Shown here: positions 1 through 56,211 of the stretch, piece by piece
How the letters are laid out: each line of letters begins with the position of its first letter
Position numbering within the stretch: the first letter of the stretch is position 1
From: a virus
Lineage: Duplodnaviria > Caudoviricetes
Strand: one strand, 5' to 3'
DNA: 56,211 nucleotides
Virus record (IMG/VR): IMGVR_UViG_3300010354_000111
Span: 1-56,211 of that record
Made by a program: the position numbers and the translations under genes
The notes under the pieces: model-generated
Told to the model about the DNA's origin: nothing
Databases searched by the model: none
The model's input: only the letters and a program-made list of their open reading frames with translations

Positions 1-159
1 AATGACTTCAGAGATGTTATCATTAGCGAACCATCTAGGATTACCAGAATGATTCTTTAATCTATCTCTAATTACTTCGCTCATAGGGCGACCAAATACC
101 GCCCCCTCATAACCAGGATGATATGGAGCATCCTCAACTAATTTTTTACTCGTAGTCAT
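1..159 (-). CDS. folE: GTP cyclohydrolase I, 5' part only (runs off the window edge)
   Basis: Not in the ORF track. Manual translation from ATG 159 gives MTTSKKLVEDAPYHPGYEGAVFGRPMSEVIRDRLKNHSGNPRWFANDNISEVI. The SEVIRDRL..RWFANDNISE segment resembles phage FolE N-termini, and the gene lies just downstream of queE. Confidence 0.7.
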   Translation of the reverse strand, partial: MTTSKKLVEDAPYHPGYEGAVFGRPMSEVIRDRLKNHSGNPRWFANDNISEVI

Positions 160-358
160 TTAATACCTTCGCCAATTTTTTCATTTCATCTTTATTCATA
201 AAAAATTCATAAGTATTTTTTAGAATCAAGTCTTCTTGTTGATTATATTCTTCCCGAATAAAATGTATAACCTTTACATCACTCGGGGATTTACATTCAC
301 CAATAGTTATAAACATTTTGAAATCATCTCTATCAATAATTTTCATTAAGTTCCCCAA
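146..358 (-). CDS. Hypothetical protein, 70 aa
   Basis: ORF overlaps both queE and folE, fills the gap between them and has plausible composition. Confidence 0.65.
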   Translation of the reverse strand: MGNLMKIIDRDDFKMFITIGECKSPSDVKVIHFIREEYNQQEDLILKNTYEFFMNKDEMKKLAKVLNDYE

Positions 359-1191
359 GCATTTTTAAATAAAGGTATTTGGAGTCTATCAGAATACCTA
401 TATCCTTTTTTCATTGCCAAATCTGCTACTAAAGTATTAGTTAAAGAATATCCTTCAGATGTGCCACCACATGGCATCAAATATACAGGACCAGTGAAAC
501 CTGCATTTCTATAAACTTCAACAGCTTTAGTTGCTTCCTCGGCATCGTCTTCTGATGCGATAACAAATTTTAGATATACATATCCATGTTCTTGATACTG
601 TCTAATAATTTCCGGACAAATGGCCTCATCCCAATTTTCCCCACTGACACTTAATTTTGGACTTACACTAAAGGTCAATTTATCCCAACCTTTTCTCCAA
701 TGTGTTTTTAAGTATTCACTAAAATTTGCAGAAAGTTCTTGTGTGCCATTAGTTTCAAATGTCATTTCTTGTAAGCCTAACATAGCAGGATGGCTTAGTA
801 ATTCTGGGTATGATTTTTGCCATCCCAATAATGGTTCGCCTCCAGTAATGACGAGATGCTCACTTTCCCACTTGCGATTAGGTAACATACTAATAATGGC
901 ATGAGCAAGAACAGTAGTATCAAGAACAGGAGACAAATGCTTAAAACGAGGATCCCAGCTTGCATAGCTATCACAACCAGTATGAACGAGAGGAAGATCC
1001 TTATACTCATTGTAATTTTTGATATTAGAAGCAATAACATCTCTTTCATCACTAACCTCGCCCCTCGGCATACCGAAACCACTACATGTAAAGTTGCAAC
1101 CAAAAGTTCTTAAGAACACTGAAGGTACGCCCATATAGCGACCTTCCCCTTGAATAGAATAAAATAATTCTGATACTTTAATTTTTGCCAT
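346..1191 (-). CDS. queE: 7-carboxy-7-deazaguanine synthase (QueE-like radical SAM)
   Basis: SELFYSIQGEG..G.PSVFLRTFGCNFTC, later GCDS, ITGGEPLL, FETNGT, SVSPKLS; adjacent to folE. Confidence 0.85.
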   Translation of the reverse strand: MAKIKVSELFYSIQGEGRYMGVPSVFLRTFGCNFTCSGFGMPRGEVSDERDVIASNIKNYNEYKDLPLVHTGCDSYASWDPRFKHLSPVLDTTVLAHAIISMLPNRKWESEHLVITGGEPLLGWQKSYPELLSHPAMLGLQEMTFETNGTQELSANFSEYLKTHWRKGWDKLTFSVSPKLSVSGENWDEAICPEIIRQYQEHGYVYLKFVIASEDDAEEATKAVEVYRNAGFTGPVYLMPCGGTSEGYSLTNTLVADLAMKKGYRYSDRLQIPLFKNAWGT

Positions 1192-1212
1192 AGATCACCT
1201 CGTAAATAACAT

Positions 1213-1242
1213 ATTATATAGTAAACTAATCATCTAAATCAA
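1213..1242 (-). promoter_or_regulatory. Sigma70-type promoter for queE-folE
   Basis: Minus strand TTGATT-N18-TATAAT, about 20 nt upstream of the queE ATG; GAGGTG RBS. Confidence 0.55.
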
Positions 1243-1846
1243 GTGGATTACGTACTTCTTCTTCAGCTAATTTGTTCTTTTTAGGTAAATGAACTACTCT
1301 TTTTTCTATATCTACCTGATCTAATTGCTTTTTAACATAATCCATAATTTGATTATTAAATTCTTCACTGCCATGTTCCTGAGAAATAATTTGATCAATA
1401 TCCAAATTTTCTATCATTTTATATTTAGTTGCCTGTATTTTCTTTTCTTTTTGTATTCTTCGTATAAAAGCAAAGTATACAATCTGAGTGTAATAGGCAA
1501 AAGGATTAGATGATTTTGATGGATCAAATTTAGCAACAGCAGTTAAACAATTTTCAATACCATCACTTATCATATCATCTTTAAATGTATAATTTATAAA
1601 ATTTGATTTATACGATAAATGTGTAGCAATCTTGATAAAACATTCACCTATATAATTAGGTACCTGGGGCTGAGGCTTACCATTAGATAATGCGTCATCT
1701 ACTAATAATCTATAATCTATTAATGCTTGTAGAAATTTTTTATTATCTACATAATGTGATGATACAGGTATATCAATGGACTGATCTATTTCCGGCGACA
1801 AGGATTCGTTTGTCCCCTTCACTTTCTTCGTTTGTTTCTTCATCAT
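1226..1846 (-). CDS. gp55: Late-transcription sigma factor gp55
   Basis: HYVDNKKFL..YIGECFIKIATHLS..NFINYTFKDDMISDGIENC..FDPSKSSNPFAYYTQI; start codon uncertain. Confidence 0.93.
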   Translation of the reverse strand: MMKKQTKKVKGTNESLSPEIDQSIDIPVSSHYVDNKKFLQALIDYRLLVDDALSNGKPQPQVPNYIGECFIKIATHLSYKSNFINYTFKDDMISDGIENCLTAVAKFDPSKSSNPFAYYTQIVYFAFIRRIQKEKKIQATKYKMIENLDIDQIISQEHGSEEFNNQIMDYVKKQLDQVDIEKRVVHLPKKNKLAEEEVRNPLDLDD

Positions 1847-2219
1847 TTTTCATACTTTTCATAAGATTGGACAAAAACTCTTCTTCTAATGATCCATTAT
1901 CCTTGATAGGCTTAGGCTCATTAGTGTGCTCAATAAAACTTTTATAGTTATCTCTAAAATGTTCTTTGACATCAGTCGCTACAATAATTTGTTGTGTAGG
2001 AATTTCATATACTGTTTCATCACTTATGGAAATCCAAGGAGTCAAAACATATGTCTCAGCAATTTGGGATCCTCTCGGTATTCTAACAGGAGTTACTAAA
2101 ACAGGATCCAAAATATGAATAGATATTTTGCTTTTTAAATTTTGGCAATCATCATCAGTAGCACATACAATATTTTCACCATTACTAAGTTTTAAAAATT
2201 TGTAGTGTAAATTGTTCAT
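1773..2219 (-). CDS. Conserved T4-like protein (Sm-like fold) between uvsW and gp55
   Basis: KLSNGENIV..PW motif and conserved position. Confidence 0.6.
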   Translation of the reverse strand: MNNLHYKFLKLSNGENIVCATDDDCQNLKSKISIHILDPVLVTPVRIPRGSQIAETYVLTPWISISDETVYEIPTQQIIVATDVKEHFRDNYKSFIEHTNEPKPIKDNGSLEEEFLSNLMKSMKNDEETNEESEGDKRILVAGNRSVH

Positions 2220-3700
2220 TTGATAGGAACCTTTATTAGTTTATATTCAAAATGTTCATCATTATAAATTTTAATTCTTTCTATCATATGAAGTAGTGTG
2301 TAATTCTTTTTAGATTTCCAAGAGAGATCGTCTCCTATATCATAAAGATTACACTGATCTTTTTCTTCGCTTGTTCTCAATCCTCTTCCTATTGACTGAA
2401 GATTTCTTACTCTAGATTTTGAGGGAGAAGCAAAAATAATATTATGCAACTTTTTGATATTTATTCCTGTAGAAAAAGTGCCATATGAAGCCACTATTAT
2501 AGCATCATTTTCTTTTTCTGTCAATAGCCTTACTTGTTCTCGTTGTTCTGTATCTGTGCCACCATATACAAAAAAGACTTGCCTATTTTCACACTTAGCA
2601 CATATCATATCGTAAAGTAATTTACCATGCTTTTCAACATACTGAAAAAGAACAAGGGTGTTCCCCTTTTGATCTATAGCTAAGTTACGTATGAACTTAT
2701 TTCTTTCATTGTATGTTACTATAAAATCCATCTCTTGTTGGTAGTCAAATCCTTTTGCATTTTTTCTTATCTCATCAGGATACTCTAATATAATATTATA
2801 GATCTGAAGATTTGCTAATGTTTTATCTGTTATTAATTTTTTAGTTGTTGTAACTTTATAGACAGAACCAAACAATCCCTCTAATACTAATTTGTGAGTT
2901 TTAGTTCCATCTAAAGTGCCAGTTGTTCCTATACGATAAGGAGTAGTTGTACATTTATTTAAAATACCTGTTAAAGATTTTGCCTTGAATAGATGTGCCT
3001 CATCTCCATAAATTGTTTGAAACTCAGCAAAAAAATTTTTCGGTAGTTTATATAATGACTGCCATGTACTTATCACAACGTTGAATTGATTTGATTTTTC
3101 ATGCCCGCCATAAATTCTATGACAATTTTCAGATGTTTTCCATTCATTCAATCCTGAGTAATCTTGGAAATCTGAGTACATCTGTTCCACAAGGCTTGTT
3201 GTAGGGACAAGAATGAGTTGTCGTCTTCCGAATTTTTGATGCCAGCGTATGAGGCAGTAAATAATAAGAGATTTTCCCGAACCAGTTGGCGATAATAAAA
3301 GGCGTCTTCCGTTGACAATTGCTTGATAGACTGCATCGATTTGATACTCTCTAATTTGTATTGATTGACCTTTTGATGAAATTTTTAAAGATTCACAAAA
3401 ACTTTTAACTTCTTCTATGGTTACCTCATCATGAGATTTTCTATAATTACTTTCATCAACAGAGTATTCTCTCTCTTCTGCAAATTTTTTTACATAATCT
3501 AAAAGACCAATGTAAAGTTCTTTCGTGAACATTGAAAAAAGTCTTACTTTCCCATCCCACATACGAGACTTATATAATGGATGAAATTTTGCACCAGGAA
3601 CATCAAACGAAAAATGGTCATTTAATTCTTGAGCAATAGATGCATCACTATCAATAAGTAAATGCACTTCATTCTTTTTTCTTATACTAATATCCGCCAT
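2216..3700 (-). CDS. uvsW: SF2 DNA helicase UvsW
   Basis: Walker A SPTGSGKS, DEAH, GTTGTLDG, QSIGRGLR. Confidence 0.95.
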   Translation of the reverse strand: MADISIRKKNEVHLLIDSDASIAQELNDHFSFDVPGAKFHPLYKSRMWDGKVRLFSMFTKELYIGLLDYVKKFAEEREYSVDESNYRKSHDEVTIEEVKSFCESLKISSKGQSIQIREYQIDAVYQAIVNGRRLLLSPTGSGKSLIIYCLIRWHQKFGRRQLILVPTTSLVEQMYSDFQDYSGLNEWKTSENCHRIYGGHEKSNQFNVVISTWQSLYKLPKNFFAEFQTIYGDEAHLFKAKSLTGILNKCTTTPYRIGTTGTLDGTKTHKLVLEGLFGSVYKVTTTKKLITDKTLANLQIYNIILEYPDEIRKNAKGFDYQQEMDFIVTYNERNKFIRNLAIDQKGNTLVLFQYVEKHGKLLYDMICAKCENRQVFFVYGGTDTEQREQVRLLTEKENDAIIVASYGTFSTGINIKKLHNIIFASPSKSRVRNLQSIGRGLRTSEEKDQCNLYDIGDDLSWKSKKNYTLLHMIERIKIYNDEHFEYKLIKVPIK

Positions 3701-4140
3701 TACATCATTCCATTAGTAAACTTCGTCCATTCTATAGTATTTTTTATATCCCAAGTTCTACTATTTAAAGATCTGATAATAGCATCAAGCTGATATAGAA
3801 CGGTTTTGAAGTATTCTATTTTATCTTGTAATGCTACAAGTTCTGCATCCCCTTGTAGAAATTCATCTATTTCATTTTTTAGAGGTTTTGTGCCTTGCCA
3901 TTGATTCCAACCTTCTTCCTCTAATTCTACACGAGACATCTCTCCCCTATAATAACGATACTTCTTTCTTCTACAATTTAGATAATCTGATTCTGCTTTT
4001 CTTAGATTAAGTCTTGTAGAAGAAAGATAGTTAATATATTTAGCATGAAGTATAGGAGTGCGAGCTGATTCTTTACCAAGATTAGTTTCATCTATCCTGC
4101 AATCTTCAGCCCACATTTCCTGAAGATCACTTAATTTCAT
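3700..4140 (-). CDS. uvsY: Recombination mediator UvsY
   Basis: W..DC.ID..L..ES..P.LHAKY, YY.G, IKN.IEW.KF; next to uvsW. Confidence 0.9.
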   Translation of the reverse strand: MKLSDLQEMWAEDCRIDETNLGKESARTPILHAKYINYLSSTRLNLRKAESDYLNCRRKKYRYYRGEMSRVELEEEGWNQWQGTKPLKNEIDEFLQGDAELVALQDKIEYFKTVLYQLDAIIRSLNSRTWDIKNTIEWTKFTNGMM

Positions 4141-4146
4141 AAAGTA

Positions 4147-5046
4147 TTAAGGTTGTTGAATTTGAATAATTTGTTGAGGGTTGCCCATAAAGTTAAATGT
4201 GCCATAGTGGTTCAACGAAATTGTTGGATCAAGCCAAATTTCTCCACCAATATCTTGCCATCTACGACTAAAAGTATAATCCTCAGATAAGTATCGTTTA
4301 TCTTTTGGATCGATCATTGTATCAAACATTGCATAAAAATAATCCTGTAGTTCAGGACCAGTATTAAGATCATTATTATACTTAAGTTCTGGATATGCAG
4401 CAATCATTTTGTCGATTGCTTCGCGTTTGATCATCATAAAACCTGTTGCGCCATCGTGTAATCTAATCAAACCATTTTCAATAGCTATTTGTTTTAGATC
4501 TCTATTAACAAACTTAAAATTGATTGCATAGTCTGAACCAAAGGCCGCTACTTGTTGACTGTTATAGTTTTCACTATTAGAACGAACCGAATCTTTGATT
4601 CTTTCCCAATTCACTCCCTTTTTAGGGTACGCGCCAACAACAACTTCTTTATTATGAGCAATTAACTTTAGAACATCTTCAACTTGGAATTCAATGTCCG
4701 CATCAATAAACATCAAGCGGGTAAAATTACTTTGTAGAAAATATGCTAGTAATACATTTCTAGCTCTAGTTACCAATGACTCATTAGCAATAGTTCCAAA
4801 TGCAAGGGGAATATTATGCTGATTGCAAAAGGTTAATAATTTAATACACGATCTGAAGTATGCCTCGTTAAGCATACCACCATAACAAGGAGTAGCAACG
4901 AAAATTCTTTCGTTGTTTCGCAGATCATCTAACTTGATTTCTAGACGACCTTGTTGCGCTTCTAAACTAGGTACTTGTGGTTCGGGAGGTTGTGCAACTT
5001 TCACAGTAGATGGTGAAATTGCTGTTGGATCCAATTTTATTGCCAT
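4147..5046 (-). CDS. GT-A fold glycosyltransferase-like protein
   Basis: IFVATPCYGG, ESLVTRARN, MFIDADI (DxD), GAYPKK, ATGFMMIKR, YLSEDY.F..RW, H.G. Confidence 0.75.
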   Translation of the reverse strand: MAIKLDPTAISPSTVKVAQPPEPQVPSLEAQQGRLEIKLDDLRNNERIFVATPCYGGMLNEAYFRSCIKLLTFCNQHNIPLAFGTIANESLVTRARNVLLAYFLQSNFTRLMFIDADIEFQVEDVLKLIAHNKEVVVGAYPKKGVNWERIKDSVRSNSENYNSQQVAAFGSDYAINFKFVNRDLKQIAIENGLIRLHDGATGFMMIKREAIDKMIAAYPELKYNNDLNTGPELQDYFYAMFDTMIDPKDKRYLSEDYTFSRRWQDIGGEIWLDPTISLNHYGTFNFMGNPQQIIQIQQP

Positions 5047-5061
5047 AATAACTCCAAAATA

Positions 5062-5646
5062 TTAAAGTTGTTCTACTTCAAATAATTTATATTTGAATGC
5101 TGCTATTGCTGTAAAGTATTCTACGGTTGATGATGCTATTTCAAAATCTAATGCTTCTAAGGAAATTGGGAACAAGTCTTTGAATATTATATTTGTTTTA
5201 GGATTGTTTGTCGAGTCTAAAATAGTCAAAGTACCGTCCGAGTATGCCAAAGCTTCAGATTGGCCTGCTTGGTTTAAAACAAAAGGAAATCTATTTTGTC
5301 TGCCCTTAATGAATTGTGAAAATTGAGTATATTCTTTTGGAAACCCTAAAGCAGTTATCCATGAATACAATTCTAAATAATTTGACATATCTTCCGATAT
5401 CAAAAATCGTATTACAAAATCACCAAATTGCATTTTATCTCCTATTACTGGTCTATCTAAAAAAGGAGTAGGTTGAACAGCATGACCTATAGCAATAGCT
5501 GGTAAATTTGCAGACTGGCAGGTATATGAAGCATTTGGTAAATCTTTTATAGTAAATCTAAAAGCATTAGGCCTAAGAAAATCGTAGGTAGTAGGTCTAC
5601 TTGCTTCATAGTTTGCTTTTACTATATTAAGATTTGCTGTATACAT
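5062..5646 (-). CDS. gp3: Tail tube terminator / tail completion protein gp3
   Basis: FL.PN.FRF.I..LP, CQSANLP.I, I.EDM.NY.E..SWI, SDGTLTIL, FPISL; follows gp23. Confidence 0.85.
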   Translation of the reverse strand: MYTANLNIVKANYEASRPTTYDFLRPNAFRFTIKDLPNASYTCQSANLPAIAIGHAVQPTPFLDRPVIGDKMQFGDFVIRFLISEDMSNYLELYSWITALGFPKEYTQFSQFIKGRQNRFPFVLNQAGQSEALAYSDGTLTILDSTNNPKTNIIFKDLFPISLEALDFEIASSTVEYFTAIAAFKYKLFEVEQL

Positions 5647-5662
5647 TTACACCCTCCTGCAT

Positions 5663-5670
5663 TATTTATA
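5663..5670 (-). promoter_or_regulatory. T4-type late promoter TATAAATA
   Basis: Exact consensus just after the gp23 terminator and upstream of gp3. Confidence 0.8.
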
Positions 5671-5675
5671 AAGAC

Positions 5676-5700
5676 AAAAAAGGGGGAATTTCTTCCCCCT
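5676..5700 (-). terminator. Rho-independent terminator after the major capsid gene
   Basis: AGGGGGAA-gaaa-TTCCCCCT hairpin followed by a T-run on the minus strand. Confidence 0.85.
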
Positions 5701-5727
5701 TAAGTCCGATCTGGGTCGGCTCAATAA

Positions 5728-7023
5728 TTACATTAAATTGATAACACGTGTCTTGCGATAGTACTGATTGCGGTTAGCTGTGAAGCTATCTGCATCGTTA
5801 GCACCAGCAGATGTTGTTACATATGGATTAGCAATTAGACCATAACGTGTCTTAAAGCCAATCTTTGGTTGGAAGCTATCAGGATCAATAGCACGAACCA
5901 TTTGTAGTGGTACATATGGGCAATAGAATAGACCAGCATCATATGGGCTAGCACCCTTGTATCCTACTACGTAGAACTGATTAGCAGCGCCTAGGTTTCC
6001 TGTATATGGATCGATATAAACACGATAACGTCCATTTAGAACACCTGCAAAAGTGTTGCCTGTATCATCTACATTCAAGCTAGCATTTGTTGACAATGCT
6101 GGAGCATAGTCAAGAACGCCAGACATTGCTAATGCAGAAGCTACATCAGCTGAACATACGATGAAGTTACCCTTTCCTCTACGAGTATCTTGAGCAATGT
6201 GATTAGCATCGCGTTCGATATTGAATAGAAGACCCTTGAAACGTTCTACAGACCAACGTCCATTTGAATCAATGTCTAAGTCAAATGTTCCTGCGGATGC
6301 TGTGGCTGGTGATCCGACCTTAGCAACGCTATAGATTAAGCGAACGATTTCGCGATTAATCTCAAACATAAACTCTTGAGATAAAATATTTGAAAGCTCA
6401 GCTTCAGCATCAAGACCATGAATAGCTTTCAAGTCTTGTGCTAATTCAACTGTATATTCAGCTTTCAAAGCACGTGACTTAGCAGTTACTGTTGTCTTGT
6501 CGATTGCGAAAGACATTTCGTTGAAAGTAGAAGAACCTTCAACTGCTGCTAATGTATTAGCTGCGCCAATACCGATGGTTGCTAAAATATTAGCTACTGA
6601 ACCGTTATGACCAGTAGCACCAGAGAAGCTTGTATTTGCTTCGTTGTATAGAGCTTCAACACGAGTACTTGTGTTAGAACGAGTATCGTTAGAACCACCA
6701 TACATAGCACGCATTGCAAAAATCAAGCCTGTTGGGCCTGTCATTGGCTGGACACCGCAAATATCATATGCCATTAGATTAGGCATAGCACGACGTACTA
6801 AACCAATCATAATTGGATCATATTTTTGAATTGCTGCTGTGTCTTGAGCAATGTTGTTTGTATGAACTTCAAACAACGCACTACGCTCTTCACGTAATGC
6901 TTTCTCTTGATTCTCTAAAAGAACGGTAGTAACTGTTCTTTTATAAGCATCTTTAATTTGTGGAAGATCTGGATGATCTAGAATCTTTCCCCACTTTTGT
7001 TGTAAATTTTCGGTTAAAAACAT
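5728..7023 (-). CDS. gp23: Major capsid protein gp23
   Basis: LVRRAMPNLMAYDICGVQPMTGPTGLIFAMR, KSRALKAEYTVELAQDLKAIHGLDAE, FQPKIGFKTRYG. Confidence 0.98.
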   Translation of the reverse strand: MFLTENLQQKWGKILDHPDLPQIKDAYKRTVTTVLLENQEKALREERSALFEVHTNNIAQDTAAIQKYDPIMIGLVRRAMPNLMAYDICGVQPMTGPTGLIFAMRAMYGGSNDTRSNTSTRVEALYNEANTSFSGATGHNGSVANILATIGIGAANTLAAVEGSSTFNEMSFAIDKTTVTAKSRALKAEYTVELAQDLKAIHGLDAEAELSNILSQEFMFEINREIVRLIYSVAKVGSPATASAGTFDLDIDSNGRWSVERFKGLLFNIERDANHIAQDTRRGKGNFIVCSADVASALAMSGVLDYAPALSTNASLNVDDTGNTFAGVLNGRYRVYIDPYTGNLGAANQFYVVGYKGASPYDAGLFYCPYVPLQMVRAIDPDSFQPKIGFKTRYGLIANPYVTTSAGANDADSFTANRNQYYRKTRVINLM

Positions 7024-7059
7024 TTAGTTCTCCTTGAACGTAACCTTTAATTATTATGT

Positions 7060-8196
7060 TTAAGCACGTTTTACTGATCTAGAAAGTGCTTGTGCATAAG
7101 CGTCTACAGTGCTGTTCGTAAAATCGAACGACTGGCTAGCTTCAGATGTATCCTCAACTAAAGTTTGTTGTGAGCTAGTTGGTATGCTGACAGACTGTTT
7201 AGGGAAATAATTTTCCTTAATAACAGTAATCTTGTCAAAATATACATCCTCGCTATCAAAAGATATGCCTTCAACTAATTTAGTAAGCTTAGCTACTTCA
7301 GTATCGGCCATGTCTTTTGTAACACTTTCAAGAACTGCCTGGCGCTTAAGTTCAACGATTTCACTATTCAATTCAACGTTTGTATTGATAGCTTCGTTTA
7401 ACTTGTCTTCTAGTTCTTCTGCTTTAGTTTGTAGTTCACCGATTACATCATATTTTTCATCAGGAACTTCTACGTAATGTTCCTTGAATAGAGTCTTTAG
7501 GCCACTTATGAAATCTTCAGCGATTTCTGTGCGTAACCCGTTCTCTAATGCTAATTCATTTTCTTGCATCCATTGTTCAACAACATAATTGAGATAAGAA
7601 TCAATCTTTTCAACCATGCCTTCTTTTAATTCTACAATTTCCTGCTCGAATTTTTCTTCAAGAGAAGCTGCTACTTTCTCCATTTCAAAATTTACTCGGG
7701 CAATAACTGCAGCTTCAAAAATTGCTGTAGCTTTCTGCTTGAATTCTTCTGAAAGTCCTTCGCCGAAGATTGGAGACAAGTCAATAGCTTGTACTTCAGC
7801 TGGAGTATCTTCTTCAGTTTCTTCTTGATCAGATACTTCTACTTCCTCTTCCATCTGAGGCTTATTGCCTGTTGGATTTTTTCCTGTAGCTGAAGCTGTT
7901 AAATCTGCTACAGTTGAGAAATTAGGTGCAGCACCTGGACCCTTAGCTTGAGGTGGAGATGATTTAGGAGTAGAACTGGATGCTTTAGCACCTTGATTCT
8001 CGTCTGTTTCATCTCTAGTTTCAAAGGATGCTTTTTCTGAACTGCCTTGCATAGGATTAGAAGCATCTCCTGAATTAGCAGGACTCAGAGTGGTATCCTT
8101 TTTAACGGTATCTGCACCCATTTTATCAGCTTCGTCAAGAGCTGCTTTAGCTTCTACTTTGCTAAGCAATTCTTTAATTTTGCTTTCTACTGACAT
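7060..8196 (-). CDS. gp22: Prohead core scaffold gp22
   Basis: Acidic coiled coil, LSEEFKQKATAIFEAAV, YLNYVVEQWM.EN; between gp21 and gp23. Confidence 0.9.
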   Translation of the reverse strand: MSVESKIKELLSKVEAKAALDEADKMGADTVKKDTTLSPANSGDASNPMQGSSEKASFETRDETDENQGAKASSSTPKSSPPQAKGPGAAPNFSTVADLTASATGKNPTGNKPQMEEEVEVSDQEETEEDTPAEVQAIDLSPIFGEGLSEEFKQKATAIFEAAVIARVNFEMEKVAASLEEKFEQEIVELKEGMVEKIDSYLNYVVEQWMQENELALENGLRTEIAEDFISGLKTLFKEHYVEVPDEKYDVIGELQTKAEELEDKLNEAINTNVELNSEIVELKRQAVLESVTKDMADTEVAKLTKLVEGISFDSEDVYFDKITVIKENYFPKQSVSIPTSSQQTLVEDTSEASQSFDFTNSTVDAYAQALSRSVKRA

Positions 8197-8226
8197 TTAC
8201 TTGTCTCCTAAATGGAATTTATCTAT

Positions 8227-8234
8227 TATTTATA
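8227..8234 (-). promoter_or_regulatory. T4-type late promoter TATAAATA
   Basis: Exact consensus upstream of gp22. Confidence 0.8.
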
Positions 8235-8235
8235 A

Positions 8236-8886
8236 TTATGGTTGCCTAGACAAGGCACTCATGAATTTTTCAAATAGTTGTATTTTCATTTCGTCTAAAT
8301 CTTTAGATTTAGTTTCCTTGATTTGCTTTTTTGCATCATCTATTTGTTTAGATTTCCAAACACCATTTTCGCAAATCCATTCTACATTTTCCATAATGCC
8401 TTGAACAAAAGCATCTGGGGCAGATGGGTCAGCTACTATGTCTACTGTAGCTAAATGGAAATCATCTTGTACTTCCATGACACCATTCTTTTCTTTTAGA
8501 GATCCTAAACCTCTAGAAGATACACCTAGGCTCACACCTTCTTCAATAAAATTCTTAGCAATCTTTCCCATAGGCGTATCCAATATCTTGGCCTTGCCTA
8601 TTACATCTGATCCTTCCATTTTTAGATTAGTAATCAGATGTGAAACTAAATTAAGATTTATTGTAGGATTTGGTGGATGTCCTAATTCGCCTAAAGAACG
8701 TTTACTTTCAATTAGATCTTGATATCTAACTATTTCCTTTTCCATTACAGATAATGGATATATTCTGCCATTGCGATTTTGTTTATCCGCTTGCATAAAT
8801 ATACCTTCAATGAAAACATTCTTTTTACCATTGACTTCTTCAGTCAAATAGTTTAGATTTTGTGTAACTTCTGTTATTAATTTCAT
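8236..8886 (-). CDS. gp21: Prohead protease gp21
   Basis: MKLITE start (8886 preferred over 8937), IEGIFMQ..NRNGRIYP, GELGHP, GVSSRGLGS, DIVADPSAPDAFV. Confidence 0.95.
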   Translation of the reverse strand: MKLITEVTQNLNYLTEEVNGKKNVFIEGIFMQADKQNRNGRIYPLSVMEKEIVRYQDLIESKRSLGELGHPPNPTINLNLVSHLITNLKMEGSDVIGKAKILDTPMGKIAKNFIEEGVSLGVSSRGLGSLKEKNGVMEVQDDFHLATVDIVADPSAPDAFVQGIMENVEWICENGVWKSKQIDDAKKQIKETKSKDLDEMKIQLFEKFMSALSRQP

Positions 8887-8887
8887 T

Positions 8888-9292
8888 TTAGATCTTCTGA
8901 TAGTCTTTAAGTTCTTGATTATTATTTGCTGTTTCAAAACCCGCTACTTTAGTTAAACCAAAATAAATTGTTCCACCAGGTGTTGGAATAGTAACAGCAA
9001 TGTTTCCATTATTGTTTGCACTTTCAACAAATCCCATCATCTGTGAAAAAGACCAGTTATCGTTACCGTTTAATATCATTACATTAGATCCATTTCTACT
9101 AACTACAATAGGAGTGGCAGCTCCATTAGTAAAAATGACAGAATTAATATTCATTCTGCAATTACCTGCTCCTCCATATACTTCGTCAGATAATAATGCA
9201 TCATGAAAATCTATATTAGCAGTACCATCCCCAACCAGTTTAACTATAGCTTGTTGACGTACTTTCTTAAGGACAACTTTGGTTATAGCCAT
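8888..9292 (-). CDS. Hypothetical virion/head-cluster protein, 134 aa
   Basis: Tightly packed ORF in the head cluster; beta-rich. Confidence 0.7.
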   Translation of the reverse strand: MAITKVVLKKVRQQAIVKLVGDGTANIDFHDALLSDEVYGGAGNCRMNINSVIFTNGAATPIVVSRNGSNVMILNGNDNWSFSQMMGFVESANNNGNIAVTIPTPGGTIYFGLTKVAGFETANNNQELKDYQKI

Positions 9293-9295
9293 TTA

Positions 9296-9487
9296 TTAAT
9301 CCTTTTTACTCTTGCGCATAGCCCCATACTTAGCACCCAAAGCCATACGAATTCGTTCTTTTTTACTTTTTCCAGCAAACTTAGGATTGTCACTATGTAC
9401 GAAATCACTAATATATTTGCCAGTAGGATCAGATGCTTTTAACTTTTCTAGTAAAGCATCCTCTCTTAAAGTGTTAAACGTCTTCAT
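9296..9487 (-). CDS. Small basic prohead-core-like protein
   Basis: MKTF..LRE start typical of T4-like capsid-targeted proteins; lies in the gp67/gp68 slot. Confidence 0.65.
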   Translation of the reverse strand: MKTFNTLREDALLEKLKASDPTGKYISDFVHSDNPKFAGKSKKERIRMALGAKYGAMRKSKKD

Positions 9488-9653
9488 TCTCTGTGTTACC
9501 TTTATAAATTGTACTAGCTATTTTTTGTTTTTGTGAATCTATAGCATCACTAACTCTAGCTGCCATTAAGGAACTAAATTTTTCCATAGCATCATTACTT
9601 CTATCCATAAGAATATCATTCACCATACTATTGATTACTTCAGATTGTTCCAT
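9474..9653 (-). CDS. Prohead core protein (gp67-like), 59 aa
   Basis: Below the ORF-track cutoff. MEQSEVINSMVNDILMDRSNDAMEKFSSLMAARVSDAIDSQKQKIASTIYKGNTENEDV; AGGAG RBS; directly after the portal gene. Confidence 0.75.
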   Translation of the reverse strand: MEQSEVINSMVNDILMDRSNDAMEKFSSLMAARVSDAIDSQKQKIASTIYKGNTENEDV

Positions 9654-9661
9654 AAGTTCTC

Positions 9662-11194
9662 CTAAGGGGCTGTATTATTTATTTGCGGCGCACCATCCAT
9701 TGGCTGAGGCTGAGGGTCAGAACTTATTTCTGTTTGTATTCTCTCTATATCCTCATCAGTCATTCTTAAAATATTTTTCATAACATATTTTTGGCTAAAG
9801 TACATACCCACAAATGGTTGAATCTGTGTTAGGACATCTACCTTATTTCTCAAATTTTCTATTTCTTTAAGTTCAGAAAAATACTTATCTTGTGCAAATC
9901 TAAACTGTATATTCGTATTTACTTCGTTCCAATCATTTTCAGTCATTACACCTTTTAGCAAAAGATTGGTTTTAAGGATATCAAAAAACAATTCAGCAAA
10001 TTTTTTTCTTAATCTAGAAACAAATTTAGCAAATTTTAATTCGTCTCTAGTAATCTCTTCCGCTCTGCCAAACTGAAATCCAGTTTGAGGTTGCATTCTA
10101 GAAATAGGCACATTCAATGCTTGATATACTTTCTGCTGGAAATAATTAATATCATCTATCTGCCCTAAATTTTCTCCACCTGGTAGAGTAGTAATTTCTG
10201 TACCTCTACCTCCTTCTCTTCTAGGCAACCAAAAATCTTCTAGCATAGACATCATTTTACGATCGTCTCTTATTTCACCGGTAGCAGAATCATAAACTAT
10301 TTTATTTCTATATCTTGCCATTACATCTTTTAAATATTGCTCAGCTTTTATCTTTGGCAAGTTTCCAACATCAATATAAAATATTCTTCTTTCAGGCGCT
10401 CTAGACAGTCTATATATAACCAAACCATCTTCCATCATTTTTAATTGATTTATTGGTTTAATAGCCTTATGTAGGTAACTCAATACAACATTTTTTTCTA
10501 AATCCATTAAACCTGACGTAACAAATGATATCGAATCAGTTGAAAGTTTCACGCCTTGATTTGTAGTAGTGGACATTGAATATTGAGGATTGTAATTAAT
10601 ACCTTTTTCATTATAGATGAAAAATTCCTCAACTCTTTTAATTAAATCCACTCCTGTTTTCTGATCCTTTTCCTTATCTATTTTTCGAACTTTACGAATT
10701 TTTCTAGGATCAATATTTCTTACTTCTAAGATACCTCTCTTAGAATTTTTTACATCTATTACTTTTTGATAGTAAATTCTACCATCAATATACCATTGTC
10801 TAAATATATCATATCCTTTAGAATTAAAATTTAATAGTTTTAATACTTCATCAAATTCCTCACGTATTCTCACCTTTATACTATCAGGTAAATCTACGTT
10901 ATCTAGATTTATAACTATAGATTTTTCATTGTCAGTAGAAGCTATAGCCTCAGTTACAATTTCATCGACTGCGGTCGATGCATCAGAATACATCGCAGCT
11001 TCTCTATACCTAGTAATAAGTTCTGCCTCAGATTTAGAAGAGGCATCCAAATCTACATAAGTACCATAGTAACCTGCGCCTGATACTGTCGCCGCCCCAT
11101 CCTCCGCTTCCGGAGGAATAAAGGACTTTGCTCTAGTACCTAATTCATTAACCTCATTACGAGAAATAGTGAAACCAAATAATGATATAGCCAT
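9662..11194 (-). CDS. gp20: Portal vertex protein gp20
   Basis: LFGF, RAPERRIFYIDVGNLPK.KAEQYL, EDFWLPRREGGRGTEITTLPGGENLG. Confidence 0.97.
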   Translation of the reverse strand: MAISLFGFTISRNEVNELGTRAKSFIPPEAEDGAATVSGAGYYGTYVDLDASSKSEAELITRYREAAMYSDASTAVDEIVTEAIASTDNEKSIVINLDNVDLPDSIKVRIREEFDEVLKLLNFNSKGYDIFRQWYIDGRIYYQKVIDVKNSKRGILEVRNIDPRKIRKVRKIDKEKDQKTGVDLIKRVEEFFIYNEKGINYNPQYSMSTTTNQGVKLSTDSISFVTSGLMDLEKNVVLSYLHKAIKPINQLKMMEDGLVIYRLSRAPERRIFYIDVGNLPKIKAEQYLKDVMARYRNKIVYDSATGEIRDDRKMMSMLEDFWLPRREGGRGTEITTLPGGENLGQIDDINYFQQKVYQALNVPISRMQPQTGFQFGRAEEITRDELKFAKFVSRLRKKFAELFFDILKTNLLLKGVMTENDWNEVNTNIQFRFAQDKYFSELKEIENLRNKVDVLTQIQPFVGMYFSQKYVMKNILRMTDEDIERIQTEISSDPQPQPMDGAPQINNTAP

Positions 11195-11201
11195 ATTTTA
11201 T

Positions 11202-11780
11202 TTAAGCATTAAATGTTGTAGTAAAATCAATAATAGTATTCAGCGGATTATTAGTAACGGTGAATGTCTGATATTCAAAACTAACTGTAAAGTCAGATAT
11301 TTGATCATTAGAACCAAAGTTCAAAGGAACGGGTCCTAAATCTCTAGGGAAGGCACTTAATAGTTTATATTCCTTTAATATCTTTCCATTTCTGTCTAGT
11401 TGATAAACATTGACGTCTCTTTGATATTCTGCAGGAACTAATCTACCTGTCTTATTAATTAAATTATCTAAACCATTCATCCATTGCTCTATAGCTGATC
11501 TGATAGAGAAGTCAGAATCGTTTATAACATTAACAGTAAATGGTGCAAAAACTCTATCACCAGCTAATTTAACTTCTCTACCCCTATAAAAGGTAGAGGT
11601 TAATCCTACAGTTTGTCCCGGTAATTCTGCAGCTGTTACTAAGAATGGAGCCCTAGCTACTGCTAAGGCCTGTGATGTAACATACGTAGGGAAACTTAGT
11701 TGGACAGCAAACTGATTAGGTCTAGCGCCACCATTAGTTAACGCTGCCTTAAATCTATCTACATTAAATGCGGTTGACAT
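11202..11780 (-). CDS. gp19: Tail tube protein gp19
   Basis: GGARPNQF, LPG, YRGREVKLAGDRVF, QLDR.G; follows the sheath gene. Confidence 0.93.
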   Translation of the reverse strand: MSTAFNVDRFKAALTNGGARPNQFAVQLSFPTYVTSQALAVARAPFLVTAAELPGQTVGLTSTFYRGREVKLAGDRVFAPFTVNVINDSDFSIRSAIEQWMNGLDNLINKTGRLVPAEYQRDVNVYQLDRNGKILKEYKLLSAFPRDLGPVPLNFGSNDQISDFTVSFEYQTFTVTNNPLNTIIDFTTTFNA

Positions 11781-11795
11781 TTATTACTCTCCTAA

Positions 11796-13445
11796 TTACG
11801 CGCCAACTTCTTCAAAAGAAATGCCTGATCTTGTAGCAATAAAATTCAATTGAATAAAGTTGATAGATCTTGCAGGTTTAATATAAATGTCTGCTACAAA
11901 ATTATTAGTATCTATTACTTCAGCTGTATTATTTGTTTCATCGCAAACTACTCTGAAGTCTGTTATGCCTCGTCTACCTTGCACATCTCTTAGATATGGT
12001 TCCACAAGATTTCTAAATTGAGCTCTTGTAAAAGCGTCATTAAATTCAAATAATTGAAACTTAGCCGCAGTAGCTATAGCTTTTTCTAAAACTATAAACA
12101 ATCTACGAACATTAATTCTATCAAATGCGCTAGGCTTAGTTAATAAAGTCTTATCACCGAAAAGTACTGTGCCTTGACCTGGGAACGTAACAACAGGATT
12201 AACTCCTGCACGATAAAGTGTATCTCTATCTGTTTTCGCTGGAGAGTATGCTAACTTAACTACATTCTTTACACCGCCTCTATTAAATCCAGCAGGTGAA
12301 AACCAAGGATCTGCCACAAAATCAGACCTAGCTGTTAGACCAGCAACGTCACCATTAAGAGGTAACCAACGATATACGTCATTGTATCTATCATATTGAT
12401 ACTTCCAACCAGAGTCGCAAACAGCATATGATGTGCTTCGTAAATTATTTCTAAAAGTGACAACATTAGTTACAGCAACAGTATTGTTTACAACATCAGT
12501 ATATGCTGGTGAACAGAATACCATGCAATCTTTTCTAACTTCAGCAATATTATCTATCACATAATTTACCACAGTTGCATTAGCATCACCTGTAGGAATT
12601 AGGCTTACATCATATAGTTCATCGTTAGCAAATGTATCCCAACCTAATAATAAGTTAGATCCTGATTCTGCAACAACTGCATTTGCTAACAATGTCGTAA
12701 CATTAGAAGCTATATTAGCAAATGAAGTATTTAAGGCAACATTACCCCAATTGGTACCTGATGAAGTATGATTACCCCATCTAATATATGCAGAAGTTCT
12801 ATTAATCACCTCTGCATAATAATTGGAAGAACCATCCAATGACTTAGCATCACTGGCCTTAGATACAAATGAAAATTTTTCTAAAATAGTATTAGCTGTT
12901 CCAGTCCAAGTTCCATCACTATCTAAAACTACAATATGCATTTCGTCATTAGTGCCGCCCTGAGATACTGCATAACTTGATGTAGTTGGTGTGCTATTAA
13001 AACTTGATCTGTATGCCCAGGTACTATAACCTGCACCGTCTGCCATGGAAACTCTTAATTTGTTTCCTAAGAGTCCTGGATATCTAGCTATCCATTCTCC
13101 AGCAGTTGTTTTTGACACTGTATCATAATGATCGTCGTTCTTAACTAAAAGTCCAGCAGAACCCGCAGTAGCATTTCTAGCACTTGTTGGAACTACTCTT
13201 ATCAATTTTAAATTATTACCATACGACAGAAAATTAGCTGCCGTAAAAAATGAAAGGTATGTGTTACCATTAGGTTTACCAAATAACGATACTAGATTTT
13301 TTTCAGAATCTACCAAAGTAACTTGCTCGACTGGGCCCCATTGAAAATGACCAACAAAAGCTCCGGCAGTTGTGGAAACGCTTGGAACACTAAGTGTATC
13401 GTCTCTTTCAGTTACTAGTACACCTGGTGAAAGCTGAAATGCCAT
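11796..13445 (-). CDS. gp18: Tail sheath protein gp18
   Basis: SPGVLVTE, FQWGP, PWFSPAGFNRG, FDRINVRRLF, YIKPARSINFI.LNF. Confidence 0.97.
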   Translation of the reverse strand: MAFQLSPGVLVTERDDTLSVPSVSTTAGAFVGHFQWGPVEQVTLVDSEKNLVSLFGKPNGNTYLSFFTAANFLSYGNNLKLIRVVPTSARNATAGSAGLLVKNDDHYDTVSKTTAGEWIARYPGLLGNKLRVSMADGAGYSTWAYRSSFNSTPTTSSYAVSQGGTNDEMHIVVLDSDGTWTGTANTILEKFSFVSKASDAKSLDGSSNYYAEVINRTSAYIRWGNHTSSGTNWGNVALNTSFANIASNVTTLLANAVVAESGSNLLLGWDTFANDELYDVSLIPTGDANATVVNYVIDNIAEVRKDCMVFCSPAYTDVVNNTVAVTNVVTFRNNLRSTSYAVCDSGWKYQYDRYNDVYRWLPLNGDVAGLTARSDFVADPWFSPAGFNRGGVKNVVKLAYSPAKTDRDTLYRAGVNPVVTFPGQGTVLFGDKTLLTKPSAFDRINVRRLFIVLEKAIATAAKFQLFEFNDAFTRAQFRNLVEPYLRDVQGRRGITDFRVVCDETNNTAEVIDTNNFVADIYIKPARSINFIQLNFIATRSGISFEEVGA

Positions 13446-13493
13446 CTTAATCTCCTAGTGATTATAGTGTCATATGACAACTTGATTACTGAT

Positions 13494-13501
13494 TATTTAT
13501 A
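13494..13501 (-). promoter_or_regulatory. T4-type late promoter TATAAATA within palindrome TTATTTATAAATAA
   Basis: Exact consensus upstream of gp18; the plus strand also reads TATAAATA at 13498-13505. Confidence 0.8.
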
Positions 13502-13512
13502 AATAACCAAAT

Positions 13513-15210
13513 TTAGACATTTTCCATCATCTTTTGTTTTAGCTTTTCCATAGCTTCTGCAGGATTAAGATTGAACCATAAATCGTCCCCTATCTTTTCT
13601 GGAGGGGCAGCATCCGGGACTCCAGTATTTACTACACCAAAAGGTGTTAAGTTTTCTTCGATTTGCTTAGTTTGTTGTTCATAAAGTGCCATTCTCAGAT
13701 TAGAATTAGTTAATTCTTTGAAATACAATTCATTTGTTGCCCATGAGAATATAATTAAAGACATTACCAAATCATCATGGTATCCTTCATCTGCTTTAAA
13801 GGATCCTTTTTGTTCAGTGAATGTGGATATCTCAGAAATTATATCCTTATCTGTGATAATTAATTTTTGTGTTTCTACTAGATTTTTGAACAAAGAACAA
13901 CCAAGTCTTTTGACTTGTGTAGTAGTTCTAAGTCCAAGCATAGTCCCTGTACCGAATCCTCCTGACAAAAATTGTCTTGATTTGCCACTAGCAGTAGAAA
14001 ATATGTTTTCATATTCAAGATCAGTGTATAATGAGTCCACAACTTGTTGCCCTATATCGTTAGTTTCAACTAGGCAAAAAGCATCATTATAATCTCTAGC
14101 AACTTTGTATATTACTGTGGCATATAGAATAGGACTAATCTTATTATTTCTATATTTGGCTACTATTCTAAAAGGATATTCAGTTACATCCATTACTGTA
14201 AACGCAGAATAATCTCCACCGACGCCTCTAGAAGTATCCGCAGAAAGTACATAAGTATGTGGTTTTCTAATTAGTTCACCCTTGTCATTGAAAGCCCCTA
14301 GAATTGGCTCTTCAATAACATCTAAACCTTCATTTTCAAACACATACGGCAAGGGAGACATTCTCGAGATAGCATCTGGAGAAATAAGTGTGTTAGATGA
14401 ACCAAGAAATCTACAAAGTACTTCTTGATTAAACTTAAGTTCTCCAAGTAATGCTTTCTGTTGTGCCGCCCATTCTTCTGTTCTACCAGGTATTTTCCAA
14501 TAAGGAATGAATAGAGATTTAAATCCGTTTAGTCCTTGTTCAGCATCATTCCAGAATTTCCAGAAATGATTATAACCAAAAGGTGTAGATGTAAGGAGTA
14601 TCTTAGTTGTTTCGCCCGCAGAAATTGTCGGATAAACAGATGTGAAAAATTCTTCTGCAACATTGTTTGGAATGATTGCCGCCTCATCAATGTACAACCA
14701 GTTTACAGATTTACCTCGAATACCAGACATACTAGTAGCTGCTGTAAAAACTCGTGAACCGTTTTCTAATTCAATATCACCTTTGTTGAAAGTCTTTACC
14801 CCCTGCTGCATCCATAATGGTAAAGCTTCATACATTACCTGATATCTATGTAAAACTTCTCTAGCAGCAGATGATTTGTTAGCTAAAATGGCAACAGTTT
14901 TTGATTCTTGAAATAAAGTATACCATAGAATACAAGCGGCAGCAGTGATTGTTTTACCCTGTTGGCGCCCTTCCATTAAAATAACTTTACGATTGTTTAA
15001 AATAATATCTACTTTCTCTCTCTGACAATCATATAGTTTGAATGGAACCAATCCTTGATCTAGAGAAACAATCATACAATACGTTTCTATAAAATAGATA
15101 GGGTCTCTTGTACACTTTATTATTTCTTGTACTTGTTCTGGGGTATAATTGATCACTGTCCCAATCTGTTTTAGATTAGGATTACCATTATAAGATATTC
15201 GTTTATTCAT
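13513..15210 (-). CDS. gp17: Terminase large subunit gp17
   Basis: Y.GNPNLK, RQQGKT, YIDEAA, TSTP.G.NHF, DTSRGVGGDYSAF, HDDLVM. Confidence 0.97.
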   Translation of the reverse strand: MNKRISYNGNPNLKQIGTVINYTPEQVQEIIKCTRDPIYFIETYCMIVSLDQGLVPFKLYDCQREKVDIILNNRKVILMEGRQQGKTITAAACILWYTLFQESKTVAILANKSSAAREVLHRYQVMYEALPLWMQQGVKTFNKGDIELENGSRVFTAATSMSGIRGKSVNWLYIDEAAIIPNNVAEEFFTSVYPTISAGETTKILLTSTPFGYNHFWKFWNDAEQGLNGFKSLFIPYWKIPGRTEEWAAQQKALLGELKFNQEVLCRFLGSSNTLISPDAISRMSPLPYVFENEGLDVIEEPILGAFNDKGELIRKPHTYVLSADTSRGVGGDYSAFTVMDVTEYPFRIVAKYRNNKISPILYATVIYKVARDYNDAFCLVETNDIGQQVVDSLYTDLEYENIFSTASGKSRQFLSGGFGTGTMLGLRTTTQVKRLGCSLFKNLVETQKLIITDKDIISEISTFTEQKGSFKADEGYHDDLVMSLIIFSWATNELYFKELTNSNLRMALYEQQTKQIEENLTPFGVVNTGVPDAAPPEKIGDDLWFNLNPAEAMEKLKQKMMENV

Positions 15211-15613
15211 TATCTATAATTTTAGGTTGATTTTTTAGCAACTTCATTAATTCAGATGTAGAACCAGCAAACACTACATTGTTTTGTGTACCTATAGATG
15301 GAGATTGAGAATCATCTTTTAGATCTTTTACCTGTTGTTGCAATCCTATCAAATCTTTCGCTACGTCAGACATAGTTTTAATTAGTTGACCAGCAACTTC
15401 ATATGTTCTAGGATGTTCTGAATTTTTAGCTAGATTAATCATTTCATCTAATGTGTCCTCGCCCTTTATTATTAATTTTCTCAAAGTTGCTCGAGCTAAT
15501 TGATAATCATCATCTCTGTCTGCTTCTATAGATTTTTCAGGCATTACCATAGGTAATTTTTCCTGTTTGGTTTCTATACCAAACAGTTTATCTAATTCAG
15601 GTATATTTTTCAT
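15203..15613 (-). CDS. gp16: Terminase small subunit gp16
   Basis: DDYQLAR..L, A..SEHPR.YEVAGQLIK, NNVVF.GSTSEL. Confidence 0.92.
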   Translation of the reverse strand: MKNIPELDKLFGIETKQEKLPMVMPEKSIEADRDDDYQLARATLRKLIIKGEDTLDEMINLAKNSEHPRTYEVAGQLIKTMSDVAKDLIGLQQQVKDLKDDSQSPSIGTQNNVVFAGSTSELMKLLKNQPKIIDNE

Positions 15614-16365
15614 TAAAAATCTTCAAAAGTTTCTATAAAGTCAATATCATCGCCGGGCTTGGCCGTATTAGGGGATACCTCTACAGTATAAGTCTGTTGC
15701 CTATCACTTAATGCTTTATCATTATACGTCTTTGCAGTAGCTTTTCTAATAATACCTTGTTTGCTTACAGGACCATAGAAATTTAATTTCATTATAAAAC
15801 TTAGTGTCCAAATAATAGATCTTCTAGAAGCGAAATCTCCCTCATACTGATCTTCGTATGATATATTTTCTAAAAGAATAGGTAAATCATTTTTAATATC
15901 TAGTAATGGAACAGCCTTTAAAGTTAAATTATAATCAGGATTGAAGTATGGCAATATCTGTTCAATAATTTGTAATCCATCATCTTGATTTTTAGAATAA
16001 ACATACAAACTTACATTTATGTTGTAAGGAGAAGGTGCGTATTGACCATTCACTGATGTAGTAGTTGTATTTATATTTCTATTTTGAGTAATTGGACTTA
16101 TTTTTCTATTAGGATCATGATATATCCCTGTCATCTCAAAAGACATTCTAGGTAATACTACCTGTATTTTATTTTCTTCCAATACAGGTTGTTGTACTAT
16201 TCTTTGAATAAATTTTTGTTTAGGAGCGTAAGATAACGGAACCTTTATTGTTTGTATTGTACTACCAGAAGAATTTCTTCTTTCTATATAGATGTCGTTA
16301 AACATATTTCCAAAAGCAACGATGGATTTTCTAATGGTCCCCCAATAAAAAGTTTGATTCAACAT
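15613..16365 (-). CDS. gp15: Tail sheath stabilizer gp15
   Basis: FY..TIRK.IVAFG..FN, KVPLSYAPKQKF, LPRMSFE, QIIEQILPYF.P. Confidence 0.93.
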   Translation of the reverse strand: MLNQTFYWGTIRKSIVAFGNMFNDIYIERRNSSGSTIQTIKVPLSYAPKQKFIQRIVQQPVLEENKIQVVLPRMSFEMTGIYHDPNRKISPITQNRNINTTTTSVNGQYAPSPYNINVSLYVYSKNQDDGLQIIEQILPYFNPDYNLTLKAVPLLDIKNDLPILLENISYEDQYEGDFASRRSIIWTLSFIMKLNFYGPVSKQGIIRKATAKTYNDKALSDRQQTYTVEVSPNTAKPGDDIDFIETFEDF

Positions 16366-17114
16366 TACCTGTAAACCTCACCAAATGGATTTCTTTCAGT
16401 AAAATCTAAAATATCATCTATGTTAGTATTAAAATCTTCATTATCCGCAGCTGGATCTTTAGATTGTACTGTATATGATTCTAATACTAATGATGATTCA
16501 GATGTGTATTCTAATAGTAAAGGATCTCCATCCTCTTTGTGAAATTCATATAATTCCAAATCTAATCTTTGATCGTCTAATTGATTATCTATTTCAGCTA
16601 TACCAGTATCAATTCTTTCATCTGAGAATTGATACAATTCGCAATCTAATTTAAATACAAATAATTTTCCTATTTGAAAGAAAGGATCTTCTGCAATAAC
16701 TTTTCTTACTTCAAAAAAAGATTTAGTCATTGGAAAATATAAAAGATCTCCTTCAGCAGGTCTCAATTCTAAAATAGTATTGCCATATCTGCCAACAGAC
16801 TCTAACCATCTTTTTCTAGCAACCACAAATCTGGCAGTATCTCTTAATTCTACACCAAACTTAGATAGTAGTTCACCCTCTCCTTCAAACCCCATAACAT
16901 TTTCCATATACATTTCTATTGGATAAGCATGCTCAAAGGTATTCAAAGGATCCTCACCCAAAACAATATCTTCGTTGAATGTCTTTCTAGGAATATAGTA
17001 TGTTTCAAAACCATAAATTTTCAAACATTCTATAATCAAATCTTCATATAGGTTATGCTCCGACCTTCTACCAATCGGTATACCTGAATGAAAATAATGA
17101 TTAACTGTAGGCAT
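16365..17114 (-). CDS. gp14: Neck protein gp14
   Basis: EDLIIE..KIYG...YYIPR, SKFG, RP.EGDL.YFP, ILDF.E.NPFG. Confidence 0.93.
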   Translation of the reverse strand: MPTVNHYFHSGIPIGRRSEHNLYEDLIIECLKIYGFETYYIPRKTFNEDIVLGEDPLNTFEHAYPIEMYMENVMGFEGEGELLSKFGVELRDTARFVVARKRWLESVGRYGNTILELRPAEGDLLYFPMTKSFFEVRKVIAEDPFFQIGKLFVFKLDCELYQFSDERIDTGIAEIDNQLDDQRLDLELYEFHKEDGDPLLLEYTSESSLVLESYTVQSKDPAADNEDFNTNIDDILDFTERNPFGEVYR

Positions 17115-17121
17115 TTTCTTA

Positions 17122-17150
17122 TTGACTTTCTATAGACAAGGTGTTAGTAT
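17122..17150 (+). promoter_or_regulatory. Sigma70-type promoter, antisense to the late genes
   Basis: TTGACT-N17-TAGTAT with an extended -10 TG, in the gp13/gp14 intergenic gap. Confidence 0.55.
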
Positions 17151-17172
17151 TTGCTTTAAGCCTAGATGATAA

Positions 17173-17916
17173 TTAGCCTACAAACATATCAACAGGTAAT
17201 TCAAATCTACTTTGCATCATATCTTCAATCTGTTTTATTTCAGCTATGGCTTCTTGGTATATTGTGTCACCATTAAGAAGAACTCCACCAGGTAATTGTA
17301 CACCAGAGAATTTCTTTAAGTTAGTTCCCCATTGTCTTTTAAACAAAGCAGTCGTATACATTTTTAAAAAATAATCATCATATACGTCTGTATATGAATC
17401 TGGATCTAATATCCTGTAACACTCAATAATAGCATAGTCTCCTGCTGACACATCAGCAGTCCAATCCCAATCTATATACAGCCTATTCATGTGTCGATTA
17501 AATCTAACCGGTTTAGTACCTACCAATAACTGATTTATTAATTCTAATTCAGTTTTAACTTGATAGTAATAAATCAAATCTGTAGACATTAAAGAATAAA
17601 GATCGTTAACTAATATCTGGTAACGAATGTCAAACATGTTTAATCCTCTTGTTCTATTAGTAAGAGGAAGAATACGATTCACACCAACTACCAAATCGTT
17701 TGTTGTAATGTATCTGTCACTAATATTATTAGCTGTAAATTGGTGTTGTAAATATACCATTTCTACAGCGTCGTAATGATATTCCCTGTAAAACTGAAAG
17801 GCATCATCTATTCTATCTTCTAATTGATCGTCATCCACATTTATTTCAATAACAGGTTTGCCTAAATTTCTTAGACAATATTCCTTTAAATCTTCTCTAG
17901 TGGTTATTTTTGCCAT
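17173..17916 (-). CDS. gp13: Neck protein gp13
   Basis: LKEYCLR.LG.PVIEINVDDDQ.EDRID.A, KRQWG.NL.KF.GVQLPGG. Confidence 0.95.
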   Translation of the reverse strand: MAKITTREDLKEYCLRNLGKPVIEINVDDDQLEDRIDDAFQFYREYHYDAVEMVYLQHQFTANNISDRYITTNDLVVGVNRILPLTNRTRGLNMFDIRYQILVNDLYSLMSTDLIYYYQVKTELELINQLLVGTKPVRFNRHMNRLYIDWDWTADVSAGDYAIIECYRILDPDSYTDVYDDYFLKMYTTALFKRQWGTNLKKFSGVQLPGGVLLNGDTIYQEAIAEIKQIEDMMQSRFELPVDMFVG

Positions 17917-17921
17917 TTATT

Positions 17922-19163
17922 TTACCAGGTTAAAAGGTTAGCTCTTTTCCATGTGTTAGCAGATATACAGATATATATGTAATCATTATCATATCTTATA
18001 TCACCAGGATTGCCACTATCACCTGCAGTTGTAGGTGCGGATAATGATGTTATGCTATTAGCAACTCCATTAGCTGAATAATAAGGTAAACCATTAATGT
18101 ATAGTAATGAATTTTGCACCGAAAGATATCTATTTACACCAAAGAAAACGTTGGCGTTGGATGATAACCAGACATTAAAGAAAGGAGCTGAAGATAACCC
18201 CAAAGTATAAATGTTTGGCGCACTTGGTGCTACATGCGATGTGACATTGGCAATTACAGCAGATACTCTTGTATTGGTAAAATACAGATTAGTTAATTCT
18301 ATGACATTAGATGTAGTTAAATCTACTCTATTAGCTCTTAGATTAATATTTGTAGTTATATTAGCAATGTTGGCATTAAAGCTAGTTAATAAAGCATAAT
18401 TACTTAAAGCTGCTAAATTAGCCTTTAGATCTATATTAGATTGATATACCGTAGTTCTTACATAATTATTAAGATCACTTATGTTAGCCTTAAGTATAAG
18501 ATTAGCATTAATTATATTCACATTGCTAACAAAATCGGCATTAGTCGCATACAAAGATAAATCTGATATATTAGCTTTTAAAATAAGATTAGTATTAATA
18601 CTAGTTACATTTGCTTGTAGTTCTGGTCTTGTTACATACGCAGTTAAATTACTCAAATCAGATACATTAGCTTTCAAATCTAATAAGGGAGATATATTTG
18701 CATATACTCTTGAATTAGTAAAATATAGATTGGAAAGATTTTCTGATATATTTGCTGTAGTTAAATTCAAATTTGCTACAGCTGAATTGACAAGTGTAAT
18801 AATATAACTGCCTGCAGTTGAAGGAATACCTGTTGCCATGGCAGCTGAAATGACAGTAACTGACCCCTCAGCTATTCTTACCACATTGGCACCAATATTT
18901 GCATCTAGACGATACACATATCTTCCTCCTGATAAATTAGCAGTATCTGTAGCTGTAAGATTAAGTCTTACGTTTCCATTACCAGCATCGATGAGAGTCG
19001 CATTAAAAATGGCAGAGGCATTTACGCTATCATATGATTTTTGCATTTGTGCATAAACAGTGTATCCATTTAAAGGCACTATATTTTTATCTTGATCTTT
19101 ATAAACAAAATATTCATTAAAAGTAGTGCCTTGATCTATAACTAAATTTTTTGTTGTTACCAT
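17922..19163 (-). CDS. Virion fibre/whisker-like structural protein
   Basis: N-terminal NLVIDQG..F (BppU-like) domain, repeated LKAN.SDL coiled coil, NLYFTN.RV repeats, C-terminal GDIRYD.DYIYIC..NTWKR. Confidence 0.7.
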   Translation of the reverse strand: MVTTKNLVIDQGTTFNEYFVYKDQDKNIVPLNGYTVYAQMQKSYDSVNASAIFNATLIDAGNGNVRLNLTATDTANLSGGRYVYRLDANIGANVVRIAEGSVTVISAAMATGIPSTAGSYIITLVNSAVANLNLTTANISENLSNLYFTNSRVYANISPLLDLKANVSDLSNLTAYVTRPELQANVTSINTNLILKANISDLSLYATNADFVSNVNIINANLILKANISDLNNYVRTTVYQSNIDLKANLAALSNYALLTSFNANIANITTNINLRANRVDLTTSNVIELTNLYFTNTRVSAVIANVTSHVAPSAPNIYTLGLSSAPFFNVWLSSNANVFFGVNRYLSVQNSLLYINGLPYYSANGVANSITSLSAPTTAGDSGNPGDIRYDNDYIYICISANTWKRANLLTW

Positions 19164-19166
19164 TTT

Positions 19167-22100
19167 TTATCCGCAGTGATATGTACAGGCTATTGTTTTA
19201 ACTTCTGTTGGTGATGAAAAAGTTACCGCCTCTCTAGCTTTAGCTACAGTATAATTCTTTAAATTCTCATCATTTTGATTCATACCCTTACCTCTCATCG
19301 AGGATGTTGTAATATAATCACCTATTTCTATATCTCCACCCTCACCGCAAACATTTATTTGACCTTCACCTAATGAATTAAAAATAACTAATCTATTATT
19401 ATTATAAGCACTTACAAATTCTGCCTTGACCGATCTAGTTATTTTAGAATCATTGTTTGCTGACGGAACTTGTGTAGTTTCGACTTCATTTATTTGTACT
19501 GTTATAGATTCACTATTGTTGTTAACAGTAAAATCAGATAACGCAGCGGGGATATGATCTGATTTATCTATATCATTACAAATAACTCCGACCACCGCCT
19601 TTTGTCTAGGTAAGTGGGATAATCCCACTTTAGTAATAACATCACTTATAGATTTTTTAGATACAACCTCTATATCTATAACTATATCCCCAAATGTGAA
19701 TTCTTCGTTATAATCTAATAATCCATCGTGTGATCCGGTAAATGGACCTACGCCTGCTGGTGCTCCTGTACCATCCCAATAGATAGCATAAGCACCTGTT
19801 GTAGCTAATTGAACTACATTTATGGCAGTATTAGTTGAATCTAAATATGCAAAATAACCTGCAAAACTAGAATGACCTATTTCTGCATAAGTTTTTATTT
19901 GATCTACGCCTGGATATTTAAAATAGAAACCTCCTGCTATATTGTTACCACCTAATAAAGTTTGAGTATTCCAAAATTGATTTTCTCGATTACTATCCCA
20001 AGCAACAAATTCTCCTGCAAAATTAGCACTACACGCTCCAAAGAATTTAGAACCCCTGTTAGGTGAAAAGGTTCCTGGATAATAATAACCATACGCTGAA
20101 TATTGTTGCGATCCTAAATGAAAAGTTGTTCTTAAAGTATTTAAGGCTGTATAAAAACTGTTCAGTTGTACAACACCATTACTGTTCAAAATTGAAGTAC
20201 TTTCCCAATTTCCATCAATATTATTAGTTCTTCCTCTCAATCCTACGATAGCAGCAGATGAATTTAATCCTCCGAAACTTGCTACTCCATAACCATTGTT
20301 ATTAGATATGTTTCTACTTACAACAGCTAAACCAATAGAATCATTCACATTAGATTCAAATACTCCAACTGCTTGCATAACACCACCAGTAGTAGTGTTT
20401 ACAACTTGTGTGCCTGTACCAAGCGAAAAAGTTCTACCGCTTGTTGTTGCTACTGTGCCTGTAGTTAACTTATTAACAGCTAATGTACCATCTACTATTA
20501 CAGTTCCACTCAAACCAGAAGCCGTAATCTTAGAATCTGTTATTTGCCCCGCAGCAATTTTATTTGTTGTAACTGAGTCAACAGCTAATTGTGTGGCGGT
20601 TACTGTTCCATCTACTAGTAATCCCCCATTAATGTAAGAAGTAAATTGTATCCATGTGCCAGTACTAGTGTTCCAATATCTAGTTTCGGAAAATTTAGCA
20701 GCGGAATTATAAAGTGTTACCTCATCTCTATTTACTCTATTTGTAGGAGAGGAACCACCAAAAATTTCAGTGATAGCTAGATTAGCAGTATCGTTATTCC
20801 AAGATGTTCCAGCTATAGATTTAGCAACAGAATAATTGCCTCTACTACCTGAGGATCCGTTAGTTCCATTAGTACCGTTTGATCCTTGTGCACCTTTTTC
20901 TACAAATACCACATATGAACTATTTGCTAATTTAATGTAAGAATTGCCATCTGTTAACTTTATAACATTGTTTACTACAGCACCTGCTGAATTAGCAGCT
21001 GCAAATGAGGAAAAAGAACCACCGGCGCCTGGACCATTTAAAAATGTTATTGGATTGGATCCTGTTGCAGTGGACAACTGATCCAGTGTTTTAGTGTTAC
21101 CTGTGGAATCAGTAATAGTGATAGTTCTAGCTAATGAACCTGAACCAAATAAAATATTACCACCAGAGTCTCTAATAGCTAGACCTCTGCTATCAATCAT
21201 AGAAGCAGTAATAACATTTGCACCAATGTGTTTTGCTGTGATTGCATTAGTAGCTATTTGTAAAGTAGTTACAGCGTTAGCAACTATATTATTAGCTTCT
21301 ACAACATTGGCTTGTAATGCTCTAGCATAAACAGAATTAGCAGCTAATTGAACTGCAGTAATCGCATTTGCAGCAATGTTATTAGCTTCTACAACATTTG
21401 CTTGTAAAGCTCTAGCATAAACTGAATTAGCTGCTAATTGAACGGCAGTGACCGCATTGGCCGCTATATTATTCGCCTCCACTACATTTGCTTGTAAAGC
21501 TCCCGCATAGATAGATAAGGCAGCTATTTTTACTGCAGTTACAGCATTTGCTTGTATTTTGGCTGAAGTTACAGCGTTGGCTTCTATAGCTCCAGCATAA
21601 ACTGAATTCGCTGCTAATTTATTTGCATCAATAGAATTAGCAGCAATTTTATCCGTAGTTACAGCATTTGTGGCAATAGCATTAGCAGTTACAGAATTCG
21701 CCGCGAATACATTGGCAGTTAAGGACCCTGCTGCTATTTCTGTAGCACTTATGGCACCTGCTGCAATTTTACCTGCAACTACAGCATTTACTGCTAATAA
21801 ATCTGAATTAATTGCACCAGCTTCAATTTGTTCTGTCTTTACTGCTCCAGCAGCTATTTTTCCAGCAGTTACTGCGTTTGCTAATATTTTATTTGCAGTT
21901 ACAGCATTAGCAGCTAATTCTGTAGCACTAACAGCTCCTGCTGCAATAGTTCCAGCAACAACTGATCCAGAAGCTAATTTTGCAGATGTAATGGCTCCTG
22001 CTTGTATAGCAGCAGAATTTATAGAATTAGCACCTACAATAGGAGTACCAGAACCAGTAATATAACTATTGTAACTATTCCATGCACCGCCTATATTAAT

Positions 22101-22910
22101 GTATAGATTACTATCTACAGTCCAAAACACCGTCCTTCCATCAAACAATGTTGTATTTGGTAAATTATATGGATCAGTCCAAATGCCTACACTTGCTAGG
22201 GAATTAGCTGTTGGTGTATATGCTGCTGAAGGTGATATCCAATTACCTTCATTATATACGTATAAAGTATTACTTAATAATACTTGGCGACCATTAAAAT
22301 TATTTGTAGAGGGCAGGGTTCCAACTACTTGAACGGATGCTATAGTGTTAGCGTTCGGAGTCAGAGCACTAGCATTTATCCAAGATGTACCATTCCAAGC
22401 ATATAATTTGTTATCAGTAGTATTGAAAACTATCTGTCCATTAGTGGTACCTGGCGAAGCTATACTATTTACTAAACCTACAGGAGAAGGCGTATTAGCA
22501 CTAATATTAGCTATCAAGTTAGTTAAATTAATTATAGAAATTAAATTGATATTTGCTAATGCGTTTCCTAAATTAGATAAATTTACTATTTGTATATTAG
22601 CTAAGGCGTTGTTTAGATTGTTTAAATTGACAGCATATACAGTATTAATAGCATTATTAAGATTCGTAAGATTTACAGCATATACTGAATTTAATGCATT
22701 ATTAAGATTTGTAAGATTTACGGCGGCAACACTATCTACATAAGCTATAGTTGCATATCCATTCCCTCCACCTCCGCCACCGCCTGTAATAGCTATGGCA
22801 TAAACATTAGCAATATTTTTATTAATTTTATCAAAGGCTGTGCGAATGGGATCGCCTGTCCCATCATTAGCACTACTACCAATATTTACGTTACTTATTG
22901 TATATGGCAT
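19167..22910 (-). CDS. Tail fibre 2 (1247 aa) with C-terminal autocleaving chaperone-like domain
   Basis: ANDGTGDPIRTAF (gp9/10-type N-terminus), ~10-aa ANAVTA.KIA repeats, C-terminal FTGSHD..GEGQINVCGEGGDIEIGD (peptidase G2-like). Confidence 0.82.
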   Translation of the reverse strand: MPYTISNVNIGSSANDGTGDPIRTAFDKINKNIANVYAIAITGGGGGGGNGYATIAYVDSVAAVNLTNLNNALNSVYAVNLTNLNNAINTVYAVNLNNLNNALANIQIVNLSNLGNALANINLISIINLTNLIANISANTPSPVGLVNSIASPGTTNGQIVFNTTDNKLYAWNGTSWINASALTPNANTIASVQVVGTLPSTNNFNGRQVLLSNTLYVYNEGNWISPSAAYTPTANSLASVGIWTDPYNLPNTTLFDGRTVFWTVDSNLYINIGGAWNSYNSYITGSGTPIVGANSINSAAIQAGAITSAKLASGSVVAGTIAAGAVSATELAANAVTANKILANAVTAGKIAAGAVKTEQIEAGAINSDLLAVNAVVAGKIAAGAISATEIAAGSLTANVFAANSVTANAIATNAVTTDKIAANSIDANKLAANSVYAGAIEANAVTSAKIQANAVTAVKIAALSIYAGALQANVVEANNIAANAVTAVQLAANSVYARALQANVVEANNIAANAITAVQLAANSVYARALQANVVEANNIVANAVTTLQIATNAITAKHIGANVITASMIDSRGLAIRDSGGNILFGSGSLARTITITDSTGNTKTLDQLSTATGSNPITFLNGPGAGGSFSSFAAANSAGAVVNNVIKLTDGNSYIKLANSSYVVFVEKGAQGSNGTNGTNGSSGSRGNYSVAKSIAGTSWNNDTANLAITEIFGGSSPTNRVNRDEVTLYNSAAKFSETRYWNTSTGTWIQFTSYINGGLLVDGTVTATQLAVDSVTTNKIAAGQITDSKITASGLSGTVIVDGTLAVNKLTTGTVATTSGRTFSLGTGTQVVNTTTGGVMQAVGVFESNVNDSIGLAVVSRNISNNNGYGVASFGGLNSSAAIVGLRGRTNNIDGNWESTSILNSNGVVQLNSFYTALNTLRTTFHLGSQQYSAYGYYYPGTFSPNRGSKFFGACSANFAGEFVAWDSNRENQFWNTQTLLGGNNIAGGFYFKYPGVDQIKTYAEIGHSSFAGYFAYLDSTNTAINVVQLATTGAYAIYWDGTGAPAGVGPFTGSHDGLLDYNEEFTFGDIVIDIEVVSKKSISDVITKVGLSHLPRQKAVVGVICNDIDKSDHIPAALSDFTVNNNSESITVQINEVETTQVPSANNDSKITRSVKAEFVSAYNNNRLVIFNSLGEGQINVCGEGGDIEIGDYITTSSMRGKGMNQNDENLKNYTVAKAREAVTFSSPTEVKTIACTYHCG
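21260..21530 (-). repeat. Three 90-nt coding repeats (ANAVTAVQLAANSVYARALQANVVEANNIA)
   Basis: Seen in both translation and DNA; boundaries approximate. Confidence 0.8.
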
Positions 22911-22913
22911 TTA

Positions 22914-25900
22914 TTATCCAGCGTGATAAATACAAGCTATTGTTTTAACTTCTGTTGGTGAGGAAAATGTTACTGCTTCTCTAGATTTGGCTACAGTATA
23001 ATTTCGGAAAAGATCATCAGCTTGTTTCATACCTTTGCCTCTCATAGAAGATGTAGTAATAAAATCTCCAATTTCTATGTCTCCGCCTTCGCCGCAAACA
23101 TTTATTTGACCCTCGCCTAAAGCATTGAAGGTAATTAATCTGTTGTTTTCTAATATTGCTTGATACTGAGGTTTGACTTTGAATACAGGAGTATTTACTT
23201 CTTTAGATTTAACTGTTGGTGTGGTAATTCCAGTTGCCTCATTATATGTATCTTCTATTTCTATAGTATTAGTATCTTCCTCAAACTCTCCTAAAGCAGC
23301 AGGTATATGTGTGGTTAAGTCAACATCTGAACTAATTACACCCACGGCTGCCTTTTGATTAGGCGCACTTGATAAAGAAACTTTAGTTATAGTATCACTT
23401 ATACCATGCCTTGCCACAACTTCTACATCAACTACTATATCTCCAAATTCAAAAGTTTCACTATAATCCAATAATGCATCATGGCCTCCTGTAAATGGAC
23501 CTACACCTGCTCCGGTCCCAGAAGTACCAACCCAATAAAGAGCGTAGCTACCAGTTGTAGCAGTTTGGGCAATTTGTACAGTATTTATAGCAGTGCCAGA
23601 TGTGTTCCTTGACTGAAAATAACCAGCCACAGCATTACCTGCAATTTCTGCGTATGATTTAATAACACTAGAGCCAGAATGAAAGAAGTATGTGCCAATA
23701 CCAAACGAAACACCTGCTAAAAGTGTTTGTGTTCTTACAGAATTTGGATTAGTAGCCGCCCATCTGAAAAATTCACCCGCATAATTTGCAGAACATAAAT
23801 CGAAACTTTGCACAATTCCTGCTGCACCACTAGTTGAATATGTACCGGTAGCAGCTCTACTTACCAACCCATAACCAAAAGTAGACGCAAGATTATTTAA
23901 ACCATGATTGAAATTGGAAGCACACGCCTCATTAACTGTGTTTAAAATGACGGCATTTACCCAATTTCCATCTATAGAATTGGTTCTACCCTTTAAACCA
24001 GCATAAGAAGCAGCCCCATTTAATCCAGCAAATCCTGCAAAACAATAACCATTATTATTAGAGATACTTCTAGCTATCGCCGTTACCCCTATAGAATCAT
24101 TTGTAGAAGTTTCAAATACAGAGACTGCAGGCATTGCTGTGCCAGTTGTTACATTAATAACTTGTGTGCCTGCACCAAGTGAAAAAGTTCTACCAGTGCT
24201 AGTACTTACACTACCACTTGCTAATCTATCCACTGCTAAAGTACCGGTTGAAATAACTGTTCCGTTGATACCAGAAGCAGATATTCTATCTGTCGTAATT
24301 GAACCTGTAGCAATCTTAGCTGTGGTTACCGCGCCAGCGGCAATTTGATCAGCAGAAACGGTTCCATTTACTAGTAATCCTCCATTTATATAAGCAGTGA
24401 ATTGTATCCATGTGCCAGTTGTACTATTCCAATACCTAGTTTGAGAAAAATTAGCAGAAGTATTATATAACGTCACCTCATCTCTATTTACTCTATTTGA
24501 AGGAGAAGAACCACCTACAATATCAGTAATAGCTTGATTTGCTTCAGCATCAGACCAAGCAGATCCAGCAATAGCTTTTGCAATTTTAAGATTTCCTCTA
24601 GCACCAGGAGAGCCATTTGTTCCGTTAGTACCATTAGTACCATTAGTACCATTTGTTCCGTTAGTTCCGTTAGTTCCACTTGTCCCTGCAAATCCTAAAG
24701 AATATGCTGTAGTTGAACTCCATGTTATAGTATTAGTGGCAGCCGAATCTGTATCTGAATAGGTTTGAGATACTCCCCATAATGTAGTCCCTGCTACAGC
24801 TGCTGGCGGTGTAGTAGACCATCCATTCAATGTAGCAGGTGCGGTGAAAGCACCAGTTGCCCATGTATATGAACTTGTACCTCCAGGAAATGTTGTAGGA
24901 ATAACAGCACTCCATCTATACATTTCTATTTCAGCAGTTCTTCTACCAGGAGAGCCATTTGTTCCGTTAGTACCATTTGTTCCATTGGTGCCATTAGTAC
25001 CACTAGTGCCATTGGTGCCATTAGTACCGTTAGTACCATTAGTACCATTAGCACCAGAAGAAGCAATAAGTGCCCAATAAGCGGATCCAGTAGGCGCCGG
25101 GGTTTGATTAGAAAAACTTACTGGAGATAAGAAACCTAAACCAAGACTTGTGCCAGCAGTAGTGCCTACTGCTGCGCCCCCTAAAGTTTCACTTAAGGTA
25201 AATGTGGTACTGCCGTTAGTGGCAGTAATATAATAAGTATTACCTTCGTAAGTATTTGCATAATTTGTTATGGCACCTGTTCCTGCTCTTATGCCTTCTA
25301 CTTTCATTCCAAAACCAACTACTAACGTATTAGCAGGAGCAGCTGCTCCCAAACTAAAGGTGCCACTAGCTCCTATCGTTACAGTTCCAATACTTTGTGA
25401 ATTTGACCTACCATAGGTTGCTAAATAACTATTACCTTGATATATTACAGCATCATTATTATTGTAAGAAGCACTTGCAGAATAAGTCCCTCTCCAATTA
25501 ACAGAAACTCCCCTAAAGGCTTTGGATATTGAAAATCTTCTAGTAATACTGGCATAACCAGATCTTGAAGCAGTTATATCAACAAAACCTACATTTGCTC
25601 CTAAACTTGTAACAGTTTGTGTCCTGCTAGTTACTGCTTGACTAGTAATAACATTAGTTTTTACAGCATTGAAAGTCCAATTTCCACTATCATCTGCACC
25701 ACCGTTTAAGACAGTTATAGTGGTATTAGCGCCAGCATAACTCAATACAGTACCAAAACCGTCACATGGTAGGGTTATAGAATCGTTATCTAAATATGCT
25801 ACGACACCATTTGTTCCATTAGTACCATTCGTTCCGTTAGTACCATTTGTTCCATTAGTACCGGTACTACCTCTTTCCAAAAATAAGTTCCAACTACCAG

Positions 25901-28694
25901 TAGATAATTTTACGTATGAGTTGCCATCTAATAATCTAACAACATTATTAGTAACTGCTCCTGCTGCATCTGCCGCTGCTGTACTATTATAACTACCATC
26001 TGGATTTGGGCCAGATTTAAATGTAACAGGCTGAGCACCGGATGCTGATGCTATTTGATCTAGTGTTCTAGTTACACCTAAAGAATCAGTTATACTTACA
26101 GTTCTAGCTATAGAACCAGAACTTAAAATTACATTACCAGTGGAGTCTCTTATAATTAAACCATTACTATTAATCATACCTGCAGTAATAACATTTGCCC
26201 CTACATGCTTGGCAGTTATTACATTTACACCCAAGGAATCCGTAGTGACAGAATTAGCTTGCAAAGCTCCAGCATAAATTGATAATGCAGCTATCTTAGC
26301 AGCGGTAATGGCATTTGCTTGAATTTTATCTGCAGATATAGAATTAGATTCTATAGCATTAGCTGTGACAGCATTAGCTGCTATTGTTAAAGCCGTAACA
26401 GCATTAGCAGCTATGGCGTTAGCTGTTACTGCGAATGCTTGAATGGCATTAGCATATACCGTATTAGCAGCTAATTGTACAGCTGTAATAGAATTAGCCG
26501 CTATTGTATTAGCGGTAACCGAATTAGCTTGCAATGCACCAGCATACACAGATAAGGCTGCTAATTGTACAGCTGTAATAGAATTGGCTGCTATTTTGTC
26601 TGACGTAATAGCATTAGATAATATAGCATTTGCATATACAGAATTAGCCGCTAATTGTACAGCTGTGATTGAATTAGCTGCTATATTATTTGCTGATACT
26701 GAATTAGCTTGTAAAGCGCCAGCATAAACGGACAATGCTGCAATTGTAACGGCAGTAACAGCATTAGCTGCTATCTTTCCTGCGGTTACTGCGCCAGCAG
26801 CTAAAGCATTGGCGTTGACCTCACCTGCTGCAATTGTAACAGCTGTAACTGCGTTAGCTGCTATCTTTCCTGCGGTTACAGCTCCCGCTGCTAGAGCATT
26901 CGCATTTACCTCACCTGCTGCTATTGTAACAGCTGTAACTGCGTTAGCGGCAATTTTACCAGCAGTTATAGCAAAAGCAGCTATACTATTAGCATCAACT
27001 GCACCAGCAGCTATAGTTGCAGTTGTAACAGCATTAGCTGCTATCTTTCCTGCAGTAACAGCAAGTGCAGATATTGCATTTGCATCTACTGCCCCTGCTA
27101 GTATTTTTACGGATGTGATAGAATTCGCTGCAATGGCATTAGCAGTTACAGCGTTGGCCTCTATAGCTAATGCTGTAACCGAATTAGCAGCTAATTTATT
27201 TGCAGTAATAGCAGAAGCTGCTATTTCGTTAGCTCCAATAGTACCAGCTTGTATTTTACCAGCTACTACAGAATTAGCTGCTAATAAATTAGCAGTAATT
27301 GCTCCTGCAGCTATTTCTGCTGATGTGATAGCTGCAGCAGCTATTTTTCCTGCAACAATTGCATTTGCGGCCACTTTATCAGATGTTACAGCATCTGCTG
27401 CTAACTCAGTTGTTCTTATAGCTCCAGCAGCTATTTTACCTATTATAATCGCGTTAGCTACAATTTTATCTGAAGTAATAATACCACTTTGTAAAGCAGC
27501 TGAATTTATTGTATTGGCAGCAAGTATAACATTACCTGATCCTGCTATGTAACTATTGAAACTATTCCATGCATTACCAACACTAATATACATTCCATTA
27601 TCACCACCTGTCCATAAAACAACACGACCATCAAAAAGATTAGCGGTAGGTAAAACGTTAGCTGATATTAATTGAATAGAGGCAATAGAATTTGCGGTGG
27701 GAGTAAAAGCAGATTGAGGATTCACCCAATCAGTTCCGTTCCATACGTATACTTGATTGTTGTAGTAAACTTGTCTACCAGTAAAATTATTTGTGGCAGG
27801 CAGAGAGTCTACAATCTGTACTGACGCTACAGAATTAGCATTCGGTGTAAATGCAGCAGTAGCTGTTATCCATGCAGTACCATTCCAAACATAAAGTCCA
27901 TTATCTGATTGATTAACTACAGTTTGACCAGTGACTGTTCCATTTGACTGTAGATTCGCTACTAAAGGAAGCGGGCCCGGAGTATTAGCAGATAAACTTG
28001 TAATTACAGTTGTGAAATTTGAAAGTGCAGTAACATTTACATTGGCTAACGCGTTGGATAAATTGCTTTGATCTAAAAGCTGAGCATTAGCTAAGGCATT
28101 ACTTAATGCTGATAAATTAACAGCGTTGACATTCGCTAAAGCATTATTTAAGGAACTGAGATTGACTGCATTAACATTTGCTAAAGCATTATTCAAAGCT
28201 GATAAATTAACGGCAGAAACATTGGCTAAAGCATTATTAAGTGCAGACAAATTAACAGCATTTACATTAGCTAACGCATTGTCTAGAGACGATAAATTCA
28301 CAGCAGCGACATTAGCTATAGCATTATTCAAAGCATTTAGATTCACTGCATTAACATTAGCTAACGCGTTGCTAAGATTAGAAAGATCTACGCCTATTAC
28401 TTGAGCAATTCTTAAATTAGTATAAGCGTTAGTTGCATCAAATTTTGAATCTAAAGTTGCAATAAACGCATTAGAAACACCTACATTAGATACGGCATTG
28501 TCCACATATGCTGTGGTAGCATACCCGGCAATTGTTATATTACCTACGTTACCACTAACTCCCCCTGCTAATAAGGCTAAAGCATAAACATTAGAAAAGT
28601 TTTGATTAATCTTATTAAATGCAGTGCGAATAGGATCGCCGGTGCCGTCATTTGCATAGGCACCTATATTAATATTGCTAATTGATAATGGCAT
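22914..28694 (-). CDS. Tail fibre 1 (1926 aa), paralogue of fibre 2
   Basis: Same N-terminus, repeat types and C-terminal domain as fibre 2, plus extra modules bounded by (GTN)n. Confidence 0.85.
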   Translation of the reverse strand: MPLSISNINIGAYANDGTGDPIRTAFNKINQNFSNVYALALLAGGVSGNVGNITIAGYATTAYVDNAVSNVGVSNAFIATLDSKFDATNAYTNLRIAQVIGVDLSNLSNALANVNAVNLNALNNAIANVAAVNLSSLDNALANVNAVNLSALNNALANVSAVNLSALNNALANVNAVNLSSLNNALANVNAVNLSALSNALANAQLLDQSNLSNALANVNVTALSNFTTVITSLSANTPGPLPLVANLQSNGTVTGQTVVNQSDNGLYVWNGTAWITATAAFTPNANSVASVQIVDSLPATNNFTGRQVYYNNQVYVWNGTDWVNPQSAFTPTANSIASIQLISANVLPTANLFDGRVVLWTGGDNGMYISVGNAWNSFNSYIAGSGNVILAANTINSAALQSGIITSDKIVANAIIIGKIAAGAIRTTELAADAVTSDKVAANAIVAGKIAAAAITSAEIAAGAITANLLAANSVVAGKIQAGTIGANEIAASAITANKLAANSVTALAIEANAVTANAIAANSITSVKILAGAVDANAISALAVTAGKIAANAVTTATIAAGAVDANSIAAFAITAGKIAANAVTAVTIAAGEVNANALAAGAVTAGKIAANAVTAVTIAAGEVNANALAAGAVTAGKIAANAVTAVTIAALSVYAGALQANSVSANNIAANSITAVQLAANSVYANAILSNAITSDKIAANSITAVQLAALSVYAGALQANSVTANTIAANSITAVQLAANTVYANAIQAFAVTANAIAANAVTALTIAANAVTANAIESNSISADKIQANAITAAKIAALSIYAGALQANSVTTDSLGVNVITAKHVGANVITAGMINSNGLIIRDSTGNVILSSGSIARTVSITDSLGVTRTLDQIASASGAQPVTFKSGPNPDGSYNSTAAADAAGAVTNNVVRLLDGNSYVKLSTGSWNLFLERGSTGTNGTNGTNGTNGTNGTNGVVAYLDNDSITLPCDGFGTVLSYAGANTTITVLNGGADDSGNWTFNAVKTNVITSQAVTSRTQTVTSLGANVGFVDITASRSGYASITRRFSISKAFRGVSVNWRGTYSASASYNNNDAVIYQGNSYLATYGRSNSQSIGTVTIGASGTFSLGAAAPANTLVVGFGMKVEGIRAGTGAITNYANTYEGNTYYITATNGSTTFTLSETLGGAAVGTTAGTSLGLGFLSPVSFSNQTPAPTGSAYWALIASSGANGTNGTNGTNGTNGTSGTNGTNGTNGTNGTNGSPGRRTAEIEMYRWSAVIPTTFPGGTSSYTWATGAFTAPATLNGWSTTPPAAVAGTTLWGVSQTYSDTDSAATNTITWSSTTAYSLGFAGTSGTNGTNGTNGTNGTNGTNGTNGSPGARGNLKIAKAIAGSAWSDAEANQAITDIVGGSSPSNRVNRDEVTLYNTSANFSQTRYWNSTTGTWIQFTAYINGGLLVNGTVSADQIAAGAVTTAKIATGSITTDRISASGINGTVISTGTLAVDRLASGSVSTSTGRTFSLGAGTQVINVTTGTAMPAVSVFETSTNDSIGVTAIARSISNNNGYCFAGFAGLNGAASYAGLKGRTNSIDGNWVNAVILNTVNEACASNFNHGLNNLASTFGYGLVSRAATGTYSTSGAAGIVQSFDLCSANYAGEFFRWAATNPNSVRTQTLLAGVSFGIGTYFFHSGSSVIKSYAEIAGNAVAGYFQSRNTSGTAINTVQIAQTATTGSYALYWVGTSGTGAGVGPFTGGHDALLDYSETFEFGDIVVDVEVVARHGISDTITKVSLSSAPNQKAAVGVISSDVDLTTHIPAALGEFEEDTNTIEIEDTYNEATGITTPTVKSKEVNTPVFKVKPQYQAILENNRLITFNALGEGQINVCGEGGDIEIGDFITTSSMRGKGMKQADDLFRNYTVAKSREAVTFSSPTEVKTIACIYHAG
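24612..24685 (-). repeat. (Gly-Thr-Asn)n 9-nt coding repeat, tract 3
   Basis: ccattagta/ccgttagta/ccatttgtt units. Confidence 0.85.
24952..25052 (-). repeat. (Gly-Thr-Asn)n 9-nt coding repeat, tract 2
   Basis: About 11 GTN-type triplets. Confidence 0.85.
25806..25863 (-). repeat. (Gly-Thr-Asn)n 9-nt coding repeat, tract 1
   Basis: About 6 GTN triplets. Confidence 0.85.
26230..27480 (-). repeat. ~10-aa/30-aa coding repeats of the fibre shaft
   Basis: AAGAVTAGKIAANAVTAVTIAAGEVNANAL occurs twice in tandem among many degenerate copies. Confidence 0.8.
28040..28390 (-). repeat. 42-nt (14-aa) coding repeat AVNLSALNNALANV, about 8 copies
   Basis: Double-heptad coiled-coil repeat; about 4-5 copies in fibre 2 at ~22530-22730. 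Confidence 0.85.
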
Positions 28695-28913
28695 TTACTT
28701 TTCTTTAGAATTAACCAATTGAATTAGTAAAGATTTTATATCAGATATATCTGATTTCATATTATTTATTTGATCAGATAAATCATCCACTCTGTTAGAA
28801 ATTAGTTTTCTGTTTTTGTGTTCTGCAAGTGATGCCCTATCTGTATTAAGTAAGGCATTGGAAATCAAGTCCTTTTTGAAACTTTTTTCATCTTCTATAG
28901 GTAGTAATATCAT
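28695..28913 (-). CDS. Small coiled-coil protein, 72 aa
   Basis: KD..SNALLNTD....L..I.N.KSDISDIKSLL, typical of the gene after VrlC-like genes in T4-like phages. Confidence 0.75.
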   Translation of the reverse strand: MILLPIEDEKSFKKDLISNALLNTDRASLAEHKNRKLISNRVDDLSDQINNMKSDISDIKSLLIQLVNSKEK

Positions 28914-30658
28914 ACTAGAGCTGTCGCTATAAGATTTTTAACTTTTGGATAAAGTGTGGTTGCAGAATCGCCGAAATAAACAATTTTTATTTGAAATTTA
29001 TTGAAATCATTAAAGGTTGTAATTTGCCCTCCAACATTTGATGAGTATGTTAGATTAGCAATACCATTATTTAAAATATTATCAGTATTCGTTATTCTAT
29101 AGGTTTCAGATATATAGGCAGTTTCACTACTACCGACGTATCGTTTTGGTGCAGAAATTACCGAATAACTAGAAGAATTAGAACTATTATATAATGGCAT
29201 AATTCTCCACGGCAGTTTATCTATAGATGAATCTATACCTGCATCGTTTTTACTCATAACTCTACAATAGACATCTATGTCTGTGCCATTTTTTCTATTA
29301 ACATCTAATTTTACTTCTAAACCAGTAGAATCAAAATCCGGGGCTAAACTAACTATTTTACTAATGTATTTAGAAAAAGCTATACCATTTCCTGGAGCTA
29401 TTTCAGATCCTCGTACATTCTCACTATAATTATCTATTAATGTATTTTGAGTAGAAACTGATAAGGTCGCCAAATCTAGAACAGGTGAAATATCTTTATT
29501 TTTATTTGTTAGTGTGAATCTTATTTTCAAATCACCTGCATCTCTCACTCTTCTTTTTGTAGTAAATTTAGTCTTGCCGAAATTAGGAATGTATTGATAA
29601 CTAGTAGCTCCAGAAGTAACGTCAAATGTTTGAGCTTCGTAAGATATAAAAGCATCTTCTCCAAAAATTTTATTATTAATTCTTAGATTTAAACTATCTA
29701 TTTCAAAAGTATTAGGTAATTTTAAATTTTCTCTAACAAAGGATTTAGTGCCTGTCTCAAATATAGCCTTATTAAATTTTACACAGATAGATTTACTAGG
29801 TTCTTCAATCTGACTACCAGTAGTAGACATTTTGAATAGTTTTCCCATGCCTGGTTGTTTAGCAGAAGTAGCTAATGCAATTCTTGCACCTCCTATTGTA
29901 CCTAATCCAGACAAAGCACCAGTCGTATCTATTTCTGCTCCTGTTTTATTAGCATATATAGTGTAATTTTCATCTGGTGCTATTACACATAATGCAAATT
30001 CTTTTCCTGGAGTCAACCATATAGGATAAGCAAATGAGAATTTGGTGGATCCACCAAGACCTTCAGCAGGATTGGCAGGAACATTTATATCCGCTGCATT
30101 TCTTGTTGCTTGTGACCCTGCTATTATTTGATCGTTAGGAATACCTTCACTTGTTTCTCTTAGTTCTATACGAACCGGTGTATTGTTAGAAGTAGATTTG
30201 GTTGCAAAGAAAACTTCAACTGAACTAATAAAAATACCATCCTTATATTTGGCTTGATCTATCACAAAAGTTTGTGCTAGTGGAGCAACTATGCCAGTAA
30301 CAGTTGTAGTAGGTGCAGTTGTAGATGTTCTTGTAGCTTGCCCAGGAGCTACTATAGCTATATCGCCAGATGCTACCACTCGTTGATATGCTGCAGTTGA
30401 AGGAGTGGCTGGTACGTCTATAACAAAATCTATTCTAACTTTTCCAAGTGAAGATAGATAATTGGTGGCAGGTGTATCATATATAACTATGATTCCTTCT
30501 GCCGTGCCTGTGCTATCTGTTACTAAAGGATCGCCGAATTTTTTATTCAAAGGAGCAACTAGAGATGAATAATCTAGATTGCCTATTTTAACCTTGATAA
30601 GTTGCCCAGGTGCATTTGACGTTAACTTAAAAGTTTGTTCAATTAGTACTGTTGCCAT
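28910..30658 (-). CDS. Baseplate/virion protein matching the C-terminal part of DUF4815/VrlC-like proteins
   Basis: PLAQTF....GIFISSVEVFFATKS, TKF.F..PI.L.PG.E.A, SKYISK.V.L, F..FQIKIV....PK.KNL.A.A. Confidence 0.72.
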   Translation of the reverse strand: MATVLIEQTFKLTSNAPGQLIKVKIGNLDYSSLVAPLNKKFGDPLVTDSTGTAEGIIVIYDTPATNYLSSLGKVRIDFVIDVPATPSTAAYQRVVASGDIAIVAPGQATRTSTTAPTTTVTGIVAPLAQTFVIDQAKYKDGIFISSVEVFFATKSTSNNTPVRIELRETSEGIPNDQIIAGSQATRNAADINVPANPAEGLGGSTKFSFAYPIWLTPGKEFALCVIAPDENYTIYANKTGAEIDTTGALSGLGTIGGARIALATSAKQPGMGKLFKMSTTGSQIEEPSKSICVKFNKAIFETGTKSFVRENLKLPNTFEIDSLNLRINNKIFGEDAFISYEAQTFDVTSGATSYQYIPNFGKTKFTTKRRVRDAGDLKIRFTLTNKNKDISPVLDLATLSVSTQNTLIDNYSENVRGSEIAPGNGIAFSKYISKIVSLAPDFDSTGLEVKLDVNRKNGTDIDVYCRVMSKNDAGIDSSIDKLPWRIMPLYNSSNSSSYSVISAPKRYVGSSETAYISETYRITNTDNILNNGIANLTYSSNVGGQITTFNDFNKFQIKIVYFGDSATTLYPKVKNLIATALV

Positions 30659-30667
30659 TTATTTTCC

Positions 30668-31324
30668 TTAGGGTTTTCCATCACCGAACACTACAACACC
30701 TCTTTTATTGTTAGCAAAAGAAAACTCCACCGCTCCTTCTATTGAATCAGTTAATGCAGAACTATTAAAAGTATTACTATCATATGGTGTACTAGTTAAA
30801 TAATTGTTAGCTAATGCAAATTCTACGCCAGTTGTTATGTTTAATCTAGTAAAAACGTTATTAGAATTAAGTCTAGTGTCTATCCAGTTAGACAATGATA
30901 AAGCATTTTGACTATCTGTGCTTGATGAACCATATAATGTATTAGCTGTAGCAAAATTTTTCTCATGGACTAATATTTCAAAACTACTACTTACTCTACT
31001 ATTGGCGCCTACATTATCTTGGAATATATTCCAAGGTTCTAGTACTGAAGCAGATACGTAGTTATTTCCCGTATTATAAATTATACTATTGGCAGCATAT
31101 CTTATTGCAGGAACACTATCTAAACCTAATAATTTATATCTATCTGCTACTAAAATTTCTGAAATCGATGACATAGAATTAGCTAACCAATTTTTAGTTT
31201 CATTAAATACATTACCGTTAGGTGCGCTGTTCTGTTCCTCTCTAAGAAGTTGTCCAGTCAAATCTATATAAGCCTGGGATATAACATTCGATCTAAGAGC
31301 TTCTAAAATTGGTGAAATAGGCAT
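30668..31324 (-). CDS. Hypothetical virion protein, 218 aa
   Basis: Well-packed ORF between the two DUF4815-like halves. Confidence 0.7.
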   Translation of the reverse strand: MPISPILEALRSNVISQAYIDLTGQLLREEQNSAPNGNVFNETKNWLANSMSSISEILVADRYKLLGLDSVPAIRYAANSIIYNTGNNYVSASVLEPWNIFQDNVGANSRVSSSFEILVHEKNFATANTLYGSSSTDSQNALSLSNWIDTRLNSNNVFTRLNITTGVEFALANNYLTSTPYDSNTFNSSALTDSIEGAVEFSFANNKRGVVVFGDGKP

Positions 31325-31333
31325 ATCTGATCC

Positions 31334-34300
31334 TTATTTTCTATTTAACAGCATATCAAAATAATTTTTAAGTTTCATACTATCATATGTATTAGCTAAC
31401 TTATTAGTAATATACCATAAATACATATCCATTTTTTGACCTTGAATAACTGCACTTAAAATTTCTAAAGCTTCTTCTGTAGTAATAATTTTTTCATTTA
31501 TCCCCCTAAATAAAGCTCCACCGTCTCCCCATATGGACGAAGTTCCAAAATTATTAACTTGATAGGTACCATCGCCATCTACAAATAGGTTGAAAACGTC
31601 CTTATTTTGTACTAAAGATTTTTTATATACACTTAAAGGTTTAACATTTTTTATCCAAGGCATTTTTCTTGGAATTTCGTTTGGTTCATAACTATAATAT
31701 TCACCATTTATAATCAACGGATGATTTATTGTCCCGAATGGTTTTGTCTTATTTGGACTAACTAATTCGCCTGTGAATACTGATTTAACTTTAAATTTTA
31801 CAGTATTAATTTTAGTACCATCATGATTTAAAATTTTGTCCCCTACCTTTATATCTTTGATAGCTTTTTTCCTGCCATTCGCTAAAGTAATTTTACTATT
31901 TTCTTCAAAACACAATCCAAAAAGTACTGCTGTTAAAAACGCTGCTCCTTCTACTATACCTGCCCAGGCAGCAGCTGCAAAACTAGTTTCAGCTACGGCT
32001 ACTGCTCCATACGCTACAGAAAACTCAGAAGCTGCTGCTATAGCAGCTGCCTCCGCTGCAGTTAATGAAACTCCTAATAATGCATAATCTGCCGTTGCTG
32101 CAAGAGCAGCTGCACTTGCATCGAAAGCAACACCTCCTGCATTAAATGGGTCTAATACACCTCCTGGTTGGCTTAGCGTTAGCTCTGCCTGTGCGGCAGC
32201 TTCAGCAGATCTATCAACTATTTGAACTCCGTCTGCGGAATCCTTACCAAAAATTAAACCTTTACCAAATTCATACCCTCTGTATAATCCGCTAGCTAAT
32301 AATACTGGATTTGAATATGCAACTACTCCTGGAGGTTGTACTCCACCGGGATTAGGTGTCACTCTATCGGGTCCTCCGCCTGCAGACGTTACAGTATTTT
32401 CAACCTGTTGAATAAAAGTTTCTTCTCCTGTTTGATTAAATGTTAAAAGATCAGTTTTAATACTAAAATCAGGCGCACTAGTTGAATATAAACTGAATGC
32501 TGCAGCAGAAAAAGCTGGTAACAATTCTCCTTGTGTAGGTATACAAGTCGAGAAAGGATTTCTTATATCATTTGAAGCATACCCTGTAAAATCATCAACT
32601 AAAATACCAGTTTTAAAATAAAGATTGGCCTGGCTTCCCCCTTCAAACACTTGATTATTTAAAGCTATGATATCTAAACCTTGTTTCTTAACTCTTCTCT
32701 CTAATGACCCCAATCTAGTATCTAGATTCTCTATTTTTTTCATAGTATATCTAGGGGAATCATTGTAATAAATTTTGATATCAAAAGCAGACTGTGTAAA
32801 GGGTGGAACTACGAGAGTCGCTATAAGCTGCTGATCTCTACCAGAAATATCTTTTGAGGCATTAGGTACTAAAGAGGGTACCCCTTTATCTAAATAAAAA
32901 TTATATCCGTCACGATCTTTGGACACTGCTCTATTTTGAACATATAATCTATCTATTCTAGGCACATAATAATCATAATCTACTTGTAGGGCATTAGGTA
33001 GAACAGGATTGGGTCTAGGTGTATTAATACCATTATACATTAAACTAGCATTACTTGTATTATTTTTGATTGGTCTAAAATCTAAATAATTCCTCATATT
33101 ATAAACTGCACCATTAAGCGCAGATCTAAAATAAGGAATATTATTTTGTATACTAGCAGGATATGATGTAAAATCCACAACACCGGTTCTATTACTATTG
33201 AAATAATCTAGTATAACTACAACATTACCTGGATTATATGTGTTAATATTACCTTTATATGTTAAACTTCCTGTAACTATGTATGCGTCATATTGCCCAT
33301 TAAATGTGTCGTATAGTAAAGAATTTTCCTTAGGTATTTTAAACCAAACACTAGTATTAGATACAGGAACATTCGTTGAACCTGACAGAGCTTGATATAC
33401 AAGACCATTACTAACAACTATGTCATTGGTAACATAACTATTTGTAGTAGTATATGATCCATGATAAGTATTAGATCCAATCTTATAGATACCATTGAAT
33501 CTATAGATATCAGCTATGTATAAATCTATTGGAGTATTAGATCCTATTATTTCTGCCTTAACTGGAGTATTCGTCACTAATGTTTTAGTGGATCTAGGAA
33601 ACTCACTATTGTAAATGACAGCATTTACATCTACTGATCCAGTAACTAAAAGTGTTGAAAAAGTCAATGTTAACTGCTTCTTAGTTGCATCCAAATCCAT
33701 AATAATATTATCTACATCTACTGGTTGGCCTGCTGACAAGGTTCCCGAACTAGATGATCTTACTATAATCATGTAATATTGTCTTTTAACAGCATTTGAC
33801 AAAGTACCTGAACCTACAAATTCCTCATCACCAGTCAAAGTAATAGTAACCGTACTAGCAGATACTGTCCTATTTTCATAGGTTTTATTATAGTAAATCC
33901 TAATATTATTTACGTCTTTCAAATAATTAGAAGTTATAGGATAAAAAGCCTGTTCTTTAGTTCCTGCATCGTAGACTTTTAAAAGATTATTAGCATCTAA
34001 CCCAAAAGTAGTATTAACATTAGCAAAAAATGTAGGAGTAGAATATGTTCCTAAATTATTTTCTGCCGAGGTAAAAGGACTATTGACTCCTATTAAAGAT
34101 TTTACATTTTTCCAATCTCTGTTAGCTTCAAGATAAGTATAATACCAATATAGTCTATATCTTCTATTGTTTCCTTCCCCCCCATCGTAAACTATATGTT
34201 TAACAATAACACCACCAACTCTTGTAGAAGTACTCATAGCAGTTCTATCAGTAGTACTATGTGCTTCTAATGTATCATATAGTCTAATAGATGATTGGTC

Positions 34301-35671
34301 CACAAATCCAAATGAAGGATGATTAATTAAAGCATAATTATTTTCTGTAGTATCTAGAAATTGATCTTCTATAGATAAAAAATCTTTAGATTTAGGGACT
34401 AAAATTTCAGTTGGCCCTACAGTTTCTATTACTTGTCCACCTATTACGACCTTACCAGGCAAAATATCAAATTTAGCATACGCATCATCAAAAGTAGATC
34501 CCTTTGCTGATAATCTAAAAGGTAAGATATCATAATTTCCTGATTCATCAAAAGTTCTTTCAGCTAGTATTTCTCTTAATTTAATAGGTAAAGTATCTCT
34601 TGCCTGTTCTACAAATTCTTTAATCCCCTTATCAAATCTAACGATTTCAATATGATCATCAGTAGTATCTGGTAATTTACTAGTATTTAAATCTACAACT
34701 GCAATTTCAAGAGTAACTTTTAATCTATCGGCACCTGGGGCTAAGTAATTTGAACTATAGAACGCAGGGTCCAATAAAGTTTCGTCGTCATTATAATCTA
34801 TTAAAGTTTCCACATATTTTAATATAACTGACTTAGTTGGATATGCAGTATACTTATCAGGTACTATAGACTGTTCATTTAAATCTATAAAATATCCTTT
34901 CTTGTAATAAGTACCATTTGTAACAGTAACAATATTGGTAGGAGTAGTATTTTTTCTATAAAATGATAAAGTTGTTGAAGAAGCTAAAACATCGCCTATA
35001 TTTTTATTTAATCTTATAAGAGTATCAGATACAATTTCAGTAACAACCAGCCCTTGTGTAAAGTTTGAAGACATAGATAATAATTGATCTCCTACTTTAA
35101 TAGCAGCAGATTTAGATGCTAAAAGTATTTCATTATCTTCAGCTCCAGCTGTTCCAGTACCAAAAACTATAACATCTGCCGCAGCTATTTCGGATGCAAT
35201 GAAACTAGCATTTTTTGCTATAGCGTCCGTAATGTTATTATAAAAGTACAAAGTTTCACTAGAGCCAAAATCCACAGGGCCATCTATTCTCTCCAAAGTC
35301 ATAACTAAGGTAGGAGGATCACCAACTGCAGGATCATCTGCATTGTATGTAAATTTTACTTTTCCTACAGTATTACTAGTTGCTCCTGTAATGTAAGTAT
35401 TAGCATAAGTTGTAATATTAGCACCAAGACCAGATAATTTTACTGATCTTACTTCATCATTTATTACGAAACTTATAGGATCATTAGTGACTCTACTTCC
35501 TTCACCTACAACACTATCGCCTAATCTAGTAAACTGATTATGAGTTATAGATTGAACTTGGTTAAGTTCCCTTGATTGGATAGCAACACCAGGTTTATAC
35601 AATATTCTTTGAAAATTCTTTTTGCTATCATAGTCATCATAATAGGGAAAACTTTGTAAATTGACAGTCAT
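31334..35671 (-). CDS. DUF4815/VrlC-like structural protein (N-terminal part) with C-terminal Hint domain
   Basis: PYYDDYD..KNF.RIL.KPG..IQSRELNQ.QS, APGADRL, LAERTFDESG.Y, RYTM..I..L..R, FKTGILVD.F; then CFEENSKITLANG..KAIKDIKVGD. Confidence 0.8.
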   Translation of the reverse strand: MTVNLQSFPYYDDYDSKKNFQRILYKPGVAIQSRELNQVQSITHNQFTRLGDSVVGEGSRVTNDPISFVINDEVRSVKLSGLGANITTYANTYITGATSNTVGKVKFTYNADDPAVGDPPTLVMTLERIDGPVDFGSSETLYFYNNITDAIAKNASFIASEIAAADVIVFGTGTAGAEDNEILLASKSAAIKVGDQLLSMSSNFTQGLVVTEIVSDTLIRLNKNIGDVLASSTTLSFYRKNTTPTNIVTVTNGTYYKKGYFIDLNEQSIVPDKYTAYPTKSVILKYVETLIDYNDDETLLDPAFYSSNYLAPGADRLKVTLEIAVVDLNTSKLPDTTDDHIEIVRFDKGIKEFVEQARDTLPIKLREILAERTFDESGNYDILPFRLSAKGSTFDDAYAKFDILPGKVVIGGQVIETVGPTEILVPKSKDFLSIEDQFLDTTENNYALINHPSFGFVDQSSIRLYDTLEAHSTTDRTAMSTSTRVGGVIVKHIVYDGGEGNNRRYRLYWYYTYLEANRDWKNVKSLIGVNSPFTSAENNLGTYSTPTFFANVNTTFGLDANNLLKVYDAGTKEQAFYPITSNYLKDVNNIRIYYNKTYENRTVSASTVTITLTGDEEFVGSGTLSNAVKRQYYMIIVRSSSSGTLSAGQPVDVDNIIMDLDATKKQLTLTFSTLLVTGSVDVNAVIYNSEFPRSTKTLVTNTPVKAEIIGSNTPIDLYIADIYRFNGIYKIGSNTYHGSYTTTNSYVTNDIVVSNGLVYQALSGSTNVPVSNTSVWFKIPKENSLLYDTFNGQYDAYIVTGSLTYKGNINTYNPGNVVVILDYFNSNRTGVVDFTSYPASIQNNIPYFRSALNGAVYNMRNYLDFRPIKNNTSNASLMYNGINTPRPNPVLPNALQVDYDYYVPRIDRLYVQNRAVSKDRDGYNFYLDKGVPSLVPNASKDISGRDQQLIATLVVPPFTQSAFDIKIYYNDSPRYTMKKIENLDTRLGSLERRVKKQGLDIIALNNQVFEGGSQANLYFKTGILVDDFTGYASNDIRNPFSTCIPTQGELLPAFSAAAFSLYSTSAPDFSIKTDLLTFNQTGEETFIQQVENTVTSAGGGPDRVTPNPGGVQPPGVVAYSNPVLLASGLYRGYEFGKGLIFGKDSADGVQIVDRSAEAAAQAELTLSQPGGVLDPFNAGGVAFDASAAALAATADYALLGVSLTAAEAAAIAAASEFSVAYGAVAVAETSFAAAAWAGIVEGAAFLTAVLFGLCFEENSKITLANGRKKAIKDIKVGDKILNHDGTKINTVKFKVKSVFTGELVSPNKTKPFGTINHPLIINGEYYSYEPNEIPRKMPWIKNVKPLSVYKKSLVQNKDVFNLFVDGDGTYQVNNFGTSSIWGDGGALFRGINEKIITTEEALEILSAVIQGQKMDMYLWYITNKLANTYDSMKLKNYFDMLLNRK
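31540..31912 (-). other. Hint (Hedgehog/intein-like) domain
   Basis: Block A C-F....I.LANG..K.I.DIKVGD.I; block B T.NHPL; block F VFNLFVDGDGTYQVNN; no terminal His-Asn. Confidence 0.8.
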
Positions 35672-35685
35672 TTTTTATCCTACTG

Positions 35686-37341
35686 TTAAAATTCTATAAC
35701 TATATGAATGTTTTCTGCTTGATCGTTGGAACGGGAAATTTTACTACGATTTTCTATGTACAAAATTTTTCCCGTATCCTTTGATACCTCAGGTTGAGAT
35801 ATACTTAAAATTCTTCCAGATGCTCCGGATTTAACACCTGTTATTCTCTCGCCTACACAAAAATCAGTATTTCCAGTTAATACTTGAGGAGGTAGCACAT
35901 ATCTAACAATAACGTTAGGCGATTGGACATTTGCACTTAAAACATAAGCATTACTGAAACCTATATTACCAGTGATTCTTTCATCATTTACAAATGTGCC
36001 TGCTAATAATTGGCAATTTACTGTATATGCCGCATCCAAAGTAATAGTATTAGCAACTAAACCATTTGGTGTTTTTGGATTTTTTATTAATCCTATTTTT
36101 CTATAATCATTAACTACAGGGAAATCGCCTCCTCCCTCCGCATAATTTAATCTACTGTTAATCATTACATATCGAGCACCTAATGTTTCATAAAGATCTC
36201 TTCCATGTCCTAATACTGGACTAAGTATTGGGACTAGGTTAGCATTGAATCCCCCACCCGATACTATGGCTTTAGCATTAGTATATCCGACACCTGCTGT
36301 AATTATATTAACACCTGTTATAGCATTAGAAACTACTATAGGCGTACCTGAAAATCCCGTACCATCACCCAATATTTGTAATGTTGCATTTTCAGGATAA
36401 CCTGCACCAGCATCTGCTATATCAAAACTATTGATTGTACCACCGATAGCATTATTAAAAACATCATTATCTATAGATACTGGCATATATTCTAGTGTTA
36501 AGAACTTTAATATATCTGCATCACTTAAGGAATAGATATATTTCCATTTATATCCATCAGATGTTTGAAATATATTTATGGATGTGCCACCGGGTTTAGA
36601 TGTTGATATTGCTCCATTATTATTATCAATACAAAGATAAACTTGATATTGTGGTAAAACTAGAACATAAAACGGATGATTAAGAAGATTGGCATTTTTA
36701 TCACTATATCTCGAATATGCTGTACCTGTTGCCCAATCATATCTTGGAACAACTAGTTTAACATCCCCTGGACTTATTTTTTTCATGGCAATCATTTCTT
36801 GCCATGCTTCTTTTTCTGCAGCAGAACAATTTATAATGTCTGGAATATCATAAGTAGCAGGATCATCTGAAGTAACAGTGACAGTATATGTTCTTATATT
36901 ACTACCTACATAACTATTAGCTGACGTAAAAGCTATAGTGTAGGTATATGTGCCCTCGTATATAAAAAATTGATTAGTATCCGTATTGGATCCGAGAGAA
37001 TCTAATCTATAAATGTCAGTTTGAGGATCTGGAGAAAATGCGCCTATAGGTCCAGTTTTTGTAACTGTCACATTAGAATTAGGTGGGCCACCAGTCACTC
37101 TCACTCGTATATCATTAAATGGGGCTATTGAATAGACGCCTCTACCTGTAGTAATCGGATTAACTACAGGATCAAATAAATTACCAGAGGGAACACTTAC
37201 GTCAGTATTTTGAATTGCTGGCCAAGTAAGAGACCTACCAACAAAGGCATAAATTTTGGTATTTGCTTCATCAACAACCGAATTGACAAACTCTTGTGCT
37301 GTTGCTACTCTAAAATTAGTTGTTAATAATTGTTGAGCCAT
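35686..37341 (-). CDS. gp8: Baseplate wedge gp8
   Basis: MIAMKKI....VVPRYDW..G, VY.CIDNN.G..ST.KP, T.DGYKWKY.Y, G.ILYIENR..I.R..DQ.E.I.IVIEF. Confidence 0.88.
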   Translation of the reverse strand: MAQQLLTTNFRVATAQEFVNSVVDEANTKIYAFVGRSLTWPAIQNTDVSVPSGNLFDPVVNPITTGRGVYSIAPFNDIRVRVTGGPPNSNVTVTKTGPIGAFSPDPQTDIYRLDSLGSNTDTNQFFIYEGTYTYTIAFTSANSYVGSNIRTYTVTVTSDDPATYDIPDIINCSAAEKEAWQEMIAMKKISPGDVKLVVPRYDWATGTAYSRYSDKNANLLNHPFYVLVLPQYQVYLCIDNNNGAISTSKPGGTSINIFQTSDGYKWKYIYSLSDADILKFLTLEYMPVSIDNDVFNNAIGGTINSFDIADAGAGYPENATLQILGDGTGFSGTPIVVSNAITGVNIITAGVGYTNAKAIVSGGGFNANLVPILSPVLGHGRDLYETLGARYVMINSRLNYAEGGGDFPVVNDYRKIGLIKNPKTPNGLVANTITLDAAYTVNCQLLAGTFVNDERITGNIGFSNAYVLSANVQSPNVIVRYVLPPQVLTGNTDFCVGERITGVKSGASGRILSISQPEVSKDTGKILYIENRSKISRSNDQAENIHIVIEF

Positions 37342-37361
37342 GTATTTTCCAGTATTATCAA

Positions 37362-37369
37362 TATTTATA
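37362..37369 (-). promoter_or_regulatory. T4-type late promoter TATAAATA
   Basis: Exact consensus overlapping the gp7 stop codon, upstream of gp8. Confidence 0.7.
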
Positions 37370-38972
37370 GGGTATTGAATATGATCATTACTGTATCAGT
37401 AGTGAAGGGATAAGTGAACCCTAATTTGGAAAAGAAAATACTTTCACGATCAATAGAATATTCTGCAAGATCTACATCTGCAGTCAATCCAAAGTAATCA
37501 TAAACTTCAGATTTTCCAGTAGTATTCGCCCTAATAGATTTAGTGGTATCAATAAGTATTTCACCGAAAACTTCAAAGGAAGCTGGATGAATTGTAGACC
37601 TTAAAGGATTTCTCCAGTTATCCACAGTAACCGGAGATTTTATAACATAAGAAAATGGTTGATAGTATAGTAACTGAGGATCGTTGCTATCAGGTAAGGC
37701 ACCTTGAATGTAATATGACCCTGAAGGTTGACCCTTATTTTTTACATAAAATCCTTCAGAAGTTCTGACTATACCAAGTATAGCTTGAATGTTTGCATAA
37801 CCAGCATAACTTAAATTGGCTTTTAATGAAGTATTAGCAACACCATTTAATACAAATCTAAATCTATTATCATCTAGTACGGAAGAAACAACTAATGAAT
37901 TTGAAGTATTATTGACAGCACTTGTCACATTCCCATAAAGATAAACCTGAGCATTTTTAAATCTAGATAATCCGTGTTCTGTAGTAGATGAAAATGTAGC
38001 AACATTGGATACTACAGTTACATTGCCTGTAATGATTTTCGAGGGATTAGATAATACAACAGAAGTAAGTGATGTAAATGTTGGATTAGTAGTAGTGAAT
38101 CCAGGATAATAACCACTATTAAGTATTTTAAAACTTCTTAATCCACCTGTTTTATCTACATTAGTTATATTAACCTTAGCACCAAAAAATGAAATTGTAT
38201 CTGATGTTTGATAACCTACACCTTTATCAACTATATTTAATCTTACCAATTGATATTGACTATTGGTAAAACTTTTAGAATCTATGGACGATACTATACG
38301 TTCACGTCTAAAAGTTCCCACTACATTTTCTATATAAAGTTCATAAACATCCTCTGTAACAGGAGATATAGTACCATTAACTACATCTTCTCTGTCATTT
38401 GGATTTATTTTAAGAACATTATTTACTATAGCAGTGGCCTTGGAACTTATTCCAAGTATTTTTGTATTTACATAACTATAAACATTTGTACCATTTTCTG
38501 GAGTGACTAAAATTGTTGTATATTTTTTCCAAACTCCGTCAGATGGTTTAATAATATAATCGCCCGGATAAAAGAAGTCTATTTCTACATCATACAATGC
38601 TCTAAAAAATAATTTAGCAGCTTCTTCTGATCCTTTAGTTTTATAAAGATCTCTGAATCTTTTTAGAAAAAATCTATCATTGGTAGCTAAGTTTCTAGGT
38701 ATATCGTATCCATAATTTCTATAAAAAGTTTCTATTAAAGAAAAATTATCATTATCAATTGTCAAATCGATATCTGAATACTTTTTAGCATTTTGTAAAA
38801 CTTCTACAGGCCTTGTTTCTTGTTCTAAAAACTTATAAAACGCTTCAATAAAGTTTATGAATTTTTTATAGGTAGGAGTTTCTTGATTAGAAGAGGAAAC
38901 GTAATCTCCTCTTATGAAATCTGGTAATTGACTTACTACTAATGAGGAAACGTTACTTTCTAATTTAGGCAT
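37365..38972 (-). CDS. gp7: Baseplate wedge gp7-like protein
   Basis: SQLPDFI, F..F.EA.Y.FLE, LYK.KGSE....FFR.LY, KPSDG.W, YYQ.FSYVIKS, HPA.F..FGE; between gp6 and gp8. Confidence 0.78.
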   Translation of the reverse strand: MPKLESNVSSLVVSQLPDFIRGDYVSSSNQETPTYKKFINFIEAFYKFLEQETRPVEVLQNAKKYSDIDLTIDNDNFSLIETFYRNYGYDIPRNLATNDRFFLKRFRDLYKTKGSEEAAKLFFRALYDVEIDFFYPGDYIIKPSDGVWKKYTTILVTPENGTNVYSYVNTKILGISSKATAIVNNVLKINPNDREDVVNGTISPVTEDVYELYIENVVGTFRRERIVSSIDSKSFTNSQYQLVRLNIVDKGVGYQTSDTISFFGAKVNITNVDKTGGLRSFKILNSGYYPGFTTTNPTFTSLTSVVLSNPSKIITGNVTVVSNVATFSSTTEHGLSRFKNAQVYLYGNVTSAVNNTSNSLVVSSVLDDNRFRFVLNGVANTSLKANLSYAGYANIQAILGIVRTSEGFYVKNKGQPSGSYYIQGALPDSNDPQLLYYQPFSYVIKSPVTVDNWRNPLRSTIHPASFEVFGEILIDTTKSIRANTTGKSEVYDYFGLTADVDLAEYSIDRESIFFSKLGFTYPFTTDTVMIIFNTL

Positions 38973-40833
38973 TTACTGGATACACGTTGACATCTAGCCC
39001 TTTTGTCCTATTTACTATTGGATTTGATGTACTATCATCAAGTAACAGAATTTGATTTCTGTTGACAGTAACATCTAAATAAGAATTTTGAGGGGCTACC
39101 ATAATTCTTAAATCCGTAGAATCATCATAAAAACCTGTAACATTTAAGGTGGGAATTGAAACAGTTCCTGCACCATAATCTATAGTTCCAAAACTATCTT
39201 TAACAACTGCATTTGTAATTGGATTTATTAATTTTATTATGCCTGCACCTGAATAATTTGGAAGACTATCAGTAGGATAATCCTTCATTATTACAGGATA
39301 AACTACATTTTCTATAGTAATAGCAAATCTCGTACTTTCTAAACTACCAGGTAATAATCCAACATAAAATTTTAATGAATCATCATCGCTAAAAATTAAA
39401 TCTGTAGACAGAGCAGGAATTATTCTTTTTTGTATTTTAAGAGAAATAAGATTCCCTACTATAGAATCCTCAGATTCATCTATTAGTTTAGATAATTTTG
39501 AAAAGACAAAGTCTTGGTCAAATCTTTTTAAATTATTGTTAAAATAGTTGTTTATGGATTCCAATACTAGTTGTTTTATATCATCTGATGTTAATGAAGT
39601 AAGTTTAAAATTATATTTCACATTAACCATCAAATTAATATAGAAATACTCTGGATCTACATATTCTGGTGTCACAGACAATATTTTCTTTTGCTTCAAG
39701 TAATTAGAGATATTATTTTTAATATCCTCAGTGATAGTGAATCCAGTAGCAGGACTTAAAGCAATAATTACTTTACCGTATTTTTTCGGAATATTTTCCT
39801 CCCCACCCCAAACTGAAATAGAATCAATAAGAGCAGGATAATACGTATCTATTAGTACTTTATAATCATCTGCTGTAACAGCTCTATTTTGAGAAGAATT
39901 AAACTTTGGAGCATTAAATTTTATTTCAGTTATCGTCTCTCTATTAGCTCCGTAATTTGAATTAATAGATGTAACTATATTAGTAATCCCACCGCCACCA
40001 ACCGTTGCAGAGGTTGTAAAATTTTGTGTAATAAGACTGGAAACATTACAATCAGATCCATTACTTATTAGATATTGTACCTTGACCAGATTACCGTTAA
40101 CTAATTTTTTCCCTAAAACGCCATCGCCAAAAATTAATTGAAATTTCCCTGTAGGGGATTCTTCGATATAATATACTTTAGAATCTCCATTAATATCAAC
40201 CACGTCATCTGCGAATTCAAATGTGGTAGTAGTTGTATCAGTATTAGAATTTTGTACTGTTACAACTAATGAAGTTGTATCTATATTCTCATTGGGAATT
40301 TCGTATTTTTCCCCTGGACCAGGATTATTGACTCTAAAGATGTATTCTAAAGGTATTCCTTCCAATATTTCTACATCATTAAATTCATAAACTCCAGACA
40401 CTGGTACAATAGTTTTAGGTTGTACATTTACAAAAGTATATGATACATTGTTAATTATAGTATTAAAAGCGGTATACTTATCTAGTGTAAGGGAAGTTGG
40501 ATTTCCTGACGGAGCACTAACAGTGAACCCTATAGTAGCTCTCGCACTTCTTACTGATCTAGGTGTATATCCGAGATGTTTAGCAATGGACACTGCTGAT
40601 TCTCTTTTAACTGCAGAATCTAAAAACATTTCATTCATTAGCATATTGGCATAATAACCATTATAATGCGTATTATATGCAAGTAAATCTAATAGAACAG
40701 ATAAAGCAGAGCCGCTAAAATCATAATCTGTAAATACTAGATCTCCATTACTGTCCCTATAATTCTTCAGAAAGGTTTTTAGATTTTCTTTAATACTATC
40801 GAAATCTAAATCTGAAATCTTAAGATTGGCCAT
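38965..40833 (-). CDS. gp6: Baseplate wedge gp6
   Basis: LDFD.IK.NLK.FL, FTDYDF.GS..SVLLD.LAYNTHYN, QNRAVT..DY, WGGE.N.P..YGKV. Confidence 0.95.
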   Translation of the reverse strand: MANLKISDLDFDSIKENLKTFLKNYRDSNGDLVFTDYDFSGSALSVLLDLLAYNTHYNGYYANMLMNEMFLDSAVKRESAVSIAKHLGYTPRSVRSARATIGFTVSAPSGNPTSLTLDKYTAFNTIINNVSYTFVNVQPKTIVPVSGVYEFNDVEILEGIPLEYIFRVNNPGPGEKYEIPNENIDTTSLVVTVQNSNTDTTTTTFEFADDVVDINGDSKVYYIEESPTGKFQLIFGDGVLGKKLVNGNLVKVQYLISNGSDCNVSSLITQNFTTSATVGGGGITNIVTSINSNYGANRETITEIKFNAPKFNSSQNRAVTADDYKVLIDTYYPALIDSISVWGGEENIPKKYGKVIIALSPATGFTITEDIKNNISNYLKQKKILSVTPEYVDPEYFYINLMVNVKYNFKLTSLTSDDIKQLVLESINNYFNNNLKRFDQDFVFSKLSKLIDESEDSIVGNLISLKIQKRIIPALSTDLIFSDDDSLKFYVGLLPGSLESTRFAITIENVVYPVIMKDYPTDSLPNYSGAGIIKLINPITNAVVKDSFGTIDYGAGTVSIPTLNVTGFYDDSTDLRIMVAPQNSYLDVTVNRNQILLLDDSTSNPIVNRTKGLDVNVYPVNA

Positions 40834-41234
40834 TATCTTGCTCTACTTAATGTTGTTAATACAGTTATGGGCAAATCTATATTTCTAGGAGTAAAAATTA
40901 TTTCTACACTTAATCCGTTTTCATCTACACTTTCGAAAACATTTACTGATATAATTCTAACTCTAGGTTCAAATCTTTCTATAACATTTCTGACTGTTCT
41001 TTCAGCAGCAGCTTTGACAGCAGGAGAAAAGTTTTCAAATAATAATGAATAAATTTGGCATCCAAGTTCTGGTTGAAAAGGTCTTTCATAGTTCTTAGTC
41101 AAAACTAGATTTCTTACGGAAGCTTTTATAGCTTCAAAATCAAAGTTTCTATTCACATCTTTAGTATAAGGATGCGATTCAAATAATAAATCTAAATCAG
41201 AATATTCCCTAGATTTTCTATTTACAGTTGCCAT
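40833..41234 (-). CDS. gp25: Baseplate wedge gp25
   Basis: YSDLDL.F..HP, AIKASVRNLVLT..YERPFQP.LG, FEPRV. Confidence 0.95.
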   Translation of the reverse strand: MATVNRKSREYSDLDLLFESHPYTKDVNRNFDFEAIKASVRNLVLTKNYERPFQPELGCQIYSLLFENFSPAVKAAAERTVRNVIERFEPRVRIISVNVFESVDENGLSVEIIFTPRNIDLPITVLTTLSRAR

Positions 41235-41246
41235 TTGAGCCCTAAT

Positions 41247-41254
41247 TATTTATT
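41247..41254 (-). promoter_or_regulatory. Late promoter variant AATAAATA
   Basis: One mismatch from consensus, upstream of gp25. Confidence 0.45.
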
Positions 41255-43904
41255 ATGCTTGATTTGCGAGTTGATTTCTATGAGTAACCACATGATTCAT
41301 CAATGTTCCTACTCGCATAGCTCTTGTTTTATTAGATTTATCAAAAGCGATATGTATCCAAGATATAACTATAGTACCTCTTCTTTCATATTCAAGTAAT
41401 AACTGTGCATGAGGTATATTCTTTTCAATCCATTTAGCTACTTCAAAATATTGAGGATAGCTCCTAGAATTGAATTGCATATCCGCTGCCATACCTCTAG
41501 CGTGATCCTCTTCTCTAACTACAATTTCCCTTCCGTTCCTATCTTTAATTTTTCTGCCGTCTACTCTAAAACAACTAGTAACAATCATATCTGCATATTT
41601 TGCCTTTATAGGTTCTAGACAAACCTCAGCTAGATATTTCATATTACATAATATTTCTCCTCGAGAAATACCCTTTTGCGCTACAAGAGTGTTTTTAAAT
41701 AGTAAAGACGATAAAGTATAATTTTTAGATAAAATTATAGATGAAGGAAAATTATTTTGCCTATCAAACTCTAAAAAATCATTACAACTGAAATTTCTTG
41801 TATTTCTCTGTGGACTTGTTGCAGCAGATGTTTCACTAACATAGATAGAGGTGTCATTTATAATTTCTTGTATTAATCTATCTGTTCTATAACTAACTGC
41901 TTCAGGAGAAGTAGACGTAATAGGATCATCATTCAAAAAGGTTTTTTCGTCTGTTTCGTTCTTCACTTTATCTGGTTTGTCAACAATAGTAGGAAATTCT
42001 TTACTTGGAGGAGTAGAAACAGGCAAGTTAATTTCTGAAATAGCTGTAGCCCCCATTTTTGTTTTTATTACAGATGCATCCATCCTTAACTCGAAACCAC
42101 CATTTATACTAGTGCTATCTAATGATTGCATCGCTAGTTTTCTTTTAGATTTTATTGTCACATCATTACTGCTTGAATATAGATTAAGATCTTTGCCCTG
42201 CAGTTTAGTGTTTCCACCTGATGTCATATTCAATGCAGTCTTACCAGAAATATTCACTACATCTGCTACTAAATCTAATGACTCAGCCGCTTGTACACTC
42301 ATACTACCATTGCTAATTACAGTAGCAGTTCCTAATACTTGTATATCAGCATTGTTTTTAACAAGCAGTTTACTAGAACCATCTACTGTAATATTTTGCC
42401 CACCTCTTATATAAGTATAACTATTGTTATCTACTAATTCAAAAGAATCACCTATAGTTTTTCTTACCGATGTGCCATTTACATCTAATTCTATAAAAGT
42501 ACCAGACTTATGATATAGATTTATTCTTTCATGCCCTGGCGTATTATCAAACTCTAGTAAATGCCCGGCTTCAGTTTCAACTACGTGGTTATAAGGATAC
42601 TTAGCAGAGTAGGGAGATTTTGGTTGTTCCCATACTTTACTAGAATTTGCTAAATTCACATCAGTTGATCTATACCATTCTTTATTCACTAATGAAGGAT
42701 GTGTCAATCCTCTTGCTAACTTATTTGTGTCAGGTGATCCATAATAATCCAAGGTAGGATACACTTTATTTGGATCAGCAAATCCTTGTCTATCTAACAA
42801 TTCTTTATTGGTAGCAACTGTAGATTCAGATGATCCTGTATCAGTTTCGGATTGGGGTTCTTCACCACTTCCTCCTACTGCTCGACTAGCTGCAGTATAA
42901 AATTTTGATCTTGGAGTACCGTTTCCGTCAACACTATCTAAACCCCTTGCTAAATTTACGGCTGCCCCTGCACCACCGTTATGAGCAGCAGCTAATAAAC
43001 CCGCTACTTTTTCTGCAGTATCAGATGTTGTGATAATACCTTTACTTTTCAGTATATTATAATTTCTTTCCAATAACTGAAACATTATTGATTCTTGAGC
43101 AGTGCCATTATTAATATAGGCGTCTAAAGAATTTAGACCATTTTTATTTTCCCAATTAGAAGCCTTTAAAAGATTAGTATTATCATAATTTTGTCTTTTA
43201 TTGCCTAAATTTTTAACATACCCTAAATCTATTAATGCTGCATATCCAAATTGATACTTACCCCAATAATTTGAAGAATTATATGCTCCATAAAATTGAG
43301 AAGAATTAGCATCGCTTCTTGATAATATATCTTTATAATTTAATTTAGTATAAACTGCTGTTCCTGTTCCAGAAGAAGATTCTATTTTAGCGATAGCATT
43401 CATCATACTTTTTATCTGACTTGGAGTCAAAGGAGGTAAACTATTTCTAATAGTGTCCTTTGTTGCGCTGTCATTATTTTTAGATGTTTCAATTACAATC
43501 GGTTCGTTACTAGAATCTCTGACGATTTCGCCGTCTTGCGATCGTAAATAACTATCATTCTGAGCTTTTGATTCCTCAATTTTTCTAGTTTCAGTCGCAC
43601 CCTTTGTCTTATTTTTGCCTGCTATAGTTCCCATCATTATGGGCTGCTGCATATCCTCGCCATCTAAAAACCAACCTACGACCCAAGTACCTTCTAATGG
43701 ACCTATAGGTGTGGATCCTTTACCTGATATAGCAGCAGATGTGATAGGTTGTAAAGGTAAAGCCCAAGGTAAATCTTTTGTAGGCAACTCTACAGGATCC
43801 TCAGTATGATAACCAAAGATCCTTACTTTACATCTACCGAGTTGTTCAGGATCATCTCTGTCCTCTACAACTCCTATCCACCATGTACCCTTATGTCCAA
43901 TCAT
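41253..43904 (-). CDS. gp5: Baseplate hub/spike gp5 with lysozyme-like and peptidase M15-like domains
   Basis: WWIGVVEDR.DP..LGRCKVRI.G.H (OB fold); ESS..GKYQFG..HN.G.G (lysozyme-like); YPYNHV.ETE.GH..E.DNTPG.ER; C-terminal H-x6-D..WIH. Confidence 0.9.
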   Translation of the reverse strand: MIGHKGTWWIGVVEDRDDPEQLGRCKVRIFGYHTEDPVELPTKDLPWALPLQPITSAAISGKGSTPIGPLEGTWVVGWFLDGEDMQQPIMMGTIAGKNKTKGATETRKIEESKAQNDSYLRSQDGEIVRDSSNEPIVIETSKNNDSATKDTIRNSLPPLTPSQIKSMMNAIAKIESSSGTGTAVYTKLNYKDILSRSDANSSQFYGAYNSSNYWGKYQFGYAALIDLGYVKNLGNKRQNYDNTNLLKASNWENKNGLNSLDAYINNGTAQESIMFQLLERNYNILKSKGIITTSDTAEKVAGLLAAAHNGGAGAAVNLARGLDSVDGNGTPRSKFYTAASRAVGGSGEEPQSETDTGSSESTVATNKELLDRQGFADPNKVYPTLDYYGSPDTNKLARGLTHPSLVNKEWYRSTDVNLANSSKVWEQPKSPYSAKYPYNHVVETEAGHLLEFDNTPGHERINLYHKSGTFIELDVNGTSVRKTIGDSFELVDNNSYTYIRGGQNITVDGSSKLLVKNNADIQVLGTATVISNGSMSVQAAESLDLVADVVNISGKTALNMTSGGNTKLQGKDLNLYSSSNDVTIKSKRKLAMQSLDSTSINGGFELRMDASVIKTKMGATAISEINLPVSTPPSKEFPTIVDKPDKVKNETDEKTFLNDDPITSTSPEAVSYRTDRLIQEIINDTSIYVSETSAATSPQRNTRNFSCNDFLEFDRQNNFPSSIILSKNYTLSSLLFKNTLVAQKGISRGEILCNMKYLAEVCLEPIKAKYADMIVTSCFRVDGRKIKDRNGREIVVREEDHARGMAADMQFNSRSYPQYFEVAKWIEKNIPHAQLLLEYERRGTIVISWIHIAFDKSNKTRAMRVGTLMNHVVTHRNQLANQA

Positions 43905-45267
43905 CTGTTGAATCTAATCCAGTGTATGAATCTTTAGCTATTTCTAACAGCATACTATGCTTTTGAGATATAGCATTAATCTTATGATGAATTTTAGTAA
44001 TTAAAAACATACCAGAATATACTGCATCTACTTTATCATTAGCTATATCCTCGTCATCGACAGGCGATGTATCAGGAATATCTACTTCTATCATTGAACC
44101 AACTTCTACATCCGTTCTGCCTGGTATAGCTATTTCTATTTTATAATTTTTAAGTTCATGTAAATTAGATAATCTATTACCATATATTTCAGGCATTTTT
44201 TCATTTACATTGTCAGTTACGCCAGTAAATAAATTAGATTGAACTGTATAAACCTTTACATTATTTTTTGGGTTAGTAAACAATCCCGAATATAACGGTT
44301 TAGCATTATTGTTGTTGCTACCACTTGTATGATTATATTGATCAAACTTATCTAAATGATAATAATCGTTATATTGATAATCCTTATTCATGATATCTAA
44401 TGCGACCATTCTATTACTAAGGTATCCATTTCTCGCACCAGATAAAGTATCCATTATTTTGCTCATTTTAATATCTTCAATTCTATACATTCTATCTGTT
44501 AGATTGTCTATGGATAATGGACCTGGGGGAAAAAATTTATATCTTCCTATAGACATATTAGGATTAGTGTGGGAAATTTCAAATATCTTCTCTATAGGAC
44601 CGAAGTAAAATTGTTTATTAGATTCCCAAAACAAAAAATTACAAGCTTTTCCTTTGGCAGGAATAGCTTTCGATGCTAACCATTGTATACATTTTATAGG
44701 TGACCAACCTGGACTTACAAATTTTACACTATTTTCTGTTTCATCTAATATAAGTAAAGAAGTTTTTTCAACCTCTTCTGTAACTTTATTTGTTGCAGGA
44801 TCAACAGTTAAGTTTCTAGTCATGCTTAGATGTTGATCAAAAATGTCCCCAACTACCTCACTAATCTTACCCTCAAATGAACTAAAAAGATTATTAATAG
44901 TATCACGTATGGCTTCATAGGATATAAAATTCAAAATCATTTGTGTAGTGGACTGATCTATTATAGCTCTATCAGTTATAGAATAAACCTTAAAGGTTTT
45001 CCTGATAGAATTATCACTATCGAAATTAGGTGTTCGAAATTGAATAACTATGTATTCTTCACCACAAATACCTAAAGTTTTGAATAAGTTTTTGCTATCA
45101 GAAATTAAAATGGACCCAGACATAACAGGTGAGTATATGCTTTCGTATATACTCAGTTCTATCATAAATCCTCTAAGGTCAACAGGAATACCTTCGGCAG
45201 AAACCAAATAAAGTTGATCAATAACAACTTCACCTGTTCTTTGAAGTTGTTCAGAGACAATACTCAT
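43891..45267 (-). CDS. Baseplate hub protein (gp27-like)
   Basis: IYESIYSP.MSG.I.I.D, P.W.P...I.WL, FLFWE, IPGRTD..VG, YSG.FLITKIHH; between gp53 and gp5. Confidence 0.7.
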   Translation of the reverse strand: MSIVSEQLQRTGEVVIDQLYLVSAEGIPVDLRGFMIELSIYESIYSPVMSGSILISDSKNLFKTLGICGEEYIVIQFRTPNFDSDNSIRKTFKVYSITDRAIIDQSTTQMILNFISYEAIRDTINNLFSSFEGKISEVVGDIFDQHLSMTRNLTVDPATNKVTEEVEKTSLLILDETENSVKFVSPGWSPIKCIQWLASKAIPAKGKACNFLFWESNKQFYFGPIEKIFEISHTNPNMSIGRYKFFPPGPLSIDNLTDRMYRIEDIKMSKIMDTLSGARNGYLSNRMVALDIMNKDYQYNDYYHLDKFDQYNHTSGSNNNNAKPLYSGLFTNPKNNVKVYTVQSNLFTGVTDNVNEKMPEIYGNRLSNLHELKNYKIEIAIPGRTDVEVGSMIEVDIPDTSPVDDEDIANDKVDAVYSGMFLITKIHHKINAISQKHSMLLEIAKDSYTGLDSTDDWT

Positions 45268-45851
45268 CTAGATATTATTCTTCCAAAGTCCTTAACTATC
45301 TCACTAACAACTTCAGGCTTAAGAATTTTTATTCTTCTTTTTGATTCATTTATTGCTGTTTCATATTCTAATCTGGATACTGGATATAGAGTAAATGGAG
45401 GATCTACAAGTAATAATGATGTGGTATCTTCTAATACTAGATATATCTCTTCTCCTGCAGCATTTGGTGAGTCCTCAGATAGGGGATTGTATCCATTAAC
45501 TACGTAAGATTTATCATTAGTGTATAATTTAGTCTTATAAATTTCAGTTTCGCCCCCATACTTGGTGATGCAAAATTCATATAAATTTTCCTGTGATAAT
45601 GGCCAATCAAATCTCGGATCAATTAATGAATTAGCTTGTAGAATTACCCAATAGTAAATTGGTGATCCATAATATACGTCTGATAGAATTTCAGGAGTCT
45701 CACCATCCTTTATATCGTGTAAATCATAAAAGGCACTATTCTTAATATACTCTTCCTTAACTATTGTTCTTCTCATTATATCGGTCACAACTTGTCCTGT
45801 ACGCCCTTCATCTAATGAATAAAGAATTTTAGGAAAATAGTTAAAATACAT
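45264..45851 (-). CDS. gp53: Baseplate wedge gp53
   Basis: YF.YFP.I.Y, IKDGETPE.L....YG...YYWVIL..N...P..DWP, NESKR.IKILKP. Confidence 0.92.
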   Translation of the reverse strand: MYFNYFPKILYSLDEGRTGQVVTDIMRRTIVKEEYIKNSAFYDLHDIKDGETPEILSDVYYGSPIYYWVILQANSLIDPRFDWPLSQENLYEFCITKYGGETEIYKTKLYTNDKSYVVNGYNPLSEDSPNAAGEEIYLVLEDTTSLLLVDPPFTLYPVSRLEYETAINESKRRIKILKPEVVSEIVKDFGRIISR

Positions 45852-46996
45852 TAGAAGCCTCTTTGCATTTCTCGTTTAGTTAAAAGTTCTACTTCTCTAA
45901 ATGTCAATGTTAAATTAACTTGTGTTGGAGCCCCGTTAGAAAAAGTAGAAAAACTATCACCACCATATTCTACACCCATATCAGTCAAAACACAATTACC
46001 TATTCTATGAAAATAAACGTTTTCTTTAGTATCACCCTTTTCATCGACAAAATAATATACTATATCAAATTCTGAAGGATAGATATAGAAAAATCCACTA
46101 GATGTAAGTTCTGGATGCATGTGTTCCTTAAACTTATCTATTATGTTTTTTACGTTTCTAGTTTCTTTTTCGCTTTTAGGAAAGAATCTATATCTAAAAC
46201 TAAATGTTCTGTAGTCTATTGATTCAAAAAGAACTTCATTATATGGATTTATTTGAACTCCGGCAGCTGCACCTAACAAGTCTGCTAATGTAGCTCCCCC
46301 TATAGCATTAGGAATCTTAGCTGCTTGTGCTAATCCTAAAGCTGCAGCTTCTCCTATATTATTTTTAAATGTATCCTTAGCAGAAGCAGTTGAAGCAGCG
46401 AATCCTGCTAGAATACCTAAACTTTTATTATTGTATTTTACACCATATTTTACTGAAGGTCTATCCTCTACATGTAATGTTACTACATCCTTCAATCTTT
46501 TGAATTTTGTTGGACTTAATACGGGAAGTCTTTTAATAGCTTCAGTAGCAATATAAGCTGTGGATAATGCTGTTATTCCGCCAGTAAACAAAAAAGAACT
46601 TGTATTTTTTAAAGTTTGTGCTGCAGATTTCCCCTTTAATCTTACAGCAGAATCTTTAAGAGTCTTTATTCCTACAGCAGTTGCTGCAGTTGTTAATGCG
46701 GTGCTAGTGACCAATGCTGTAGACCAGGCATTGCCATTCTTTCTTTGAGTTGCACTTATTACTGGAACTTCATTTTCAGATAATAATTCATTTTTAGGTT
46801 GTAATCTAGATTTATCCCTGACATTAATATAAAATGCTACAAAGTGCCTAAGATCGGGGGCAGTACCCAAATTTTCTGGATACTGAAAATTACCGACACT
46901 GACGTTATATTTAGAAAGATCGTAGCTCTTGTTTCTACGTTTTTCGTATTCCTCTAAATCGTCTTTTATTGTGGGTTGAGCTTGATTGTCGGCCAT
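45851..46996 (-). CDS. gp48: Baseplate tail-tube cap gp48
   Basis: NP.NEVLF....RTFSF.Y.F.PKS..E...V..II..FK..MHP, YPSEFDI, CVLT...V.Y, L.F.E.E.LT. Confidence 0.85.
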   Translation of the reverse strand: MADNQAQPTIKDDLEEYEKRRNKSYDLSKYNVSVGNFQYPENLGTAPDLRHFVAFYINVRDKSRLQPKNELLSENEVPVISATQRKNGNAWSTALVTSTALTTAATAVGIKTLKDSAVRLKGKSAAQTLKNTSSFLFTGGITALSTAYIATEAIKRLPVLSPTKFKRLKDVVTLHVEDRPSVKYGVKYNNKSLGILAGFAASTASAKDTFKNNIGEAAALGLAQAAKIPNAIGGATLADLLGAAAGVQINPYNEVLFESIDYRTFSFRYRFFPKSEKETRNVKNIIDKFKEHMHPELTSSGFFYIYPSEFDIVYYFVDEKGDTKENVYFHRIGNCVLTDMGVEYGGDSFSTFSNGAPTQVNLTLTFREVELLTKREMQRGF

Positions 46997-47003
46997 TCTT
47001 TGA

Positions 47004-47040
47004 AATAAATAATAGGGGTAAGTGTTATTTATTATTTATA
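47004..47040. promoter_or_regulatory. Face-to-face late promoters for gp48 and gp4
   Basis: Plus strand AATAAATA at 47004-47011; minus strand TATAAATA at 47033-47040 and AATAAATA at 47026-47033. Confidence 0.65.
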
Positions 47041-47046
47041 TTCAAA

Positions 47047-47505
47047 ATGTATACAAAAACCTACAAGGGACGATTTAAACCATTAAATCCTAGTAAATAC
47101 AAAGGTGACGTTTTAAACGTCATCTATAGATCCCTATGGGAACTAAGATTTATGAAATGGTGTGACGGAAATACTTCAGTAATAGAATGGGGATCTGAAA
47201 CAGTAATTATTCCCTATTTGTCACCCGTAGATAATAGAGTTCATAGGTATTTTGTGGATTTTTATATTAAAGTTAGAAACTCTAATAACGTGGTACAAAA
47301 ATATTTAATTGAAATAAAACCAGAAAAATTCACAAAACCACCAGAGATCCCAGTAAAGAAAACTAAAAAATTTATAGATGAAGTTTACCAATATGGGATT
47401 AATCAAGCTAAATGGAAAGCTGCATTTGAATTTTGCCAAGACAGAAAAATGAAATTTATGATACTAACAGAAAAGGATTTAGGACTTACACCAAAAAATG
47501 GCTAG
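47047..47505 (+). CDS. gp4: Head completion nuclease gp4
   Basis: YKGRFKP.NP.KY.GD...IYRSLWE..FM.WCD, HRYF.DF, IEIKP, NQAKW.AA; start set at ATG 47047. Confidence 0.93.
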   Translation: MYTKTYKGRFKPLNPSKYKGDVLNVIYRSLWELRFMKWCDGNTSVIEWGSETVIIPYLSPVDNRVHRYFVDFYIKVRNSNNVVQKYLIEIKPEKFTKPPEIPVKKTKKFIDEVYQYGINQAKWKAAFEFCQDRKMKFMILTEKDLGLTPKNG

Positions 47506-48061
47506 TATATTTGACACTATAAAAGTAAATCAAGAGGATACGCAAAAATCCTATAGATGGTTTCAAAGCCAAGTTAAACAACTTGGCAGCAAAGTTAATC
47601 AAAATAATTTGATGCAAAATTCCAGGCAGATGAAAAATAATATCCTACCTGGAGAAATGTATCTTTTTTACTATGATCCAAAGCACAAGGAAACTCTACC
47701 GTATTACGACACTTTTCCACTAGTATTACCATTTAGAAAAGTTGAAGATGGATTTTATGGTATTAATCTACACTATATGCCTTATTTGATGAGATTTAAG
47801 TTATTAAAAGCTTTATCAGAAAATGCAACAGATACTAACTATAATCAAAATACCAAAATAAGAATATCGTGGAGAATACTAGTTAGTTTTTCATCCATAG
47901 CATCAATCAATGGCTCAGTTAAACACTATTTAGATAATCATGTTAAATCTAGATTTTTAAAGATAAATTATCCCGATTGGATCACAGCATCTCAATTACC
48001 TATTGAACAATTTGAAAAAGCTAGTAAAACTAAAGTCTGGAGAGAAGCTAGTAATAGGTAA
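47498..48061 (+). CDS. gp2: DNA end protector gp2
   Basis: G.MYLF.YDPK.K..LPYYD.FPLV, G.NLHY, K.YL..HV.S, LP.EQF.K. Confidence 0.92.
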   Translation: MASIFDTIKVNQEDTQKSYRWFQSQVKQLGSKVNQNNLMQNSRQMKNNILPGEMYLFYYDPKHKETLPYYDTFPLVLPFRKVEDGFYGINLHYMPYLMRFKLLKALSENATDTNYNQNTKIRISWRILVSFSSIASINGSVKHYLDNHVKSRFLKINYPDWITASQLPIEQFEKASKTKVWREASNR

Positions 48062-48068
48062 GGATTAA

Positions 48069-48698
48069 ATGGCAAATTTTAATTTAAATAATTTCAAAAC
48101 AGCAGTACTAACTCAAGGTATTGCTAAACCTAATAGATTTGAAGTATTAATTACTGTGCCTACGGTGATGCAACCATATGTTAATGATGCTAGATTAGTA
48201 AGTCTATTTTGTGAGAGTGCAAATCTTCCTCAATTAAATCTAGGAATAGCACCACAAAGAATTTATGGTCCTAATTATCAAAATCCTTTAACTATAGAAT
48301 ATGGTGGCGAATCAATACCTATGTCTTTTTTGGTAGATCAAAAACTTGTAGTGAAAAAATTCTTTGATACTTGGATACACAAAATAGTAGATCCTGTTTC
48401 CTTTCATGTGGGATATAGAAATAGTCCAGCAACAGGTTATACTTCTAAAATTATAATACATCAATTAAATGAAAGAGACGATCCTGTTTATTCAGTAGAA
48501 CTTGTTGATGCTTTTCCTAGAAACATCGGGATACTAGATTTGAATATGGCGTCACAAAATACCCCACATAAATTGAATGTTACGTTCACATATAGGCGTT
48601 GGAAAATTTACAATGAAACCGAAAGAGCATTAGCAGGTTCAATTTACTTAAATAAGAAAAACGAGGACGGAACATTTAGACAAATAGATTTTCAATAA
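48069..48698 (+). CDS. gp54: Baseplate tail-tube initiator (gp54/gp19-like)
   Basis: G.AKPNRF.V.I..P, CESANLP, FF..W...I, I.QL, L..AFP, V.F.YR.W. Confidence 0.72.
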   Translation: MANFNLNNFKTAVLTQGIAKPNRFEVLITVPTVMQPYVNDARLVSLFCESANLPQLNLGIAPQRIYGPNYQNPLTIEYGGESIPMSFLVDQKLVVKKFFDTWIHKIVDPVSFHVGYRNSPATGYTSKIIIHQLNERDDPVYSVELVDAFPRNIGILDLNMASQNTPHKLNVTFTYRRWKIYNETERALAGSIYLNKKNEDGTFRQIDFQ

Positions 48699-48707
48699 AG
48701 GAATATT

Positions 48708-49403
48708 ATGGCTTTGCCTATTTTAGAAACACCTACCTATGAATTGATATTACCATCCAATGGTAAAAAAATCAAATATAGACCTTTTCTAGTTAAAGAA
48801 TTTAAAATTTTACTTACAGCTATCGAATCTGATGCAGAAGAAATTACTAGAATTTTAACAGATCTTGTAGATAATTGTACATTTAATAAACTAGATATTG
48901 ATGCTCTTGCTCATTTTGATATAGAATTTATTTTTATTAATCTTAGAGCCAAATCAATAGGTGAAATAACCGATTTAGTTTACAAATGTGAATGTGAATA
49001 TGATAATAAGTTTACTATAAATTTGTTAGACTTAAAGGTGAATAAAAAAGAGAACTTCAATAACAAGATTATGATAACTAAAGATATAGGAGTTATACTA
49101 AGATATCCTAAATTCAATGAAATGATAGATATATATGAAAATCTAAATTCTACTAATATCATAGAACTAATTTGTAATTGTATAGAAAAAATATTTACTA
49201 AGGATCAAGTATATCAAACTAAAGATCAGGAAAAACAAGATATAATTACATTCTTAGAATCATTTACAAAAGAACAGTTTGAAAAAATAGAAAAATTTTT
49301 CTTGGATATGCCAAGAATTATACATGATGTAGAGCATACATGTGATGGGTGTAAAAAAGTAAATAATATAAAATTGGAGGGCCTGCAAAATTTTTTCGTC
49401 TAA
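48708..49403 (+). CDS. gp26: Baseplate hub assembly protein gp26
   Basis: MALP....PTYEL.LPS.GKKIKYRPFLVKE.KILL.A, DIE.IF..LRAKS.GE, C..C, LEGLQNFF. Confidence 0.92.
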   Translation: MALPILETPTYELILPSNGKKIKYRPFLVKEFKILLTAIESDAEEITRILTDLVDNCTFNKLDIDALAHFDIEFIFINLRAKSIGEITDLVYKCECEYDNKFTINLLDLKVNKKENFNNKIMITKDIGVILRYPKFNEMIDIYENLNSTNIIELICNCIEKIFTKDQVYQTKDQEKQDIITFLESFTKEQFEKIEKFFLDMPRIIHDVEHTCDGCKKVNNIKLEGLQNFFV

Positions 49404-49591
49404 CTCTTTCCCATGAGACCCTCGTAAATTTCTATAAGTTAAACTTTTCGTTAATGCATCACCATAAATACTCATTAACGGAATTAGAAAATATGCTTCC
49501 ATGGGAAAGAGAGATTTATGTTAGTATGTTGACGGCACATATTCGCGATGAAAATGAAAAAATAAAATTAAAAAACGCAAGGGGAATATGA
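49400..49591 (+). CDS. gp51: gp51-like hub assembly chaperone; probably translated as a -1 frameshift extension of gp26 (first in-frame ATG at 49454)
   Basis: Not in the ORF track. LTLSHETLVNFYKLNFSLMHHHKYSLTELENMLPWEREIYVSMLTAHIRDENEKIKLKNARGI. Confidence 0.85.
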   Translation, partial: LTLSHETLVNFYKLNFSLMHHHKYSLTELENMLPWEREIYVSMLTAHIRDENEKIKLKNARGI

Positions 49592-50151
49592 TGTTCGGAA
49601 TCAAAAAATCTGATAAGCCAGAAGAAGAAATAAAGGAAGAAGAAAAACCTGTTGAAGCTAATAAAGAAGATTGGATGACCAAAAAATGGCGTCCAATGAT
49701 GGCAATGATGTACATGTTATGTTGCCTTGCTGACTTCGCGATTTTTCCTATTATGTTTACTATTGTGCAGTTCTGGGAAACACAAGCAGCAAATGATGCC
49801 TTTAGGCAATGGGTGCCAATAACACTTCAAGGTGGTGGTTTATTCCATGTAGCAATGGGTGCTGTTTTAGGTGTTAGTGCGTTTGGTCGTACGCAAGAAA
49901 AAATTGCAGGTGCAGCTGGAGGTGTTCCAACTCCAACACTAAGTTCAGAACCACCTAAATTTAATCCAAGTATGAATATGCCTAATAATCAGTATAATCC
50001 ACAACCCTCGATGATGCAAAGTAGTTATACTCCACCTCAGTCATACAATTATAATTCTCAGGAATCCAATATGAATTACGGTGGTAGTAATGTAACAAGA
50101 CCTGATCCAAATGCTGAAGGATTTAGACCTACAGTGAGAAGACCTGTCTAA
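49588..50151 (+). CDS. Membrane protein resembling the GTA-type 3TM holin family
   Basis: W...WRPMMAM.Y hydrophobic helix, LQGGGLFHVAMGAVLGVSAFGRT.EK, low-complexity P/N/S tail. Confidence 0.6.
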   Translation: MMFGIKKSDKPEEEIKEEEKPVEANKEDWMTKKWRPMMAMMYMLCCLADFAIFPIMFTIVQFWETQAANDAFRQWVPITLQGGGLFHVAMGAVLGVSAFGRTQEKIAGAAGGVPTPTLSSEPPKFNPSMNMPNNQYNPQPSMMQSSYTPPQSYNYNSQESNMNYGGSNVTRPDPNAEGFRPTVRRPV

Positions 50152-51650
50152 TGGAAAAAAGACTTCCATTTCTTTTAGGGGGTAGACCTGATGGCACTAC
50201 ATGGTCTCCTCCTTCCACTGATAGACTAATAACAAATTTTTCTAATCAACAAGATGTAAAGATCCAAAATAAAATATTTGAAGAGATACAACTTTTAAGA
50301 AAAATTTCTGCAAATAATGCTCAATCTAATCAAAGAACAAGCAATGCTCAATTAACGGTTAAAACTATTAAAGCTGATTCTAATCAAAATAGAATAAAAG
50401 AACAGCAGACTGCTAGAGAGACTAAACCTGCTGAAGAAGCTAAACCTGCTGCAGCTATGATAGATTCTAAACAATTCTATTCTGATTTTACAGAATTAAT
50501 AGTATTACTTAGAAGATCTGAAGGCGAAAGGAAAAGAGAAAGAAAAGAAAGTTATAATCTTAAAGATGATATGAAGGCTTTTGTAAAACAAAACAATACT
50601 TTTATGAAAGAGATGAGTGCTCTGTTTAATAAAAAACAAGAGGCAGCTACGGCAGGGGGTGTCCAAGTTAACACTGTGGATGCTAATAGAGAACTTTTAG
50701 CTACAGCTATAGCAGATAAAATGGTTTCAGGGCTAGGTCCATACTTTGATGCGTTATTGAATAAATTAGATAACGTAACGGGTGGGCCAGATATAGACAT
50801 TAATAGAAGACCTAAAACAGTTCCATCCGGTCCAATACCTGGAGGTGGACCTGCAGGAGGACCTAGTAAAGATGGAGGCAAGAATCCTAAAAAGGGGCCT
50901 ACGGGAGGGAAAAAACCACCAACACAAGTTCCCGGTGTTATGGGATTTTTAACTAGATTAAACTTATTAGTTACTGCTGGATTGATAGGATATAACGTAT
51001 ATGAGGGTCAAGGGGATGAAGCTACTAGAGAAAATTTTGATTTAGAAGAAAACCAAATACCTACTACAGCACAAAAAGCTACATCTGGAGTTGCTAATGC
51101 TATATCTGGGCTAACTTTCGGAATAGCTGATACAAAGAAAACTGCTCAATACTTAGGCAAAGTATTTGGTGTAGAATCTACAGCTCCATCTGTTACTGTG
51201 GGTTCAGTTGAACCGATGCCTACTGGAAATGATAGACAAAGTTATAATAGAAGAAAAGAATGGATGGAAAAATATGGCAATACTCATAATCCAGATGGAT
51301 CACCAAAGAGCAATAAACTAACATTACCTGGGGCACAACCTATACCCCCAGGTACTAGTACTGCTGGAGGAGGGCGAGGAGATATGGGTTATCCTCTTGC
51401 AGTTGCTGAGGAAGGAGTTGAAGTTATTTCTTCACCTTCTACTTTAACTGAAAGATTAGAAAATGTGGAAGAAGAATTTGATTCTTTATTAGATGAATTA
51501 GAAAAATCTAGCAAAGTAGTTTCAAAATCTGAAATTTCAACAAATATCATATCTAATAATGATATTAAGTATTTGCCTGCAAGAGCTACACCAAATAATA
51601 GTGAGGATAGTTTAGAAAAATGGTTAGAAGGTAGATCGGTATATGGTTAA
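50151..51650 (+). CDS. Putative tape-measure / hub (gp29-like) protein
   Basis: Position after gp26/gp51, helical N-terminal half, G/P-rich linker, hydrophobic segments. Confidence 0.5.
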   Translation: MEKRLPFLLGGRPDGTTWSPPSTDRLITNFSNQQDVKIQNKIFEEIQLLRKISANNAQSNQRTSNAQLTVKTIKADSNQNRIKEQQTARETKPAEEAKPAAAMIDSKQFYSDFTELIVLLRRSEGERKRERKESYNLKDDMKAFVKQNNTFMKEMSALFNKKQEAATAGGVQVNTVDANRELLATAIADKMVSGLGPYFDALLNKLDNVTGGPDIDINRRPKTVPSGPIPGGGPAGGPSKDGGKNPKKGPTGGKKPPTQVPGVMGFLTRLNLLVTAGLIGYNVYEGQGDEATRENFDLEENQIPTTAQKATSGVANAISGLTFGIADTKKTAQYLGKVFGVESTAPSVTVGSVEPMPTGNDRQSYNRRKEWMEKYGNTHNPDGSPKSNKLTLPGAQPIPPGTSTAGGGRGDMGYPLAVAEEGVEVISSPSTLTERLENVEEEFDSLLDELEKSSKVVSKSEISTNIISNNDIKYLPARATPNNSEDSLEKWLEGRSVYG

Positions 51651-51676
51651 AAAAGGGGCTTTAGGCCCCTTTTTTG
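51648..51676. terminator. Bidirectional intrinsic terminator between convergent operons
   Basis: AAAAAA-GGGGC-ttag/g-GCCCC-TTTTTT hairpin with an A-run and T-run on either side. Confidence 0.88.
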
Positions 51677-51680
51677 TTGA

Positions 51681-51902
51681 TTACTTCTTTGCCGGTTCTG
51701 CAGGCTTTTTAGCATCATCCACAGGTTTACCATCTTTGCCAACAGGCTTAACTTTTGGCTTTACTGGTTCTTCTTTCTTAGGCTCTTCCTTCTTGGCTTC
51801 TGCCTTGGGTGCATCTTTCTTTGGTTCTTCTTTCTTAGCTTCGGCGGCATAGCCAGTTGCTAGAAAACCAAAAGTTGCAAATAAAGCGATTAAAAACTTC
51901 AT
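51681..51902 (-). CDS. Small exported Lys/Glu/Pro/Ala-rich protein
   Basis: Signal peptide MKFLIALFATFGFLATGYA-A, then KKEEP repeats; GAGGAG RBS. Confidence 0.75.
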   Translation of the reverse strand: MKFLIALFATFGFLATGYAAEAKKEEPKKDAPKAEAKKEEPKKEEPVKPKVKPVGKDGKPVDDAKKPAEPAKK

Positions 51903-51904
51903 AT

Positions 51905-52822
51905 TTACTCCTCGTTAGCTAACTTAGCGAAATAAGACAACGATTCATCATCGTCATCAAAGTCTACTTCTTTAGGTGGCACAGCCTTAGAAGCGGGTTT
52001 AGATACTACTTGTGCCTTTGGTGCTCCTAGAGGTTCCTCATCTAAAGAAACTTCTTCTGCACGTTTAGTTGTACTTGAACCATGTAAAACCATTTGTAGC
52101 TTTTTCTTAAGCTCATCATATGATTTAAAATGCTTTGGATCAAGAAACTGTTGTAAGGAATGCTGAGAATTCCAAATAGTTTCAAGTTTTTCTGAATCTT
52201 CAGATAATGCGCTAGGAGATTCAAATTCAGACTTATCATAATTACGATACCCTTCAACATTACGAATCTTCAACTTAAAATTGGCACCAGTATCAAAATC
52301 GTAAATATTTACAGGTTTCTCATCCTCGAATTGAGGACTCATCAAATCTTTAATTTTATCAAAAATTTTCTTACCATATCTAAAAAGATATACTTTACCT
52401 TCATTCTCAGGATTAGCTGGATCCTTGATAACAAGAATGTTAGAAATATAGGTTAACTTACGTTTCTGTTTACGAGCAATTTCTTTATTTGCCTCCGATC
52501 CAGAATTCCATAGTTCAGTATTTAGTTCAGATACAGGATCAGATTTTCCAATTGTCGTAAGCGAATTTTCAATATACCATTTACCGCTTGGGCCTTGAAA
52601 TCCATGATTCCAAATTCTAATGAAAGGGAAATCTTCATTTGGGGATGCAGGCAAAAAACGAATTACAGCATAACCATTGCCTGACTTGTCTACTGCAGGT
52701 TGCCAGAAGCGATCATCAGTTGTTTTTTCTGCTTGGGGATTAGCAATTTTTTCAACCTCTTTCATTAGAGTTTCAAAACCGCCACGTGACTTGCGAAGCT
52801 CGGATAGTGATGTGAAAGCCAT
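51905..52822 (-). CDS. gp32: Single-stranded DNA-binding protein gp32
   Basis: DDRFW....DKSGNGYAVIRFLP, WYIENSLTT.G..DPV.E, YGKKIFDKI, GANFKLKIR.V.GY.NYDKSEF, acidic tail. Confidence 0.96.
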   Translation of the reverse strand: MAFTSLSELRKSRGGFETLMKEVEKIANPQAEKTTDDRFWQPAVDKSGNGYAVIRFLPASPNEDFPFIRIWNHGFQGPSGKWYIENSLTTIGKSDPVSELNTELWNSGSEANKEIARKQKRKLTYISNILVIKDPANPENEGKVYLFRYGKKIFDKIKDLMSPQFEDEKPVNIYDFDTGANFKLKIRNVEGYRNYDKSEFESPSALSEDSEKLETIWNSQHSLQQFLDPKHFKSYDELKKKLQMVLHGSSTTKRAEEVSLDEEPLGAPKAQVVSKPASKAVPPKEVDFDDDDESLSYFAKLANEE

Positions 52823-52858
52823 TTAATTTACTCCGTATTTGCGTTGTATAAAGTTGTA

Positions 52859-53047
52859 TTAACGTCGTTTGATTTTATTGTTAAAGGCATAATCTAAGTA
52901 ATCATCAAACGCATCATCTTCTGTATTTTTAGATGATGCATAATTATATATTATCTTTCGATGCTTGTCTATCTTATTTTTACCCTTTTCTACACGATGT
53001 ATTCTTTTTTCTCTATCAAAAGAATCAAATGTTTTCGTCTTGCTCAT
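52859..53047 (-). CDS. Hypothetical basic protein, 62 aa
   Basis: Packed ORF between gp59 and gp32. Confidence 0.6.
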   Translation of the reverse strand: MSKTKTFDSFDREKRIHRVEKGKNKIDKHRKIIYNYASSKNTEDDAFDDYLDYAFNNKIKRR

Positions 53048-53050
53048 TTT

Positions 53051-53275
53051 TTAGACAGCATCTCCTTCGTTAGTGGTGTCCACAACTATGTATGGCCATT
53101 GTGTAATTCTCTTAGTAAGTTCTTGTTGATTACGAGCTAATTTAATTAAATATCTTTGTGTTTCTTTCAAAGATTCGGAAAGTTCACGAATATTTTCTTG
53201 ATGAAATGTGAGCATATTTTCTAAATCTTTAATTCTTTGTTTAGTCGAGTCCAAATCTTGTTCGAAGCAATCCAT
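53051..53275 (-). CDS. Hypothetical coiled-coil protein
   Basis: Heptad-rich ORF; ATG 53275 preferred as start. Confidence 0.6.
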   Translation of the reverse strand: MDCFEQDLDSTKQRIKDLENMLTFHQENIRELSESLKETQRYLIKLARNQQELTKRITQWPYIVVDTTNEGDAV

Positions 53276-53852
53276 TAAATTTTTCCGTATCAAATTTTAG
53301 AAATGGTTTATATTTTTTAACTAATCTAGAAATGTCAGGATATAAAACTGTATCTTCAACTGCAGCATCATACTTTTCTATTAATCCTAACAAATTATCT
53401 AGAATAACTAATGTTTCAATACTTATAGACTTTCTTAAGTATGCTTTTATTATATATGGATGAGTATTTTTAGAAATCAAAAATAAATCGTCAAAAGATA
53501 GATTGTTTTGCTCCATTTCTAAAATTAGATTGTCCAAATCCTTAGTAAAAATATAACTTAGGCTTTCTATTCTTTTTTTCCAAGATAAATATGTTTCTCT
53601 GGCATCTGCATCAAATACCCCGCCCCATCTATCACCTGAAACAAAATTTGCTATCAGAAAATTAGCAACTTCTTCATCTGAATAATTTTTTGCTATCTTG
53701 TTAATGGAAAATAAATCTGATCTTTTTGCAAATGCTTGTCTACTTGCTCTTACTTTACCTCTTTGTTTTATCACATCATATTTGTCTGTTGTGAAATGTA
53801 GTTTTAATGCTAAATAATACTTATAAACTTGAAAAGCGTCCATTGTTATCAT
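53241..53852 (-). CDS. gp59: Helicase loader gp59
   Basis: YK.YLALKLHFT...YD..K..GK.RAS...F.KR.D, W.KR..SL.Y.F, IS.ETL.IL, KY.PFL. Confidence 0.92.
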   Translation of the reverse strand: MITMDAFQVYKYYLALKLHFTTDKYDVIKQRGKVRASRQAFAKRSDLFSINKIAKNYSDEEVANFLIANFVSGDRWGGVFDADARETYLSWKKRIESLSYIFTKDLDNLILEMEQNNLSFDDLFLISKNTHPYIIKAYLRKSISIETLVILDNLLGLIEKYDAAVEDTVLYPDISRLVKKYKPFLKFDTEKFNGLLRTRFGLD

Positions 53853-54115
53853 ATAGGGAGTTTGCCTCTTTTAATTCTCAAAAAATTTTGTTCTTCCGCC
53901 TCAATTTGAATTTTGTCTTTAAGAGTTTGATTAATTAATTTTGCTATTGATTCCACATCTATATCAATTTCATTACAGTATTGTATCACTGCATCCATAT
54001 ATCCAATTTTATTAATTTGTACTCTTTCTTCAATGTATAATGAAAATTCATTCGGTGATCTAAATCTTTTAGTAATGATAATGGAATCAGTTAATTCTTT
54101 TTTTAGTTCATCCAT
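53849..54115 (-). CDS. gp33: Late transcription coactivator gp33
   Basis: FS..IE..V......YMDAV..YC....ID.E...KLI...LK.KI..EA...NFL....KLPI. Confidence 0.92.
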   Translation of the reverse strand: MDELKKELTDSIIITKRFRSPNEFSLYIEERVQINKIGYMDAVIQYCNEIDIDVESIAKLINQTLKDKIQIEAEEQNFLRIKRGKLPI

Positions 54116-54797
54116 TGCGGTTGTTTCTTTCTGGAAATAAAACACTGTCCATGTATCCTTGAAATAAATTTTTATTCACTCCCAAACTATGCATCATGTG
54201 CGGTGTTCTAGGATTCTGTTTTTGATAATAACAATAACGATCTTGAGAAACTGAATAATCTTTAGTTGAGTCTCTAGATGATCCAACATTATCTAAATAA
54301 TATTTAAAAGTATTATAATATACTTTGGATGCTAGATCAAATTCATTTTTATCCAAATTACCTGCAGCAATCATACTATTAGAAAATATTTGAAATGCCC
54401 ATTCAGGCAATTCTCTTTTCTTATTAGGATAATAAGTACTGGAAATTTCTTTAAACTCGTTCAGCATAAAATGCTTCGAAGATCCTGATACAGAATAATC
54501 ATGAAACAACCCTGTAATTTTGTCCTTACCACATACTATATCAAATCCAAAGATTGGAGAAGGATCATCATAATGTGGAAAAATACAAAAGTGCATGATC
54601 CAAATTTTCTTTAATTCCCTAGCATCTACCACTTCTACATGAGCTCTTCTAAATTTTTCACTTTGAAAAATATAATTTTCCCATTTAAAATCATATTGAT
54701 TATGATCGAAGGTGTATGGAATAAATTTTGCTTTTCTTAATAAACTACCTAAAGTATAAGAAGCTAATTCTTCTGCTCTGTCCCAAATATCAAGCAT
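54108..54797 (-). CDS. Ferredoxin-dependent bilin reductase (PcyX/PcyA-like)
   Basis: FRRAHVEVVD, MH.CIFP....PIFGFDIV.G..KITG.FHD.S, RELPEWA..IFS, Q..YC..QKQNP.T. Confidence 0.85.
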   Translation of the reverse strand: MLDIWDRAEELASYTLGSLLRKAKFIPYTFDHNQYDFKWENYIFQSEKFRRAHVEVVDARELKKIWIMHFCIFPHYDDPSPIFGFDIVCGKDKITGLFHDYSVSGSSKHFMLNEFKEISSTYYPNKKRELPEWAFQIFSNSMIAAGNLDKNEFDLASKVYYNTFKYYLDNVGSSRDSTKDYSVSQDRYCYYQKQNPRTPHMMHSLGVNKNLFQGYMDSVLFPERNNRNG

Positions 54798-55321
54798 TAA
54801 TTAAAATCCCTAATAATGGAAATATTATAATCAAATGCAATATTGGCTTCTTCTGCTAGATCAGGTCCGCACCTTTTTCTCATTTCAACAATTAAGGCAG
54901 GTATGTTATCAAATTGATACATAGTGCCAGAACCTGGTACTAATTTTTTAAGTTGTTGTCCACCAAATAAATCTCCCATATGCCTAACATAGATATGAGC
55001 CATAAGTTTATCTTTGTCACTACTTATTGTTTGAATATACTTACAGTATTTGTCTGTAGAAAGATTTATAATATTTCTATAATTACTACTACCAACTAAT
55101 TCCAAGAAGTCTTTCAAGACATGTTTATGCCTTTTCATATCTTCTATACCCTTGAATAGAGTATCGCCACTATGTTCTAGTTGATAATACACATGATACA
55201 GCTGATACAAATAATCAGTATATTTTTTTGCATCAACTTGATTGCTGAAAATACTTTTAATAAAGGGTTGGGACTCTGCTAATAAATGTTTTTCTTTTGT
55301 AAATTCTTTTAATGTACTCAT
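54797..55321 (-). CDS. Heme oxygenase
   Basis: LKE.T.EKH..AE (proximal His), AHIYVRHMGDLFGGQ, EAN.AF..N. Confidence 0.92.
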   Translation of the reverse strand: MSTLKEFTKEKHLLAESQPFIKSIFSNQVDAKKYTDYLYQLYHVYYQLEHSGDTLFKGIEDMKRHKHVLKDFLELVGSSNYRNIINLSTDKYCKYIQTISSDKDKLMAHIYVRHMGDLFGGQQLKKLVPGSGTMYQFDNIPALIVEMRKRCGPDLAEEANIAFDYNISIIRDFN

Positions 55322-55653
55322 TTGAATAATATTAATGCAAGAATAGTTGCGTGAATGATAAATCCAAATCCAATAGTTACAATATTAAGCATATCTTTAA
55401 GAATAGTTGCTCTAACAAATAGAAGGGATAATCCTGCCCAAATAAACAATACTAAATCTATTGGCGGCATCTTTTCTGTTAGACCTGACATAATAGCTAA
55501 CATGGTTGGAATAGTTGCAGCATGAATAACTATAACAGCTATCCATGCTATAGTTTCGGCAGTAGCCGCAGTTAGTTTAGTCCTACAGAATTCACTTATC
55601 TTTTGAATATCTAATGTAGGCATTTTTAGATTTGGCGATTTAATTTTAATCAT
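55318..55653 (-). CDS. Three-TM membrane protein
   Basis: Three hydrophobic helices; its stop overlaps the heme oxygenase start (ATGA/AATG coupling). Confidence 0.75.
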   Translation of the reverse strand: MIKIKSPNLKMPTLDIQKISEFCRTKLTAATAETIAWIAVIVIHAATIPTMLAIMSGLTEKMPPIDLVLFIWAGLSLLFVRATILKDMLNIVTIGFGFIIHATILALILFK

Positions 55654-55655
55654 TT

Positions 55656-56195
55656 CTATTTGTAAAAAATATGATTGCCGATTTTAGCTATTTTCTCCTT
55701 ACCCCATCCTGGAGAAACATAGGTTGCGTGATAATACATAGCTTCAGTCAAACCTTCTAGTCTAAATCCTTCAAGTAAAACTTTCTTAGCAACTGCCATA
55801 CATTCATCATATGCTTCTTTATGCATTGGTTTAAATTTTGATGCAGTTTCACAATACCAGGAAAATTGGCATACTACTTTTTCCATAAAGATATTCTTCT
55901 GGTATACTACCTTACAAATATCCGTAGGAAATTTTCCAGATTCAGTTCTGTTAATTGTTACTTGAGCTACTGCGACTTTACCTTCGAAAGGTTCTTTAGC
56001 TGCTTCAAAATAAATGTTTTTGGCTAAACAATCAAGTTGTTGTTGTCTTTTCTCAAGCGTTTGTGTACTAAACACTGTAGGTTTAGTCGATTCTTGTTTT
56101 AGATGGTCAAATTTATAATCAATAATCTTCATTAGAATATTACCAACTAAAACAGCAGCTAGGCATACTAAAAAATATTTCACTAGCTTTTCCAT
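55656..56195 (-). CDS. SleB/Hydrolase_2-family cell wall hydrolase with N-terminal membrane anchor
   Basis: CLAKNIYFEA..EP.EGK.AVAQVT.NR...FP..IC.VVYQ, CQFSWYC, YYHATYV.P.W, IGNHIFY. Confidence 0.9.
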   Translation of the reverse strand: MEKLVKYFLVCLAAVLVGNILMKIIDYKFDHLKQESTKPTVFSTQTLEKRQQQLDCLAKNIYFEAAKEPFEGKVAVAQVTINRTESGKFPTDICKVVYQKNIFMEKVVCQFSWYCETASKFKPMHKEAYDECMAVAKKVLLEGFRLEGLTEAMYYHATYVSPGWGKEKIAKIGNHIFYK

Positions 56196-56211
56196 TTGGT
56201 TCTCCTATAGG

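Follow-up and report, generated by a model that had tools for sequence, protein, structure and literature searches.

The window analysed here is the whole 56,211-nt stretch of IMGVR_UViG_3300010354_000111, which derives from an uncultured T4-like phage (Caudoviricetes). It contains an ORF of 1445 residues, encoded next to a gp8-like baseplate wedge gene and ahead of two smaller ORFs (Table 1). The N-terminal three quarters of the product correspond to VrlC, and the last 192 residues, referred to below as the module, comprise a Hint core and a helical tail.

Table 1. Features of the VrlC region in the window, with the evidence on which each assignment is based.
Feature	Position	Strand	Evidence or remark
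gp8-like baseplate wedge gene, directly upstream	35686..37341	-	phrog_438 E 1.7e-102, Pfam Phage-Gp8
Whole ORF, 1445 aa: VrlC N-part, linker, Ala-rich segment, Hint, helical tail	31334..35671	-	
VrlC/DUF4815 N-terminal part, residues 1-1089	32405..35671	-	blastp, tblastn against phages, synteny
Linker with Gly/Pro, residues 1090-1181, weakly conserved	32129..32404	-	no S-BM1 VrlC alignment past residue 1089
Ala-rich hydrophobic segment without K/R, residues 1182-1253	31913..32128	-	composition, hydropathy
Cys1254, Hint residue 1, predicted site of N-to-S acyl shift	31910..31912	-	family conservation
Hint core, residues 1254-1379	31535..31912	-	AF2, Foldseek
Block B motif TINH (T1314, H1317)	31721..31732	-	alignment columns
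DGDGTY, block-F-like (D1367, T1369)	31562..31579	-	alignment columns
GTSS, final Hint strand, at the His-Asn position of inteins	31535..31546	-	alignment columns
Four-helix tail, 66 aa, followed by TAA stop	31337..31534	-	AF2
218-aa ORF between the two VrlC parts	30668..31324	-	own TAAGGA-type ribosome-binding site
582-aa ORF, VrlC C-terminal part	28910..30658	-	phrog_358 positions 1405-1628 of 2056, E 4.8e-52

The long ORF matches DUF4815 (PF16075) with 117.5 bits, against a cut-off of 30, and phrog_358 over positions 5-486 of 2056 (E 1.5e-108). In blastp its residues 1-1089 align with positions 6-1250 of VrlC from Synechococcus phage S-BM1, which is one protein of 2403 aa where the window has three ORFs; the 582-aa ORF aligns to residues 1640-1870 and 2211-2346 of the same protein. 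The 218-aa ORF has a homologue only in the closest relative, locus L040, and returned no match in Pfam or PHROG; its location and length make it the probable central part of VrlC. The order gp8, VrlC, small ORF, long fibre is the same in S-BM1, and the end of the N-part and the start of the C-part fall at adjacent positions of the unsplit S-BM1 protein. The locus thus shares PF16075, phrog_358 and the place after gp8 with the VrlC of cyano- and pelagimyophages, but differs in being divided over three ORFs, the first of which bears a Hint module. These alignments indicate that VrlC, a single gene in cyanophages, is split at the module, which had escaped the earlier note on this DNA. The arrangement is a recurrent one: the order gp8, VrlC-N with module, VrlC-C was found in 33 of the 80 viral loci, and in 15 of these 33 the VrlC C-part lies immediately downstream of the module. 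VrlC has been described as an integral part of a two-layered baseplate, in which it replaces T4 gp7 (PMC7029224); in the main text of that pelagimyophage paper the word “intein” is absent and “hint” occurs once.

The three VrlC ORFs of the window share one frame, with a TAA stop and three codons at each gap. Read-through or recoding that would join them was considered and rejected, since the frames of the corresponding ORFs differ in L040 and TAAGGA-type ribosome-binding sites are present at both junctions; the shared frame is treated here as coincidence.

When the window protein was compared with the Pfam Hint models, all matches scored below the curated cut-offs and were limited to the first 40-70 residues of the domain: Hom_end_hint reached 28.5 bits (cut-off 32.1), Hint (PF01079) 21.2-23.7 bits (cut-off 29.7, with the match confined to profile positions 10-50 of 213) and Vint (PF14623) 18.1-21.4 bits (cut-off 27). 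Among 30 relatives scanned, three passed the Vint cut-off (P0043, 29.5 bits; P0021, 29.7; P0071, 28.0). Because of these sub-threshold scores, the fold was confirmed through structure. In an AF2 model of the 296-aa C-terminal fragment the Hint reached a pLDDT of 84-98 per 10-residue block, and Foldseek retrieved 26 PDB matches at E≤0.001, with all of the matches listed being Hint-fold proteins. The first of these was Tetrahymena BIL2 (6y75, E 3.7e-8, TM 0.69 on the target), followed by Vint (8r2c), the Prp8 and gp41-1 inteins (6mwy, 6riz), the Clostridium thermocellum BIL (2lwy) and Hedgehog (1at0, E 5e-4). In the ESM Atlas, the matches were all viral hypothetical proteins or Vint/Hint clusters. 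The C-terminal domain of VrlC-N has the Hint fold, and the Hint domain that the earlier note had read at this position, and whose absence would have told against its proposal, is borne out by both the model and the structural search.

The module is by no means peculiar to this protein. Searches of the sequence library with the last 296 aa yielded 368 relatives at E≤1e-3 (132 at E≤1e-10), a similarity far above the chance level, and a Hint followed by the tail ends at least 195 viral proteins whose remaining parts are unrelated. It was C-terminal in 195 of 195 cases, with 165-273 aa between the Cys and the stop codon. VrlC-N is the carrier in 13 of 150 representatives; Big_12, He_PIG, Big_9, LRR_5, Cadherin-like, Peptidase_S8 and collagen domains were found among 30 carriers scanned, and a further 18 included a gp5-like baseplate hub N-terminus and virion structural proteins. 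With 80 viral loci against two loci in 185,579 prokaryote species (one genome each), the module is essentially confined to viral contigs. No match to the window module or to its relative P0033 was obtained by tblastn among 50,697 GenBank phage records, so that no cultured model phage came to light, and a literature search covering sources other than subscription journals found no paper describing phage structural proteins that end in a Hint module. The module is a portable end-cassette carried by many unrelated virion proteins, an aspect that the first reading of the sequence had missed.

Across this family the catalytic residues have been kept by selection at an overall identity of about 30%. 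The first Cys is present in all 195 terminal modules and in all 216 aligned domain rows; the His of the TxxH motif is likewise found in 216 of 216 rows, preceded by Thr (203) or Ser (13). In the block-F columns Asp (D1367) occupies 201 and Thr (T1369) 213 of the 216 rows. The columns of the GTSS end are looser, with Thr in 189 rows, then Thr, His or Ser (109, 70 and 12 rows, respectively), and then Ser in 169 and Asn in nine; these nine are the only rows with Asn at the column where inteins require it. The Cys and TxxH pointed out in the earlier note are thus the very residues that the family retains, and its description of a Hint that ends without His-Asn and continues for some 65 aa agrees with the GTSS strand and the 66 residues behind it. 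Without the C-terminal Asn, an N-terminal acyl shift is, from the alignment, the sole chemistry that would be possible for the module, and we consider it very probable that the Hint carries out some reaction of this type.

The Ala-rich segment (AFDASAAALAAT...AVLFGL) contains 29 Ala among its 72 residues and is devoid of K, R, H, N, Q and P. The highest 19-residue Kyte-Doolittle means (KD19) of the entire protein fall within it, reaching 1.95 where the protein averages -0.18, and it abuts Cys1254, as the earlier note had observed in placing the Hint Cys directly after an apolar stretch. It also includes six acidic residues (Glu or Asp) at a spacing of 9-13, and an uninterrupted apolar run of 20 residues was not found within it. 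An amphipathic helix was rejected as a reading of this segment, its hydrophobic moment lying below that of about 93% of shuffles. Two AF2 runs modelled the segment at low confidence, the second of which, based on an alignment of hydrophobic-class relatives, gave a pLDDT of 31-38 for the approximately 30 residues preceding the Cys; the linker, in the portion modelled, mostly remained below 50.

Upstream of the Cys, the 192 classifiable modules most often have a poly-Gly/Pro linker (113), followed by other sequence (40), a hydrophobic segment (26) or another Hint (13). Gly is more frequent at position -1 (78 of 192) than any other residue, which fits a flexible spacer ahead of a self-cleaving domain. 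In a FastTree phylogeny of 174 modules the window module belongs to a Hint clade of 14, in all of which a hydrophobic stretch abuts the Cys by inspection, nine of them reaching KD19≥1.6. This clade spans five kinds of carrier and conserves a G-[FW]-[FLI] motif immediately ahead of the Cys. The linkage between hydrophobic segment and Hint that the earlier note expected in homologues consequently stands for the clade of the window and fails for the family at large: the segment is not family-wide and is constant solely within these 14 modules.

In the AF2 model the tail forms helices at positions 236-243, 249-260, 264-277 and 282-294 of the 296-aa fragment (pLDDT 79-93 per block). It falls some 30 aa short of the family median, the module measuring 192 aa compared to a median of 221, and lacks the final amphipathic basic helix found in most relatives. 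Such a helix ends 157 long-tail modules, while short-tail modules carry hydrophobic segments upstream; this pattern hints, at the level of sequence, that a membrane-affine element of some sort may accompany the module. A model of plain release assigns no function to the conserved helical tail.

Three outcomes of Hint domains are known: inteins splice, Hedgehog proteins are transferred to a sterol, and BIL/BUBL domains cleave or conjugate. The layout of the module is closest to that of Hedgehog/Hog proteins (1at0, PF01079), with which it shares a C-terminal position in the precursor, Cys1, TxxH, the essential Asp, the missing C-terminal Asn and a helical extension of 60-100 aa behind the Hint, so that N-terminal thioester chemistry would be the only option in both. 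The Hedgehog-like architecture put forward in the earlier note was in this sense well chosen. The module differs in its phage virion carriers, in a tail of unrelated sequence and in a PF01079 score below the gathering threshold, and a sterol is hardly plausible as nucleophile where the host is a bacterium.

Its best structural matches are BIL/BUBL domains (2lwy; BIL2, 6y75/6tmm), which are likewise non-mobile Hints without an endonuclease, reside in variable surface or secreted proteins and perform cleavage or transfer instead of splicing. The module has the general marks of a BIL domain, namely a Hint fold, no endonuclease, a non-splicing end and variable, non-housekeeping carriers. A-type BIL domains retain His-Asn. 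The BIL2 structure was solved with its C-terminal Asn mutated (N143A, PDB entry title), whereas the equivalent position is T/H-S here; the conserved tail of its own, the invariably C-terminal position and the occurrence on viral contigs further set the module apart. It does not qualify as a class 1 intein, having GTSS in place of His-Asn, no C-extein (terminal in 195/195) and no endonuclease in Pfam. C-terminal intramolecular chaperone autoproteases of the Peptidase_S74 type are known from phage tail fibres and spikes. They resemble the module by analogy of function only, as self-removing C-terminal domains, but their fold and chemistry are unrelated, and the window protein has no Peptidase_S74 match in Pfam at E≤1. 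The split inteins and “fractured genes” described for environmental phages (PMC2677866) also involve a phage gene divided at a Hint-type element; from what is described there, they differ from the present locus, where the Hint lies entire in the first ORF, with no C-intein and no intervening endonuclease gene.

Our preferred reading, held with moderate confidence, is that the last 192 residues constitute a non-splicing, Hedgehog/BIL-like autoprocessing module on a split VrlC-N, released by cleavage at its N-terminus. The module would first fold; Cys1254 would then attack the carbonyl of Leu1253, at the predicted scissile bond Leu1253-Cys1254, in an N-to-S acyl shift, and the resulting thioester would be resolved, most simply by water, detaching a Hint-tail of about 22 kDa. 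Mature VrlC-N would have 1253 residues, with the Ala-rich hydrophobic segment as its new C-terminus, and the 218-aa and 582-aa products would complete VrlC without a covalent link. Phage fibres can carry C-terminal chaperone domains that cleave themselves off, and by analogy the module may serve as a removable cap for assembly or solubility, which in the clade of the window could mask a sticky hydrophobic end until assembly. The carriers with a gp5-like spike, where a bulky domain would sit at the tip end, argue for removal of the module. Hydrolysis is to be taken as the default outcome only. Hedgehog delivers its cargo to a sterol. According to PMC8616854, BIL2 passes its N-extein to lysines, not to water. 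That the outcome is plain hydrolytic release is a supposition with about as much for it as against it.

It is conceivable, if unlikely, that in these uncultured aquatic phages the conserved tail selects a defined nucleophile, such as the amine of a partner or a lipid of host or phage, to which a Hedgehog-like, thioester-dispensing module covalently delivers virion C-termini. Under such acceptor delivery the window module might re-join the VrlC halves or cap the hydrophobic C-terminus, neither of which we would expect; the further notion that in the 14-member clade the short-tail Hint acts as one functional cassette with the hydrophobic stretch and the G-aromatic-hydrophobic motif is similarly tentative.

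The more specific proposal of a single-turnover ligase, which would pass the C-terminus of VrlC-N to a Lys or an N-terminal amine of a baseplate partner, is unlikely. BIL2, the best structural match, makes Lys isopeptide conjugates without ATP (PMC8616854), the conserved tail could dock a partner, and the module lies exactly at the VrlC split in the 33 loci mentioned above, with the C-part directly downstream in 15. The 218-aa and 582-aa pieces would then be the obvious acceptors, so that the split protein would be re-joined or the baseplate cross-linked, an outcome we regard as no likelier than the ligase itself. Many module-bearing proteins, however, have no split partner downstream, and the next ORFs begin with Met-Pro, Met-Ala or Met-Ser, and so offer no N-terminal Cys for joining of the native-chemical-ligation type.

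Comparably unlikely is an inert module, with the Hint-tail retained as a structural or binding domain and the catalytic-looking residues serving folding. The sub-threshold Pfam scores of the window protein would agree with it, but the first Cys and the TxxH His are invariant in 216 rows in spite of the low overall identity, and flexible poly-Gly/Pro spacers are more to be expected ahead of a catalytic domain than of a structural one.

A Hedgehog-like capping or membrane device, as proposed in the earlier note, appears quite improbable. In this scenario the tail would recruit a small nucleophile, for example a lipid, and the hydrophobic C-terminus would become lipid-modified or, with equally little probability, insert into a membrane during assembly at the host membrane or entry. 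The Hint without Asn and its helical extension, the constancy of the hydrophobic stretch at the Cys throughout the 14-module clade with its five carrier kinds and G-[FW]-[FLI] motif, and the alternation between short tails with hydrophobic upstream segments and 157 long tails with an amphipathic basic helix are all in keeping with it. Against this, a hydrophobic segment precedes just 26 of 192 modules; that of the window is broken by Glu or Asp every 9-13 residues, lacks an uninterrupted apolar run of 20 residues and has a low hydrophobic moment; in sequence the tail does not resemble the sterol-recognition region of Hedgehog, the Pfam Hint match being restricted to positions 10-50; and VrlC is described in PMC7029224 as an integral baseplate part, not as membrane-piercing. 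Finally, a split or decayed intein, in which a former VrlC intein lost splicing and broke the gene, might be suspected from the position of the module at the point where VrlC, unbroken in cyanophages, divides into two, but is extremely improbable and was rejected, as a complete Hint including blocks F and G lies inside the first ORF, no C-intein end is found on the next ORFs (HN[CST] in the first 90 residues of 0 of 15 downstream VrlC-C ORFs, and likewise absent from the 218-aa and 582-aa ORFs of the window), no homing endonuclease domain was found in Pfam, and the same module, with its tail, is retained at the end of numerous unrelated proteins, which would not be expected of a remnant.

Autoprocessing with release of the module remains our preferred reading. 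The family represents a fourth setting for Hint domains, large, near-exclusively viral, always C-terminal and equipped with a conserved tail of its own, and its carriers are virion proteins, among them those of baseplate, hub and fibre. Should the module pass its cargo on to an acceptor, phage particles would possess a covalent assembly chemistry that needs no ATP, and protein engineering would gain a compact tag for self-cleavage or ligation. VrlC, a core marker of pelagi- and cyanomyophages, is split in a whole group of these phages. If the module cleaves, many virion proteins of uncultured aquatic myoviruses would mature to shorter forms than predicted from their genes, which would bear on structural and proteomic annotation as well as on models of the two-layered VrlC baseplate.

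The C-terminus of the carrier ORF, which lies on a viral IMG/VR fragment of 56 kb with an estimated completeness of 33% and a G+C content of about 33%, agrees throughout with the earlier note's description: an apolar stretch ends at the Hint cysteine, a TINH motif is kept, GTSS forms the last Hint strand at the place of the inteins' His-Asn, and a tail of 66 residues follows before the TAA stop. The apolar stretch contains 29 Ala among its 72 residues and lacks K, R, H, N, Q and P altogether. This Ala-rich segment is the hydropathy maximum of the protein (Kyte-Doolittle 19-residue mean ≤1.95), with one Glu or Asp per 9-13 residues, a regularity reached in about 0.2% of random placements, and its helical hydrophobic moment is below that of about 93% of shuffles. 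It is not a classical transmembrane helix. Two antisense Ala-rich ORFs in the window most likely arise incidentally from runs of GCN-rich codons instead of being genes.

Positions of the carrier ORF, its parts and neighbouring features in the window
Feature	Position	Strand
Carrier ORF, 1445 aa	31334..35671	-
Cys1254, Hint start	31910-31912	-
Ala-rich segment, 72 residues directly before Cys1254	31913..32128	-
TINH	31721-31732	-
DGDGTY	31562-31579	-
ORF junctions, TAA and three codons including GGA	30659..30667 and 31325..31336	-
Fibre-like ORF, 1926 aa	22914..28694	-
Antisense Ala-rich ORF, 83 aa, opposite the Ala-rich segment	31836..32087	+
Antisense Ala-rich ORF, 247 aa, opposite the fibre gene's repeat region	26809..27552	+

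Pfam Hint-type models matched only the first 40-70 residues of the module, every score being under the curated cut-off, and the fold was therefore tested by structure. AlphaFold2, supplied with an alignment of 45 family members, gave block-mean pLDDT values of 84-98 for the Hint, 79-93 for the four-helix tail and 32-75 for the Ala-rich part; a second run, with an alignment enriched in hydrophobic-type relatives, gave the same picture, with 31-38 for the roughly 30 residues before the Cys. Foldseek returned 26 PDB matches for the model at E≤0.001, led by Tetrahymena BIL2 (6y75, E 3.7e-8, TM 0.69 on target) and including among the leading ones a Vint domain (8r2c), the Prp8 and gp41-1 inteins, the C. 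thermocellum bacterial intein-like domain (2lwy) and Hedgehog (1at0, E 5e-4). Searching PDB sequences with a profile gave a consistent result for block A. The Hint domain claimed from the sequence is thereby confirmed.

Queried with the last 296 aa of the window protein, a full HMMER scan covering 1.84 billion representatives identified 368 proteins at E≤1e-3, of which 132 reached E≤1e-10 and 21 reached E≤1e-30. Viral loci that bear the module number 80, with 85 confirmed out of 162 candidates. A module HMM (Cys to end) run over 150 listed representatives and the ORFs of these loci yielded 195 terminal-type modules, all starting with Cys and measuring 165-273 aa (median 221) from Cys to stop. 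In 216 aligned domain rows, Cys1 and the TxxH His are invariant, the first TxxH position is T (203) or S (13), and block F keeps its Asp in 201 and its Thr in 213, pointing to strong selection across the family on the residues required for an N-to-S acyl shift. The columns equivalent to His-Asn read T in 189 rows, then T/H/S in 109/70/12, then S in 169 and Asn in only 9, which rules out succinimide-driven splicing or C-terminal cleavage for the whole family. Among 185,579 prokaryotic species, each represented by one genome, a single-pattern scan found the module at only two loci, both on MAG contigs, and tblastn of 50,697 GenBank phage records gave no match to the window module or to its relative P0033. 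The family is large, portable and phage-specific.

The carriers are mutually unrelated. VrlC-N carries the module in 13 of the 150 listed representatives, and domains detected in 30 scanned proteins include Big_12, He_PIG, Big_9, LRR_5, Cadherin-like, Peptidase_S8, Pro-kumamolisin and collagen. In a scan of 18 proteins, the carriers at viral loci L066 and L070 are virion structural proteins and that of L060 is tail-fibre-assembly-like. In L055, poly-Pro/Gly joins the module to an N-terminal domain of the gp5-like baseplate hub/tail-lysozyme type (phrog_694, phrog_430); some phages thus bear it on their central spike protein as well. The module ORFs of L055, L056 and L058 measure 574-591 aa, with a gp8 gene and a VrlC start about 5 kb downstream; by eye only, representatives P0062, P0096 and P0129 have a similar N-terminal sequence. 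Tandem Hint arrays occur in P0005, P0007, P0122 and locus L044 (ORF 470..7669, a 2400-aa VrlC-N protein). Their internal Hints end in ...LVHNKGG, keeping His-Asn with the next Cys adjoining and the +1 nucleophile absent; the T/H-S ending and helical tail are confined to the last Hint.

Linkage between hydrophobic segment and Hint, as the earlier note proposed, holds locally but not family-wide. Among 192 modules with enough upstream sequence, poly-Gly/poly-Pro precedes 113, a hydrophobic stretch (KD19≥1.6, an arbitrary threshold) 26, another Hint ending in ...VHN 13 and other sequence 40; Gly is commonest at position -1 (78/192). In a quick FastTree built from 174 distinct modules, the hydrophobic label requires 15 changes, against a mean of 24.5 and a minimum of 20 in 200 shuffles, and may be shared simply through descent. 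The window module falls in a clade of 14 (support 96) with short tails (modules of 165-206 aa), carried by VrlC, Big_12, LRR_5 with Big_9, Peptidase_S8 and Pro-kumamolisin proteins. By inspection, a hydrophobic stretch adjoins the Cys in all 14, usually ending in G-[FW]-[FLI], and on this quick tree and arbitrary threshold the two appear to travel as one cassette. The 17 short-tail modules, this clade included, have hydrophobic upstream segments and no terminal basic helix; in the 157 long-tail modules the C-terminal element is an amphipathic basic helix.

The N-part of the window carrier is DUF4815/VrlC (PF16075, 117.5 bits; phrog_358 positions 5-486 of 2056). Two genes downstream, a 582-aa ORF corresponds to positions 1405-1628 of the same PHROG. 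A published pelagimyophage survey (PMC7029224), in whose main text 'intein' does not occur and 'hint' occurs once, counts VrlC among the core genes and has it take the place of T4 gp7 in a baseplate of two layers. Synechococcus phage S-BM1 has the same neighbourhood (gp8, VrlC, small ORFs, long fibre) with VrlC as a single 2403-aa protein, to whose residues 6-1250 the window N-part is alignable, the 582-aa ORF aligning from residue 1640 on. A 218-aa ORF between the two, with relatives detected only in locus L040, fits the intervening part of VrlC by position and size. Both junctions consist of TAA, a GGA-containing spacer and ATG, and the three ORFs are thus separate, translationally coupled genes. 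They share one reading frame in the window; in L040, the closest relative, the corresponding frames differ, and the shared frame is therefore read as coincidence and translational coupling.

VrlC-N and module form one ORF in 30 of the 80 loci (849-2400 aa, the shortest in fragmented L074) and adjacent ORFs in 3 more. In 15 of these 33 a separate VrlC-C ORF follows directly (about 720-765 aa where whole), and in L013, L033 and L032 the N-part homology ends and the C-part begins at neighbouring S-BM1 VrlC positions (about residues 1290-1500). An HN[CST] motif is absent from the first 90 residues of all 15 downstream ORFs, and a split intein is therefore ruled out. In L005, L006 and L022 VrlC is cut once more, into a 1200-1343-aa VrlC-N ORF and a separate 394-442-aa ORF, which in L006 first matches phrog_358 positions 1164-1242 and ends as a Hint-tail module. 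Further downstream in the window, where S-BM1 has its 'YadA domain structural protein', the fibre-like ORF bears internal repeats of three kinds: ~12-aa NALANVNAVNLS-type units near its N-terminus, a long run of Ala/Asn/Ile-rich 'AANAVTAxKIAA'-type units and several GTN-triplet blocks (GTNGTNGTN...), collagen-like in appearance.

We infer that the Hint probably performs acyl-shift chemistry of some kind. Cys1254 would attack the Leu1253 carbonyl to form a thioester, whose simplest resolution would be hydrolysis, separating a ~22-kDa Hint-tail from a VrlC-N of 1253 aa with the Ala-rich segment at its C-terminus. Such plain hydrolytic release has about an even chance of being the outcome. Removal of the module fits the flexible linkers of most relatives and its place at a gp5-like protein's spike end. 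C-terminal chaperone domains that self-cleave are known from phage fibres, and the likeness to them would fit removal too. Thioester transfer to a protein amine, as described for BIL2, the leading structural match (PMC8616854, section 2.4), is unlikely here. That the Hint-tail undergoes no processing seems improbable beside the invariant Cys and His. A Hedgehog-like capping or membrane role is decidedly unlikely, and an intein remnant is scarcely credible.

Membership criteria exclude the module from the inteins and split inteins, and it falls outside the Pfam models Hint and Vint. Its mode of action would be that of Hedgehog/Hog and BIL Hints, and its tail is peculiar to the family. Searches of the literature outside subscription journals turned up no published description, and the sole naming among BFVD look-alikes is 'Hint domain containing protein [uncultured Caudovirales phage]'. 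The module, its function inferred throughout, matters to specialists in inteins and Hint domains and in phage structure.
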